Assembly: GCA_023247055.1 (NCBI GenBank)
Contig: JAHFHF010000010.1
Location: forward strand, 1 to 54,682
Reading direction: 5' to 3'
DNA length: 54,682 nucleotides
DNA from: Candidatus Omnitrophota bacterium
Lineage (GTDB): Bacteria; Omnitrophota; Omnitrophia; Omnitrophales; Aquincolibacteriaceae
The notes below the pieces were generated by a model. The model saw nothing but the letters and a program-made list of their open reading frames with translations. It ran no database searches and was not told the DNA's origin. A program made the translations under genes and the position numbers. Positions 1-54,682 of the stretch are shown piece after piece (positions within the stretch are counted from its first letter, which is position 1; the number at the start of each line of letters is the position of its first letter).

Positions 1-144
1 GCTGTGCTTGGACAGTCACTGCGTTAGACGCAGTGGCAGCTCCGTCAGGAGTGTCAATGAGACATCCAAGACACAGCCATTTAGCTGTGCTTGGACAGTC
101 ACTGCGTTAGACGCAGTGGCCGCTCCGTCAGGAGTGTCAATGAG
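1..144. repeat. 83-bp-period tandem repeat (about 1.7 copies visible, may extend past the window start) with multi-hairpin structure
   Basis: 1-61 recurs at 84-144 with one mismatch. Stems: gctgtgcttgga/tccaagacacagc, cactgcgt/acgcagtg, ctcc/ggag, tgtc/gaca. Copy 2 overlaps the MMPL stop codon. Confidence 0.9.
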
Positions 145-2449
145 GGGGCTGAAAGGTTTGCTGGCGGCCAAAGGGCTTGCTAAAGATCAACATCACAGGC
201 AGGACGAGCAGTGTGCAAATCAGCGAAAATATAATCGAGAGACCGGTAAACAGTCCTAGGTAAACCGTGGGTTTAAAGCTGGCAAAAACGCTGGTGCCGA
301 AGCCCGTTGCCAGAATAATGGTCGAAATGGTCAAGGACATGCCCGTGCGCCGGAACGTATGATGCATGGCCTGCAGGTAATGATGGCGGCGCTCAAATTC
401 AAGCCGGAAACGGTACATAAAATGAATCGACGCATCGACCATCATGCCAAGCACGATGCTTGAGATCATAGCCGTGGCGGTGGAAAGTTCAATGCCCAGA
501 AAACCCATGATGCCGTAGATGAAAAGCACGGGCAGGACATTGGGAATGGACGCGAGCAGACCCAGCTTAAAGGACCTGAAAAAAAATGTGACCAGCGCCA
601 AAATCGAGACAAAGGCATAAAAAAATCCATCCATTTGGGAAAAGACCAGATTTTTGGCCATATGACCTAGCAGCACAATGTTACCGGTCAGGCGATAAGT
701 GCAATCTTGGCCCAGATGCTCCTTGAGATAAGCCAGCGCACGCTCCTCGACCTGAGTGCCCTCCTGGGTTCCCACGGCGCGCATGCGGGCCTCCAGGCGG
801 ATTTGGCGCAAGTCCTTACTGATCATTTTCCAAAGATCGTCATCGCCCTTTTCCGTCATCTTGCGGAAATAGAACCGCACCCGCCCGGCATCCTCAGGGA
901 TTTCATAGCCCTCGCTGCCGCCTTCGCGCGCCTGGTTGATTTTTTTTATCAGCGTGGTCACGCTGTTGACTTTAGCAATCGGCGCCAGCGATTCCATAAA
1001 AGTTTTAAAATCATCAATTTTTTTTAACAGGACAGGATCATCAAAACGCCCCTTGTCCTTGCGCTCAAAAACAAACCCCAGCCCATAGACGCCGGTCAAA
1101 TGATTATCAATAAAATGCGTCGCGATGGCTAAGGGTGAATCCGGCCGCATCTGCTGCACAATACCGGTGTCAACCCGGATGCGGCTGATACCCACCACTG
1201 AAAAAGCGCACAAAAGCAAGGTTGCCCCGCAGATCCACCATTTGCCGTGAAATTGAATTCGCTCCATGAAAGAAACCAGGTAGCGGTTAATCGCACGGTC
1301 TTCTTCCACCTGTGCCACCGAGGGACGAAACGGCAGAATCGATAAAAGCAGCGGCAAGCCCAGCATGGAAATCACATAGCAATAAACTGCGCCCAAGCCG
1401 GCATACAGACCGAAACTCCGGATCGCCGGCACCGGGCTGGAAGCCAACGAAAAAAAGCCCAGCACAATGGTGACGTGCGACAAGAGTGACGGGACACCCA
1501 ATTCCTGCATCGTCTGCATGACCGATTCGCGGAAACTGGTATGCGTGCTGCGAATGAAGAAAAACAGATTCATGACGTGAATGGAGTTACTGGTCGCCAC
1601 AATCATGATCACGGGTGCCAAAAGGGATGTTACCAAATTAAGCTGATCGCCCAAAAGCGCGATGGTCCCCATCGACCAAATCAGCGTCATGAAAACAATG
1701 CCCATGGCCAGCAGCATGCATGCGAAACTGCGGTAGATCAGCCAGGTACTCAGGACTAACAGCACCGTAATGGCCGGCACAAAAATAAATTGGTCGCGCC
1801 GGATGAGTCGGATAAATTCATACTGCTCCACCGGCGCGCCGGCCACGTAAAATTTACGCCGCCCATTTTCAGCTTGGCTCAAAATTTTCAGCAAAAGCCG
1901 GATAAAGGACCCGTGAGAGCGTTCGGTCGTCGTGCCCGGCTTGAGAAAAATCAGGATATTGACGGCCTTACCGTCTTGCGAAACCAGATTATTGACATAC
2001 AGTTCATTGGCCAGGATCGACTCACGCGCCTTCGCCACATCTGCGGCATCGGCGTCATGCCCATAGACCTCTTTTAGGGCCGGCACCACTTTGATGCCGA
2101 TCAACCGCCGCGGCTGAATATCCATCACATTGGCCAGACTCAAGACGCGTTCAACCTGCGGCATTTCAGCCAGACGCGCCGTCAATTCTTTCAAAAACAA
2201 AAGCTGATTGAGGCTGAAGAGATCATCGGCTGCCATGGCCACTGCCACCATTTGGTCGCTGCCAAATTTTTTGCTGAATTCACGGTATTCGCGGTAGGCC
2301 GCTGATTCTTTGTTGAATAGAGTCTCGGTCGACGGGTCGATCTGCAGGCTGATCATAAGGCTGGCAAAGATCAACGTGATTAAGGCCAGGGCCAGCGTCA
2401 TGGGCCAGCGAAAGTGCATGACGCCCAAAGCAACCCGCTTAAACATCAT
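137..2449 (-). CDS. MMPL/RND-family lipid transporter
   Basis: 770 aa; two repeats of 1 TM + large loop + 5 TM; SIVLGMMVDASIH motif; GGGAG RBS upstream. Confidence 0.88.
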   Translation of the reverse strand: MMFKRVALGVMHFRWPMTLALALITLIFASLMISLQIDPSTETLFNKESAAYREYREFSKKFGSDQMVAVAMAADDLFSLNQLLFLKELTARLAEMPQVERVLSLANVMDIQPRRLIGIKVVPALKEVYGHDADAADVAKARESILANELYVNNLVSQDGKAVNILIFLKPGTTTERSHGSFIRLLLKILSQAENGRRKFYVAGAPVEQYEFIRLIRRDQFIFVPAITVLLVLSTWLIYRSFACMLLAMGIVFMTLIWSMGTIALLGDQLNLVTSLLAPVIMIVATSNSIHVMNLFFFIRSTHTSFRESVMQTMQELGVPSLLSHVTIVLGFFSLASSPVPAIRSFGLYAGLGAVYCYVISMLGLPLLLSILPFRPSVAQVEEDRAINRYLVSFMERIQFHGKWWICGATLLLCAFSVVGISRIRVDTGIVQQMRPDSPLAIATHFIDNHLTGVYGLGFVFERKDKGRFDDPVLLKKIDDFKTFMESLAPIAKVNSVTTLIKKINQAREGGSEGYEIPEDAGRVRFYFRKMTEKGDDDLWKMISKDLRQIRLEARMRAVGTQEGTQVEERALAYLKEHLGQDCTYRLTGNIVLLGHMAKNLVFSQMDGFFYAFVSILALVTFFFRSFKLGLLASIPNVLPVLFIYGIMGFLGIELSTATAMISSIVLGMMVDASIHFMYRFRLEFERRHHYLQAMHHTFRRTGMSLTISTIILATGFGTSVFASFKPTVYLGLFTGLSIIFSLICTLLVLPVMLIFSKPFGRQQTFQPPH

Positions 2450-2465
2450 AAAAAAACGGCTCTCC

Positions 2466-2560
2466 CTGCCGTCAAAGAAAACCTTTCCCGGCGCTCGGAC
2501 AGTCCTCGGACAAAATCGTCCTGCGGAACTCGCGGCGGAAAAGGTTTTCTTTGACGGCAG
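2466..2560. repeat. 25-bp-arm inverted repeat in the MMPL/puuD divergent intergenic region
   Basis: ctgccgtcaaagaaaacctttcccg (2466-2490) vs cggaaaaggttttctttgacggcag (2536-2560), 24/25 complementary. Confidence 0.9.
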
Positions 2561-2690
2561 TTCGGTCTATCGGCGCTCATAAACTCCTAAAAAATAAAAA
2601 AGAGGACTTTTTAGTTCCTGGTGATAAGATTAGGTAATTCTAGCGGGTTTGCTTTATAAAAAAAACGATAAAGATCACGGAGGAGGAAGC

Positions 2691-3317
2691 ATGGCACTTC
2701 AAGATTTCTTCAGCAATTTGCATTTACTGGTGCGCTGGCTGCATATTTTGTCCGGCATTGTCTGGATCGGCCTCTTGTATTTTTTCAATTTTGTCAATCT
2801 GCCGCTTCAAGCCTCACTGGATGACGCCACGAAAAAGGCCGTCAATCCGCAGCTGATGCCGCGTGCGTTATGGTGGTTCCGCTGGGGCGCCATGAGCACG
2901 TTTGTCATGGGCTGGGTTCTTTTCACCCTGAAGTACATGTATGCGCCGGGCGCCGGCTTTGGGCCCACGTCCCTCTTCAGCACCGCCGACGGCATCACCG
3001 GCCGCGCTATTTGGATACTCATGGGGATGACGTTTGCAACCGTGATGTGGTTCAATGTCTGGTTTGTCATCTGGCCCTCCCAGAAAAAAATTCTCAGCGG
3101 GCAGTTTTCCGGCGATACGCTGACGGCTTTGCGCACCCGCGCGGCCAAAGCGTCCCGCGTGAACACGTTTCTTTCCGGCCCGATGCTTTTTGGTATGATT
3201 GCAGCCCCTAATTATGGTGCTGTCAATCCCCTGACCCTGCTGGTTTATATCGCGATTGCGATGTTTGTGATTAAAGGCGCTTATGCCCTTTCAACCAAAG
3301 TAGGCGTAAAAAAATAG
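2691..3317 (+). CDS. Urate hydroxylase PuuD-like membrane protein (N-terminal domain only)
   Basis: RWLHILSGIVWIGLLYFFNFV, PRALWWFRWGA and MWFNVWFVIWPSQKK motifs; ATG 2691 follows a GGAGG RBS. Confidence 0.75.
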   Translation: MALQDFFSNLHLLVRWLHILSGIVWIGLLYFFNFVNLPLQASLDDATKKAVNPQLMPRALWWFRWGAMSTFVMGWVLFTLKYMYAPGAGFGPTSLFSTADGITGRAIWILMGMTFATVMWFNVWFVIWPSQKKILSGQFSGDTLTALRTRAAKASRVNTFLSGPMLFGMIAAPNYGAVNPLTLLVYIAIAMFVIKGAYALSTKVGVKK

Positions 3318-3339
3318 TATCCACCACACTGTGCGATCC

Positions 3340-3440
3340 TTCCCCCCTCTAACTCCCCCCGGAGAGCACGGAGGGAGAAAAATGCAGAATTGATCTTTAT
3401 TTCCTCCCCCGTGCTCTCCGGGGGAGGATTAAGGTGGGGG
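3340..3440. repeat. REPIN/BIME-like inverted doublet of C/G-tract palindromes, copy A
   Basis: Two inverted arms of about 40 bp (ctccccc-ggagagcac-ggagggag / ctcccccgtgctctccgggggagg) between convergent genes. Confidence 0.85.
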
Positions 3441-3444
3441 CAAA

Positions 3445-4563
3445 TCAATTTCCCGCAAACAATTCCCCCTGCTGCCAAACCACAGGTTCCGTCGACAGCG
3501 GACGCAGTCCTGAAATCCCAAGCCCGATCAAGCGGATGGGTTTTTTCCCCGCCTTGGTTTTTCTTTTCAAAAGTTCAATCGCAACCGCCGCAACTTCTTC
3601 GGCCGAGACCGGAAAACGTTCCAGCGTCTGGGAACGCGTAATCTGTTCGAAATCGAAGTACTTGACCTTCAATACCAGGGTACGCCCTTCCCGTCCGCGC
3701 TCATGCAAAACCTCAAAAACCTCCGCCGCATAGGCCTGCAGCTTGCCGCTTAAAAACCGCACATCGAGCACGTCCCGCTCAAACGTTTCTTCGGTACTCA
3801 CCTGGCGGGCTTCGCTGACGGGTTCGACTTGCCGGTCGTCCTGCCCTAACGCCCGGTGAAACAGAAAAATTCCGAGTTTGCCGAATCTCTCGTGCAAAAA
3901 AAGTTCCCCGGCTTGAAGCAGGTCGTCGATTTTCAACAATCCCATCCGGGCAAGACGCGCTTCGGTCACAGGCCCGACACCCGGAATCTTGCGGATGGGA
4001 AGGTCCCGCAGAAACTCGTCGACTTTATCCGGACGAACGACGGTCAGGCCGTCGGGTTTCTGCATGTCGGAGGCCACTTTCGCCAAAAACATATTGGGGG
4101 CCACGCCGGCGGATGCGCTCAGGTGCGTGACGGCTTGCACATTCTGCTTAATTAAAGACGCAATCATGGCCGGGTCCTGCGTCCCAAAACGGTAGGCCGT
4201 CACATCCAGATAAGCTTCGTCCAAAGAGACTTGTTCCACCCGCGGAGTATGGCGGCGAAAAATGGCCATGACCTGTTCGGAAATTTCGGCATAGCGCGCC
4301 ATACGCGGACGCACAAAAAGGGCTTGGGGGCAAAGTTTTACGGCCTGGGCTGCCGGCATGGCCGAATGCACGCCAAATTTGCGGGCTTCATAGGAGCAGG
4401 TGCTGACCACGCCTCGGCCGGAGGGATCGCCGCCGACAATCAGCGGCTGGCCGCGCCACTCGGGGTGATCGCGTAATTCCACGGCTGCAAAAAAGGCATC
4501 CATGTCCATATGGATGATTTTTCTCGGCCAGACGGCCGTGGATGAAGATTTGGATTTTGGCAT
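3445..4563 (-). CDS. dinB: DNA polymerase IV (Y-family)
   Basis: IIHMDMDAFFA, SYEARKFGV, SLDEAYLD, KPDG and IRLIGL motifs. Confidence 0.96.
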   Translation of the reverse strand: MPKSKSSSTAVWPRKIIHMDMDAFFAAVELRDHPEWRGQPLIVGGDPSGRGVVSTCSYEARKFGVHSAMPAAQAVKLCPQALFVRPRMARYAEISEQVMAIFRRHTPRVEQVSLDEAYLDVTAYRFGTQDPAMIASLIKQNVQAVTHLSASAGVAPNMFLAKVASDMQKPDGLTVVRPDKVDEFLRDLPIRKIPGVGPVTEARLARMGLLKIDDLLQAGELFLHERFGKLGIFLFHRALGQDDRQVEPVSEARQVSTEETFERDVLDVRFLSGKLQAYAAEVFEVLHERGREGRTLVLKVKYFDFEQITRSQTLERFPVSAEEVAAVAIELLKRKTKAGKKPIRLIGLGISGLRPLSTEPVVWQQGELFAGN

Positions 4564-4573
4564 AAAGGATTGT

Positions 4574-5341
4574 ATGATTATAAGCGTGCAAGTTCACCGG
4601 ACAAATGTCAAAAAAATCTTTATCGCGAGTCTTTGGATTGGGCTGCTCGGGTTTTCGGCCGCCCGGACCGGACAAGCGGAAACTTCCATCCTCGCAGCGC
4701 TCATGCAGGCAGCGCAGGCGGTAGTCACCGTAGAGGCGGAAAATGCGCAGATGACGCGCGGGCCGGCAGCTTCGATCCGGCCCATGAAATGGGTACGAAC
4801 GGGTACGGGCATTCTGGTTGATTCTTCAGGCTGGGTCGCCGCAAACGCGCATACCGTGGTGCAGGCAGCCCGCATCCGGGTGCATCTGGCCGATGGCCGC
4901 AGTTACATCGCCGAACCTGCCCGGGTGGACCGTGAAAATGATCTCGCCCTGTTTAAAATAAAAACGCCTCAAGCGCTGCCGGCCCTGCGTCTTGCGGATT
5001 CCTCCAGCGTGACGCTGCGTTCGCGGATTTATTCGATCGGCGGTTCAAACCTGCTGAAAAACACACTGAGCGAAGGCCGTATCACCGGCATCGGTGTATC
5101 GAAAGCCCGAAGAAAACCTCCGGGGAAAGCGCATGAAACTGGCACCGCACGCGTTTTTCAGTTGAATCTGGATCTTTATCAGGGAGACAGCGGCAGTCCG
5201 GTCTTTAACGAGGCCGGTGAAGTCATCGGCATTATCTCAGCGGCTGCGCAGCGCCGTGGACGAACCGCATTTGCGATTCCTTCAAACCTTATCGCGCAGC
5301 ATCTTGCGGCGTTGACCCGGGCGGCAAAAAACGGACCGTAG
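4574..5341 (+). CDS. Exported trypsin-like (S1C, PDZ-less) serine protease
   Basis: Signal-like N-terminus, GTGILV, ANAHTV (His), DLALFK (Asp), GDSGSP (Ser); start position uncertain. Confidence 0.85.
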   Translation: MIISVQVHRTNVKKIFIASLWIGLLGFSAARTGQAETSILAALMQAAQAVVTVEAENAQMTRGPAASIRPMKWVRTGTGILVDSSGWVAANAHTVVQAARIRVHLADGRSYIAEPARVDRENDLALFKIKTPQALPALRLADSSSVTLRSRIYSIGGSNLLKNTLSEGRITGIGVSKARRKPPGKAHETGTARVFQLNLDLYQGDSGSPVFNEAGEVIGIISAAAQRRGRTAFAIPSNLIAQHLAALTRAAKNGP

Positions 5342-7226
5342 AACTGTTCGCCTCGGATGTCTTTTGCATGTTTTCCTGGACGGCCTTCAGAAGCTTTTGC
5401 GCTTGGGCATGCTTCGGATTGATTTTTAGCACGGTTTTGAATGATTCACTGGCGCCCATCAGGTCCATTTTTTTCATTTTGGCAATCCCCGCCCCCAGAT
5501 GACCTTCCGTATCATTCCAATTCAGGGTCAACCCGACTTGAAAGTCCTGAAAGGCGAGATCCCATTGCTGGAGCTGGAGCAGCGCATATCCTAAGTTCCG
5601 GTGCAGGTTGGCTTTTTCCATTTTGTTATCGGTATAGCGCAGTCCCTCGCGAAAAAGTGAAATCGCATTGCGGTGATCGCCCTTTTTTTCAAAAGCCACA
5701 CCGACTTTGGCATAAAGCTGGTAGTCTTCCTTACGCGTTTCCAGCACGGGAACCAGCTGCTCAAGACAATCATCCCAGCGCTCCATCTGATAATAAATCC
5801 CGCCAAGCTGTTCGCGGCATGCCAGGGACGGCCGCATGGCGCAGGCCGATTTTAGATACCCGGCCGCTTTGGCTTGGTCATTGAGTTTCATGTAAGCGGC
5901 AGCCAGATTTTGATGGGTCTCATAAAGCTGGCCTGTATCCGGCATCTTGCTTTTGTCGAGATGCTTTTTGGCATTAAGAATCGCCAGCGCTTGCTCCAAA
6001 TATTCCACGGCTTTGTCATAGCGTTCTTTGCGGTAATACGCGGAGCCAATAAAGGTCAGCAGGCGCGGATTCTGCGGATCCTTTTTGAGGAACCGGTTAA
6101 AATCCTGAATAGCCGCTTCTTCCTGGCCCATCATGAGTTTCAGAATAGCCAGATTCAGTTTGATCTGGCTATTGCCCGGATCCAGCGCCAAGGCCTGATT
6201 CCAGGTGCGGTGCGAGGACAAATAATTTTTCTTTTTAAAATAACTGCCCGCCAAGGCATCGAGCACACGCGCTTTTTCTTTTTTTTGGGTCGGTAATGTA
6301 AGCATGGATACCGCCGCGCTCAATTCACGGATGGCCCGGTCATAATCACCCAGCTGCTGCGCCAGAAAACCCAAGTTATACCGGATCACGTACTGGTCCG
6401 GGGCCATGTCCCGCGCCTTAATCCAGACTTTGAAGGCTTCCTGCGGCCGGCCCATTTTGAGGTAAAAAAGGCCGAGCGCCTGGAAAAAGTCAGACGATTG
6501 ATCCGTTTGAATCATCTTCAGGTAAGCCGTCGCAAGCTGGCTGCTCAGCGCCGGGGAAACACTGTCAATGCCCCGCGTAAAATCCATATCGCGGGTCATT
6601 TGCATAATGCCGCGGTTTTGCGCGTCAAAACGGCTCGGAAGCTGCAACTCCACCACGGGGGACATGATGGATTGACGGTCTGCGGAATGAATCGCGCCGA
6701 ACAAATGCCCTAATTCATGCGCCAGCACGGTTTCTTCCTGAATTTTGTAAAGTGGATTTTGCGGATAGCGCAGCAAGAGATACCCGCTAAACGGCCGCGC
6801 CTGGCCGATCGTATGCAAGTCGGCAATGTCGGCGCGTTTGTCATTGGCTTCCAGATGGGTCAATCCGATGATCAGATCGACACCGCGCAGCGGATAGCGC
6901 GCACGCAAGTCTTCGAGCAGGACAGAGGGCGAATTTTTCTCATCCTGCAGCGGCCAATCCCAATAGATGCGCGTTTTAAATTTAATTTTGAATTCGGTTT
7001 CAAAAATCCGCGACGCATAGGCCAGGCGCCGCTCGAAGGTTTCTTTCCATTGCGGATGGATTTTGACGTTGGGCGATACGGCCACACCGACATTGAATTC
7101 ACGCAGAAAAACTGCAGCCGGGGCCTGAGGCAGCGGCCCGGTGATAAAAACCAGCAGGCTCAGCAGAAAAACCACAGTGCTTCTGAGCCGGTCTCCTGGC
7201 AGAGATCTCATGCCGTTTTCTGGCAA
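5289..7226 (-). CDS. Metzincin (M12/reprolysin-like) zinc metalloprotease with C-terminal TPR array
   Basis: N-terminal TM/signal; HELGHLFGAIH zinc motif; SIMSP Met-turn; many TPR-like repeats (e.g. YNLGFLAQQLGDYDRAI). Confidence 0.85.
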   Translation of the reverse strand: MPENGMRSLPGDRLRSTVVFLLSLLVFITGPLPQAPAAVFLREFNVGVAVSPNVKIHPQWKETFERRLAYASRIFETEFKIKFKTRIYWDWPLQDEKNSPSVLLEDLRARYPLRGVDLIIGLTHLEANDKRADIADLHTIGQARPFSGYLLLRYPQNPLYKIQEETVLAHELGHLFGAIHSADRQSIMSPVVELQLPSRFDAQNRGIMQMTRDMDFTRGIDSVSPALSSQLATAYLKMIQTDQSSDFFQALGLFYLKMGRPQEAFKVWIKARDMAPDQYVIRYNLGFLAQQLGDYDRAIRELSAAVSMLTLPTQKKEKARVLDALAGSYFKKKNYLSSHRTWNQALALDPGNSQIKLNLAILKLMMGQEEAAIQDFNRFLKKDPQNPRLLTFIGSAYYRKERYDKAVEYLEQALAILNAKKHLDKSKMPDTGQLYETHQNLAAAYMKLNDQAKAAGYLKSACAMRPSLACREQLGGIYYQMERWDDCLEQLVPVLETRKEDYQLYAKVGVAFEKKGDHRNAISLFREGLRYTDNKMEKANLHRNLGYALLQLQQWDLAFQDFQVGLTLNWNDTEGHLGAGIAKMKKMDLMGASESFKTVLKINPKHAQAQKLLKAVQENMQKTSEANSSTVRFLPPGSTPQDAAR

Positions 7227-7939
7227 AAACGGTTTTGAAAAAGCACCCGGATGGCAATAAAAAAATCCCGCGCTTTGATTTTTTTGCCTTCGCTGGCCGT
7301 CCGGCCGGCATACCCGATCGGACGCTCGACGATCCGCACGCCCTTTTTGACCAGCTTGCAGGTGATTTCCGGTTCAAAATCAAAACGCTGCGTACTCAGT
7401 TCAATGCCACTGAGCGCATCGCGGCGGATCAATTTATAGCAAGTTTCCATATCCGTCAGACGGCAGCCAAAAAGCAAATTCGTCAGGACCGTTAAAAAGC
7501 GATTGGCGACCATATTGGGCAGGGCCATGCCCTTGGGCCAAAAACGGCCGTAAAACCGGCTGCCAAAGACAACTTGCGCGCCATCCCGGAGCATGGGCGC
7601 AAGCAGAGCCGGAATATCGGAGGGTTCGTATTCAAAATCCGCATCCTGGATGATGATCGCATCCCCGGTGGCGCTTTGCATGCCGCGCCGGATGGAATAG
7701 CCTTTGCCCCGGTTGACCTCATTGCGCAGAATCACAACCGGATGCTGCGGCAGGCGCTCATTGAGCAGCTGCGCAATTTTAAAGGTGCGGTCTTCGCTGT
7801 GGTCGTCCACGAGGATGATTTCAAATTCAACCGGGAAAGCCGTGGCGAGGACTTTTTCAACGACTTTCCTGATCGTCTTGGCCTCATTGTAGGCCGGAAT
7901 GATGATAGAAAGTTTTTTGATGCCGTTGACGCTGCTCAC
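7208..7939 (-). CDS. GT2 glycosyltransferase (polyprenol-phosphate glycosyltransferase-like)
   Basis: SIIIPAYNE, VDDHSED, NRGKG, QDADFEY, DMETCYK. Confidence 0.9.
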   Translation of the reverse strand: MSSVNGIKKLSIIIPAYNEAKTIRKVVEKVLATAFPVEFEIILVDDHSEDRTFKIAQLLNERLPQHPVVILRNEVNRGKGYSIRRGMQSATGDAIIIQDADFEYEPSDIPALLAPMLRDGAQVVFGSRFYGRFWPKGMALPNMVANRFLTVLTNLLFGCRLTDMETCYKLIRRDALSGIELSTQRFDFEPEITCKLVKKGVRIVERPIGYAGRTASEGKKIKARDFFIAIRVLFQNRFCQKTA

Positions 7940-9114
7940 ATGTACTTCCGCAGGATTTCCATGGCTTTGAGGACTTGGCGGTCGGGGCCGCCCTCCGGAT
8001 TTTCAATCACAAAGTCCGGCATGAGCCCGACCTGATCAATCATGCGACCCAGCGGACTTTTGTAACGAGCGGTAGTCATTTTCATGGCAGAGTCTTCATC
8101 CAGCGGTACGAGCGATTGCACGGAGGCCTTGCCAAAAGTCTTGGTGCCCACGAGCACCGCACGTTTATGGTCCTGCATGGCCGCCGAAAAAACCTCCGAC
8201 GCGCTGGCCGATCTTCCGTTGACCAGAATCACGAGTTTAAGATCCGCATACCCATGCTCCCCCTCCGAAATGTAATCTTTCTGCTGTTCCTTCAGCTTAC
8301 TGGAAACAGAGACAATCGTTTGGCCCTCTTCAAGAAAACTTTGCGCCAAAGCAACGGCCATGGGCAGCAGGCCCCCATCGTTGTTTCGCAAATCGATAAT
8401 CAGCGCTCTCATGCCTTGAGCGCGCAATTTTTCAACAGCCGCGCTGACCTGATCCACAGTTTTTTCCTGCCACGCTTGCAGCCAGAGATAACCGGTTTTT
8501 TTGCCGATCATGCGCACATCTTTGACGGCTTCGATTTCAATCATTTGGCGCACGACCTCAATGTCAAAAACCTGTTCGGCCCGCCGGATCGTCAGTACGA
8601 GCGACGTGCCTGCTTCGCCGCGCAGCTGCGGCGCAACCTCCGTCAGCGGCAGCCCCTCGGTCGTCACCTGATTGATCCGGATGATTTTATCGCCAGGCAC
8701 CAAACCGGCTTTCTCAGCCGCGCTTCCGGGCCGCACGCCGCGGATGAGCGGAAAATTGTCGACAATTTCCAGCATGGCCCCGATCCCCGCATATTCGCCT
8801 TTAAGTTGGATCTGCAGAAGTTTAAACCGCTCCGGCTCGATAAATTCCGTATAACGGTCGCCGAGGCCGGCCAGCATGCCTTTGACGGCGTTATACAGAA
8901 GCTGGCGGGGCGTCACGTCATTGACAAACGCCTGTTCGACCGCGCCGATGGCCTTTGAAAAAAGTTTCAACTCCGCCAAAATCCCCTCATCCGGCAGGCC
9001 CTGCGCCGCCGCGGCCGGCGAAACCGGCTGTGGGGCCGCGCCCGCTAAAACCAGCATTCCTGCTGCGACGCACCCCATCACTCCAATCCCATAGCCCCGC
9101 TTGAACTGACGCAT
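7936..9114 (-). CDS. ctpA: C-terminal processing peptidase, S41 family, with PDZ domain
   Basis: YAGIG PDZ entry, IDLRNNDGG, SASASE, TFGKASVQ; start taken at MRQFKRG. Confidence 0.88.
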   Translation of the reverse strand: MRQFKRGYGIGVMGCVAAGMLVLAGAAPQPVSPAAAAQGLPDEGILAELKLFSKAIGAVEQAFVNDVTPRQLLYNAVKGMLAGLGDRYTEFIEPERFKLLQIQLKGEYAGIGAMLEIVDNFPLIRGVRPGSAAEKAGLVPGDKIIRINQVTTEGLPLTEVAPQLRGEAGTSLVLTIRRAEQVFDIEVVRQMIEIEAVKDVRMIGKKTGYLWLQAWQEKTVDQVSAAVEKLRAQGMRALIIDLRNNDGGLLPMAVALAQSFLEEGQTIVSVSSKLKEQQKDYISEGEHGYADLKLVILVNGRSASASEVFSAAMQDHKRAVLVGTKTFGKASVQSLVPLDEDSAMKMTTARYKSPLGRMIDQVGLMPDFVIENPEGGPDRQVLKAMEILRKYM

Positions 9115-9125
9115 GCCTGTCTCCT

Positions 9126-10157
9126 TTACGCTTTTTGCGTGTAAAATTCTTTCCAAAATTGAATGCCGTCATTCCGGCCGGCGACAGCCTGCACGCTGAG
9201 TGTTTCAGCGCGGCCCTTCAGCGATGCAGCGCTTTGAATCCGGAAATACTTTGAGTCGATTTTAAAAATTCCCTGAGTCTGAACTTGATCGATGATCTGC
9301 CGGATTTCGTCATCCAGCCCGCTCAAGGACTCGAAAGCTTCCGCCAGGCCCGCAAGTTTGGTAAAAACAGGGTCATCCGCGGTTCCCTCAAGGCGGTCCG
9401 GACCCTGCCGGTAGCTGATTATTTTTTCTGCAAAGGTTTTATGCCCCGTGAGCGCCTCAAGCACGGTCTGCGATGCTGTATTTAAATTCACCTTTCCGTC
9501 GCCATGCAGCGTAATGTAAGGCTGAAGATTTTTTAAAATTTCCGGGGTCATATCCCGCACATAAAGCAATTCTTCGACAACATCGAGCGCGGCATTTTTA
9601 GGCAGCAACGGCCGTTTCAAGGAACGGTAATAAAGGTTTTCTGCACCAGAAGCATGTAAATCACTGTCTTCGTCGATCCAGTCCAAAACCGAGTCGGCAA
9701 GGATGGCGGCTTGGTCGGTTGAAATTCCGGCGGTCATTATTAAAAGGCGCTTAAGCACCTCGTCATCCTTCAGAAGATTCAGATTGATCCGGCTTTCTTC
9801 GTCGCGCAAACCATAATCCGAAACTGTCTCCGTCTTGATCACGGAAAAAACCGTCTTTCCCAGCGAAACGTCTTTGAATAAAAAACCCGGCCGGCTCCAG
9901 ACGTCCGTCAAAGAATCTGCGGGATTTTTGGGGTCCTTCGGATAATGGATCGCCCATAAGCCGCGCTCGATGCCGGACTCGGCGCTCAGACGCAGCGTCC
10001 TCTTGATTTCAAGGCGTTCCAGCATATTAAGCCGCTGGCGGACTCCATAGCCTGCGGAAAGCGTAAAAAGGCCCAAAAGCGCAGAAAGCCACAGTACGTA
10101 GATAAGAATGCTTCCGCTTTGCGGCAGGAAAAAAGATTTTTTTTTGCGAACGCTCAT
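9126..10157 (-). CDS. gspK: Type II secretion pseudopilin GspK-like protein
   Basis: Prepilin-like QSGSILIYVLW, DEESRINLN, DWIDED, EELLYV, KVNLNTAS. Confidence 0.85.
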   Translation of the reverse strand: MSVRKKKSFFLPQSGSILIYVLWLSALLGLFTLSAGYGVRQRLNMLERLEIKRTLRLSAESGIERGLWAIHYPKDPKNPADSLTDVWSRPGFLFKDVSLGKTVFSVIKTETVSDYGLRDEESRINLNLLKDDEVLKRLLIMTAGISTDQAAILADSVLDWIDEDSDLHASGAENLYYRSLKRPLLPKNAALDVVEELLYVRDMTPEILKNLQPYITLHGDGKVNLNTASQTVLEALTGHKTFAEKIISYRQGPDRLEGTADDPVFTKLAGLAEAFESLSGLDDEIRQIIDQVQTQGIFKIDSKYFRIQSAASLKGRAETLSVQAVAGRNDGIQFWKEFYTQKA

Positions 10158-10465
10158 GATTTCGGCTGAGGTTCCGGCGCAGCTTTCAGGGCAGGCATAT
10201 TTTTTTCGATATTCTCAAGCCGGTTTTCAATCCGCGTCATTTGCTGGGACAGTTCTAAAAAAAGCCGTTTAAGATAGAGATCGAGCGGTTCCGGCTGCAG
10301 GATACCGCCTATTTTTTCGACTTTCCGGTCCGAGGCAATGTTGTGCACAACGCCTCCGGCCAGAACGCCATTTTCTTTTTCCTCAGCCTGCAGCGGCGCT
10401 GCTGCTCCCGCAGACAGCATCGCCAATCCCATCATTAAAAAAAACCGCTTGAGAACTAGTTTCAT
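10154..10465 (-). CDS. Small exported coiled-coil hypothetical protein
   Basis: Signal peptide (MKLVLKRFF...LQA-EE), heptad C-terminus, ATGA overlap with gspK. Confidence 0.7.
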   Translation of the reverse strand: MKLVLKRFFLMMGLAMLSAGAAAPLQAEEKENGVLAGGVVHNIASDRKVEKIGGILQPEPLDLYLKRLFLELSQQMTRIENRLENIEKNMPALKAAPEPQPKS

Positions 10466-10540
10466 GAGTTCCTAAAAGTAAATGGGGCTAACTCCCCTGT
10501 TGACAGGGTGTTATAAAGATCGGCTGGGATGGGAAACTGC

Positions 10541-10610
10541 TTGATCGGAAAAGAAAAAAGACCTGATCCCTAGGGCTTCACAGGTCAAGGAAACCTGCGT
10601 AGGCTCTAAG
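10541..10610. repeat. Degenerate copy of the 63-bp double-hairpin element
   Basis: gcttcacaggtcaaggaaacctgcgtaggc vs gcttcgcaggccaaggaagcctgcgtatgc in the 40106-40231 unit. Confidence 0.65.
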
Positions 10611-10660
10611 TAAAAGGTCAAAAGTCTTATGAGAGTTCAACCAGCCGGAAAGGTTCGGGC

Positions 10661-10984
10661 TTAAGCAGCGGCAATCGGCGAGAAAATAGCTTCTTTCGGG
10701 ATCCGGCGCTGGCGATTGAGACGGGCGGTAGTCACCAGATGGCGCGTCCACGTCCGCCGCGCAGACCGTAATTCCAATTTGAGGCGGCGCAGCACGGGCT
10801 CTCCCGCAAATCCGTTTCCCTGCCTTTTGATCGCGAGAATGCCGGCCATGCGCTGATGCACGAGGATTTTCAGTTCCCTGGCTTTGTCCGACGGATGGAG
10901 GCCGAGCGACCGTTCCAACTCCGTGTAATCGGACAGGAGATTGTCTAAAAAAATATTTGTGATTCGAAGTGTAAAATCCATCAT
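10661..10984 (-). CDS. Hypothetical basic protein
   Basis: 107-aa ORF in the same orientation as its neighbours, CAGGTGG RBS-like sequence, ends IAAA. Confidence 0.55.
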   Translation of the reverse strand: MMDFTLRITNIFLDNLLSDYTELERSLGLHPSDKARELKILVHQRMAGILAIKRQGNGFAGEPVLRRLKLELRSARRTWTRHLVTTARLNRQRRIPKEAIFSPIAAA

Positions 10985-11038
10985 AAGTCCACCTGATTTT
11001 ATATAAAAGTTTTCAGTAAGCGCTGAATTTGACTTTCG

Positions 11039-11092
11039 ATACTATCAATAAAGCATTAAAAAAAGATTAAAATTAGATTAAATCTGCTTAAT
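11039..11092 (-). promoter_or_regulatory. Putative promoter with 11-bp-period TTTAAT direct repeats (OmpR/PhoB-type box)
   Basis: ATTAAA at 11055, 11066 and 11077; TAGTAT -10 at 11044-11039 on the minus strand. Confidence 0.45.
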
Positions 11093-11154
11093 GGAAATAA
11101 TTGAATGCTTCAATGATCGAGAATTTTAAGGAATGCTAGCGGAAATTTGGGAAA

Positions 11155-11332
11155 CCGTGTTCAGGCACCGTGCTTCACCGACCAGGGAAGTCGGTGTAAG
11201 CACTTGGCCTGAAAGCCCGTGTTCAGGCACTGTGCTTCACCGACCAGGGAAGTCGGTGTAAGCACTTGGCCTGAAAACCCGTGTTCAGGCACTGTGCTTC
11301 ACCGACCAGGGAAGTCGGTGTAAGCACTTGGC
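11155..11332. repeat. 62-bp-period hairpin tandem repeat, about 2.9 copies
   Basis: Copies start at 11155, 11217 and 11279; stems ttcaggc/gcctgaa, gtgctt/aagcac, caccgac/gtcggtg. Confidence 0.95.
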
Positions 11333-12801
11333 AAACTGACGCGGATGGTTGTTCCCTTCCCAAGCTGACTCATCAGCTGCAGAGTGCCGCCATGGGTATC
11401 ACAAATCGTCTTGGCAATATTCAGACCCAGCCCGACCCCTTCCAATGAGCGGGATTGGTCCGTGCGATAGAAGCGCGAAAAAACTTTGGCTTGAAACTCC
11501 GGCTCGATTCCGGGGCCAGTATCTTCCACGGTCGTCACAGCCTGGCCGTTTTCTCGCTTCAGACAGACACGCACCCTGCCGCCTGAGGGCGTAAATTTAA
11601 GCGCATTGTCCACCAAATTGGAGAAAAGGCGTTTTAAATAGAGTGCATCCCCCACAACAGCGGCCTGCGGCTCCAGGTCACCGGAAAGTTCAATCTGTTT
11701 TTGCTGGGCGCGTTCGCGGAACCGGTCCAGAATCTGGCCCAAAATTTCATCCAGAAAAACTTTTTTCTTTTCAAATTCAAGCTGTCGCGCGTCGCTTTTC
11801 ACCAGCAGCAAAAGGTCATTGACCAGCCGGATCAATTCGTCTACTTCCCCTTCAATCGTGCGCAGGGTTTCCGAGAGGGCATCGACCGAACGCGGCCGCC
11901 TGAGCGCCAGATCGATCTCACCACGGATAATCGCAAGCGGGGTTTTGAGTTCATGAGAAATGTCCGAGCTGAAATCCTGCACCGCCCGCGTCGAAGACTC
12001 AATACGGTTCAACATTTCATTGAGTGTCTGGGCCAGACGGTCCACTTCATCGCCTGCGTTTGTGCGCGGCAGCCGGGACTGCAGATGGGCTGCCGTAATC
12101 TGCTGAGCCTCGCGCGTCATGAAGTCAATCGGCCGGAAAGACCGTTTGGCCAGCAGCCATCCCGCGAGGACTGAGGCCAGAACCGCGCCGGGAATCGAGA
12201 TCAAAATAATAAAATCCAGGCGCCGCAGCGTTATACCGAGTTCGCCGGCGGGAGTGCCGCATTGGATGATAAAAATGGGATGCCGGCCATAGCGGACCAA
12301 ATGGTAATAAAGCCGGATGGGTTTACGTTGAAAATGAATCGTCTGAAAAGAGTCGCCGATCTCCATAAAAATCGAGTCGCGTTCATAGTCCGGAAAAATA
12401 ATTTCATTTTCCCAGCCTTTCAGATTGGAGGCCAGCACGTTGCGGTCAAGCCCGATAATCCGGATCATCAGCGTGCTGCGGTCCACCGAGCGCCCATAGC
12501 GCTTCCAGTCATTAAGGACCTCAATCAACCGCGGCTGCAGTTCGCGCATGAAAGAAAGGCTGGAATAAAAACGCGCATCGGCCGGCCCTTCGGCTTCTCC
12601 CTTCGTGAAGACGCTCTGCAGATAGCCGTCAAGCGACTCTTCGACTTCCAAGGCTTCCATGGCCAGACGTCGGTCCAAATCGCGGTAAAGCACGCGCGAA
12701 AGTTCCGCGCGCATGAAAAAACAGAACGCCGACAGGATGATGCACAGGACCAGCGCATACCAAAGCGTCAGCCGGAATTTAACGGAGTGGAATTGGCTCA
12801 A
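11299..12801 (-). CDS. Sensor histidine kinase, CusS/CzcS-like (2 TM, HAMP, HisKA, HATPase)
   Basis: SHELKTPLA H-box, NLVDNALKF, DTGPGI, FSRFYR, GLGLNIA. Confidence 0.93.
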   Translation of the reverse strand: MSQFHSVKFRLTLWYALVLCIILSAFCFFMRAELSRVLYRDLDRRLAMEALEVEESLDGYLQSVFTKGEAEGPADARFYSSLSFMRELQPRLIEVLNDWKRYGRSVDRSTLMIRIIGLDRNVLASNLKGWENEIIFPDYERDSIFMEIGDSFQTIHFQRKPIRLYYHLVRYGRHPIFIIQCGTPAGELGITLRRLDFIILISIPGAVLASVLAGWLLAKRSFRPIDFMTREAQQITAAHLQSRLPRTNAGDEVDRLAQTLNEMLNRIESSTRAVQDFSSDISHELKTPLAIIRGEIDLALRRPRSVDALSETLRTIEGEVDELIRLVNDLLLLVKSDARQLEFEKKKVFLDEILGQILDRFRERAQQKQIELSGDLEPQAAVVGDALYLKRLFSNLVDNALKFTPSGGRVRVCLKRENGQAVTTVEDTGPGIEPEFQAKVFSRFYRTDQSRSLEGVGLGLNIAKTICDTHGGTLQLMSQLGKGTTIRVSLPSAYTDFPGR

Positions 12802-13472
12802 GCGGCGAGGAACCGGTAACCGGCACCGCGCACGGTTTCGATCAAACTTTTGTCGCGGCCGGCATCAATTTTCTTTCGCAGAAAGTTGATAAAAACATCG
12901 ATCGTGTTGCTCATCGGGTCAAAGTGCAGGTCCCAGACATGTTCTGCGATCTGGGCCCGGGAAACAACTTCATCTTTTTTGCGCAATAAAAACTCCAGCA
13001 AGGCAAACTCTTTTTGTGAAAGGCTGACTTCCCGCTCAGCGACCCAGACCCGCCGGGTCAACAGGTCGAGTTTGACATCGGCGGCGCTGAGCACGACTTC
13101 CTGTTCCAGTGTCCGCGGCCGGCGCAAAAGCGCCCGGATGCGGGCCAAAAGTTCATCAAAGGCAAAAGGCTTGGTCAGATAATCATCCGCTCCCGCATCC
13201 AGCCCCTTGACTTTATCTTCGACGGCATCGCGTGCGGTCAGCATCAGCACCGGCACGCGCAGGCCTTTTTCACGAATTTTGGCGCAGACGGCAATGCCGT
13301 TCATTTTCGGCAGCATCAGGTCCAGAATGACCAGATCATAATCGTTTGTATGGGCATAGTCCCAGCCGGCCTCGCCGTCAAAGGCCGTGTCCACGACAAA
13401 GCCTTCTTCCTTCAAGCCACGCTCAATAAAACTCGACATTTTTTTTTCATCTTCGACAAGCAGAATCCGCAT
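12798..13472 (-). CDS. OmpR-family response regulator, CusR/CzcR-like
   Basis: ILLVED, LDLMLP, GADDYLTKPF, IETVRGAGY. Confidence 0.95.
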   Translation of the reverse strand: MRILLVEDEKKMSSFIERGLKEEGFVVDTAFDGEAGWDYAHTNDYDLVILDLMLPKMNGIAVCAKIREKGLRVPVLMLTARDAVEDKVKGLDAGADDYLTKPFAFDELLARIRALLRRPRTLEQEVVLSAADVKLDLLTRRVWVAEREVSLSQKEFALLEFLLRKKDEVVSRAQIAEHVWDLHFDPMSNTIDVFINFLRKKIDAGRDKSLIETVRGAGYRFLAA

Positions 13473-13487
13473 AGATTTTAGACACCC

Positions 13488-14636
13488 TTAAGTTCGATTA
13501 AACCAGCGCATGGGACTGAACGGCTGAAGTTCTGCCGGGATTTTTTTTTCATCGATGGCACGGGCCAGCAGTTCTCCCGCATAAAGGCCAATGACAATCC
13601 CGCTGCGGTAATAGGCAGCCGCCATATAATACCCTGCCAGAGGCGTTTTGCCCAGCACCGGCAAATGGTCAGCTGAACAAGGCCGCAAGCCGGCCCAGGC
13701 TTGCACTGCTTTGAAGGTTTTAAGCCGCGGAACCAGCTGCGCGGCGCCCTGCCGGATTCTTTGCAGGGTTTTTGGCTGGACCGTCGCTTTAAACCCCGCT
13801 TTTTCAACCGTAGAGCCCAGCAGGTAGTGGTTTTGGCTCCAGGGAACGATATAAATTCCGCCTGCTGAGTGTATAACGCTTTGCAGTTTGAGGCCCTGCC
13901 CCCGTACCACCACAATCTGACCACGCACGGGAAAAATCGGCAGGCGCCAGGGCGAAATGCCGGAATTGCCGGCCCAGCTGCCGCCGGCATTGATGACACA
14001 GTCCGCAAAAAAAAGTCTTCCCCCGGTCGAGACGCCGGCTACGCGGCCTTTTTGGATATGAAGCCGCATAGTCCGGCCAATGCCCTGCCATACGGCCCCG
14101 TGCCGGCCCGCACGCGCCGTCACGACTTTTTTCAAAGCTTTTTGCAGGAGCGCCGGAAAAATCTGGGCAATGGTCGGATAAAAAAGCACCCCGCGGACAT
14201 CCGGACCCAGAAATGGCCAGCGCTTCAAGGCCTGCGCACGTGTCAGCCAGCGAATCGGGATACCTGAGGGTCGATGGGCTCGCAGCCGGGCTTTCAGTTT
14301 TTTTTCTTCGGCTGGATTTAAAGCCGTAAAAAACATGCCGGTCCGGCGGTACCCGGTGCGCACGCCGCTTTCACGCTCAATCCGCCGGATTTCCGCCGGC
14401 AGCCGCCGGAAAGCCGCCTTTTTAAGCTTAAAAAACGGCTGATGGGGATCCGCGGATTCTAAAAATGGATCCAGAATTCCGGCTGAGGCCGGGGTGGCTT
14501 CGCCGGCCAGCGGCTTCTTGGGTGCCAGAATCAAAACTTTTTTGCGGCGCCGCAGCAGCGCGCGCGCGGCCCCCAAAGCGGCAATGCCGCCGCCTAAAAT
14601 AATCGCATCGAACGTTTTGGCAGGTCTCACGGGCAA
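13488..14636 (-). CDS. FAD-dependent glycine oxidase/DAO family (ThiO-like)
   Basis: GGGIAA, ASAGIL, PVRGQ, WAGLRP, YRSGI. Confidence 0.8.
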   Translation of the reverse strand: MPVRPAKTFDAIILGGGIAALGAARALLRRRKKVLILAPKKPLAGEATPASAGILDPFLESADPHQPFFKLKKAAFRRLPAEIRRIERESGVRTGYRRTGMFFTALNPAEEKKLKARLRAHRPSGIPIRWLTRAQALKRWPFLGPDVRGVLFYPTIAQIFPALLQKALKKVVTARAGRHGAVWQGIGRTMRLHIQKGRVAGVSTGGRLFFADCVINAGGSWAGNSGISPWRLPIFPVRGQIVVVRGQGLKLQSVIHSAGGIYIVPWSQNHYLLGSTVEKAGFKATVQPKTLQRIRQGAAQLVPRLKTFKAVQAWAGLRPCSADHLPVLGKTPLAGYYMAAAYYRSGIVIGLYAGELLARAIDEKKIPAELQPFSPMRWFNRT

Positions 14637-14656
14637 GTCCTGAGGGTTAGGCGGGC

Positions 14657-15115
14657 TTACGCTTTTTTTCCAAGAATTGTCTTGAGTTCTTTCATAAAGT
14701 GCCCGACGTCCTGGAAATCCCGGTAGACGCTGGCAAAACGCACATACGCCACCTGGTCGATCTGGGCCAAGCGCTGCATGATGAATTCACCGATCACGCT
14801 GGAAGGCACTTCTTTCTCGTATTTTTCGTGCAGCATGATATCCAGCGCATCCACGATCTTGTGCTGCTCGTCGAGCGGAACTGGACGCTTTTCGCAGGCT
14901 TTATGAATGCCGGAAACGACTTTGGCACGGTCATAAAGTTCACGGCGCCGGTCTTTTTTGATGATGTAAAGCGGTAGTTCTTCAATCCGTTCGTAGGTGG
15001 TATAACGCCGGCTGCAACTTTCGCACTCACGGCGGCGGCGGATCGCGCGGCCCTCTTCCGAGGAGCGCGAATCGATCACTTTATCATTTTCCGCCTTGCA
15101 GAACGGACAGCGCAT
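14657..15115 (-). CDS. nrdR: Transcriptional repressor NrdR
   Basis: MRCPFC zinc ribbon, IRRRREC, ATP cone, AYVRFASVYR. Confidence 0.97.
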   Translation of the reverse strand: MRCPFCKAENDKVIDSRSSEEGRAIRRRRECESCSRRYTTYERIEELPLYIIKKDRRRELYDRAKVVSGIHKACEKRPVPLDEQHKIVDALDIMLHEKYEKEVPSSVIGEFIMQRLAQIDQVAYVRFASVYRDFQDVGHFMKELKTILGKKA

Positions 15116-15126
15116 GAAGGTTTACC

Positions 15127-16413
15127 TTAGATGCCGTAGCGCGCATTGAGTTCGGGATAAAGCGGAAACTCGGCTGTCAAAGTTTCGACGCGGGCGCGGA
15201 CGCGGCCCAGGTGCGCCTGGTCGTCCGGAGCCTGAAGCGCTTCATCGATCAGCGCGGCAATCAATTCCATTTCTTTTTCTTTCATCCCGCGTGTGGTCAC
15301 GGCCGGAGTGCCGAGCCGCACGCCGGAAGTTTTGAAAGGCGATTCTTGATCAAAAGGAATCATGTTTTTGTTCACCGTAATCTTTACACGGTCCAGCGCT
15401 TCCTGCACCTGCTTGCCGTTAAAGCCTTTTACACTGACATTGACCAGCATAAGGTGATTGTCCGTCCCCCCGGAAGCAAGTTTCCAGCCGCGCTTGAGCA
15501 TGCCGGCGGCCAGCGCTTGGGCATTCTTGACAATCTGACCGGAATAGGTTTTGAACTCCGGCGTCATGGCCTCTTTGAGCGCGACGGCTTTGGCGGCAAT
15601 AATATGCATCAGCGGGCCGCCCTGATTACCCGGAAAAACAGCTGAATCAATGGCTTTTGCGTATTTTTCACGGCAGAGAATCAAGCCGCCGCGCGGCCCC
15701 CGCAGGGTTTTATGCGTCGTCGTTGTCACAATGTCGGAATATGGCACCGGACTGGGATGAAACCCGGCTGCAACCAATCCGGCGAAATGGGCCATGTCCA
15801 CCATCAACAGCGCGCCAATTTTGTCGGCAATTTCGCGGCCGCGCTTAAAATCAATCACCCGCGGATAGGCGGATGCACCGAGCAGGATCATCTTGGGCTT
15901 GTGTTCCAGCGCCAGCTTTTCAAGTTCATCATAATCAATCCGCTCGTCTTTGGGACTGACCCCATACGGAATAATTGTAAAAAATTTTCCGGAAAAATTC
16001 ATGGGATGGCCGTGCGTCAAGTGGCCGCCGTGCGCCAGATTCATGGCCAGGATTTTGTCGCCGGTCTGCAAAAGCGCCATATAAACGGCAACGTTAGCCG
16101 AGGTGCCTGAATGGGACTGGACATTGGCATGCTCTGCGCCGAAAAGCGCCTTGGCGCGTTCAATCGCCAGGGTCTCCACAACATCCACATGTTCGCAGCC
16201 GCCGTACCAGCGTTTTCCCGGATAACCTTCTGCGTATTTGTTGGTCAGAACCGATCCGGCCGCTTCGAGCACCGCGGCCGATGTAAAATTTTCGCTGGCA
16301 ATCAATTCGATATGCTCATTCTGGCGGCGCAGTTCGCCCAGCATGGCCTGATAAATGGCCGGGTCCGCGTTTTTCAAAAAGGATTCGAACGGCGCGTTAG
16401 TGTTTTTGCTCAT
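15127..16413 (-). CDS. glyA: Serine hydroxymethyltransferase
   Basis: [36 protein letters not shown]; start taken at MSKNTN. Confidence 0.97.
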
Positions 16414-16846
16414 AGTCTCGGATTTTATTGACACGGCATTCATGTCGGCCTCCTTCAAAGGCGCTCGCAAGCCAGGTTTCAACGATGGGAATAAGAAGTT
16501 CCGGCGCTAGAAAACCGGCACCAAGGATTAGCATGTTGGCGTCATTGTGCTGACGCGAAAGCTGCGCTTCTTCGACGCTTTTGCAAAGCGCCGCACGCAC
16601 CCCGCGCACTTTATTGGCAATGATCGAACTGCCGATACCCGAATGGCAGATCCCGATGGCTTTCGTGCATTCGCCCGTTTGGACTTTCTCGGCTGCGCAA
16701 ATCATATAATCGGGATAATCACAGGACGTTTCAGAAAAAGTGCCGCAATCGACCGGTTCATAACCTTTTTGAGCCAGAAGTAGTTTTAATTTTTCTTTAA
16801 ATCCATACCCGCGGTGGTCGCAGGCCAGTGCAATTTTTTCTTTCAT
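16397..16846 (-). CDS. rpiB: Ribose-5-phosphate isomerase B
   Basis: [36 protein letters not shown]. Confidence 0.95.
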
Positions 16847-16850
16847 AAGA

Positions 16851-17909
16851 TCAGGAAATAATATCACTCCATAAATTTTTCATTTTTTTCTGAATGTCCG
16901 CCAGCACCGCTTCATAAATCAGCATGTTCATGCCGATGGGGTCGACCACGTTTAAAACGCGGATTTTAGGGCGGGCCTGCGGCATCAAATTGCCGATAAA
17001 GTCGGCATGCTCCTTGGCCATAGCCAGAATCAAGTCTGCTTGATTGACGTCCTCGCGGGTGCAGGGTTTGGAACGGTGCGCCGCGATGTCCACTTCTAGA
17101 TTTTTCATGACGAGGATGGCTTCCGTCGTGGCTTTGCCGCCCGGACGGGCTGCGATGCCGCAGGACGAAACCAGAATCTGCCCGCCCAGGTCTTTTTTAC
17201 GCAACTCATCGATGAGCAAGCCTTCCGCCATAGGCGAACGGCAGGAATTGCCGGTGCAGACCACCAGAATGCGTTTACGCACAAATTGACCGCCGGCAAT
17301 TTTCGCAAGTTCCGCGCGCACTTCAGCGCCGGCCGCGCCCTCGCGCAGAATCACGGGAACCTCTCCGGTCACGTCTACAACGGTTGAATCCTGCACAAGT
17401 TCGCAAGGACCTCCGTCAATGACGGCATAATCGTTCTTGCCTAAACCCTGCAGGGCTTCTTCCGCCGTGCGGGGCGATGGCTGTCCGCTGAGATTGGCAC
17501 TGGTCGCCACAAAGGGCTCACCCGCGGCATTGATGAGCGCCGCAGCCAGGCGGTGTTTTGGAAAGCGCAGGCCGATTTTTTCCCCTTGGGCATCCCGCAC
17601 CACAAACGTCACGGGGCCGGGCCAAAACATGCGGCTCAGATGGCGGAAAACCGGAGTCTGGGCAATTTGCATCAGCGAGACCATCTCCCATTCGCCGATG
17701 TGATAAGCAAACGGTTTCTCAGCCGGCCGGCCTTTCAGCCGCGCCAGCTTTTCCTGGATGCCGGAAACACTCATGGGGGCTCCGATGCCATAGACCGTCT
17801 CCGTCGGAAAAACGATCAATTTTCCGGCCCGGCTGTCCATGGCGAGCTGCCGGATCTTACTGAGATCCGGATCACGCACATCCACTTTATAGATTTCCGC
17901 AGCACTCAC
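16851..17909 (-). CDS. tsaC: Threonylcarbamoyl-AMP synthase (TsaC/YrdC) fused to a low-molecular-weight protein phosphatase
   Basis: FPTETVYG, KGRP, WPGPVT, TSANLSG, followed by VCTGNSCRSPMAE and DPIG. Confidence 0.92.
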   Translation of the reverse strand: MSAAEIYKVDVRDPDLSKIRQLAMDSRAGKLIVFPTETVYGIGAPMSVSGIQEKLARLKGRPAEKPFAYHIGEWEMVSLMQIAQTPVFRHLSRMFWPGPVTFVVRDAQGEKIGLRFPKHRLAAALINAAGEPFVATSANLSGQPSPRTAEEALQGLGKNDYAVIDGGPCELVQDSTVVDVTGEVPVILREGAAGAEVRAELAKIAGGQFVRKRILVVCTGNSCRSPMAEGLLIDELRKKDLGGQILVSSCGIAARPGGKATTEAILVMKNLEVDIAAHRSKPCTREDVNQADLILAMAKEHADFIGNLMPQARPKIRVLNVVDPIGMNMLIYEAVLADIQKKMKNLWSDIIS

Positions 17910-17916
17910 GGGCAGT

Positions 17917-18423
17917 CTAGGCTCCTAATTTTTTCTGCAACGCTTCGTTTTTTTTGCAAACTTGATCGGCAAGACCGATTTTGAATTGCTCGAACTTTTT
18001 GCGCAGCGCTTCATCGGAGAGCGCCATAATCTGGACCGCCAAAATGGCGGCATTGCGCGCGCCGAATTTACCGACCGCCACGGTTGCAACCGGAATCCCC
18101 GGCGGCATCTGGACCGTGGCCAGTAAAGCATCAAAACCTGCCAGCGGCGTTGCCGCCAGCGGAACACCGATCACCGGCAAAGCCGTATGGGCCGCCACGA
18201 CGCCCGCTAAATGCGCAGCGCCCCCTGCGGCGGCGATAATGACCTGAATCCCCCGCGCCTGTGCTTTGGATGCAAATTCACTGACTACGGCCGGGCTGCG
18301 GTGGGCGGACATCACCTGCACGTCGCAGGCAACGCCAAATTCTTTAAAAGTCTTGACGCTTTCTTCCATGACTTCAAAATCGGAATCACTGCCCATGACA
18401 ATTGCCGCGCGTGCAGTTTTCAT
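17917..18423 (-). CDS. purE: N5-CAIR mutase
   Basis: [33 protein letters not shown]. Confidence 0.97.
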
Positions 18424-19700
18424 CGATAAACCTCCAAGGCTCTTTTGCCGATGTCGCGGCGGTAAAAACTTCCCTCCGCTTTAATTTTTTCAATGGCTTG
18501 ATAGGCGTGATCATAAGCGGATTTAAGGGTTTCGCCCCATCCCGAGACCGCCAGAATCCGCCCGCCGTCCGTGACCCATTTTCCGGCGCTGTCGCGGGCC
18601 GTGCCGGCATGAAAAACACAGGCGGAATCGGCGGCTTGCGCCGAATCCAGGCCCGTAATTGGAATTTGCTTCTTATAATGGCCCGGGTAGCCTCCGGAAG
18701 CGAGCACCACAGTCAGGCAGCTTTTATCATGCCATTCGAGGGCCGGAATTTGCAGGCGGCCTTCGGCGGCTTCGATCATGATTTGAAGCAAGTCGGATTT
18801 AAGGCGCGGTAGAATCGCCTGGGCCTCGGGATCGCCAAAACGGACATTGTATTCTAAAACATACGGACCTTCTTTGGTCATCATGATCCCGGCATACAGA
18901 ATGCCGCGGAACAAAATTCCGCTTTTGCGCAGCCCATCGACCATCGGACGAATCACAAGATTCACAATCTCTTGAAAACGTTCTTCGGAAACCTGCGGGC
19001 AAGGCGAGTAAGCCCCCATGCCGCCCGTATTCGGGCCGCGGTCGTAATCATACGCGCGTTTATGGTCCTGCGCGCTGGCCAGCGGCAAAATCCGTTCGCC
19101 GTCGGTGACGGCCAGCACAGAAAATTCTTCGCCTTCGAGACATTCTTCAATCACGACTTTACTGCCGGCAGCGCCGAACGTCTGCTGGGTCATCATGGAG
19201 CTCAGGGCCTCCACGGCTTCCTGCGCATTCCGGCAAATGACCACGCCCTTGCCGGCAGCGAGCCCGTCGGCTTTGATCACCAGCGGCATCTCCGCCTCAA
19301 TGACGTAATGTTTGGCCTCATTGATATTCGTAAAGACTTCATGACGTGCCGTCGGAATACCGAATTGGTTCATGCGGTTTTTGGCAAAAGCTTTGCTGGC
19401 TTCCAGCTGCGCCGCTTCCCGCGAAGGACCGAAAATTTTCAGACCCTCTTTTTCAAACCGGTCCACAATGCCGAGGGCCAGCGGCGCTTCAGGACCCACC
19501 ACCGTAAGATCGATGGCTTCACGGTGCGCAAAGGCGGCGAGCCCTTCAAGATCATCGGCTTTGAGAGGAACGCATTCGGCCAGCTGCGCGATACCTGCGC
19601 TGCCCGGAGCGGCATAGAGTTTCGTCAACTGCGGACTTTGTGCGATTTTCCAGGCCAGGGCGTGTTCACGGCCGCCCGAGCCGACGATCAAAACTTTCAT
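18420..19700 (-). CDS. purD: Phosphoribosylamine-glycine ligase
   Basis: GSGGREHA, KADGLAAGKGV, GPNTGGMGAY, RFGDPE. Confidence 0.98.
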   Translation of the reverse strand: MKVLIVGSGGREHALAWKIAQSPQLTKLYAAPGSAGIAQLAECVPLKADDLEGLAAFAHREAIDLTVVGPEAPLALGIVDRFEKEGLKIFGPSREAAQLEASKAFAKNRMNQFGIPTARHEVFTNINEAKHYVIEAEMPLVIKADGLAAGKGVVICRNAQEAVEALSSMMTQQTFGAAGSKVVIEECLEGEEFSVLAVTDGERILPLASAQDHKRAYDYDRGPNTGGMGAYSPCPQVSEERFQEIVNLVIRPMVDGLRKSGILFRGILYAGIMMTKEGPYVLEYNVRFGDPEAQAILPRLKSDLLQIMIEAAEGRLQIPALEWHDKSCLTVVLASGGYPGHYKKQIPITGLDSAQAADSACVFHAGTARDSAGKWVTDGGRILAVSGWGETLKSAYDHAYQAIEKIKAEGSFYRRDIGKRALEVYR

Positions 19701-20722
19701 TTTGCCTCCACGCCGCGGCCGCGGATGATTTCGCCCACAGTCCAGCTCGAAAGTTTGCTCTGCGCGAGCGCATGCTGAACACGGGGCGCATCTTCGGGCC
19801 GTACGATTAGAACCATTCCGATTCCGAGATTAAATGTTCGCATCATTTCAAGATCACTCACATTCCCTTTTTTTTGGATCAGGAAAAAAATATCCGGCAC
19901 GGGCCAGCTGCGTTTCCACACCTGCGCTCCCAGGCCTTCCGGCAAGACACGCGGCAGGTTATCCTGAAAACCACCGCCCGTAATATTGACAATGCCGTTC
20001 AAACGCAGCGTCTCCAGCAGAGCAAGAACCGGTTTAACATAAATGCGCGTCGGCGTCAGGATTTCCCGGCCCGGCTTGCCTTTGAGATCACGGCGGCTCA
20101 AGACTTTACGGATCAAGGAAAAACCATTCGAGTGCACACCGGAAGACGCGATGCCGACCATCAAGTCTCCTTCCCGGATGGCGCTGCCGTCGATGACAGC
20201 ACTGCGCTCGACCAGCCCCACAGAAAAACCGGCAACATCATAAGAACCGGCATGGCCTTTTCCAGTTTGATAAAAGCCCGGCATGATCGCGGTTTCCCCG
20301 CCGACCAGCGCGCAGCTGGCCTCGCGGCAGCCACGCGTAATTCCTTTCAAAACCTCGCTGACCGTTTTTGAATCAAATTTTCCGGATGCAAAGTAATCTA
20401 AAAACAAAACCGGTTTCGCTCCGGTGGTAATGATGTCGTTGACGCACATGGCCACCAGATCAATGCCAATCGTATCATGCTTGCCTTGCAGCGCGGCGAC
20501 CTCCAGCTTCGTACCCACGCCGTCCGTCGAAGTCACCAGCAGCGGATCTTTAAAACCCGTCATGCGCGGATCAAAAAGCGCGGCAAAACCGGTGCGGCTC
20601 CCTATCACGCCGGAGACCTGCGTCGAAGAAATCCAGCCTTTGACCTTGCGGTTGTAACGGTCGTCACCCTTGAGGTGCGGCACGCCCGCCATTTCGTATG
20701 TCCAGGCTTGTTTAGCAGGCAT
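19697..20722 (-). CDS. purM: AIR synthetase
   Basis: TDGVGTK, GIDLVAMCVND, GGETA, SSGVHSNGFSL, TFNLGIG. Confidence 0.97.
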   Translation of the reverse strand: MPAKQAWTYEMAGVPHLKGDDRYNRKVKGWISSTQVSGVIGSRTGFAALFDPRMTGFKDPLLVTSTDGVGTKLEVAALQGKHDTIGIDLVAMCVNDIITTGAKPVLFLDYFASGKFDSKTVSEVLKGITRGCREASCALVGGETAIMPGFYQTGKGHAGSYDVAGFSVGLVERSAVIDGSAIREGDLMVGIASSGVHSNGFSLIRKVLSRRDLKGKPGREILTPTRIYVKPVLALLETLRLNGIVNITGGGFQDNLPRVLPEGLGAQVWKRSWPVPDIFFLIQKKGNVSDLEMMRTFNLGIGMVLIVRPEDAPRVQHALAQSKLSSWTVGEIIRGRGVEAK

Positions 20723-22131
20723 CAGCCTTTGCTCCGTTCCAGTTTGAACTTGTCGGTCTCGTCAAAAATTTTCGTGGGATAATTCCCGCTGAAGCAGGCC
20801 GTACAAAAATCCGAGGGTTTATGGGTCGTGGCCGCAAGCATTCCTTCGATGCTGAGGTAGCCCAGGCTATCGACTTCGAGAAACTTTTTAATTTCTTCCA
20901 TGGATTTATTGCAGGCCAAAAGTTCACTTTTCGACGGAAAATCAATGCCGTAATAACAGGGCGAAATATGCGGCGGGCAGCTGATGCGCATGTGCACTTC
21001 TTTGGCCCCGGCACGGCGCAACAGCGAAACACGCGATTTAGACGTATTGCCGCGCACAATTGAATCATCGATGACCACCACGCGTTTACCGGTGACAATT
21101 TCCCGGATCGGATTCAGCTTGATGCGGACTTTGAGCGAGCGCTGCGCCTGACTGGGGCTGATAAAAGTGCGGCCCACATAGTGATTGCGCGTAAATCCGT
21201 GCGCCAAGGGAATCCCCGATTCGCGGGCATACCCCATGGCCGCAAAATTGCCCGAGTCCGGCACAGGCACGACAATATCGGCGCTGGCGGGATGCTCTTT
21301 GGCCAGCTGCCGGCCGAGCCGTTCCCGGACCAAGCCCACATTGTCGCCGAAAAGAGTCGAGTCCGGACGCGCAAAATAGACGTGCTCAAAAATGCAGTGC
21401 GCGCGGCGGATATTCTGGTCCTTAAACGGAAAAAGACTGCGCAGGCCGCGGGCATCAATGACGACAATTTCGCCCGGTTCGACTTCGCGGATATATTCGG
21501 CACCGGTCAAATCGAGAGCGCAAGTCTCAGAAGCCAGCACGTAGCTTTCTCCGATGCGTCCGATGCAAAGCGGCCTGAATCCATACGGATCGCGCACGCC
21601 GAAAAGCTGGGACTCGGTTAAAATGACCAGGCTGTAGGCGCCTTCCACGCGCTGAACGGAATTGAAAATGGCCTCTTCCCGTGATTTGTAGGATGGTTTT
21701 GCGAGCAAGTGGACAAAAATTTCAGAATCGATCGTGCTCGAAAAAATAGACCCGTAAGCTTCCAGTTCATCGCGCAGAATCTGCGCATTGACCAGATTGC
21801 CGTTATGCGCCACGGCTACTTGACCGCGCGAATAGCTGACCATGTGCGGCTGGGAATTTTGCAGCGTCGAAGACCCCGTCGTGGAATAGCGCACATGGCC
21901 AATCGCCATGTCGCCCGGTAAGGTATTCAGATTCGTTTCATTAAAAACTTCCCCGACTAGCCCGGTGTTTTTATAGAGGTGCAGGCTTTTTCCGTCGCTC
22001 GTACAAATGCCCGCCGCTTCCTCGCCCCGGTGCTGCAGGGCAAAGAGCCCCAAATGGGTCAGACGCGCCGCTTCCGGGTGATTAAAAACCCCGAAAACGC
22101 CGCAATGGTCCTTGATATTTTCCCCGCTCAT
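20722..22131 (-). CDS. purF: Amidophosphoribosyltransferase
   Basis: Propeptide then [33 protein letters not shown] Fe-S ligands. Confidence 0.98.
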
Positions 22132-24410
22132 ACCCCTCCGTTCAGACTGTCCGGCAGGACTTTTTCATAAAGACGGCTCAGGTCCGCCACGGCCAGCTGA
22201 ATGCGTTCCCCGAGAACCAGATCTTTTCCGCCGGCTTTGCCAATTTGAAAAACCGGCAGGCCCCATTTTTGGGCTTCATGCACAAGCACTTCTTTATGCT
22301 CCGGCTTGACCGTCACTACGCAGCGCGACTGGCTTTCACCAAAATAAAGAGCATCCGCGCGCAACTTGCCTTCCGTCCCCGTCTGTGCCTGCGGACCCAG
22401 CGCGCTTTGCATCACCATGTCCAACTGGTCCACCACGGCACCGAGTTTTGCCGGTGAGCGAATGGCACATTCGGCCAAAGTGACCGCTAAACCACCCTCC
22501 GAAAGGTCATGGCAGGAAGACAAAACTTTTTTACCGGCCAGCCCCAAAATCAAACGGCCCAGAGCGGCTTCGCGTTCAAGGTCTAAGCGCGGCGGCAGCC
22601 CTTGCTTACGGCCGTGAATTACGGACAAATAGTGGCTTGCGCCGATTTCATTGCGGGTAGCGCCAAGCAAAAAGATCAAGTCACCTTGGTTTTGAAAAGC
22701 GGACGGCACGCGGGTTTCAATGTCTTCGATAAGACCGACAATGCCGACGGTCGGCGTCGGATAAATGGCACCCTGCGGATTTTCATTGTAAAAACTAACG
22801 TTGCCGCCGGTCACGGGAATACCGAACGCGCGGCAGGCGTCCGACATCCCATTGACCGCTTGATGAAATGTCCAGAACACTTCCGGCTTCATCGGATTGC
22901 CGAAATTGAGGCAGTTCGTCATTCCCAGGGGACGGGCGCCGGTTGAAATCACATTGCGCACCGCTTCAGCCACGGCAATTTTTCCGCCTTCATACGGATC
23001 CAGGTAGCAGTACAAACTGTTGCAGTCCGTCGAAGCCGCAAGGCCTTTGGTCGTCCCCTTGATGCGCACCAGCGCGGCATCATGGCCCGGGTAAAAAACC
23101 GTGTCCGTACGGACCATGTGGTCGTATTGCTCCCAAATCCAGGCTTTGGAAGCAATCGAAGGATGCGCCAGCAGTTTCAGCAAGACCGCATTGAAATCCT
23201 GCGGTTCCGGAATACCGGCAAGATCCAGTTTCTGTTCCAATTCCAGATAAGCCGGCTGCTTTTCTTCCCGCACATTGACCGGGCCTTCATCAACCAGCGC
23301 CTTGGCCGGAATTTCGCTGGCCAGCTTGCCGTTTTCAAAAACACGCATCGTCGTGCCTTCTTTGACTTCGCCGATGCGGGCCGCATGCAGGTCCCACTTT
23401 TCAAAAATGTCTTCGACGATTTTCTCTTTGCCTTTTTTGACAATGATCAGCATGCGTTCCTGCGATTCCGAGAGCATAATTTCATACGAGGTCATACCGG
23501 TTTCACGCTGCGGCACTTTGGCCAAATCGATCTCGATGCCCATGGCCGCCCGCGCGGCTGTTTCCGAAGTCGCGCAGGTCAGGCCGGCTGCGCCCATGTC
23601 CTGCATGCCCACAAGCGCATCGGTTTGGCAGAGTTCAAGGCAGGCTTCCATCAGGAGTTTTTCCATAAACGGATCGCCCACCTGCACCGCGGGACGGTCT
23701 TCATGACTTTCTTCGCTTAAATCGCGCGAGGCAAAAGCCGCGCCGCCCAGGCCGTCGCGCCCCGTGCCGGGGCCGACATAATACACAGGATTGCCCGCGC
23801 CGGAGGCCTTGCCCTTCACAATCGAATCTTTCGTGACTAGCCCCACGGCCATGGCATTGACCAGCGGATTGCCTTCGTAGCATTCGTCGAAGTAAACTTC
23901 GCCGCCCACAGTCGGAATGCCCATGCAGTTGCCGTAATGCGAAATACCGGCCACGACGCCGCGCACCAGGCGCTGGGTCTGAGGCGAATCCAGCTTGCCA
24001 AAACGCAGCGAATTCATCAAAAAAATCGGCCGCGCACCCATGGTAAAAATATCGCGCAGAATGCCGCCGACGCCGGTCGCGGCTCCCTGAAACGGTTCAA
24101 TCGCCGAAGGATGGTTATGACTTTCGATTTTGAAACAAACCGCAAGGCCATCGCCGATGTCGACGATGCCTGCATTTTCTTCGCCGGCTTTGACTAAGAC
24201 ACCGGCACCAGACGTAGGAAACAATTTCAGGATCGGCTTGGAATTTTTGTACGAGCAGTGCTCGCTCCACATCACGCTGAACATACCCAACTCGGTCAGA
24301 TTGGGCTCGCGGCCGATTTTCTTGATAATCATCTGATACTCTTCCGGCGTAATGCCGTGAAGCGCGATCAGTTTCGGCGTAATGGCAGGAGGATTTTGGG
24401 TCATGGTCAT
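22128..24410 (-). CDS. purL: FGAM synthase subunit PurL
   Basis: [27 protein letters not shown]; ATGA overlap with the purQ stop. Confidence 0.98.
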
Positions 24411-25126
24411 ACGAGACTTTCCCACAGGGCCCGGCCGTCCGTCAGCGCCAGCAGGCTTTCGCTGGCGCGCTCCGGATGCGGCATCATGCCCAGGATGTTG
24501 CGCTTGGCATTGGTAATCCCGGCAATGTGGCCAAGCGACCCATTCGGATTAAACTCATCGCCAAGTTCACCGGTCTGTGCCGAGTAGCGGAAAACAATGC
24601 TTTGGGAATCTTCCAAACCTTTCAGCGTATCGTTGTCGCAAAAATAATTTCCCTCGCCGTGGGCAATCGGGATTTGGAGGATCGCGCCGCTTTGAAATTT
24701 GCGCGTAAAGGGAGTCTGGTTATTTTCAACCCGCAGCCAAACCGGCTTGCAGATAAAAGACAGTGAGCGGTTGCGCAGCATAGCGCCTGGCAGCAGTCCG
24801 GCCTCGAGCAAAATCTGAAAGCCGTTGCAGATTCCCAGCACCAGCCGGCCGGCTTCCGCATGGCGCTTCACGTCCTGCATGACCGGTGAAAACCGGGCAA
24901 TCGCGCCCGTACGCAGATAATCTCCGTAACTGAAACCGCCCGGCAGGACCACGAGGTCGCACTGCGGCAGTTTGCCCTGCTTGTGCCAGACAAACTCCAC
25001 CGGAATTTTTAACACATCGCGAAGGACGTGAAAACAATCCGTATCACAGTTGGAACCGGGGAAAACAACGATAACCGCTTTCAAACCTTCACCCTTGGTT
25101 AATTCCTGCCGTGGCAATTCATGCAT
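24407..25126 (-). CDS. purQ: FGAM synthase glutaminase subunit PurQ
   Basis: [29 protein letters not shown]; the true start may be TTG at 25084. Confidence 0.97.
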
Positions 25127-25128
25127 TG

Positions 25129-25383
25129 CTACGCTGATTTTGTTAATGTAAATGAATACTCTTCGATGACGGGATTAATCAGCACGCGTTCGCAAATTTT
25201 GCGCAGGCTTTCCTCCGCTTTCTTTTCATCCGCCGCCTCAAGAGCGACTTCAAAATACTTACCCACCCGAATGTCGCGGGCCTCTTTAAACCCTAAAGTT
25301 CCAAGCGCATGCAAAACTGTCTTGCCCTGCGGATCAAGAACCGACTTTTTCAAACTGACATGCACTTGCGCTTTATAACTCAT
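25129..25383 (-). CDS. purS: FGAM synthase subunit PurS
   Basis: [21 protein letters not shown]. Confidence 0.96.
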
Positions 25384-25464
25384 AATTTCCTTTCTTGCGG
25401 ACAAGTATTTGTCATCCTGAGCCGTGCCAGAATAACAACTTTAAAATTCGCAATACCGAACCTC

Positions 25465-26391
25465 TCAAACGGCGCCGTCGAGCGGCTTGCCGGTCAAACG
25501 TTCATAAACATCCTGGTACGCCTTGCTGGTTTTTTCAATCACTTCCGGCGTCAAGGACGGCGCGGGCGGCTGTTTGTTCCAACCCAGCGTCAAAAGATAA
25601 TTGCGCACGATTTGCTTGTCGTAACTCGGTTGATCGCGGCCGGTTTCGTACTGGTCTTGGGGCCAAAAACGCGAACTGTCCGGCGTCAACACTTCGTCAA
25701 TCAGAATGACTTTGCCGCCGCGCAAGCCGAATTCAAATTTGGTGTCAGCAATCAAAATGCCGCGCGTTTCGGCATAGGCCGCACCGCGCTTATAAATTTC
25801 GATTGAAAGTCCGCGCACCTGCTCTGCCACGTCACGGCCTTCGCGCTGAACAGCGGTTTCAAAATCAATGTTGATGTCATGGCCGGCGGCTTCTTTCGTC
25901 GCCGGCGTGAAAATCGGTTCTTGCAATTTTTCGCACTGTTTTAACCCTGTGGGCAGCTTATGGCCGCAGACGGCTTGGGTCGCTTTATAGTCGTTCCAGC
26001 CTGAGCCGGTAATGTAACCGCGCACCACGCATTCAATCGATAGCGGATTAGCACGGTGCACCAACATGCTGCGGCCTTCGAGTTCAGCGCCGAAACGTTC
26101 GAGAAAACTTTTGTCGAAACCCATGGCCCGCACATCGCCCGTGATCAGGTGGTGCGGCAGCAGGTCTTTAAAGAAATTAAACCAGAAAATCGAAATCTGG
26201 GTCAGGACGCGGCCTTTGTTCGGAATGGGATTGGGCAGCACCACGTCAAAAGCGCTCAAGCGGTCGGTCGTCACAATCAACAGTTTGTCATCACCAACCG
26301 CATAAATATCGCGCACTTTTCCCCGGCCGATCACCGGCAAGGGCAGATTGGTTTGCAGCACGGTTTGTACTTTTGAAGTCGTCACGGGCAT
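25465..26391 (-). CDS. purC: SAICAR synthetase
   Basis: GKVRDIY, TDRLSAFD, ADTKFEFG, DEVLTPDSSRFW. Confidence 0.98.
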   Translation of the reverse strand: MPVTTSKVQTVLQTNLPLPVIGRGKVRDIYAVGDDKLLIVTTDRLSAFDVVLPNPIPNKGRVLTQISIFWFNFFKDLLPHHLITGDVRAMGFDKSFLERFGAELEGRSMLVHRANPLSIECVVRGYITGSGWNDYKATQAVCGHKLPTGLKQCEKLQEPIFTPATKEAAGHDINIDFETAVQREGRDVAEQVRGLSIEIYKRGAAYAETRGILIADTKFEFGLRGGKVILIDEVLTPDSSRFWPQDQYETGRDQPSYDKQIVRNYLLTLGWNKQPPAPSLTPEVIEKTSKAYQDVYERLTGKPLDGAV

Positions 26392-26402
26392 GGTCTCCTC
26401 CG

Positions 26403-27698
26403 CTAAATGCCGAGTCGTTTAAAGATTTTTCCGACGTTCTTAAGATGATATTGATATTGAAAAACCTGATGAATTTCCGACGGCTTCAAGACCTTAAGCA
26501 GTGCCGGATCGCTTAGCACCGCCTCATGCAGTGTCAGTTTTGGATTTTCCCAGACCCGCCGCGCGGCGTCTTGCACCAGCGCATAGCCCTGTTCGCGCGT
26601 CAGGCCTTTTTCCACGAGTTGCAGCAGCAGGCCCTGCGAAAAAACCATGCCGCGGCTCAATTCGAGGTTGGCCAGCATGCGCTCCGGATAGACCTGCAGG
26701 TTTTCAATGACGGGTGTCATGAGCGTCAGCATGTAATGCGCCAGAATCGTACTATCCGGAAAAATAACGCGCTCCACCGAAGAATGGGTAATGTCGCGTT
26801 CATGCCAAAGTGCAATATTTTCTAAAGCAGCCACGGCATTGCCCCGCAAAATACGCGCCAGGCCGGCAACACGTTCACAGGTAATGGGGTTGCGCTTATG
26901 CGGCATGGCCGACGACCCCTTCTGCCCTTTGCCGAAAAATTCTTCCACCTCGCGCGTCTCCGTTTTTTGCAGACTGCGAATTTCGGTCGCAAGCTGCTCG
27001 AGCGAACCGCCGAGAACGGCCAGGGCCGCCATAAACTCCGCGTGGCGGTCGCGCTGGATGACTTGGGTTGAAATTGGATCCGCTTTCAGTCCCAGCTTTT
27101 TGCAGACATACGTTTCAACGCGCGGATCGACGTTGGCAAAAGTCCCCACAGCCCCGGAAATTTTTCCGTATGCAATATTTTCACGCGCGTTTTCAACACG
27201 GCGCAGATTGCGGCGCAGCTGTTCGTAAAAAAGCGCCATTTTCAAGCCGAACGTGACCGGCTCGGCATGCACGCCGTGGCTGCGCCCGACCATGATCGTC
27301 ATTTTATGGCGGCGCGCCTTGGCCTTCAGCGCGGCGATGAGTTTTTTTAATTCGATTAAAATAAGGTCTGCGGCTTCGCGCAATTGGATCGCAAGCGCGG
27401 TATCCAGAATGTCGGAAGAGGTCAGTCCGAAGTGCACATAGCGGCCCGCGGGTCCGACGCGTTCGGCGAGATTGGTGAGAAAGGCAATCACGTCGTGGTT
27501 GACGACTTTTTCAATTTCCTGAATGCGCTTCAGGTCAAAGCCGGCTTTTTTCTCGACTTTGGCTGGAACATTTTTGGGGATGAAGCCATAGTGCGCCAAG
27601 GCACGCAAAGCCGCCAACTCGACATCAAGCCATTTCTGCACCTTATTTTGTTCGGTCCAGATCGCCCCCATTTCAGGGCGCGTATAACGCGAAATCAT
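26403..27698 (-). CDS. purB: Adenylosuccinate lyase
   Basis: MISRY, HFGLTSSD, GSSAMPHKRNP, WHERDITHSSVER. Confidence 0.98.
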   Translation of the reverse strand: MISRYTRPEMGAIWTEQNKVQKWLDVELAALRALAHYGFIPKNVPAKVEKKAGFDLKRIQEIEKVVNHDVIAFLTNLAERVGPAGRYVHFGLTSSDILDTALAIQLREAADLILIELKKLIAALKAKARRHKMTIMVGRSHGVHAEPVTFGLKMALFYEQLRRNLRRVENARENIAYGKISGAVGTFANVDPRVETYVCKKLGLKADPISTQVIQRDRHAEFMAALAVLGGSLEQLATEIRSLQKTETREVEEFFGKGQKGSSAMPHKRNPITCERVAGLARILRGNAVAALENIALWHERDITHSSVERVIFPDSTILAHYMLTLMTPVIENLQVYPERMLANLELSRGMVFSQGLLLQLVEKGLTREQGYALVQDAARRVWENPKLTLHEAVLSDPALLKVLKPSEIHQVFQYQYHLKNVGKIFKRLGI

Positions 27699-27737
27699 GG
27701 TTCTCCTTGTCCCCCGCATCGCATGCAGCGAACAATT

Positions 27738-27815
27738 TGGTAGCGCTAACGGGATTTAAACCCGTGTTTTTGCCTTGAGAGGGCAACGTCCTAGATCAGG
27801 CTAGACGATAGCGCC
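27738..27815 (-). tRNA. tRNA-Glu (anticodon CTC), CCA encoded
   Basis: GGCGCTA/TAGCGCT acceptor, GTCT/GGAC D-stem, TTGCC-CTCTCAA-GGCAA anticodon arm, ACGGG-TTTAAAT-CCCGT T-arm, A-CCA end. Confidence 0.95.
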
Positions 27816-27941
27816 CCGGCTTAACGGATTGACAGTTGAGACGCAAAATTGTTTTAATAATCTACCGAGGGCGGCCTGATATAAGGCCTTGATAGGATTC
27901 AGCTTAAGCGGTCATCAAGCGGCCTGCCCCGTGAAACCGTG

Positions 27942-27970
27942 AGTATAGCATGGCCTCTGGGGGCAATCAA
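27942..27970 (-). promoter_or_regulatory. Sigma70-type promoter for the tRNA-Glu/pur operon
   Basis: TTGATT-N17-TATACT with extended -10 TGn on the minus strand. Confidence 0.65.
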
Positions 27971-27985
27971 CCGGACTTTCACGCT

Positions 27986-28429
27986 TCATGACCGCGGCTG
28001 CGGCGTATCTTCTTCCCTGAGCGACTGAATATACGCGACGAGGTCAATCATTTGACGGACGGTCATAATTTCAGAAAAATCTCCCATCCGGGACAAATGA
28101 CCTTCGTCGGCCTGGCCGTCAGAATTGAGCGCAATGGTATGCGACGGGGAAACCACGGAATTTGCAATCCAGCCTGTGGGATAAGCCGCCTGCTGCGGAC
28201 CCAAGACGGGTCCTCTTTTTGCAGCGATGGGCATGTTTTTTCCGGCCTGGTCCGCTGTCTGATGGCAGGCCGTGCACTTCAACTCCTCAAAAGCTTTCCG
28301 GCCGGATTGCGGATCCCCTTTAGGAATAAAAAAATACTCCGCGGGTTCCATCTCGTCATCACGGTTGGCCCAACCAACGCTGCAAGCCGCCCAAAAAAGC
28401 ATAAAAAACAAAACGGGTTTTACCCTCAT
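27986..28429 (-). CDS. Periplasmic monoheme cytochrome c
   Basis: Signal peptide, GDPQSGRKAF, CTACH heme motif, distal Met (SRMGDF), DLVAYIQSL. Confidence 0.88.
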   Translation of the reverse strand: MRVKPVLFFMLFWAACSVGWANRDDEMEPAEYFFIPKGDPQSGRKAFEELKCTACHQTADQAGKNMPIAAKRGPVLGPQQAAYPTGWIANSVVSPSHTIALNSDGQADEGHLSRMGDFSEIMTVRQMIDLVAYIQSLREEDTPQPRS

Positions 28430-28456
28430 AGCGCCTCCTGAAAAAATGAATGCGGT

Positions 28457-29482
28457 TTAAACAATCCGGTTTAACGGTTTTCCCATGAGAAAAGCTTGCA
28501 TGTTTTCAAGCGTCGTGTCCAGTATTCTCTCAACAGCTTCGCGCGAATAAAAAGCCATATGCGGAGTATAAATGACATTCTCGCGGTGCAAAAGCACATG
28601 ATTTTTAAGCGTGGTCTGCAGTTTCTGCCAATGAGCCTCCTCGTTTCCATTTTGCAGCAATCTTTTTTCTTCGAGAAGATACTCCTCTTCTTCCAAAACG
28701 TCCAGCCCGGCACCGCTTAAAATCTTTTCATTCAGCGCCGCCACCAGCGCATCGGTATCGACCAGTCCGCCGCGCGCGGTGTTGATGAGCAGGGCGCCGC
28801 GTTTAATGAACTGGATAGTTTTTGAATTAATGATGTGCCGTGTTTCAGGGAGATAAGGCACGTGCAAACTGAGAATATCCGCCTGGCCCAAAACGCTTTC
28901 GAGCGGCGCATAGTGAAACCCCATGACTTCGGCAAGGAACGTTTGCTCTTTGACATCGAACGCGGCCACTTTCATGCCGAATCCCAGCGCCATACGGATC
29001 ACGTGCAGCCCGATGTGCCCGGTGCCGATGATGCCCAGCGTTTTACCCTTGAGGTCAAAGCCCATTAGCCCATCCAGGCGAAAATCATTTTGCAGCGTGC
29101 GCAAATAGGCCTTCCGCAAATTCCTGGAAAGCGAGAGGATCAGCGCAAAGGTATGTTCGGCCACCGTATTCTCGCCGTAGACCGGTACGTTCGCAACGGC
29201 AATTCCGCGGGACTGGCACGCTTTCAGGTCAATGTGATCGTAACCCGTTGAACGCGTCGTGACCAGGCGCAGATGCGGAAGCGTTTTGAGGAGCGTCTCG
29301 TCCACTTTTGATTTAATAAAAACGGAAAGAATCACAGTGTCCTTCATTTCCGCTGCGATTTCCTGCGCGGTCCGGCGGTCATAGCGCACCGTTGTTTCTT
29401 CGCCGGCTTGCGCCTGCAGATAACCTTCTTCAAAGGGCTGCGTCTCTGCAAAAACCGCACAGTCTTTAAAATCTAATTTCAC
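28457..29482 (-). CDS. D-2-hydroxyacid dehydrogenase (D-lactate dehydrogenase-like)
   Basis: RSTGYDHID, VAEH, GIIGTGHIG, INTARG, LDVLEEE, TPHMAF. Confidence 0.9.
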   Translation of the reverse strand: MKLDFKDCAVFAETQPFEEGYLQAQAGEETTVRYDRRTAQEIAAEMKDTVILSVFIKSKVDETLLKTLPHLRLVTTRSTGYDHIDLKACQSRGIAVANVPVYGENTVAEHTFALILSLSRNLRKAYLRTLQNDFRLDGLMGFDLKGKTLGIIGTGHIGLHVIRMALGFGMKVAAFDVKEQTFLAEVMGFHYAPLESVLGQADILSLHVPYLPETRHIINSKTIQFIKRGALLINTARGGLVDTDALVAALNEKILSGAGLDVLEEEEYLLEEKRLLQNGNEEAHWQKLQTTLKNHVLLHRENVIYTPHMAFYSREAVERILDTTLENMQAFLMGKPLNRIV

Positions 29483-29523
29483 AAACCCTCCGCCGCTTCA
29501 GGGACTGCGCAGTCCCCGCGGTC

Positions 29524-30018
29524 TCAGATTTTCAGGACCCCAACTTTTTTGCCCGCCACCGAAAAATCACCGAGGACGGCTTTGGAGAGCCGCAAAAAAT
29601 CTGCGGCCGCGATCCGGACCGTTTCCCAGTGATTGCCTGCATTGAAGTAAAGATCGTCCGCATCCCGCAGACTGCGGTCCAGCAAGCACGGTAAGCCGTA
29701 AAGCTTTCCAAAGGGCGGCATGGCCCCTGCTTCGCAATCGGGGAACAAATCCACAAACTCTTTTTCTCCCTCCACGCGGACGTCCTGCGTTCCTAAGGCG
29801 GTACTCAGTTTGAAAAGGTCAACCGTCCGGCTGGCAGGCAAAACAATCATCGTATCCACGCCCCCGGCCTTAACCATCACCGCCTTGGCTACTTTTTTCC
29901 CGGAAACATGCTCTGCTTCTGCGGTCTGTGACGCCGTAAATGTCTGCGTGTGAACCTGCACGTCAAAATCGACTTTGTGTTTTCTTAAAAACTTGATCAG
30001 CCGTTTGGGAAGTTCCAT
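29524..30018 (-). CDS. YbaK/EbsC-family aminoacyl-tRNA deacylase
   Basis: VAKAV, FPDCEAGAMPPFG, YFNAGNH; GGAGG RBS. Confidence 0.9.
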   Translation of the reverse strand: MELPKRLIKFLRKHKVDFDVQVHTQTFTASQTAEAEHVSGKKVAKAVMVKAGGVDTMIVLPASRTVDLFKLSTALGTQDVRVEGEKEFVDLFPDCEAGAMPPFGKLYGLPCLLDRSLRDADDLYFNAGNHWETVRIAAADFLRLSKAVLGDFSVAGKKVGVLKI

Positions 30019-30045
30019 TTTAGCACCCTCCTTCTTTTTGCGTAT

Positions 30046-30088
30046 AAACTAATCCATCCGCACGATAAAGGCTGTGATGAATGTCACT
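30046..30088 (-). promoter_or_regulatory. CRP-type box with class II promoter for the ybaK-dehydrogenase-cytochrome unit
   Basis: TGTGA-tgaatg-TCACT (30073-30088); TAGTTT -10 at 30051-30046. Confidence 0.75.
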
Positions 30089-30131
30089 AAGAGTGATCCT
30101 CCATTGCGTCGTCATCGTCTTTCCCTCTTCC

Positions 30132-30437
30132 TTACTGCCACGAAGGCGTGATCAGAAACAAAGCCAGCGGTTTTTTTTGCTCACTCAGCTCAACCGATGA
30201 ATCCCCCAGGACAGTCTTTTCCGCTTTTTCGGTGCAAAGGTGATGTTCATCGCAAAATTCATAGCGCTGCCGGACATTCTCGGCCCGGATTTCCGCACCG
30301 GCCGCCGTTTGTTTTCTCATGGCTGCTGCATAGCTTTGGCTGTAATGATCGGCAAGGGTTATGGCCCCGGCTCCCCCGCCATACCCGGTAAAACTTCCCA
30401 GGGCTATTGCGATTAACAAAGTCGTGAAGATCTTCAT
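30132..30437 (-). CDS. Small exported hypothetical protein with a CDEHHLC motif
   Basis: AAGGAGG RBS, signal-like N-terminus, own CRP-type promoter. Confidence 0.7.
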   Translation of the reverse strand: MKIFTTLLIAIALGSFTGYGGGAGAITLADHYSQSYAAAMRKQTAAGAEIRAENVRQRYEFCDEHHLCTEKAEKTVLGDSSVELSEQKKPLALFLITPSWQ

Positions 30438-30472
30438 AACAGCCTCCTTTTGTGATCTCTCTTTACGCTTAT

Positions 30473-30515
30473 AAACTACAGAATTTACTGCCGCAGCGCT
30501 GTGACGCGGATCACA
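30473..30515 (-). promoter_or_regulatory. CRP-type box with class II promoter for the 101-aa protein
   Basis: Perfect TGTGA-cgcgga-TCACA (30500-30515); TAGTTT -10 at 30478-30473. Confidence 0.78.
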
Positions 30516-31006
30516 CCCCTCTTTTTTGCCTTGGACCGGCGGAGGGTTATCTTCTCGGCTTTAGTCAACCCTTGGGCGGCCGGCGTCAAAACACTTTGGT
30601 TCTCAAACTCAAAGTGATGGCGCAGAAGTGCGGTAAGATAGATCCCTTGGTTATAAATTCTTCCGCAGTCCGGGGTACGAGGCGCGGCCTTGATTCCTGA
30701 AGCCGATTTCTGCAGGACTTCGCAGCACCTCCGGATGTCCTGGTGTTCCGCTTTTAAAAGCTGAATGGCCAGCTCATAACGCGGAATATGGCGCTCAAAA
30801 AAAGGAAAGATAACTCTTTCCTGAACAGAAATGTGCTTTTTAAGGCTGCCGTATAAAATCCGGACAGACTGTTCGACTCGCCGGATATTTCGCCTCTCCT
30901 GCAAGCGGCCTTCATACCGTAATTGGGTTAAAGCGCTATACAGCTTTTCAGATTGCAGGAACAAAGCACGAATTTCGCGGGCGAATAAACGGTGCGGGTT
31001 AGCCAT
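30485..31006 (-). CDS. Hemerythrin/HHE cation-binding domain protein
   Basis: HISVQERVIFP, LKAEHQDI, LRHHFEFENQSVL; AGGAGG RBS. Confidence 0.8.
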   Translation of the reverse strand: MANPHRLFAREIRALFLQSEKLYSALTQLRYEGRLQERRNIRRVEQSVRILYGSLKKHISVQERVIFPFFERHIPRYELAIQLLKAEHQDIRRCCEVLQKSASGIKAAPRTPDCGRIYNQGIYLTALLRHHFEFENQSVLTPAAQGLTKAEKITLRRSKAKKRGVIRVTALRQ

Positions 31007-31027
31007 AGGGGCCTCCTGTCACGGACA

Positions 31028-31070
31028 AGCGTACAGGCAGACCGGTTTACCGGCTGTGATAAAAGTCACT
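31028..31070 (-). promoter_or_regulatory. CRP-type box with class II promoter for the hemerythrin gene
   Basis: TGTGA-taaaag-TCACT (31055-31070); TACGCT -10 at 31033-31028. Confidence 0.72.
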
Positions 31071-31094
31071 GGATAGGAATGTCCTCAGAGGCCG

Positions 31095-31781
31095 CTATTG
31101 GCGGGAGGGATCGAGCAATTTTTCGAGAGCTTCTTTGTCGCGGACAATGATCTGGTAGGGTTTGACGTCAATAAGTTTTTTGCGTTTCAAGTCTGAAATG
31201 TGGCGGGCCACGGTTTCCCGTGCTGTTCCTAAGCGCTGCGCAATTTCTTCGCGCGTCGATTCAATAAAAAGGATGTCGCTTTTAGGCGCCGTCTGATGCT
31301 TGTGGGCCAGCATGTCTAAAAGAAATTTGATCAGGCGCTTTTTGGTGTCTTTGAGCGTTACCTCTTCAATGATATTGCTGAAGCACTGCAGGCGCCGGGC
31401 AAACAATTCGTTCAAAGCATGCATCAGTTTGGAATTGTTCCGCACCATTTCCACATAATTTTTCCGGGACAAAAACCATAGGCGGCTGTCGGCAAGAATT
31501 TCAGCATTGGACCCGCATTGCCAGGCCAGTTCACCCGGGTTGCAGGCACAGGTATCGCCAGGCCCCAAAATCTCAAAAATCTGTTCCTTCCCTTGAACCG
31601 AGGTCCGGTAAACTTTGACACGGCCGTTTCTGACAAAAAAAAGCGAAGTGCATTCGCCGCCTTCGCTGTGGACGATCTCGCCTTTTTTAAAGTTTTTCTC
31701 AATCAGGCAGGTTTCAAGGGCCGCAAGCTCTGAACGCGAAAGGTCATGAAAGAAAGGGATATCTTTGATTTCAAGCGGCAT
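31095..31781 (-). CDS. Crp/Fnr-family transcriptional regulator, Cys-rich
   Basis: cNMP-like barrel (GRVKVYR, GKEQI, GPGD), HTH TREEIAQRLGTARETVAR. Confidence 0.93.
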   Translation of the reverse strand: MPLEIKDIPFFHDLSRSELAALETCLIEKNFKKGEIVHSEGGECTSLFFVRNGRVKVYRTSVQGKEQIFEILGPGDTCACNPGELAWQCGSNAEILADSRLWFLSRKNYVEMVRNNSKLMHALNELFARRLQCFSNIIEEVTLKDTKKRLIKFLLDMLAHKHQTAPKSDILFIESTREEIAQRLGTARETVARHISDLKRKKLIDVKPYQIIVRDKEALEKLLDPSRQ

Positions 31782-31837
31782 TGTAAGGATTATCTTACAT
31801 GCGGCAGACCTGTCACGCCACTTTTTTTCATGGGTCG

Positions 31838-31953
31838 CGTCTATCGCAGAGACTAGAACATCGAACGCCTAAGGGCGTTTGTATGTTCTTGCCTCTACGT
31901 CTATCGCAGAGACTAGAACATCGAACGCCTAAGGGCGTTTGTATGTTCTTGCC
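31838..31953. repeat. 60-bp-period hairpin tandem duplication (2 x 56 bp exact)
   Basis: 31838-31893 = 31898-31953; stems agaacat/atgttct and aacgcc/ggcgtt. Confidence 0.93.
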
Positions 31954-31988
31954 CTTTTCTTTAGGCTTAAAACTCATTATGATGCCTC

Positions 31989-33155
31989 ATGCTCCCCGCG
32001 CTTTTAATTTTATTTTCCGCCGGCATTGGACTATGGCTTTTTCGCAGCCGCGTGGCCCTTGAAACCCTGTATGGCGTACCCTCCGTCCCGCTTTTAAACC
32101 CGTCGCCCGCCGAACCCAGCAGCGTCACCGTCGTGATACCCGCGCGCAACGAGGAAAAGAACCTGCCGCAATGCCTGCGTTCGCTGGAAGTCCAACTTGA
32201 TTCGCAAACGCAGTGCCTCGTGATCAATGACCGCTCCACGGATGCGACCGAAATGATTTTACAGCGCGCCGGCTTTAGCGAAATCGCCGGCAAGCCGAAT
32301 CTGAGTTTCAAACGCTACGTCCATGTCCGGCAAAACCCGCCGGAAGGCTGGACGGGGAAAAATCATGCTCTGACTTGCGCCGTACCCTACCTGTCCGGCG
32401 GCTGGCTGCTTTTTACAGACGCGGACACGCTGCATCAGTCTTCCGGGATCCGCTCAGCCATCGTGCATGCAGAAAAAAACGGGCTGGATTTACTGACGCT
32501 GACGCCGCGTTGTTTGACCGGCTCATTCATTGAACGCCTGGTCCAACCCACGGCCATGGCCATGATGGGGCTGTGGTTTCCGCTGACGCGTGTCAATGAC
32601 CCTCAAAAACCAGACCATTTTGCCAACGGCCAGTACCTGCTTATCCGGCGGGATCTTTACGAAACTCTGGGCACGCACGCCGCGGTGGCACATGAATTCC
32701 TGGAAGATTTCGCGCTCATGAAAAAAGCAAAGCAGACGGGAGCGCGCACCGCCTGCCATTGGGGACAAGAAATTTACGGCACGCGCATGTATCACAATTT
32801 ACGAGAGCTCTGGCGCGGCTGGCGCCGCATTTACCGCCATGCCTTGGATTGTTCCGTACCTCTCATTCTGGTCCGGCTGGCAGGACTGCTGACGGCATCT
32901 GTGCTTCCGGCCATCGGCCTGGCATGGCTCTTCGTACATGCCGCACCTGAAAATCCACTCTGGAAGCCTGCTGTTTTCCTGGGAAGCCTCTGCATGATTC
33001 TGATCACCGGCGTGACGGTCAAAACTTACCGCACGCTGCAAACCCCCTGGGCCTACGCATTTCTCCATCCCGTGGCGGCTCTCATTGTGGCAGGTATTCT
33101 GGTCGATGCGCTGCGCATCTCTCTTTTGAATCTGAAGACGCGATGGCGTGAATGA
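31989..33155 (+). CDS. Membrane GT2 glycosyltransferase (CrtQ/HpnB-like)
   Basis: VIPARNEE, GWTGKNHA, FTDADT, NGQYLL, LEDF; N- and C-terminal TM helices. Confidence 0.85.
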   Translation: MLPALLILFSAGIGLWLFRSRVALETLYGVPSVPLLNPSPAEPSSVTVVIPARNEEKNLPQCLRSLEVQLDSQTQCLVINDRSTDATEMILQRAGFSEIAGKPNLSFKRYVHVRQNPPEGWTGKNHALTCAVPYLSGGWLLFTDADTLHQSSGIRSAIVHAEKNGLDLLTLTPRCLTGSFIERLVQPTAMAMMGLWFPLTRVNDPQKPDHFANGQYLLIRRDLYETLGTHAAVAHEFLEDFALMKKAKQTGARTACHWGQEIYGTRMYHNLRELWRGWRRIYRHALDCSVPLILVRLAGLLTASVLPAIGLAWLFVHAAPENPLWKPAVFLGSLCMILITGVTVKTYRTLQTPWAYAFLHPVAALIVAGILVDALRISLLNLKTRWRE

Positions 33156-33198
33156 CGTGCCGCCAACAGCGGCACACGGCTAGTAGTCGTTGCTCGTC

Positions 33199-33303
33199 TC
33201 CCCCACCTTGATCCTCCCCCGAAAAGCACGGGGGAGGAAATAATGATGATGAGTTCTCTTTTTCTCCCCCCGTGCTTTTCGGGGGGAGATCAAGAAGGGG
33301 GAA
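33199..33303. repeat. REPIN-like inverted doublet, copy B
   Basis: cccccaccttgatcctcccccgaaaagcacgggggagg ... cccgtgcttttcggggggagatcaag, between convergent genes. Confidence 0.88.
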
Positions 33304-33313
33304 GCGTTTCGGA

Positions 33314-34423
33314 TTAGACCTTGGTGACGAGATAGCCCTGATCGACGGCGTAGCGCAGCAGTGTGCGCAGGAAAGGTTTGCCGGTTTTGGGAAAGGAAAG
33401 GCCGACTTTTTGCAAAGCGGTTTGCGTATTTGAAGTATCAAATGTCAATTCATCATTCAGGTAGCCGAGATACGGCGAAAGCATGTCATAGATAAACTGC
33501 TGTTCGGGTGCCAGCGATTCACGGCTGAACGTCGCCGGGTCTACCACTTCCACTTCGGCCAGGTCCGGATAATCTTCCAGTTTTTGCTCGATCAGCATCC
33601 CGATCATGGGCGGCTCCGGAGTCACCAAATGAAACGCACGCCCTAGAAATTCATCGTGTTCGGAGATACGCAGCGCGGCTTCCACGACATAATCGATCGG
33701 CACAATGTTGAACGAGTTTTCCAGCCGCGTGGGCAGGATGCGGAGCATGCCGTGCGCAAAAAGGCGCATGAACGGGTAAATCACATTGAATTGCGAGACC
33801 GCGCCGGTCTGCGAATGCCCTACCACAATGCTGGGACGGAAAATCATGCCCTTTAAACCTTCGGCCAGGGCCGCCCGCACAAGCGTTTCAGCTTGGTACT
33901 TACTCGACTCGTAAAAATTGGCAAACACCGGCTGGGCCGGAAGTTCATCTTCCCGCGAGTGATACTTTTGCCGGCTGCCGGCCGCATAGGCTGTGCTGAA
34001 ATAAAAAAACCGTTCCAACCGGCCCTTGGCCGCCAGAAACTGCGCAAGATCCAGCGCATGCCGCGTACCGCCGAGATTAATCCGTTCGCAGTCTTCCTTG
34101 GATCCATTCAGGCTCGTCAAAGCCGCAATATGAAAAAACCGCTGCACGTCGCGGCCAAGCAAATCCAGATCCTCGGGCCCCAGACCAAAGTTAGGCAGCG
34201 TTACGTCCCCGGACAAAATTTTCAACCGGCTGCGGGTTTGCAGCGAGACGGCGGAATTCTCCAAAAGCTTATGCACGCGCGCCTCAGCGCTCAGTTTGCG
34301 GCTGGAACGCGCCAGCACATACACCGGCCCTCCGGCTCCACGCTCCAGCAGCGAACGCAGCATTTCCTGGCCCAGGGTCCCGGTGACGCCGGTCAGAAAA
34401 ATCCCCTGCCGGTCAATAGTCAT
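33314..34423 (-). CDS. Extended SDR, fatty acyl/thioester reductase-like (NAD_binding_4)
   Basis: LTGVTGTLG, GDVTLPNFGL, HIAA, STAY, YESSK, RPSIVVG. Confidence 0.85.
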   Translation of the reverse strand: MTIDRQGIFLTGVTGTLGQEMLRSLLERGAGGPVYVLARSSRKLSAEARVHKLLENSAVSLQTRSRLKILSGDVTLPNFGLGPEDLDLLGRDVQRFFHIAALTSLNGSKEDCERINLGGTRHALDLAQFLAAKGRLERFFYFSTAYAAGSRQKYHSREDELPAQPVFANFYESSKYQAETLVRAALAEGLKGMIFRPSIVVGHSQTGAVSQFNVIYPFMRLFAHGMLRILPTRLENSFNIVPIDYVVEAALRISEHDEFLGRAFHLVTPEPPMIGMLIEQKLEDYPDLAEVEVVDPATFSRESLAPEQQFIYDMLSPYLGYLNDELTFDTSNTQTALQKVGLSFPKTGKPFLRTLLRYAVDQGYLVTKV

Positions 34424-35699
34424 AGTGCCTCAGGGCCAGACAAATATTCTGTCCGCCGAATCCGAAGGAGTTTGAAATGGCGGTGCGGACCGGCATGCGG
34501 CGGGCTTTATTGGGTACATAATCCAGATCGCATTCGGGGTCCGGCTCATCAAAGTTGATCGTCGGCGGGACAACCGAATCTCTCATTGCCATGAGGCAGG
34601 TAATCGCTTCCACGACGCCGGCGGCGGCAATCATATGCCCCAGCATGGACTTAATCGAACTGACAGGGATGCGTGCGGCGTTTTCCTGGAAAACTTTTTT
34701 AATGACACGCGTTTCGATGGCGTCATTGACACTGGTGGCCGTGCCGTGCGCATTAATGTAATCAATGTCTTCCGGCTTCAGGCCCCCTTTTTCAAGCGCC
34801 CGGCGCACCGCCTCGGCGCCGCTGCGGCCTTCGGGGTCCATGTCCGTCAACCGGTAAGCGTCCGCGGTCGAGCCATACCCTACGATTTCGCCGTAGATTT
34901 TGGCGCGGCGCCTGAGCGCATGCGACAATTCTTCCAGGATGACCACCCCCGCGCCTTCGGCCATGACAAACCCATCCCGGTTTTTCTCAAAAGGCCGGGA
35001 TGCTTTTTCGGGAGTTTCATTGCGCTTGGAAAGAACAGTCAAAACGCTGAAGCCCGCGATACCCAGCGGATAAATCATGGAGTGCGAACCACCGGACATG
35101 ACAATGTCCGCCGAACCTTCTTTGATCCACTCGTAAGCTTCGCCCATGGCTTGCGAGGAGGCTGCGCAGGCCGTCAGGCAATTCGCGACCGGCCCGCGGA
35201 TATCAAAGTGCCGCGCCAGATGCGTTACCGTCATAAAAGGCTGATGTTCCAGTTCACGCAGCGGATTGAGGCGCTCCAGCGAGCCGCTCACATACTTGTC
35301 TTTATCGAGGATGCCATCCGGACCCCAGGACGACGCAATCGTATCGACAAAAGCGTCGAAATCATGGCCGCTGTCGCCGGCACCGAAATAAATACCGAAA
35401 CGCTCCGGCTTGGTACTGAAAAGACGCAGGCGCGAATCGCGGAAAGCTTCTTCGGCCGCTTCCAGCGCAAAAAAAGTTGCGCGGCCGGCCTCGCGCAGCG
35501 CCGGGTCCTTGATTTTCCAACGCTCGAAATCAAGACCCCGCACTTCACCGGCAATACGCGTCGGAAAACCCGCGGCATCAAAGACGGAAATAGGACCGAT
35601 CCCGGATTTACCGGCCAGCAGATTGGCCCAGGTTTCGCGCACAGACAAACCCAGCGGCGTGACCATGCCCATCCCCGTAACAACGACGCGCCGTTTCAC
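34413..35699 (-). CDS. fabF: Beta-ketoacyl-ACP synthase II (active KS)
   Basis: TACAAS (Cys), NAHGTAT, KSMLGH, NSFGFGG. Confidence 0.92.
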   Translation of the reverse strand: MKRRVVVTGMGMVTPLGLSVRETWANLLAGKSGIGPISVFDAAGFPTRIAGEVRGLDFERWKIKDPALREAGRATFFALEAAEEAFRDSRLRLFSTKPERFGIYFGAGDSGHDFDAFVDTIASSWGPDGILDKDKYVSGSLERLNPLRELEHQPFMTVTHLARHFDIRGPVANCLTACAASSQAMGEAYEWIKEGSADIVMSGGSHSMIYPLGIAGFSVLTVLSKRNETPEKASRPFEKNRDGFVMAEGAGVVILEELSHALRRRAKIYGEIVGYGSTADAYRLTDMDPEGRSGAEAVRRALEKGGLKPEDIDYINAHGTATSVNDAIETRVIKKVFQENAARIPVSSIKSMLGHMIAAAGVVEAITCLMAMRDSVVPPTINFDEPDPECDLDYVPNKARRMPVRTAISNSFGFGGQNICLALRHYDY

Positions 35700-36976
35700 C
35701 GGTGCACCACCAGACTGGCATTTTGCCCGCCAAATCCGGACGAATTAAACAAAAAAAGATCGGAGTCCACGCGGCGTGCGGCTTTTTTCACAATCGGCAG
35801 ATGACAATGCGAGGACGGCTTTTCAAAATTGGCGAGCGGCGGCACGACCTGGTCGCGCAGGGCCAGCAGTCCGGCCGCGATTTCAATGCCGCCGGAGGCG
35901 TACACACTGTGGCCGGTAATGGGTTTCACGCCCGTCACCGCCAGCCGGCTGAAGTTTTTTTCGAAAATCATACCGATGGCCATCGCTTCCTGGTCGTCCT
36001 CGCACGGGATGCCGCTGCCGTTGGCCATAATGAAATCTACATCCGAGGGATCGACCGCACTCTGCTCGAGGGCCCGCTTCATGGCCAAACGCTTGCCTTC
36101 ATAATCTTGCGGTTCGCGCGGATCACAGTTAAAGTCAGACGCATCGCCATAACCCAAAATTTCACCGTAAATTCTGGCGCCGCGGGCCAGCGCATGTTCT
36201 TTTTCTTCCAGCACCAGAAGTCCCGCGCCTTCCCCTAAAATCAAGCCATCATGGCGCTCGTCAAATGGACAATAGGCCCGGTCCGCCGGGTCGTCGCGGC
36301 GCGAAAGCAGGCCGAGCAGTTGAAAGCGGGAAATTCCGACGGGATTAATTTTAGAGTCTGTGCCGCCGGCCAGCATCAGGTCCGCATCCCCGCGGCGGAT
36401 CACGCGCAGAGCCTCGCCAATCGCCTGTGCGGCGGCCGCCGATGACGTTGTGACCGTATTGCTGGGTCCTTGGAAACCATGCGCGATGCCGACATGACAG
36501 GCCGGCATGTTGGGAAGATACTTCAAAAACCACAGCGGAAAAAGCGCGCGCATGCCTTCTTCACCGAATTTTTTTAAACTGAATTGCCCGCTGGCATCCA
36601 AGGACGCGCGTACGCCGCTGCTCATTTCATCGATGTCCGTATTAAGGACACCGGCGCCGAGCGAAATGCCGTAACGGAAGGTATGGGCCGGGTCCGGTTT
36701 AAAACCCGCATCCTGCAGGGCGAGATGGCTGGCGGCTACAGCCAGCTGGATCTCGCGCGACATCAGCTTGATCTGCTTGCGCTGGGCCACAAACGCTTCG
36801 GGCTGAAAGCCGCGGATCGCGCCGGTACGCGGAAACGCAATGCCGCCGGCCGCCGGTTCCGGCGACGGCGCAATCACGGATTCGCCGCTTACAACGGCTT
36901 TCCAATAGGCCTCCAAGCCGATTCCTGCCGGCGTGACCATGCCAATGCCGCTGATGACCACGCGTCGTTGACTCAT
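35696..36976 (-). CDS. Catalytically degenerate KS (chain-length-factor-like)
   Basis: KS fold, but Cys is replaced by Ser (TTSSAAAAQA) and the first His by Asn (MANGSG). Confidence 0.8.
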   Translation of the reverse strand: MSQRRVVISGIGMVTPAGIGLEAYWKAVVSGESVIAPSPEPAAGGIAFPRTGAIRGFQPEAFVAQRKQIKLMSREIQLAVAASHLALQDAGFKPDPAHTFRYGISLGAGVLNTDIDEMSSGVRASLDASGQFSLKKFGEEGMRALFPLWFLKYLPNMPACHVGIAHGFQGPSNTVTTSSAAAAQAIGEALRVIRRGDADLMLAGGTDSKINPVGISRFQLLGLLSRRDDPADRAYCPFDERHDGLILGEGAGLLVLEEKEHALARGARIYGEILGYGDASDFNCDPREPQDYEGKRLAMKRALEQSAVDPSDVDFIMANGSGIPCEDDQEAMAIGMIFEKNFSRLAVTGVKPITGHSVYASGGIEIAAGLLALRDQVVPPLANFEKPSSHCHLPIVKKAARRVDSDLFLFNSSGFGGQNASLVVHR

Positions 36977-37425
36977 AGAACCGGGCTCACAGCACCACCG
37001 GTTATTTTTTCGCGGATGCGGTAGTGGTCCATAAAACGGGGGTGAAAAGTGACAGAAGCGCCGGAAGCTGGATTGAGTTTTCCGGCATTGACCAGTAAAA
37101 GCCGCGACTCGGCGAGGATTTGCCGGCCGGCACTGACACGGGCTAGAAACCAGCCGCCTTCGGGCCGGACGTCCTCGGCGCGCGCTTCAATCAAAACCGG
37201 AGTACCGGCCGCGGGCAGAACATTGAAAACCGCATGGTCAATTTTTGCAAAAACCAAATCGTCTTTGAAATCTTGCAGGGAACCCAGTGTCAGGCCGGCG
37301 GTCTGAGCCATCATTTCCATCAGGAGGAGTTCGGCACCGGCGTCTGTTTCAGGAATTAAAGCCGCAGCGGATGCTTTCTGGCCCCGTTCAATGTGCAGGA
37401 CTTCCTGAAGCAGGTTCCAGCGCAT
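36973..37425 (-). CDS. FabZ/hotdog-fold protein lacking the catalytic HFP motif
   Basis: LLMEMMAQTAG, FAKIDHAVF; no DHFP. Confidence 0.65.
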   Translation of the reverse strand: MRWNLLQEVLHIERGQKASAAALIPETDAGAELLLMEMMAQTAGLTLGSLQDFKDDLVFAKIDHAVFNVLPAAGTPVLIEARAEDVRPEGGWFLARVSAGRQILAESRLLLVNAGKLNPASGASVTFHPRFMDHYRIREKITGGAVSPVL

Positions 37426-37428
37426 GCG

Positions 37429-37821
37429 TCAGGCATTCGCTTCTTTGGTCACGCGGTCTTTCAGATAATCGATGACCATGTGGACCGTAAAAAAATCAGC
37501 GAGTTTGGACAACTCCGGATCTTTGGCAAACGCATCGACATTCAGATAGGGCAGTTTTTGACGCAGCTCTTCAAGGCCTTCGGGGGTGACGCGCCCCGCC
37601 AGCACAAAACGCTCCTGATTGAGAATATGGCCGGGAAAAAGTTCGCCGCTGGGGATCTTGATGTTGAAGGCTTTTTCCAGCCGGAACAAAATATCAATAA
37701 AATCAATGGATTCCGCGCCCAGGTCGCGCACCAGCGACGATTCCATTTGAATCTCGGAGGCATCCACCCCCAGCGCACCGGCCAGCGTTTCCTTCACTTT
37801 TTCAAAAATCTCATGCTCCAT
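37429..37821 (-). CDS. Acyl carrier protein with an internal insertion (130 aa)
   Basis: DLGAESIDFIDILFRLEKAFNIKIP (phosphopantetheine Ser), C-terminal TVHMVIDYL. Confidence 0.88.
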   Translation of the reverse strand: MEHEIFEKVKETLAGALGVDASEIQMESSLVRDLGAESIDFIDILFRLEKAFNIKIPSGELFPGHILNQERFVLAGRVTPEGLEELRQKLPYLNVDAFAKDPELSKLADFFTVHMVIDYLKDRVTKEANA

Positions 37822-37851
37822 TGCCTTATCCCTCCCCTTAAAACGTTACGC

Positions 37852-38223
37852 CTAATTGTCTAACTCAACCCATAGCCGCGCCGAAACAGCCGGACGCTCC
37901 TGCGCATTCAATTGGGCGGTCCAGCCGCCCGCATCGCCGGCAATCCGGCTCACCCGGCTTTCCCAGGATTCGCCGGGCCGTAAAAAATGCTGGAACTTGA
38001 CCGTCTGCATCCGGGCCAGACGCATTTTCAGACGCACTCCCGGTTCCGGTCCAACGCAGCGTTCAATCTGCTCTTTCAAAATTTCTAGCGCCAGCACTCC
38101 CGGCAAGACTGCAAAACCGGGAAAGTGGTCTTGAAAAACTTCCAGGTCTGCCGGAATCGTGCCCCGGCAGTGTATTTTTTCGCCGGGAACATGCTCCACA
38201 ACTTCCTGGATCCAAGCACTCAT
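37852..38223 (-). CDS. FabZ/FabA-like 3-hydroxyacyl-ACP dehydratase
   Basis: FQDHFPGFAVLPGVLALE, VKFQHFLRPG; ATGA overlap with the methyltransferase stop. Confidence 0.85.
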   Translation of the reverse strand: MSAWIQEVVEHVPGEKIHCRGTIPADLEVFQDHFPGFAVLPGVLALEILKEQIERCVGPEPGVRLKMRLARMQTVKFQHFLRPGESWESRVSRIAGDAGGWTAQLNAQERPAVSARLWVELDN

Positions 38224-38834
38224 TCCGGGACCTCCAGCACGAAAACTCCGTTTAAAATTCCGAGGCCGCACAGGCGCGTCTCGACTTCACGGCATGACGA
38301 AACGCGCAGTCCCAATCTTTCAAAGAAGGCTTCCCATTCCGTTCGGGTACGGAAACCACAGGGATGTCCGATCCATTCAAAATTATAAAGACGGTCACGC
38401 AAAATTGTCCAAAAACGTCCCAGCGCATGGTGATAGAGGTCTTCGACCACCACAATCTTGCCGCGTGTCACCCGGCAGGCCTCGCGCAGCACCCCCGCCT
38501 GATCGCGGATGTGGTGAAGCACGGTCACGAAGAGGCTGGCGTTAAAACTTTTGTCCGGAAACGGCATGCGCATGCCGTCGTACATGACCACCGGTGCTTT
38601 TTGGTAGCCCGGACGGACGACGTCTAAAATAACAGGCTGGTGGCCCCGGCGTTCCAGCGGCCCCGCGTAAAAACCCCAGCGGCCTCCAATATCTAAGATC
38701 GAGGCCTTTTCCTGAAGGGCCTTTTCAAATAGCGAAACAAAAAATTCAGCCCGTTCTTCAAGCTGCCGTCCGGCACCCCCGCGGACGAGCGCATCCAGAG
38801 TGCGGGTTTGTAACCGGCGGATCATGTCTATCAT
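38220..38834 (-). CDS. Class I SAM-dependent methyltransferase
   Basis: ILDIGG, YDGMRMPFPDKSF, VLHHI, EACRV. Confidence 0.85.
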   Translation of the reverse strand: MIDMIRRLQTRTLDALVRGGAGRQLEERAEFFVSLFEKALQEKASILDIGGRWGFYAGPLERRGHQPVILDVVRPGYQKAPVVMYDGMRMPFPDKSFNASLFVTVLHHIRDQAGVLREACRVTRGKIVVVEDLYHHALGRFWTILRDRLYNFEWIGHPCGFRTRTEWEAFFERLGLRVSSCREVETRLCGLGILNGVFVLEVPE

Positions 38835-38859
38835 ACCTAAGTACCTGGTTTAGAAAGGG

Positions 38860-38920
38860 CTAGCGCTACGCAGGCTTCCTGGCCTCAGAAACGCTTTGGG
38901 CTTGAACAACGGTCAAGCCC
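38860..38920. repeat. Inverted degenerate copy of the 63-bp double-hairpin element
   Basis: ctagcgctacgcaggcttcctggcct...gggcttgaacaacggtcaagccc aligns to the reverse complement of the 40106-40171 unit. Confidence 0.7.
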
Positions 38921-39018
38921 GGCGCATTTTAACACAGGGTTTAGGCCCCCTCCAGTGCTTTTATCAGGGCCCTTTTTGACAGTTGCTTTTGCAGCGGCCT
39001 GCCCTTATTCTGTTCGCC

Positions 39019-39777
39019 ATGTCAAAACCACTGCAGCAAAAAGTCGCTCTCATCACAGGCGCTTCCCGGGGTATCGGCAAGGCCATTGCCTTTGAACTGG
39101 CGCATTTGGGCGCTTCCATCATGGTGAATTATGTCCGCAATGAAGAGGCTGCTGTTGAAACCGTCACAGCCCTGCGGGACATGGGTTCAGAAGCCCATTC
39201 TTTCCAAGCCAATGCCGGCGACGGCGCGGATCAAACTCTGCTCGTCGATGAAACCTTCAAACTTTTCGGCGGGGTTGATATTCTCGTGCACAATGCCGCT
39301 ATCGGGGCTTTTAAGCCGGTACACAAACTGAAGCCCAATCAATGGGATTTATCGATGACGATCAATACGCGCGCCTTACTTGAACTCACTCAGAAGGTGC
39401 TGCCCTCCATGGAATCGCGCGGCGGCGGAAGCATTATTGCGCTTTCGAGCCTGGGTTCGCATCGTTTTATTCCCAACTACGGTGCGATCGGCATTTCAAA
39501 GGCCGCCTTGGAAAGCCTGATCAAATATCTGGCCGTTGAACTTTCGCCCAAAGGTATCCGGGTCAATGGCGTCTCCGGTGGCCTGGTCGATACGGATGCC
39601 GTCCGCCATTTCCCTGAATTTGAAAAATTCCGCGACGAAGTCGTGCGCCGCACGCCGGCGGGCCGCATCGGAGCGCCGGAAGATCTCGCGCGCGTCGTCG
39701 CCTTTCTCGCCTCGCCTCAATCCGCCTGGATCTACGGTCAAATCCTCACCGCTGACGGCGGCCTCTCCCTGATTTAG
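39019..39777 (+). CDS. fabL: Enoyl-ACP reductase, FabL-like SDR
   Basis: TGASRGIG; Y-x6-K motif NYGAIGISKAALESLIKYLAVELSPK; VSGGLVDTDA. Confidence 0.78.
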   Translation: MSKPLQQKVALITGASRGIGKAIAFELAHLGASIMVNYVRNEEAAVETVTALRDMGSEAHSFQANAGDGADQTLLVDETFKLFGGVDILVHNAAIGAFKPVHKLKPNQWDLSMTINTRALLELTQKVLPSMESRGGGSIIALSSLGSHRFIPNYGAIGISKAALESLIKYLAVELSPKGIRVNGVSGGLVDTDAVRHFPEFEKFRDEVVRRTPAGRIGAPEDLARVVAFLASPQSAWIYGQILTADGGLSLI

Positions 39778-39807
39778 CGATACCGCGTTGTGCGAGTTAA
39801 TGCTCCT

Positions 39808-39909
39808 TTCCCCCACCTTGATCCTCCCCCGAAAAGCACGGGGGAGGAAACACCAGAATCTCTTTTATTTCTCACCCCGTGCTTTTCGGGGGGAAATTAA
39901 GAGGGGGAA
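39808..39909. repeat. REPIN-like inverted doublet, copy C
   Basis: Left arm identical to that of copy B; right arm ccccgtgcttttcggggggaaattaagaggggg. Confidence 0.88.
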
Positions 39910-39944
39910 CACAAAACTCCTACGTATTTTCAGTAAAAATAAAT

Positions 39945-40244
39945 TTAGGAATTGGAAGAAAGGAGGTTTTGCGAGTCAAAGCCGGTCTGGTGTACTTCGG
40001 GTTCTTCGTCATCAGCGCCCTGCTTCCAGTAGCCGGCTGAACCCGCCAGGCGGATGCAGCCCTGAAGCAGGGCAAGAAGCAGAATTAAAAACAACATACT
40101 CGATTTAGGCTTGAGTTTTTTTGACTCAAGCACAACGCTTCGCAGGCCAAGGAAGCCTGCGTATGCGCTAGGCTTGAGTTTTTTTGACTCAAGCACAACG
40201 CTTCGCAGGCCAAGGAAGCCTGCGTATGCGTTAGATTTTTCCAT
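39945..40244 (-). CDS. Small lipoprotein carrying a 2 x 21-aa repeat-derived insertion
   Basis: MLFLILLLALLQG-C lipobox; ATG 40244 overlaps the lnt end; alternative start at 40097. Confidence 0.65.
   Translation of the reverse strand: MEKSNAYAGFLGLRSVVLESKKLKPSAYAGFLGLRSVVLESKKLKPKSSMLFLILLLALLQGCIRLAGSAGYWKQGADDEEPEVHQTGFDSQNLLSSNS
40106..40234. repeat. 63-bp-period double-hairpin tandem repeat, 2 copies, TAG at each junction
   Basis: 40106-40167 = 40169-40230; stems gcttgagt/actcaagc and cgcaggc/gcctgcg. Confidence 0.95.
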
Positions 40245-41805
40245 ATTTTTCGCGCCCGTACTTTAGCCAGAGCATCAGACCCAAATTGGCCATCACCAAC
40301 AGCACCACGACCGGAAACATATACCCGCTGCGCATATAATGGGTCGGTCCGCGCTTCAACGTTATAAACCCTGTACCCTGTCCGGTCACGAAAAGATCCT
40401 CACTCTTTTGAGACCTGATTCGCTGGGTCACTCGGCCGCGGGCAGAGATCAGCGCCGAAACGCCGGTATTGGCTGTGCGCACGACCGGAACTCCGGTTTC
40501 AACGGCGCGGAAAATCGATGCCGCCAGATGCTGGTAAGGCGCGGCCGTGCGTCCAAACCACGAATCATTGGTGATGACCACCAAAAAGCGCGCCCCGCTT
40601 TCAACAAACCGCCGTGCAATATGCGGGAAAATGTCTTCAAAACAGATCATCACGCCAAAGGGCACATCATCATACAGCCGGAAAAGCTTGAAGGTTTGTC
40701 CCGCGCTGAAGTCCCCCACGCCAAAGGCATCCGCCAGCGGCATCAGCCAGCCCAGAGCAAATTTAAAAGGCACATATTCCCCAAACGGAACCAGCCGCAT
40801 TTTATCATAGCGCTCTTCCGCGGCTTCAGGGCCGCGCACGAGATAGGCGCTGTTGTAATAAACGCCGTCTTTTTCATAATGCGGACTGCCGATCAGGATA
40901 GGCGCGTGGATTTTTTGCGCTAACTCGCGCACCTGGGCGGCTTCGGCATCACGATTGAAATAGCCGGGAAAAGACGCCTCAGGCCAGACCACCAGATCCG
41001 GCGAATCAAACGACGCCAGCTGGGTCAGCTTCATTTGGACTTCGAGAATGCGGTCTTTGGCTTCCGGACGCCATTTAATGGCTTCGGGAATGTTGCTCTG
41101 CACCAGCGCCATGCGCAGCTGCTCACCGCCGTTTTCCGGACGGCTAAGCTGGTAGAAACCATGCGCCGCAATTAAGCCCACGATCAGAGGAACGCCTCCG
41201 GCGATGAAAAACAGGCGGATTTTCCCCTGGGGCTCCGCGGCCCGCACACGCATTTCCCAGGCATTGACCCCGCAGGCATTGACTGCCGCAATCGCAAAAC
41301 CCAGTCCGTAAACGCCGACGGTATTCGCGGATTGTAAGATGACCGGATAAAAACTCTGCGAATAAGCCAGCAGATGCCAGCCGAATCCCAGCACCGGAAT
41401 CTCCGTGCGCAGCCATTCCACAAGCGTCCAGCTGCCTGCCATCCAAATAATGCTATAGAGGCCGGGCGTAAAACGCCGTCCCCAGTAGATCAGGAGCGCA
41501 AAAAATCCAATAAACAAGGCTTCAAATAAAACGGCAAAAACGCAAGCGGGAAAAGCGACGTGGCGCAGCCAATATAAACCGGGTAAAAAAAAGACGAGGC
41601 CGCAGACATAGCCAAGGCGGAAAGCTTTTGCAGCATGCGGAGCCTGCCGGGCAGCCTGTAAAATAAAAAAAAGCGCTCCCCAAGCCAGAAATCCAAAACG
41701 GAAGTTAGGCTGACAAAAATAAAGCAAGAGACCGCTGGCTGCGGCCCACGCAAACGTCACTGGCCGGTCCCGCAGCACTTTTTGTGTTTTTTGCCGCTGC
41801 CGCAC
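40231..41805 (-). CDS. lnt: Apolipoprotein N-acyltransferase
   Basis: N-terminal TMs, [28 protein letters not shown]; start uncertain. Confidence 0.95.
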
Positions 41806-44414
41806 GGGCAGGGATCATTGCGGCCGACTTTGGCATGCTCGCGTTTGATTGGCGCGGGCGCGCTTTCGTCAGTGCGCACGGACGGCTGTTCGTGGTGCGG
41901 CCCGGCCAAAGGATCGGGCGCCGGAAAACTGGCCAATCCGCCGGCGGCAGGATGATGAAACTCATGCGGCGTGGTTTCCATGACGCTTTTCATTTTTTCT
42001 TCCCGCACGACCTGCACGGCAAAAATTAATTCCACAACTTCTTCCTTGACGCTGGCGACCATGGCTTCAAAAAGCATAAAAGCCTCCCGCTTATATTCTA
42101 CCAGCGGGTCTTTTTGCGCATAGGCGCGCAGTCCGATGCCTTCCTTCAGGTTGTCGAGCGCGTAAAGATGGTCTTTCCATTTTCCGTCAATGACCTGCAG
42201 CAAAATATAACTGCACAGGTAAGTCATCCGGGCCTGCGTAAATTCGTTCTCTTTACGCTCATAAGTCGCTTTGAGTTTGCCCAGAATGGCATCGCGCAGC
42301 GGTTCGACAAAATCGGTGTTCTCTTTGACCTCCACGTTAAAATCCAAACCAAACTTGGCGCTCAGGGCCCGCGCCAAACCGTCGGGATTTTTGCGGTCTT
42401 CGTCAAAATCCGGATGCATATACACGGAAAGAAGCTCCTCAACCACATCTTCCGTCATTTCCCAGACATGTTCGCGGATACTCTCGCCTTTTAAGACGCG
42501 GTCGCGCTCGGCATAAATCAATTCGCGCTGACGGTTCATCACGTCGTCATATTCCAGCAGGTGTTTGCGGATTTCGAAGTTGCGGCTTTCCACGCGTTTT
42601 TGTGCGGTTTCAATGGCCTTGGTCACGAATGGATGCTGGATCTCTTCGCCGTCTTCCATGCCCAGTTTCTGCATGACGCCCGAGATGCGGTCAGAACCAA
42701 AAATACGCATCAGATCGTCTTCTAGCGAAAGAAAAAATTTGGATTGGCCCGGATCGCCCTGACGGCCGCAGCGGCCGCGCAGCTGGTTATCAATGCGCCG
42801 CGATTCGTGACGCTCGGTGCCGACCACATACAAGCCGCCTTTTTGTGCCACGTTTTCGCCCAGCAAAATATCGGTTCCGCGGCCGGCCATATTGGTCGCA
42901 ATCGTAATCGCCGTGTCTTGACCGGCGCGCGCAATAATCTCAGCTTCCTGTTCATGGTACTTGGCATTCAAAACCGCATGCGGCAAATTTTTAGTCCGCA
43001 GCATTTTGCTCAAGCGCTCTGACTTTTCAATCGAGATCGTACCGACCAACACGGGACGCCCGGTTTGATGTTCCTGGATGATTTCTTTGACCACGGCTTC
43101 GAATTTTTCACGTTCCGTGCGGAAGACACCGTCGGCCAGGTCTTTGCGCACACAAGGGCGATTGGGCGGGATAATCACCACATCAAGTTTATAAATTTTA
43201 TGGAATTCAAGGGCCTCCGTGGCCGCGGTGCCGGTCATGCCCGCCAGCTTTTTGTACATGCGGAAATAATTCTGGAAGGTAATCGTCGCCAGCGTTTGGT
43301 TCTCACGGCGAATTTCAACTTTCTCCTTGGCTTCAAGAGCCTGGTGCAGGCCGTCGGAAAAACGCCGGCCCGGCATCAGACGGCCGGTAAATTCATCCAC
43401 AATAATAATCTCGCCGTCTTTGATGACATAATCCACGTCGAGCTGAAAAAACTCCTTGGCGCGCAGGGCCGTCGTCAGCTGATGCCGCTCATCGATCGTG
43501 CCGGCCTCGTGCAGATTCTCGACCCCCATCAACTTGGCGCCGCCCGCTTCGCCGCGTTCCGTCAGGGAAATGGTCTTGGATTTTTCATCTACGAGGTAGT
43601 CAAACTCCAGCTTCTTCTTTTCGATTTCATTTTTCCAGGTCACATTGGTCTTGTCTTCGATCATGCGGTAGCCTTCCAAACGCACTGCGGCTTTGCGTGC
43701 ACGGAAGTATTTCTCGGTTGAATCTTCCGCGGGGCCGGAAATAATGAGCGGCGTACGGGCTTCGTCGACTAAGATCGAGTCAACTTCGTCAACAATCGCG
43801 TAGTTGAGGGGCCGCTGCACGCGCTGCTCCAGACTGGAAACCATGTTGTCGCGCAAGTAATCAAAACCGAATTCGTTGTTCGTTCCGAACGTAATGTCGC
43901 AGCGGTAGGCCGCATTGCGCGCCTCATGCTCCATATCATGCTGAATCACGCCTACGGTCAGACCCAGCTTTTCATAGATCGGACCCATCCACTCCCGGTC
44001 GCGGCGGGCCAGATAGTCGTTGACGGTCACCACATGGACGCCCTTGCCTTCCAGGGCATTGAGATAAACCGGCAGGGTTCCGACCAGGGTTTTTCCTTCT
44101 CCCGTAGACATTTCGGAAATTTTCCCCTGATGCAGCACCATGCCGCCCAAAAGCTGGACGTCAAAATGCCGCATGCCCGTCGTGCGCCGTGACGTTTCGC
44201 GAACCACGGCGAAAGCTTCGGGCAAAATACGGTCCAGAGTTTCTCCGCCCGCAAGACGGCGGCGGAATTCCGGCGTTTTTTGGCTGAGTTCGTCATCTGT
44301 CAGTTTTTGCAGGGCCGGCTCCATGGCGTTGATCGACTGGACCACCGGCCAAAGTTTTTTGAGTGTGCGGGAGTTCTGGCTTCCAAAAATTTTCTTAAGC
44401 ATCAGCTGAATCAT
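41757..44414 (-). CDS. secA: Preprotein translocase SecA
   Basis: [36 protein letters not shown]-terminal [13 protein letters not shown]. Confidence 0.99.
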
Positions 44415-44417
44415 GGG

Positions 44418-45531
44418 TTATTTCTTCCTGGCAGCGGCCATTTTTAAATAAGCTTTCATAAAATCATCCAGTTCGCCGTCCATGACGGCCTGAACATTCG
44501 AAGTCTCGACGTCGGTGCGCAGGTCCTTGACCATCGAATAGGGATGAAAAACGTAAGAACGGATCTGCGAACCCCACGAAATCTCTTTCTTCTCGCCGTA
44601 ACGTGCAAGGTTTTCCATTTCCTGCTCACGCCGAATTTTCTCATAAATACGGGCCTTCAGAATTTTCATGGCCACCTGCCGGTTCTGAAACTGCGAGCGT
44701 TCATTCTGGCATTGGGCGATCACGCCGGTGGGGATATGCAAAATACGCACCGCGCTTTCGGTTTTATTGACATGCTGCCCGCCCGCCCCCCCGGCCCGGT
44801 AGGTATCAATCTTAAGGTCTGTTTCCTTGATTTCAATGTCGGGAATGTCCTCGACTTCAGGAATGACGTCGACCGAAGCAAACGACGTGTGCCGCCGTTT
44901 ATTGGAATCAAAAGGCGAAATGCGCACCAGACGGTGTACCCCGCATTCGGTCTTCAGGTACCCGAAAGCATAAGGCCCTTTGACCATCATCATCATATTC
45001 TTGACCCCGGCCTCTTCGCCGGAAAGCCAATCGACCAGTTCGACCGTATAACCGTTTTGTTCCGCCCAGCGCACGTACATGCGGTAGAGCATGGACGCCC
45101 AATCACAGGACTCCGTGCCGCCCGCTCCGGCATTAATACTTAAAATCGCGTTCTTGGCATCCAATGGATCGGAGAGCAGGCGCTGAAACTCCAGCGTTTC
45201 GACTTCGCGCCCCAACTTGGCCGTCTCAGTTTCTAATTCACGAAAAGACTCCTGTTGGTTTTCATCCACCATTCCCAGAAGTTCTTCCAAGTCTTGTACC
45301 GATTGATAACTGCGAAACCAGGGCTCAATCATTTTTTTCAGGAGTTTGAGGCGGTCGACCGTTTCCTGGGCTTCCTGCGGCCGGTCCCAAAAACCCGGCT
45401 GGGCCATTTTCGCGTTCAGCGCCTCGATTTCTTTTTGGCGGGTATCAACGTCAAAGATACCCCCGTATCTCGAGCAGCTTGTCCTTGAGTTCGCCCAGAC
45501 GGCGCTTGAGGTTCTCGATCTCCGATTTCAT
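44418..45531 (-). CDS. prfB: Peptide chain release factor 2, +1 programmed frameshift
   Basis: ATG 45531 opens a 26-codon first frame ending GGG TAT CTT TGA C; the +1 frame joins ORF 45407-44418 with SPF and GGQ motifs. Confidence 0.97.
45450..45464 (-). promoter_or_regulatory. prfB frameshift site (internal SD-like GGGGG + CTT TGA C)
   Basis: Minus strand reads ggggg tat ctt tga c. Confidence 0.95.
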
Positions 45532-45650
45532 GAATGCCTTTATTGTGTACCGTCACAGGGAATAGTTTCAAACCTTTTCCTGCAACTGCGTAGCGAAAGC
45601 GAGTAGTGTATCAAAAATAACCGTTCATGAGAAGAATCGCTGGAGAATAC

Positions 45651-45805
45651 TCCCCCCTCTTAATCTCCCCCCGGAAAGCACAGGGGGAGAGACAAAAGGT
45701 GAAGGCTATTTATTTTCATCCCCCGTGCTTTCCGGGGAGAGCTTAAGGGAATATCCTTTTTGTCTCCTCCCCCGTGCTTTCCGGGGGAGGATTAAGGTGG
45801 GGGAA
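45651..45805. repeat. REPIN-like element, copy D (three arms)
   Basis: One forward arm (ggaaagcac) and two inverted arms (gtgctttcc) between the giant ORF end and the prfB start. Confidence 0.85.
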
Positions 45806-45868
45806 AAATCGCTTAGGGAGGAGAATCACATGCAAATCCAGAACGCCGTGATAACACCGCAAATTTTT

Positions 45869-48800
45869 TTAGGCGGCGGCTTGAACGCGGGCTTGTTTTG
45901 CGGCTTCTTGCGCAAGCAGATGTGTGAGCATTTCGAAGTCTCGCAGGGTTTGTTCATCGGCAATCTGGATCATGTAATCGCTGTTTTTAATCAGGCCGCG
46001 AACTGTTTTTTCAGACAAAGCCGCTAGGCCGGCAAGCAAAAGCTGGGCTGGCGAAGCCTCCGGCGATGCCGTGATTTTTTGCCGGTTGGCGTATTCCGCG
46101 CCATCCAGCGACACACGGGTCTTTCGCAGACGAAGAGATTCGGCTGGGCGCGAACTAATCGCTAAATCGGCCGGACCTTGGAGATTTAAATCGGCCGCCA
46201 TTTCTCTAGCATCCATAATCCGGATGCGCCCCTGGGATCTCAGCATACGCACCTTTGTTGGATCACCGCGGCTTAAAAGTTTCATCATTTCTCCTTTGAC
46301 ACTACGATCGGGCGCAGCAATCCGGATGCTAAGATTTGGATTCAGCAGCGCGGCATTCATGGCAGCATCCACTAACCCCTGGTACAGCGCTTGACGGTCT
46401 TCGCGGCTGTTCCATTCGGCAGTCAACTCATAATCCATCATCACTTTTTCCTTCATGGATAAGATCACCGCAAGCAGGTCTTGAGCATGCGAGAAATCTG
46501 CCTTCGCATCGCCTACGGCTTGACCAGGGAGCCCGATTCCCTCTTTCGTGGGAATATCCGCCGCATTTAAAATTTGTGCCAAACGATCCCCAAAATGGTT
46601 CAAGGCTCGTTCTGATTCCGCGCTGCGAAGCACGCCATACGCTGAGAATGTGTCTCCAAAGACGGCCAGCGGTTTAGACTGATTTTCCTTTGGCAGCGCC
46701 AGCATCGCTTCCACCCATGCATCCGTCCGGCTTAAAGCTTGCGCACGCCGCGCATCGATATTTTCAAATACCTGGGCTGCAATCGCATGGCTAATCTCCT
46801 GCACGGCAGTTCGGGCCTGCCGAATCACTGTCAGGTTATGCGCAATCATTTGAGCCTGCGGCTCCTGTTGCTCCAATTGATCCGCAATCAAGCGCACTTC
46901 CGACCGCATGCTTGCCAAAGTTGCGGTCCAAATGTTTCCGGCATCAGTCCCTGAAGTCATCCGCCGATCCCCTTCGCTAGCCTCACTGCGCTGCGCGTCC
47001 AATTGCTCACTCTGACTTAAGGCTTCCATTTGCTCGCCATAGCGGCCCAGACGATCCAATAATTGCTCGGTGGAATTGGCGGCCATGAAGATATCCGCTA
47101 ACGCTTCGGATTTTCCACGGTTTAAATCCAAAAGTTTTTTAATGACCGCTTCCGAGCCCCATTCGCGCGTTTTCTCCGGCCCAACACCGGCATTGAATGC
47201 AAACATCCGCACCAGCCGCTTTGCTATTTTTTCGCGGGTAGTCGCCGCTTGAAGTAAGGAACTTCCCGACCCATCTTTTATTTTAAAAAAAACATCGCAC
47301 AACCCATTCTGAAGCAGCCCTCTTCTTGCAGCCTGTTCAGAAACATCCAACTCCGTTTCGAAAAGATCCGCCAGCATTTTTACCAGCGCCCGAATTTCAA
47401 AGTTAGAAACCTGTTGTTGGGTTATCGGTTCCGTCTGGAGTTTCCCCAATAATTCATCCATGATCTGAACCGACCACGCGTGATAATAGCGTTTTAAATC
47501 GGCCTCGACCTCCGTAACATTCCGGGTCTTGCCCACGACAAGAATCTGCTTAATCGCATCAAACCTGGCCCGGTCAAGCCGGCTTTTCTTATGGTCGCGC
47601 ATACCGTAAAGCCGGCTCAACGTCGCTTCAAGACTTGATTGATTTCCATACCCTTCATATCGCAAAACCTCGACGGCCAAAGCAGAACCAAAAGATTGGA
47701 TGGCTAACCGGCCGGCCCCCGCCGCTTCATCGACCGCGTCCGGAATAGGAAGTAAGGCCAAGACCTGAGTCAGGGCCCGTTCGCGGGAATTACTCGTATC
47801 CATATGCCGGAACAATTCACGCACGACATAACCCAACTCCTGCATGGCCCAGCTGGCATGCACGTCATCGCCTTGAATTTTCGAAAGCTCCGCCAAAACG
47901 GCATTGAGTAATTGCTTCTGCATCTCAACATCCTTAAGAAATTGCACGATCAAAAACAGGCTGGCTCCCAACGACCTTCTTAACCCATTGATCTCGTGAG
48001 AACTGCCCTCCGTCACTGAAAAAACAGCCGTAAAAAGTTTTGCCACCTTAGCCGTGCGCTCAGGATCTTTCAAGGCATAAAGGACATTTCGCAATTCAAG
48101 ACTCAACATTTCTAAAGCGTGTTTTGCTTCGGAGAGAGGCTCTTGAATTTCGCCAAACTCGTCCATAAAAAAATCTGCAACCAGCCTCTGCATGTCTCGG
48201 TCACGAATTTCTTCAACCTGTTTGGATATTTTATTCCTGAAATCAATCCGTTCTGAATTTATACCGCTAAACTCTTTTTGCATTTCACGGCCTCGCTCAA
48301 CCATGGCACGAATTCTTGTTTTTAACTCCGTCAGTTTTGCGGGATGACGCCGGTAGTCCAATTGCCTAAGGCCATACTCCACGATCTGGGTAATTCTTTC
48401 ACTGTGCTGCCACCGGCCTAAAACAGCGTTCATCCAGGCTTCTACCGCATTAAGCTGAGATAATGGGACACTCCAAATGATTTCCGCTAAAGCTTCCTCC
48501 GTCTTCCAATAGGGCTCTAATCCCTGATAAATGTCATTTTGATTAATCTTTTTTGCAGATTCCAAAACCCGATCTAACTGTGCTCGCAACGAACTCCGAA
48601 CCTCGGAACGTACGCTTGCCGAAGTCGCGGTCCAAATGTTTCCGGCATCAGTTCCTGGAGCCAGCCGCCGATCCCCTTCGCTCGCCTTACTGCGCTCCGC
48701 GTCCAATTGAGCACTCTGACTTAAGGCTTCCATTTGCTCGCCATAGCGGTCCAAGCGATCCAGCAACTCGGGCTCGGAACGGGAAGCCATAAAAATGTCC

Positions 48801-51800
48801 GCCAACACACCTGCTTCCCCAGTTTTTAAAGCCAAAAGTTTTTTGACAACAGCCGATTTTTCTTGATGCAGATTCATATCCGAAAGTTCCAAGTTTGCTT
48901 GGAGCGCAAAAATTTTGGCCAAATGCATCATGATTTTTCCGCGGAAATCGCTTAAGGCTTGATCTTGCCATAGAATTTCGCACAGAACGCGCTGAAATAA
49001 ATCGGCTCTTGGTTTCCGCTCCGAATCCCTCAACTCGTTTAAAAGACCAACAAGCCTTGAAGTCAGCAGAGAAATCTCATAAGCTAACTCTGCACCTTTT
49101 TTCACTTCATCGTTTTGCAGTTTTAGCAGCAATTCATCCACAATTTGAACCGCCCAATCGTGGTAATAATTCCTTAACTTCAAGTCGGTTTCCGTAAATG
49201 CCTGTCCTTTGCCGGGGATTAAAATCATTCGCCGGATCTCATTGAATCTTGCCTGATCCAGCCGGCTTTTCTTTTGATCATGCATGCGGAACAGCCGAAC
49301 CAAAGTTCCTTCAAGGGGCGATTGCGTTCCATACCCTTCGATTTTTAATAATCCGAAGGCTAAAGCCTGGCTCATGGACTGAATGGCCGGCCAACCGGCT
49401 CCGGAGGCGAGGCCTTTAGCATTGGGAAGGGAAAGCGCTGTCAGGAGCGTCGCTAGCGCCGGCTCGATCGCAATGCTAGAGTCCATAACGCGGAACAAAT
49501 TGAGCAAAACAAAACCCAACTCCTGCATGGCCCAACTGTCTTCCATTGTCGCCATTGTCGCGCCCTGAATTTTTGAAAGTTCCGTCCAAGTACCCTCAAG
49601 CACTTGTTTTTGCACCTCCCCATCCTTGAGAAGGAGCACCATCCCTTTCAAACTGTTCGCTAATGATCGCCGGAGGTTGTTCATTTCTCTCGAAGGACCG
49701 GAGGTTTTTTCAAAAATACGCATAAAAATTCTCGCAGCCTGAGCGCTGCGTTCCGGGTCTTTTAAAACCACAAGCAGGTCGCGCAAGGCAAACCCAAACA
49801 TCACTTGAACGTGCTGTGTTTCAGGCGATGGCTGTAAAATCTTGTCAAATTCAGAAATCAAAGTATCCGCGGTGAGTTTTAGCAGTTCAGAATCGCCGCT
49901 TTGCCGAGCCAAGTCGGATGCTTTATCGCTTAGTTGCGCACGTCTTTGATTAATGCTTTCCGAGTCACCCTCTAATTGACGTAATTCAGCGAGTGTTTCC
50001 TGTAGTTCTAGCGGAACCCGCACTTCGGAACGCGCCGCGGCATTTTGACCAACCGCCCAAATGTCGCTGCGATCCGTGTCTGCTGGGGATTTTTTAGGCG
50101 CCGCAGGCTCCGAAGCTCTGCGGGCGTCCGCCTCCGCTTGTTGAATGGCGGCAAGCTTTGCCAACTCCAAACTTTCGATTTTGGCGAGCATCCAATTCTC
50201 ACCGTGCTCTTTTCCGGCCCGCAAGACATCATTCTGAATGATCACGATATCTTCGGCGGTTATTAAACTCCGCCCATCATACATGGCAAGAAAGTCGGAC
50301 AAAGCCTGTTTCACTTGGGTTTTTAGGGTATAGCCTTCCGTGTACAACAAAATCAGAGCTAAATAAGAAGCGATCACCGCTGTTAAATGGGAAGCCATGA
50401 TACCGCCCTCGACTCGCTGCAAAATCTGAACAAAATCCGGAATCAAGGCGGAGAGCGTTCGCGGTCCCACCCTCGTTATAGTTTCGCCCAGCGAATCGGC
50501 AATAATCCATTTTTTATAATTTGTACTATCATCCGCACCATTCATTTCGGCTAATACCCCTACAAGACGGTGGACGATTTTAGGAAGCGCCGCGCGATCA
50601 AATCTTTTTAATGTCTTCGCAAGCTTAATATTTATTCCGATTGAACCCTGGTGGCTGGCTTGCTGCAAATGGACGAGCAGCTTTTCAATGAGTCTTGTCA
50701 AAAAAGCCGGATGACGGCTTAAATTTGAAAAAATGCCCACAACACCACAGAGCACGAACATGATTCCGGGGTAAGGAGACGTCAAAAATAAATGGAACAC
50801 CCCCAAGATTGCAACGCCGCCAGACAAAGCTGTTAAAATCGTACGTTGCCTCTCAGAAATAACGGCTAAAGTTTTCAACATAGTTTTTCGGATTTCGGAG
50901 CGTGACGCAGCATTAGCCTGCGGAAATGACGGGTTATATGTTTGTGGAAGTAATGCGGCGGACGTCACGGTCCAAATATCCGTAGCCTCGGCCTCCCGCA
51001 AAACTGATTTTTTGCCGTCGGAAACCTGACTCGCCAGGTTTTCCGCCTGTTCAGCCGCAGCAATTTTATTACGCTCAAAATTTTCGATTTTTGCGAGAGT
51101 CCATTCTTCATTCTCTTTTTTACCGGGCTGCAGGATCTCATTGCGAATCAATTCAATGTCCGCCGTTGTGATTAATTGATGTCCTTTGAAGTGTATCGAC
51201 AACGCAACATCGAGACTTCGATGGATGCGAGATTTTTTTAGCGCGTAGCCTTCCAAGCGTAACAATGTATTGGCCAGGGCTGATGACGTTGCAAAGAAAG
51301 CTTCGTCGGACTCAGACTCGTTGTCCGGAATCAGGCCCCAGCTTTTGATTAAAACTTGCAATAGTTGCGGCAGATAACTCACAGTGATTTCCCTGGCGAT
51401 TCTTTCCAATGCAAGCGCAATGCGCGTCCGCTCGCGCAATACGAGGACGTCCGAAGATTCCTTCACTTTGTCCAGCCAAGCCATCAATACCACGGCTAAT
51501 GGCGGTAAATTTTTATACCCTTTACCGACTGCGATATTAAACAGCCGGGCGGTGTCGATCCTGCAAAGATCGTCCGGATTCGGGCTAAGGAGCTCATTCC
51601 AGCGTTGAAGGATTCCCGTCACGTCCGTGAGCGAGCCTCTCGACGCCATGTCAATCAACACCTTCCGAATTGCAATTTGGGCGCTGCGTGCAAAAGCCGT
51701 ATCTCTTTGGTTTACTTCAGCCAGGGCGCTGAATAAGAGATCGAGCAGTCTTTGGTAGGATTCGGTATTGATGGTATTCCGATGGGGCGTATCTTTGAGC

Positions 51801-54682
51801 GCCCCAGCGATCTCCGACCGTGTCGAATCAGCCACATCATCGGACCCGGTTACTGCTTCCATGGCATTCATCAATTGATCCAGACTCATGCGAATATATT
51901 CATCGGTCCGCACTTCAGAACGCGCCGCCGCATTCAGGCCGGCAGACCAAAGGGAGTTGTCTGAGCCAGCCGCAGGTTTTTCAGGCGGTGCGGATTCAGA
52001 GGCGCGGTTGGCGTCGGCGGCAGCGCGCTTGGCCAGTGCGAACTTCTGATCATGAAAACTTTTAAGCTGCTGCACTACCCAATCTTCACCTTTGTCTTTT
52101 CCGGGCTGCAGGATGTCACTGCGGATCGTTGCAATGTCCTCCTCGGTGATTAAACTGCGGCCCTTATCATGCAGGATTAAAATGTAAATAAGTGCGCTTT
52201 TAACTTTTGCCAGATTGCTATAACCCTCGCTCCAAAGCAGCATACTTCTTAATGCCAGGTTGGTATGCCAGCGAAGCGAACCGTTCACCTTATCGACCCC
52301 CGAAATTTGCCCCAGAGTTCTGATCAATTCAGGAATAATTTCAGGAATGACGCTGGGATCAAGATGGGGCGCCATCTCTTCGAGCGCGCGCGCCATTTCA
52401 TAATGCACAGAATTCGTATCAAATTTAAATTCTTTGAGACGTTTTAAGTTTTTCGCCAAAGCCACAGCGATCTTAGAGACAAGCGGCGTATCAACCGCCT
52501 TCGCCGCCTGCCGCAAATTGTCGACGACCTTCCAAAGACGATTCCTGGAGTCTTCTCCAGATTCGCTAAATTTCTCAAGTTGAATGAGATATTTTTCCAC
52601 AAGGGTTTGCCGCGTTATCAACTCACTAAAATAAGCGTCTGGACCCATGAAAGCATTTGTCTGAATCCATAAATAGCCTAAGGCGCCAACGCCGGCAGTC
52701 GCAAGCGCCAATCCGAGACCGTTGGAATATAAAGAAACCAAGGGGCCCAGCGCCACAAGAGCGGCTGACAAAGCGACTAAAACAGATTTGCGGATTTCGG
52801 AACGAAGGACCGCCAGATTCCCGCCAAAAACATGCGGGAATGACAAGTCGGATGTTATGGTCCAGATGCTGTTGATATCGCCGCTTAAAGGCGCGGTGGG
52901 CGGCATGATTTGCTCGGTAGCGTCTGCGGCTTTTTGTTCGCTGGCGGCCAAAGCGATGAGCTGCTTGGCATAGGCCGCAAGTTTTTGTTCCGCGGCCGCC
53001 GCATCTCCATGGGCTGACTTCAAAATCTCGACGAACCGCTCAAAAATACCGTCATCGCGCGAAAAAATATCTTCATCCTGTGATAAATCCGCAAATATAC
53101 GTTCGAGCACGAGTGAAATGGGCGCTTCCCGAGACTGACTGCCCGGCGCATCAGTCACTTCTAAACCCGCTAAGCGGGTCGCTATCGTGGCCAAGACAGC
53201 CGCCGTCAACCGGGGGTTCACAAAACTATTCTCCGATTGCTTCAAGAGGGTCACAAGCGGCGGAATCATCTCGTCAAAATACCTAGAATCGATTCTTTTG
53301 GCGATCCGCTCCATAACCAACACCATTTCTTTTGCCGCCTCAGGGCTTTTTTCCCGGACGCCGCGCACTTTTTGCAAGCCAGCCAGCATGGCGCGCAGCA
53401 TGGCGGGCAATTCAGAGGCCAGCGTTTTCTCTGCCACAACCGCCAACAGGCGGGACAAGTGGATGCGCAGATCATCATTCTCATCCAGAATTCCGGTGAT
53501 TTCGCTAAACCATTGGATCAGCAGGTCATTTATTTTTTTAAGATCAGAGGGCTCTATCTTTGCAATCATCGTACGCAAGACATTCACAATACCACTGAGG
53601 TGTTCTAAAAGTCGTTTTAGATCGGGCCGGTCGGCATGCTTAAGTTCCTCAAGTGTCGCTGTAAGGGCCGCGAGTACCTGCTTCAAATTTTCAGTGTTAA
53701 CTGCAGGGTCTTCGAGCTTGATAACCCAAGACAATCCTTTCAGGATATAAGACCGCGCGGATTCCCCTTCCGCTGTGCCGCCTTTAATCTCCTGCAACTG
53801 GACGGCGTAAGCTCGAGCAAGACGATTCGAATCAATGCCTGAAATGTTTCGGCTGTCGGCCATTTGGATTATATTCGTTAAAACTCCGGCAATAGCCGCC
53901 CGCGCTTCATTCGTGGCATCGCTAGAACCCTCGAGCTGTTCAAACGCGGCTAGTACAGTGTCAAAAACGAGCGGAGTGTCCCGCTGATGGTGGGGCCATG
54001 TCATACGGAATGTATTTTTAAGCGCGCCGGTTATCACCTGCCGCGCATAATTAGCCTCATCCGAAGATCCTTGGATTCGCTCCAGGGCATGGATGAGCGC
54101 ATTCTTAGTTCGGCTCAGGCGAAGGAGCAGTACCGCGGGTACCCAACCGTCCAGAACCATCCCAGCGAAAATTCCTTGAAGCAAGTTCGCATAAGTCCAG
54201 CGCTGAATATTCGCAGCATCGTCCGTGCCTTTCTCTAACTCTAATTTCGCAATTGCTTCGGCTGCCACGAGTTCCACGGCCGCCTGATCCGTTTCGTGTT
54301 TGAGTGCCGCGCTTATAACGCGAATCATGGCCCAGCGCGCCCAGTGCGTCCCTTCACTGACTTTTAACTGGGCCAGTCCGTTGAGAAAAATAGAATAAAA
54401 TGTTTTGGAAACACTCAAAGATTTATCATTAATGCGGCTTTCAAAAATCCTGGCAATGTCAGTCTTAGCTTCCAGGGTGTTACGATCTGCACCTTTGAGT
54501 GATTGGAATTCATCCAGCAGTTGCTGCGCATTCATGGCAGAATAGTTTTTCAGCATGCGTACTTCAGAGCGCTGGGTTGTGGTCCAAATGCCGGTGGTAT
54601 CGCCAGGCAAGTCGGGTTTGGGGGTGCCCTCGCCATTGGCTTTTTGTTCATCCATCCTAGAGGCTTGGTAGGCCGTTTCCAT
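45869..54682 (-). CDS. Giant modular alpha-helical repeat protein with seven RSE[VI]R linkers, probably 5'-truncated by the window
   Basis: Open frame of at least 2937 aa reaching the window edge; its first 42 aa resemble the tails of later modules; internal paralogous modules; no recognisable catalytic motif. Confidence 0.9.
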   Translation of the reverse strand: METAYQASRMDEQKANGEGTPKPDLPGDTTGIWTTTQRSEVRMLKNYSAMNAQQLLDEFQSLKGADRNTLEAKTDIARIFESRINDKSLSVSKTFYSIFLNGLAQLKVSEGTHWARWAMIRVISAALKHETDQAAVELVAAEAIAKLELEKGTDDAANIQRWTYANLLQGIFAGMVLDGWVPAVLLLRLSRTKNALIHALERIQGSSDEANYARQVITGALKNTFRMTWPHHQRDTPLVFDTVLAAFEQLEGSSDATNEARAAIAGVLTNIIQMADSRNISGIDSNRLARAYAVQLQEIKGGTAEGESARSYILKGLSWVIKLEDPAVNTENLKQVLAALTATLEELKHADRPDLKRLLEHLSGIVNVLRTMIAKIEPSDLKKINDLLIQWFSEITGILDENDDLRIHLSRLLAVVAEKTLASELPAMLRAMLAGLQKVRGVREKSPEAAKEMVLVMERIAKRIDSRYFDEMIPPLVTLLKQSENSFVNPRLTAAVLATIATRLAGLEVTDAPGSQSREAPISLVLERIFADLSQDEDIFSRDDGIFERFVEILKSAHGDAAAAEQKLAAYAKQLIALAASEQKAADATEQIMPPTAPLSGDINSIWTITSDLSFPHVFGGNLAVLRSEIRKSVLVALSAALVALGPLVSLYSNGLGLALATAGVGALGYLWIQTNAFMGPDAYFSELITRQTLVEKYLIQLEKFSESGEDSRNRLWKVVDNLRQAAKAVDTPLVSKIAVALAKNLKRLKEFKFDTNSVHYEMARALEEMAPHLDPSVIPEIIPELIRTLGQISGVDKVNGSLRWHTNLALRSMLLWSEGYSNLAKVKSALIYILILHDKGRSLITEEDIATIRSDILQPGKDKGEDWVVQQLKSFHDQKFALAKRAAADANRASESAPPEKPAAGSDNSLWSAGLNAAARSEVRTDEYIRMSLDQLMNAMEAVTGSDDVADSTRSEIAGALKDTPHRNTINTESYQRLLDLLFSALAEVNQRDTAFARSAQIAIRKVLIDMASRGSLTDVTGILQRWNELLSPNPDDLCRIDTARLFNIAVGKGYKNLPPLAVVLMAWLDKVKESSDVLVLRERTRIALALERIAREITVSYLPQLLQVLIKSWGLIPDNESESDEAFFATSSALANTLLRLEGYALKKSRIHRSLDVALSIHFKGHQLITTADIELIRNEILQPGKKENEEWTLAKIENFERNKIAAAEQAENLASQVSDGKKSVLREAEATDIWTVTSAALLPQTYNPSFPQANAASRSEIRKTMLKTLAVISERQRTILTALSGGVAILGVFHLFLTSPYPGIMFVLCGVVGIFSNLSRHPAFLTRLIEKLLVHLQQASHQGSIGINIKLAKTLKRFDRAALPKIVHRLVGVLAEMNGADDSTNYKKWIIADSLGETITRVGPRTLSALIPDFVQILQRVEGGIMASHLTAVIASYLALILLYTEGYTLKTQVKQALSDFLAMYDGRSLITAEDIVIIQNDVLRAGKEHGENWMLAKIESLELAKLAAIQQAEADARRASEPAAPKKSPADTDRSDIWAVGQNAAARSEVRVPLELQETLAELRQLEGDSESINQRRAQLSDKASDLARQSGDSELLKLTADTLISEFDKILQPSPETQHVQVMFGFALRDLLVVLKDPERSAQAARIFMRIFEKTSGPSREMNNLRRSLANSLKGMVLLLKDGEVQKQVLEGTWTELSKIQGATMATMEDSWAMQELGFVLLNLFRVMDSSIAIEPALATLLTALSLPNAKGLASGAGWPAIQSMSQALAFGLLKIEGYGTQSPLEGTLVRLFRMHDQKKSRLDQARFNEIRRMILIPGKGQAFTETDLKLRNYYHDWAVQIVDELLLKLQNDEVKKGAELAYEISLLTSRLVGLLNELRDSERKPRADLFQRVLCEILWQDQALSDFRGKIMMHLAKIFALQANLELSDMNLHQEKSAVVKKLLALKTGEAGVLADIFMASRSEPELLDRLDRYGEQMEALSQSAQLDAERSKASEGDRRLAPGTDAGNIWTATSASVRSEVRSSLRAQLDRVLESAKKINQNDIYQGLEPYWKTEEALAEIIWSVPLSQLNAVEAWMNAVLGRWQHSERITQIVEYGLRQLDYRRHPAKLTELKTRIRAMVERGREMQKEFSGINSERIDFRNKISKQVEEIRDRDMQRLVADFFMDEFGEIQEPLSEAKHALEMLSLELRNVLYALKDPERTAKVAKLFTAVFSVTEGSSHEINGLRRSLGASLFLIVQFLKDVEMQKQLLNAVLAELSKIQGDDVHASWAMQELGYVVRELFRHMDTSNSRERALTQVLALLPIPDAVDEAAGAGRLAIQSFGSALAVEVLRYEGYGNQSSLEATLSRLYGMRDHKKSRLDRARFDAIKQILVVGKTRNVTEVEADLKRYYHAWSVQIMDELLGKLQTEPITQQQVSNFEIRALVKMLADLFETELDVSEQAARRGLLQNGLCDVFFKIKDGSGSSLLQAATTREKIAKRLVRMFAFNAGVGPEKTREWGSEAVIKKLLDLNRGKSEALADIFMAANSTEQLLDRLGRYGEQMEALSQSEQLDAQRSEASEGDRRMTSGTDAGNIWTATLASMRSEVRLIADQLEQQEPQAQMIAHNLTVIRQARTAVQEISHAIAAQVFENIDARRAQALSRTDAWVEAMLALPKENQSKPLAVFGDTFSAYGVLRSAESERALNHFGDRLAQILNAADIPTKEGIGLPGQAVGDAKADFSHAQDLLAVILSMKEKVMMDYELTAEWNSREDRQALYQGLVDAAMNAALLNPNLSIRIAAPDRSVKGEMMKLLSRGDPTKVRMLRSQGRIRIMDAREMAADLNLQGPADLAISSRPAESLRLRKTRVSLDGAEYANRQKITASPEASPAQLLLAGLAALSEKTVRGLIKNSDYMIQIADEQTLRDFEMLTHLLAQEAAKQARVQAAA

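Follow-up and report, generated by a model that had tools for sequence, protein, structure and literature searches.

The giant open reading frame of the window and its modules

The window analyzed here is a stretch of 54,682 nucleotides from the genome of a Candidatus Omnitrophota bacterium (hereafter G000). Its end carries, on the minus strand, the 3′ part of a giant ORF (P0001) in which the pentapeptide Arg-Ser-Glu-(Val/Met/Ile/Leu)-Arg, RSE[VILM]R, recurs. The following features were recorded at this locus:

45869..54682, minus strand: 3′ part of the giant ORF, 2937 codons plus stop; the ORF totals at least 4727 aa and runs past the window to the contig end
54557..54571, minus strand: RSEVR site at aa 38 of the window protein (aa 1828 of the joined ORF), with GIW ahead of it
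52790..52804, minus strand: RSEIR site at aa 627, followed by Lys and a transmembrane (TM) hairpin
52643..52789, minus strand: hydrophobic hairpin with two TM-like segments, opening module m5 directly after RSEIR (hydropathy heuristic only)
51098..52612, minus strand: 505-aa stretch covered by an AlphaFold2 model, with two helical-repeat modules and the linker between them
51908..51922, minus strand: RSEVR site at aa 921, closing the sole internal low-confidence stretch of that model
50888..50902, minus strand: RSEIR site at aa 1261, followed by Lys and a TM hairpin
50693..50887, minus strand: hydrophobic hairpin opening module m7
50018..50032, minus strand: RSEVR site at aa 1551
48596..48610, minus strand: RSEVR site at aa 2025, between modules m8 and m9
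46892..46906, minus strand: RSEVR site at aa 2593, the last junction
45872..46891, minus strand: conserved 340-aa C-terminal domain, function unassigned (no Pfam match and no usable Atlas match)

The seven RSE[VI]R sites given in the original prediction were all found again, at the same residues and nucleotide coordinates and as seven different 15-mers, when only 0.02 were expected from the composition of the window protein. The upstream extension of the ORF, which had been suggested as a check, was carried out. Contig C50 extends to position 60067, and beyond a gap of 10 N the same strand is open for 1791 further amino acids with three additional [IL]W..RSEMR sites, giving 10 sites in the ORF. 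This scaffold gap is false: contigs from two public DNA runs of one study bridge it and omit 13 letters (CAT and the 10 N), so the frame is continuous over it (..RGRM|ETAYQ..). The 5′ end of the ORF is still missing, as the contig end truncates it, and the first site of the window protein is therefore internal rather than close to an N-terminus.

Besides the C-terminal domain, the ORF is predicted to contain two TM hairpins and HEAT/ARM-like solenoids of helices. The modules are duplicated families, with pairs that align from start to end (m1 and m2 with 24% identity, m5 and m7 with 32% over the whole length, m8 and m9 with 47%). The earlier statement that the sequence diverges at once after each motif therefore holds only in part. 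The AlphaFold2 model of the 505-aa stretch (model 1) had a mean pLDDT of 83.2, with both helical-repeat modules at about 90. Residues 211–235 were the only internal stretch with pLDDT <50, and the motif, at 231–235, ends it. DSSP assigned a helix to residues 222–240, where pLDDT is <50. The motif was therefore located at a module boundary in a flexible linker, as had been proposed, and not as a buried part of the repeat domain. A second model, of an unrelated junction family, was weak (mean pLDDT 50); both motif copies and the intervening spacer fell in stretches below 50 (51–82 and 91–131), and a beta domain starts after them, near residue 134.

Model 1 is an all-helical solenoid, and its best Foldseek matches were importins and designed ARM proteins (E ~1e-3, TM 0.2–0.3). 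A Pfam search of P0001 with E up to 1 returned only four sub-threshold unrelated families, and no HEAT or ARM match. Giant ORFs of genomes G022 and G006 have C-termini homologous to the 340-aa tail (33–35% identity); this homology begins right after the motif, and all four copies end in -AA.

Abundance, strictness and clade distribution of the motif

The motif was counted in the six-frame ORFs of at least 100 aa of G000. It occurred 333 times, and 319 of these occurrences were in ORFs of at least 1000 aa, against about 1.7 expected. More precisely, 284 motifs were distributed over 64 ORFs of at least 2000 aa (expected 1.39), 35 over 53 ORFs of 1000–1999 aa (expected 0.33) and 14 over 7547 ORFs of 100–999 aa (expected 7.3). 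Scrambled or one-off control patterns gave 0–8 matches in the same genome, and the reversed pattern remained at background (11 matches vs 243). Chance is excluded genome-wide as the source of the motif. The enrichment in giant ORFs, another check that had been suggested, is thus confirmed: 71 of the 117 ORFs of at least 1000 aa carry the motif, non-homologous proteins among them. The motif is absent from the remaining 46, including an ORF of 26,028 aa, and long motif-free stretches also occur within giants.

At the 319 sites in ORFs of at least 1000 aa, R1, S2, E3 and R5 are each present in 319/319, and position 4 was V (184), M (87), I (24) or L (24). The commonest one-off variants are A2 (16) and K1 (10). 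All six Arg codons, all six Ser codons and 14 different codons at position 4 are used, in agreement with the earlier view that selection acts on the peptide. Ser AGY codons are under-used at the motif (12% vs 37% background), as are AGR codons at Arg-1 (4% vs 16%), so that common ancestry or a preference at the level of nucleotides may also play a part. A reading of position 4 as a start codon associated with a Shine-Dalgarno sequence was rejected, since GTA, GTC, GTT and ATC are common there.

The flanks showed no conserved position. There is a tendency to A or S at −1 (137/319) and to S, T, A or G at +1 (174/319), and no site has D, E, C or W at −1; this pattern fits the subsite specificity of an enzyme rather than a fold. 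When paralogues are aligned, 110 of 125 motifs coincide with a motif of the other sequence, and column identity is 0.90 for the R, S, E and R positions vs 0.24–0.6 in the flanks. The [IL]W that the original prediction had included in the linker held for the ORF of the window, in which it lies 4–23 residues ahead of the motif at 10/10 sites (seven in the window and three upstream). It did not hold genome-wide: it is a feature of one protein subfamily only, and 55/319 sites have it (background 9.9%).

The motif is limited to one order of Omnitrophota, and its fourth residue differs by genome: V or M in G000, about 87% M in G177, A in G022 and L in G036. RSEMR accounted for 87 of the 100 matches listed for G177 and for 8 of the 50 listed for G186, and RSEAR occurred 59 times in G022 (control 4) vs 4 times in G000 (control 3). 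The form used is [RK][SA]ELR in G036 and x-x-E-[LM]-R in G006. Such a genome-by-genome shift at position 4 implies a co-evolving trans-acting reader. Within the genus, the giants of G001 are too divergent for a comparison of orthologues: one had no match at 1e-20 and the other only 26–33% identity. The best matches of SecA (69% and 68% identity) were Candidatus Omnitrophota MAGs, and P0002 had only 5 matches in a representative library of 1.84 billion proteins.

Enzymes, domains and spacers bordered by the motif

In giants of G000 with recognizable enzymes, the motif falls at or near the ends of these. In the C58 ORF, the RtcA model starts, from its position 4, at the residue after a variant site, RAEVR. 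Sites 5882 and 6829 enclose a 942-aa module that matches PDH E1 (886 aa) colinearly, and in the C106 ORF the C-terminus of a histidine kinase ends about 10–15 aa ahead of site 279. Also, a conserved domain starts one residue past the motif in 12 paralogues. None of the 10 Pfam/NCBIfam domains detected in five giants is interrupted by a motif, when about 5 interruptions were expected by arithmetic. In polyproteins, cut sites lie at the borders of units that fold or function independently, and the motif has such a position. Some fused enzymes, for example RtcA and guanylate kinase, have no site between them.

Paired sites flank spacers, of which 34 measure 120 aa or less. Many of the short spacers are low-complexity peptides, variable in length and encoded by very stable hairpins. 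Paired motif copies are identical at only 6–15 of 15 bases, and a target-site duplication by an inserted element was rejected on this ground. Palindromic in-frame repeat elements adjoin the nearest motif in about 40% of their copies (16/44 for 5′ arms, 18/41 for 3′ arms). Seven internal Tat-like signals have a preceding motif, three of them lying 19–27 aa after it, and TatC is present in G000. TM- or signal-like segments are not enriched after the motif (12/319 vs 8.3 expected). Three ORFs end 3–9 aa past a motif.

The enzyme content of the giants comprises a kinase, methyltransferases, an RNA cyclase, a SNF2 helicase, histidine-kinase ATPases and SecA-like and peptidase content. Neither the PEP-utiliser module nor the C17 giant had a match in the PDB, and Pfam/NCBIfam searches of the C83, C73 and C17 giants gave none either. 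We also observed that the motif-bearing giants are nearly devoid of cysteine (0.05%).

A putative processing site and its alternatives

The explanation that we favor, and to which we give about even credence, is that bacterial polyproteins are processed site-specifically at RSE[VILM]R. A dedicated trans-acting and sequence-specific endopeptidase would recognize the pentapeptide as a short linear site and cut giant multi-module translation products into separate proteins. The cut would most likely fall directly behind the second Arg, so that the products would start with a small residue (S, T, A or G). The ORF of the window would then be divided into about ten products, with solenoid modules (HEAT/ARM-like, 285–584 aa), two modules starting with Lys and a hydrophobic hairpin, and the 340-aa C-terminal domain. 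The strict core with free flanks, the position in linkers, the coincidence with the ends of whole enzymes and conserved domains, the paired sites around spacers, the alignment of motifs between paralogues, the concerted drift of position 4 and the Tat-like signals speak for it. Against it speak the failure to find a reader enzyme, the fused enzymes that share no site, the motif-free stretches and giants, the lack of enrichment of TM- or signal-like segments and the codon bias; the motifs located 3–9 aa from ORF ends are odd for a pure cleavage site. A broader hypothesis, which we regard as unlikely, is that cysteine-free polyproteins account for roughly one quarter of what one order of Omnitrophota encodes (~275,000 of ~1,086,000 codons in G000) and are cut at RSE-Φ-R by one co-evolving protease into hundreds of proteins. 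To our knowledge, no such strategy of gene expression has been known outside viruses. Given the near lack of cysteine and the enzyme content, many of these proteins could be exported, or could reach prey or host cells in the manner of multi-effector “cluster bombs”.

Several candidates for the reader enzyme were considered in G000. P0008 (4502–5341, plus strand, inside the window) is an S1 protease and the sole Trypsin_2 match above cut-off; its sequence DLYQGDSGSP has an Asp at what we take to be the equivalent of trypsin position 189. The protein is phylum-wide, with homologues in 194 of 300 genomes, but in only 43 of 65 of the window's own family. We rejected it as the reader, because searches of the motif-rich genomes G020, G022, G115, G105 and G005 gave no homologue, whereas those of the motif-poor G013, G100 and G129 did. 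The single S41 peptidase of G000, also in the window (7936–9156), looks like a housekeeping enzyme. Searches of G000 for Peptidase_S8, CHAT, C14 and Asp_protease_2 found none; Peptidase_C80 (PF11713) was not found either, and as the control search likewise gave 0/14 genomes this result is uninformative. Neither P0001, by Pfam, nor its 340-aa tail contains a peptidase family. The only peptidase-like modules seen in any motif-bearing giant are those of the C106 ORF, an M50 core within one module (27.5 bits, cut-off 27.2) and a weak HExxH module. No family recurs beside the giants, the largest having 3 members among 415 neighbouring ORFs.

These searches, which found no reading protease in G000, also suit a motif that is recognized and left uncut, that is, a linker bound or modified by a trans-acting factor (docking for a chaperone, assembly or secretion; modification of the Ser) in a giant that stays intact. 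The strictness of the motif, its position in linkers and its genome-specific drift fit this equally well, and the motifs close to three natural C-termini suit a binding tag better than a cut. However, such recognition leaves unexplained the coincidence with the ends of whole-enzyme homologues, the paired bracketing of junk spacers and the Tat-like signals after some motifs, and a partner gene recurring beside the giants is lacking for it as well. We consider it a serious, if rather unlikely, alternative. That the nascent pentapeptide instead pauses or acts on the ribosome at module ends, for folding or insertion, or in a bolder form releases the chain without a stop codon, seems to us very unlikely. 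The sites do lie at module ends of extremely long ORFs, stable RNA hairpins adjoin many of them, and the upstream Trp of one subfamily may resemble that of some arrest peptides. Nevertheless, this Trp varies in distance and is missing from most sites, the upstream conservation needed by peptides acting in the tunnel is not seen, and a genome-specific change of position 4 would demand co-evolution of the ribosome.

Two further readings give the pentapeptide no signalling role. The 15-mer could be a feature of the DNA or a relic, such as an old gene boundary, a joint of recombination or module shuffling, or a part of a mobile in-frame element, with no present function of the peptide. The codon-family bias at S2 and R1, the palindromic elements beside many motifs and the fact that the modules are duplication units speak for it. 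We find it hardly probable: third positions are free and every synonymous codon family is used, paired copies agree at only 6–15 of 15 bases, and the reversed pattern stays at background. Also, a relic should decay, whereas conservation of R, S, E and R reaches 90% where overall identity is about 45%, and position 4 shifts coherently inside each genome. A purely structural role in the repeated domain, for example capping a helix or forming a salt bridge, would agree with the helix assigned by DSSP and with the homologous repeats of the window ORF. This appears extremely improbable, as that helix has low confidence and the motif occurs with unconserved flanks in unrelated contexts (enzymes, beta domains, TM segments and junk spacers).

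If cleavage is confirmed, a cellular organism would be using polyproteins on a genome-wide scale. Because the junction motif is strict, countable and clade-specific, it allows a direct test and tells where neo-termini should be. As the site ends in Arg, standard tryptic proteomics is unable to tell a natural cut from the digest. The motif also provides a rule for where to split giants before predicting their structures and annotating them, and a handle on the reader enzyme through covariation of the position-4 residue with the pocket residues of a protease.

Giant proteins of Omnitrophota have been described in preprints as Archaeovorin and Dockerin types (10.1101/2023.11.21.568195) and as “multi-enzyme metabolic cluster” giants (10.64898/2026.06.07.730766). 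The giants reported here resemble them in belonging to the same phylum and in having ORFs of many thousands of amino acids that tile unrelated enzymes. In the first, whether these giants act as a single protein or as many is stated as an open question, and cleavage is suspected at points given as unknown (10.1101/2023.11.21.568195). In the text covered, neither preprint names a cleavage site or motif, and the strings “motif” and “cleav” occur zero times in the second (10.64898/2026.06.07.730766). Full-text literature searches returned nothing relevant on the V, M, L, I and A pentapeptides or on Omnitrophota polyproteins. Unlike the Archaeovorin and Dockerin giants, P0001 has no Dockerin, TSP3 or C39 peptidase domains. 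C39 is the proposed processing domain in published giants; in G000 it is confined to two motif-less giants, C32 (26,028 aa) and C68 (2,993 aa).

Sortase and exosortase signals, in which a TM helix and a basic tail follow the motif at the extreme C-terminus, differ from RSE[VILM]R, whose sites are internal and only rarely followed by a TM-like segment. In RiPP precursor cassettes, for example those of cyanobactins, recognition sequences flank each core peptide. The same short sequence is likewise repeated here on both sides of each unit, but these units are folded proteins of 300–1000 aa and no RiPP enzymes were identified. Viral polyproteins are cut at short sites, such as the flavivirus NS2B-NS3 sites (basic residues, then a small one) and the picornavirus 3C sites, which co-evolve with their protease. 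RSE[VILM]R resembles these sites in being short and strict, in marking protein boundaries while its flanks are free, and in having a small residue after a basic one. In contrast, it belongs to a cellular genome, and P0001 lacks an embedded protease. In the MARTX multi-effector toxins, an internal cysteine protease domain (Peptidase_C80) cuts between effector domains at Leu-X junctions. The giants resemble these as very large bacterial proteins with unrelated modules and unstructured linkers bearing short, here putative, cut sites. Glycine-rich RTX-type repeats, which in these toxins stand at the ends and go with type I secretion, were not found in P0001 (Pfam, E up to 1), the N-terminus of this ORF being missing. 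Unlike in MARTX toxins, the site is a strict pentapeptide and is common to about 70 ORFs of one genome, which implies one reader with many substrates.

The giant ORF of the window

The original prediction that RSE[VI]R recurs along one giant protein was confirmed, and the observation now extends far beyond a single gene. All seven copies lie at the nucleotide positions claimed (aa 38, 627, 921, 1261, 1551, 2025 and 2593 of the translation), each coded by a different 15-mer, where the composition of the protein itself would give 0.02 sites by chance.

Giant ORF, false gap and downstream genes
45869..54682, minus: 3' part of the giant ORF, 2937 codons, with seven RSE[VI]R
54680-54682 (CAT) plus contig positions 54683-54692 (Ns): false 10-N scaffold gap, bridged by two-run contigs
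40231-45407, minus, immediately downstream of the giant ORF: class-I release factor (PCRF and RF-1 domains; probably prfB), secA, lnt

The gap falls at the window end and the contig extends to 60067. Past it, the same strand stays open for 1791 codons up to the contig end and carries three extra [IL]W..RSEMR junctions. Contigs from two public DNA runs (groundwater metagenome, single study) bridge the gap and omit 13 reference letters, the duplicated CAT and the Ns, and the frame is therefore uninterrupted (..RGRM/ETAYQ..). Joined in this way, the ORF spans at least 4727 codons, its 5' end being cut by the contig end, and its 10 sites delimit 11 modules of 285-584 aa. The modules are duplication units: three pairs can be aligned from start to end (m1 and m2, 24%; m5 and m7, 32%; m8 and m9, 47%).

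Occurrence and strictness of the motif

The assembly (3.26 Mb in 137 contigs, 92.75% complete) was scanned in six frames for ORFs of at least 100 aa; 83 of these carry 333 RSE[VILM]R in total, while permuted or one-off control patterns gave 0-8 matches. The motif is thus a property of the genome, beyond the single gene of the window.

RSE[VILM]R sites by ORF length
At least 2000 aa: 64 ORFs, 284 sites observed, 1.39 expected
1000-1999 aa: 53 ORFs, 35 observed, 0.33 expected
100-999 aa: 7547 ORFs, 14 observed, 7.3 expected

It is present in 71 of the 117 ORFs of at least 1000 aa (giants) and in 52 of the 64 of at least 2000 aa, with a median site-to-site distance of 412 aa, and RSEVR is the most frequent 5-mer of these ORFs. 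The motif is absent from the largest ORF (26,028 aa, the whole 78-kb contig C32), which carries a C39 peptidase domain and six TM-like segments. Variants are limited to K at position 1 (n = 10), A at position 2 (n = 16) and almost nothing else. Among the 319 sites in giants, position 4 is V in 184, M in 87, I in 24 and L in 24. Three flank tendencies were found, namely A/S at -1 (137/319), S/T/A/G at +1 (174/319) and the exclusion of D, E, C and W from -1 (0/319); the flanks are otherwise unconstrained. The [IL]W proposed as part of the linker holds in the protein subfamily of the window but not genome-wide, where it accompanies 55 of the 319 sites against a 9.9% background. In paralogue alignments of 45% mean identity, 110 of 125 motifs face a motif, and the columns of R, S, E and R reach an identity of 0.90 versus 0.24-0.6 around them.

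SecA assigns the organism to Omnitrophota, and 300 genomes of this phylum were surveyed with a DNA pattern as proxy for RSE[VMI]R.

Genomes with at least 20 proxy matches
Genome of the window: 243 matches (reversed pattern as control, 11)
Same family: 50 of 65 genomes
Same order, other families: 6 of 30
Remainder of the phylum: 0 of 204 (at most 16 matches)

Thirty 3-kb loci were taken from five relatives, which belong to three families; at 28 of these loci the motif is read in frame within an ORF open throughout, with unrelated flanks. Position 4 differs by genome: V exceeds M in the genome of the window, with A essentially absent (RSEAR 4, control 3), whereas relative G022 accepts A too (RSEAR 59, control 4), and M occupies 87/100 in G177 and 8/50 in G186 among the matches listed. 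The form is [RK][SA]ELR in G036 and is relaxed to x-x-E-[LM]-R in G006. One change sweeping dozens of unrelated loci per genome points to a single trans-acting reader, a factor recognising the motif, which may co-evolve with the site in each genome.

Position of the sites

For the 505 aa that surround window site 921, an AlphaFold model built on an alignment of 40 junctions (paralogues and orthologues) gave two helical-repeat modules with pLDDT of about 90; pLDDT drops below 50 in only one internal stretch, residues 211-235, of which the motif forms the final five. Foldseek returned generic ARM/HEAT solenoids only (E about 1e-3). In a junction family unrelated to the first (12 paralogues), RSEVR, a variable-length spacer and another RSEVR precede a conserved domain beginning one residue past the second copy; its model is weak (mean pLDDT 50), and the two copies and the spacer fall in stretches where pLDDT is below 50.

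Other motif-bearing giants, on further contigs (C numbers) of this genome, are strings of unrelated enzymes.

Enzymes in motif-bearing giants
C58: RtcA, guanylate kinase, PDH-E1 or transketolase-like enzyme, PEP-utilising enzyme
C106: histidine-kinase ATPase, methyltransferase, M50 peptidase core
C35: SNF2 helicase
C103 and C20: methyltransferases

RtcA homology begins, at model position 4, with the residue directly past a variant site, RAEVR; a 942-aa module between two sites of the same ORF is colinear with the 886-aa PDH E1, and the histidine kinase ends about 10-15 aa upstream of a site. None of 10 domains is interrupted by a site, against about 5 expected by our own arithmetic. Some fusions have no site, as between RtcA and guanylate kinase. 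In the C106 ORF, a module bounded by motifs is a small metalloprotease core of the intramembrane M50 type (HEFSH ... SDG), and a neighbouring one has a weak HELGH metallopeptidase signature (aa 2820-3159 and 3395-3620).

Consecutive sites enclose 34 spacers of at most 120 aa. Many are of low complexity (GGRWKVEGG.., ..STFHLPPSTS, LAMT..SLRGS..EAEAIS) and coded by very stable hairpins, e.g., one of 213 nt whose MFE is -113 kcal/mol. The paired motif copies around spacers differ at 0-9 of 15 bases, which rules out fresh target-site duplication as their origin. In-frame palindromic elements, often between two motif copies, occur in giants of C8, C99, C94, C113, C116, C1 and C87 among others; one arm reads GGRWKVEGG.. 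(about 44 copies), the other ..STFHLPPSTS (about 41), around cores LAMT..SLRGS..TEAEAIS. About 40% of the arms adjoin a motif.

Candidate processing and further features of the giants

The motif itself is firmly established, and the candidate processing system is new and testable. The predicted processing site is partly supported: the strict motif does stand at module ends and in linkers, and cleavage itself is inferred. The best fit, which we hold at about even confidence, is a site at which a sequence-specific endopeptidase would cut putative polyproteins, the giant translation products. This reading draws on the strict short site with subsite-like preferences, its place in exposed linkers and at the termini of whole enzymes and of duplication units, the site pairs bracketing disposable spacers, the within-genome co-evolution, and the Tat-like signals after some sites together with the presence of TatC. 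Seven internal Tat-like signals have a motif upstream, and 3 of the 7 lie 19-27 aa past it. These three are twin-arginine signals with hydrophobic cores after RSE[VM]R (giants on C17, C20 and C103); one further signal follows the variant MSEMR, and TatC is encoded on C81.

Every one of the six Arg and six Ser codons is used in the motif, therefore selection acts at the peptide level, as predicted, with the caveat that Ser AGY and Arg-1 AGR are rarer than background; some frozen ancestry or nucleotide preference may be added to peptide selection. A less likely alternative is a docking or modification signal, left uncut; strictness and linker position would fit it too, but it would not account for the bracketed spacers and the Tat-like signals. 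A co-translational pause signal at module ends, a relic at the nucleotide level and a structural element are all improbable, the last one most of all, as the modelled motifs lie in stretches of low pLDDT.

The window holds a peptidase gene cluster (4502-9156).

Peptidase genes of the window
4502-5341, plus: S1 (Trypsin_2) protease with signal peptide
5289-7226, minus: reprolysin/M10-like HExxH protein with TPR repeats
7936-9156, minus: S41 C-terminal processing peptidase

The S1 protease is ruled out as reader, as its occurrence does not follow the motif across genomes. In the genome of the window, C39 domains are confined to giants without the motif, families S8, CHAT, C14 and Asp_protease_2 were not found, and no gene family recurs among the ORFs beside giants.

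In function, viral polyproteins and the inter-effector processing of MARTX come closest; membership of the window ORF in either class is unsupported. Full-text literature searches turned up nothing relevant on the motif strings. Two preprints on Omnitrophota giant genes describe, in the sections covered, multi-enzyme giants with suspected cleavage, and neither names a cleavage site in these sections or under the terms searched (10.1101/2023.11.21.568195; 10.64898/2026.06.07.730766).

Motif-bearing giants are also nearly free of Cys (142/274,568 aa, 0.052%, versus 1.17% in ORFs of 300-599 aa), with no depletion of Trp or Tyr. Cys is lacking altogether from 20 ORFs of at least 2000 aa, e.g., on C116 (8361 aa) and C106 (6843 aa). 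A C92 giant (3209-aa ORF) has 14.5% cysteine. On C61, a lone in-frame TAA (32133-32135) separates ORFs of 5259 and 10,710 aa within an AAA-type ATPase domain (..MNPEKGVTI, stop, SGWRVGLSPALRSRF..), which suggests a single gene, about 15,970 codons long, with either an error of sequencing, a pseudogene lesion or read-through at the stop; comparable single-stop joints occur on C132 and C77. Giant ORFs on C106, C102 and C100 end 3-9 aa past a motif (RSEIRKSA, RSELRIQQAA and RSEIRNNYVFQWSA, each followed by the stop), and an -AA end is common to the tail domain of the window ORF (45872-45880) and three homologues.
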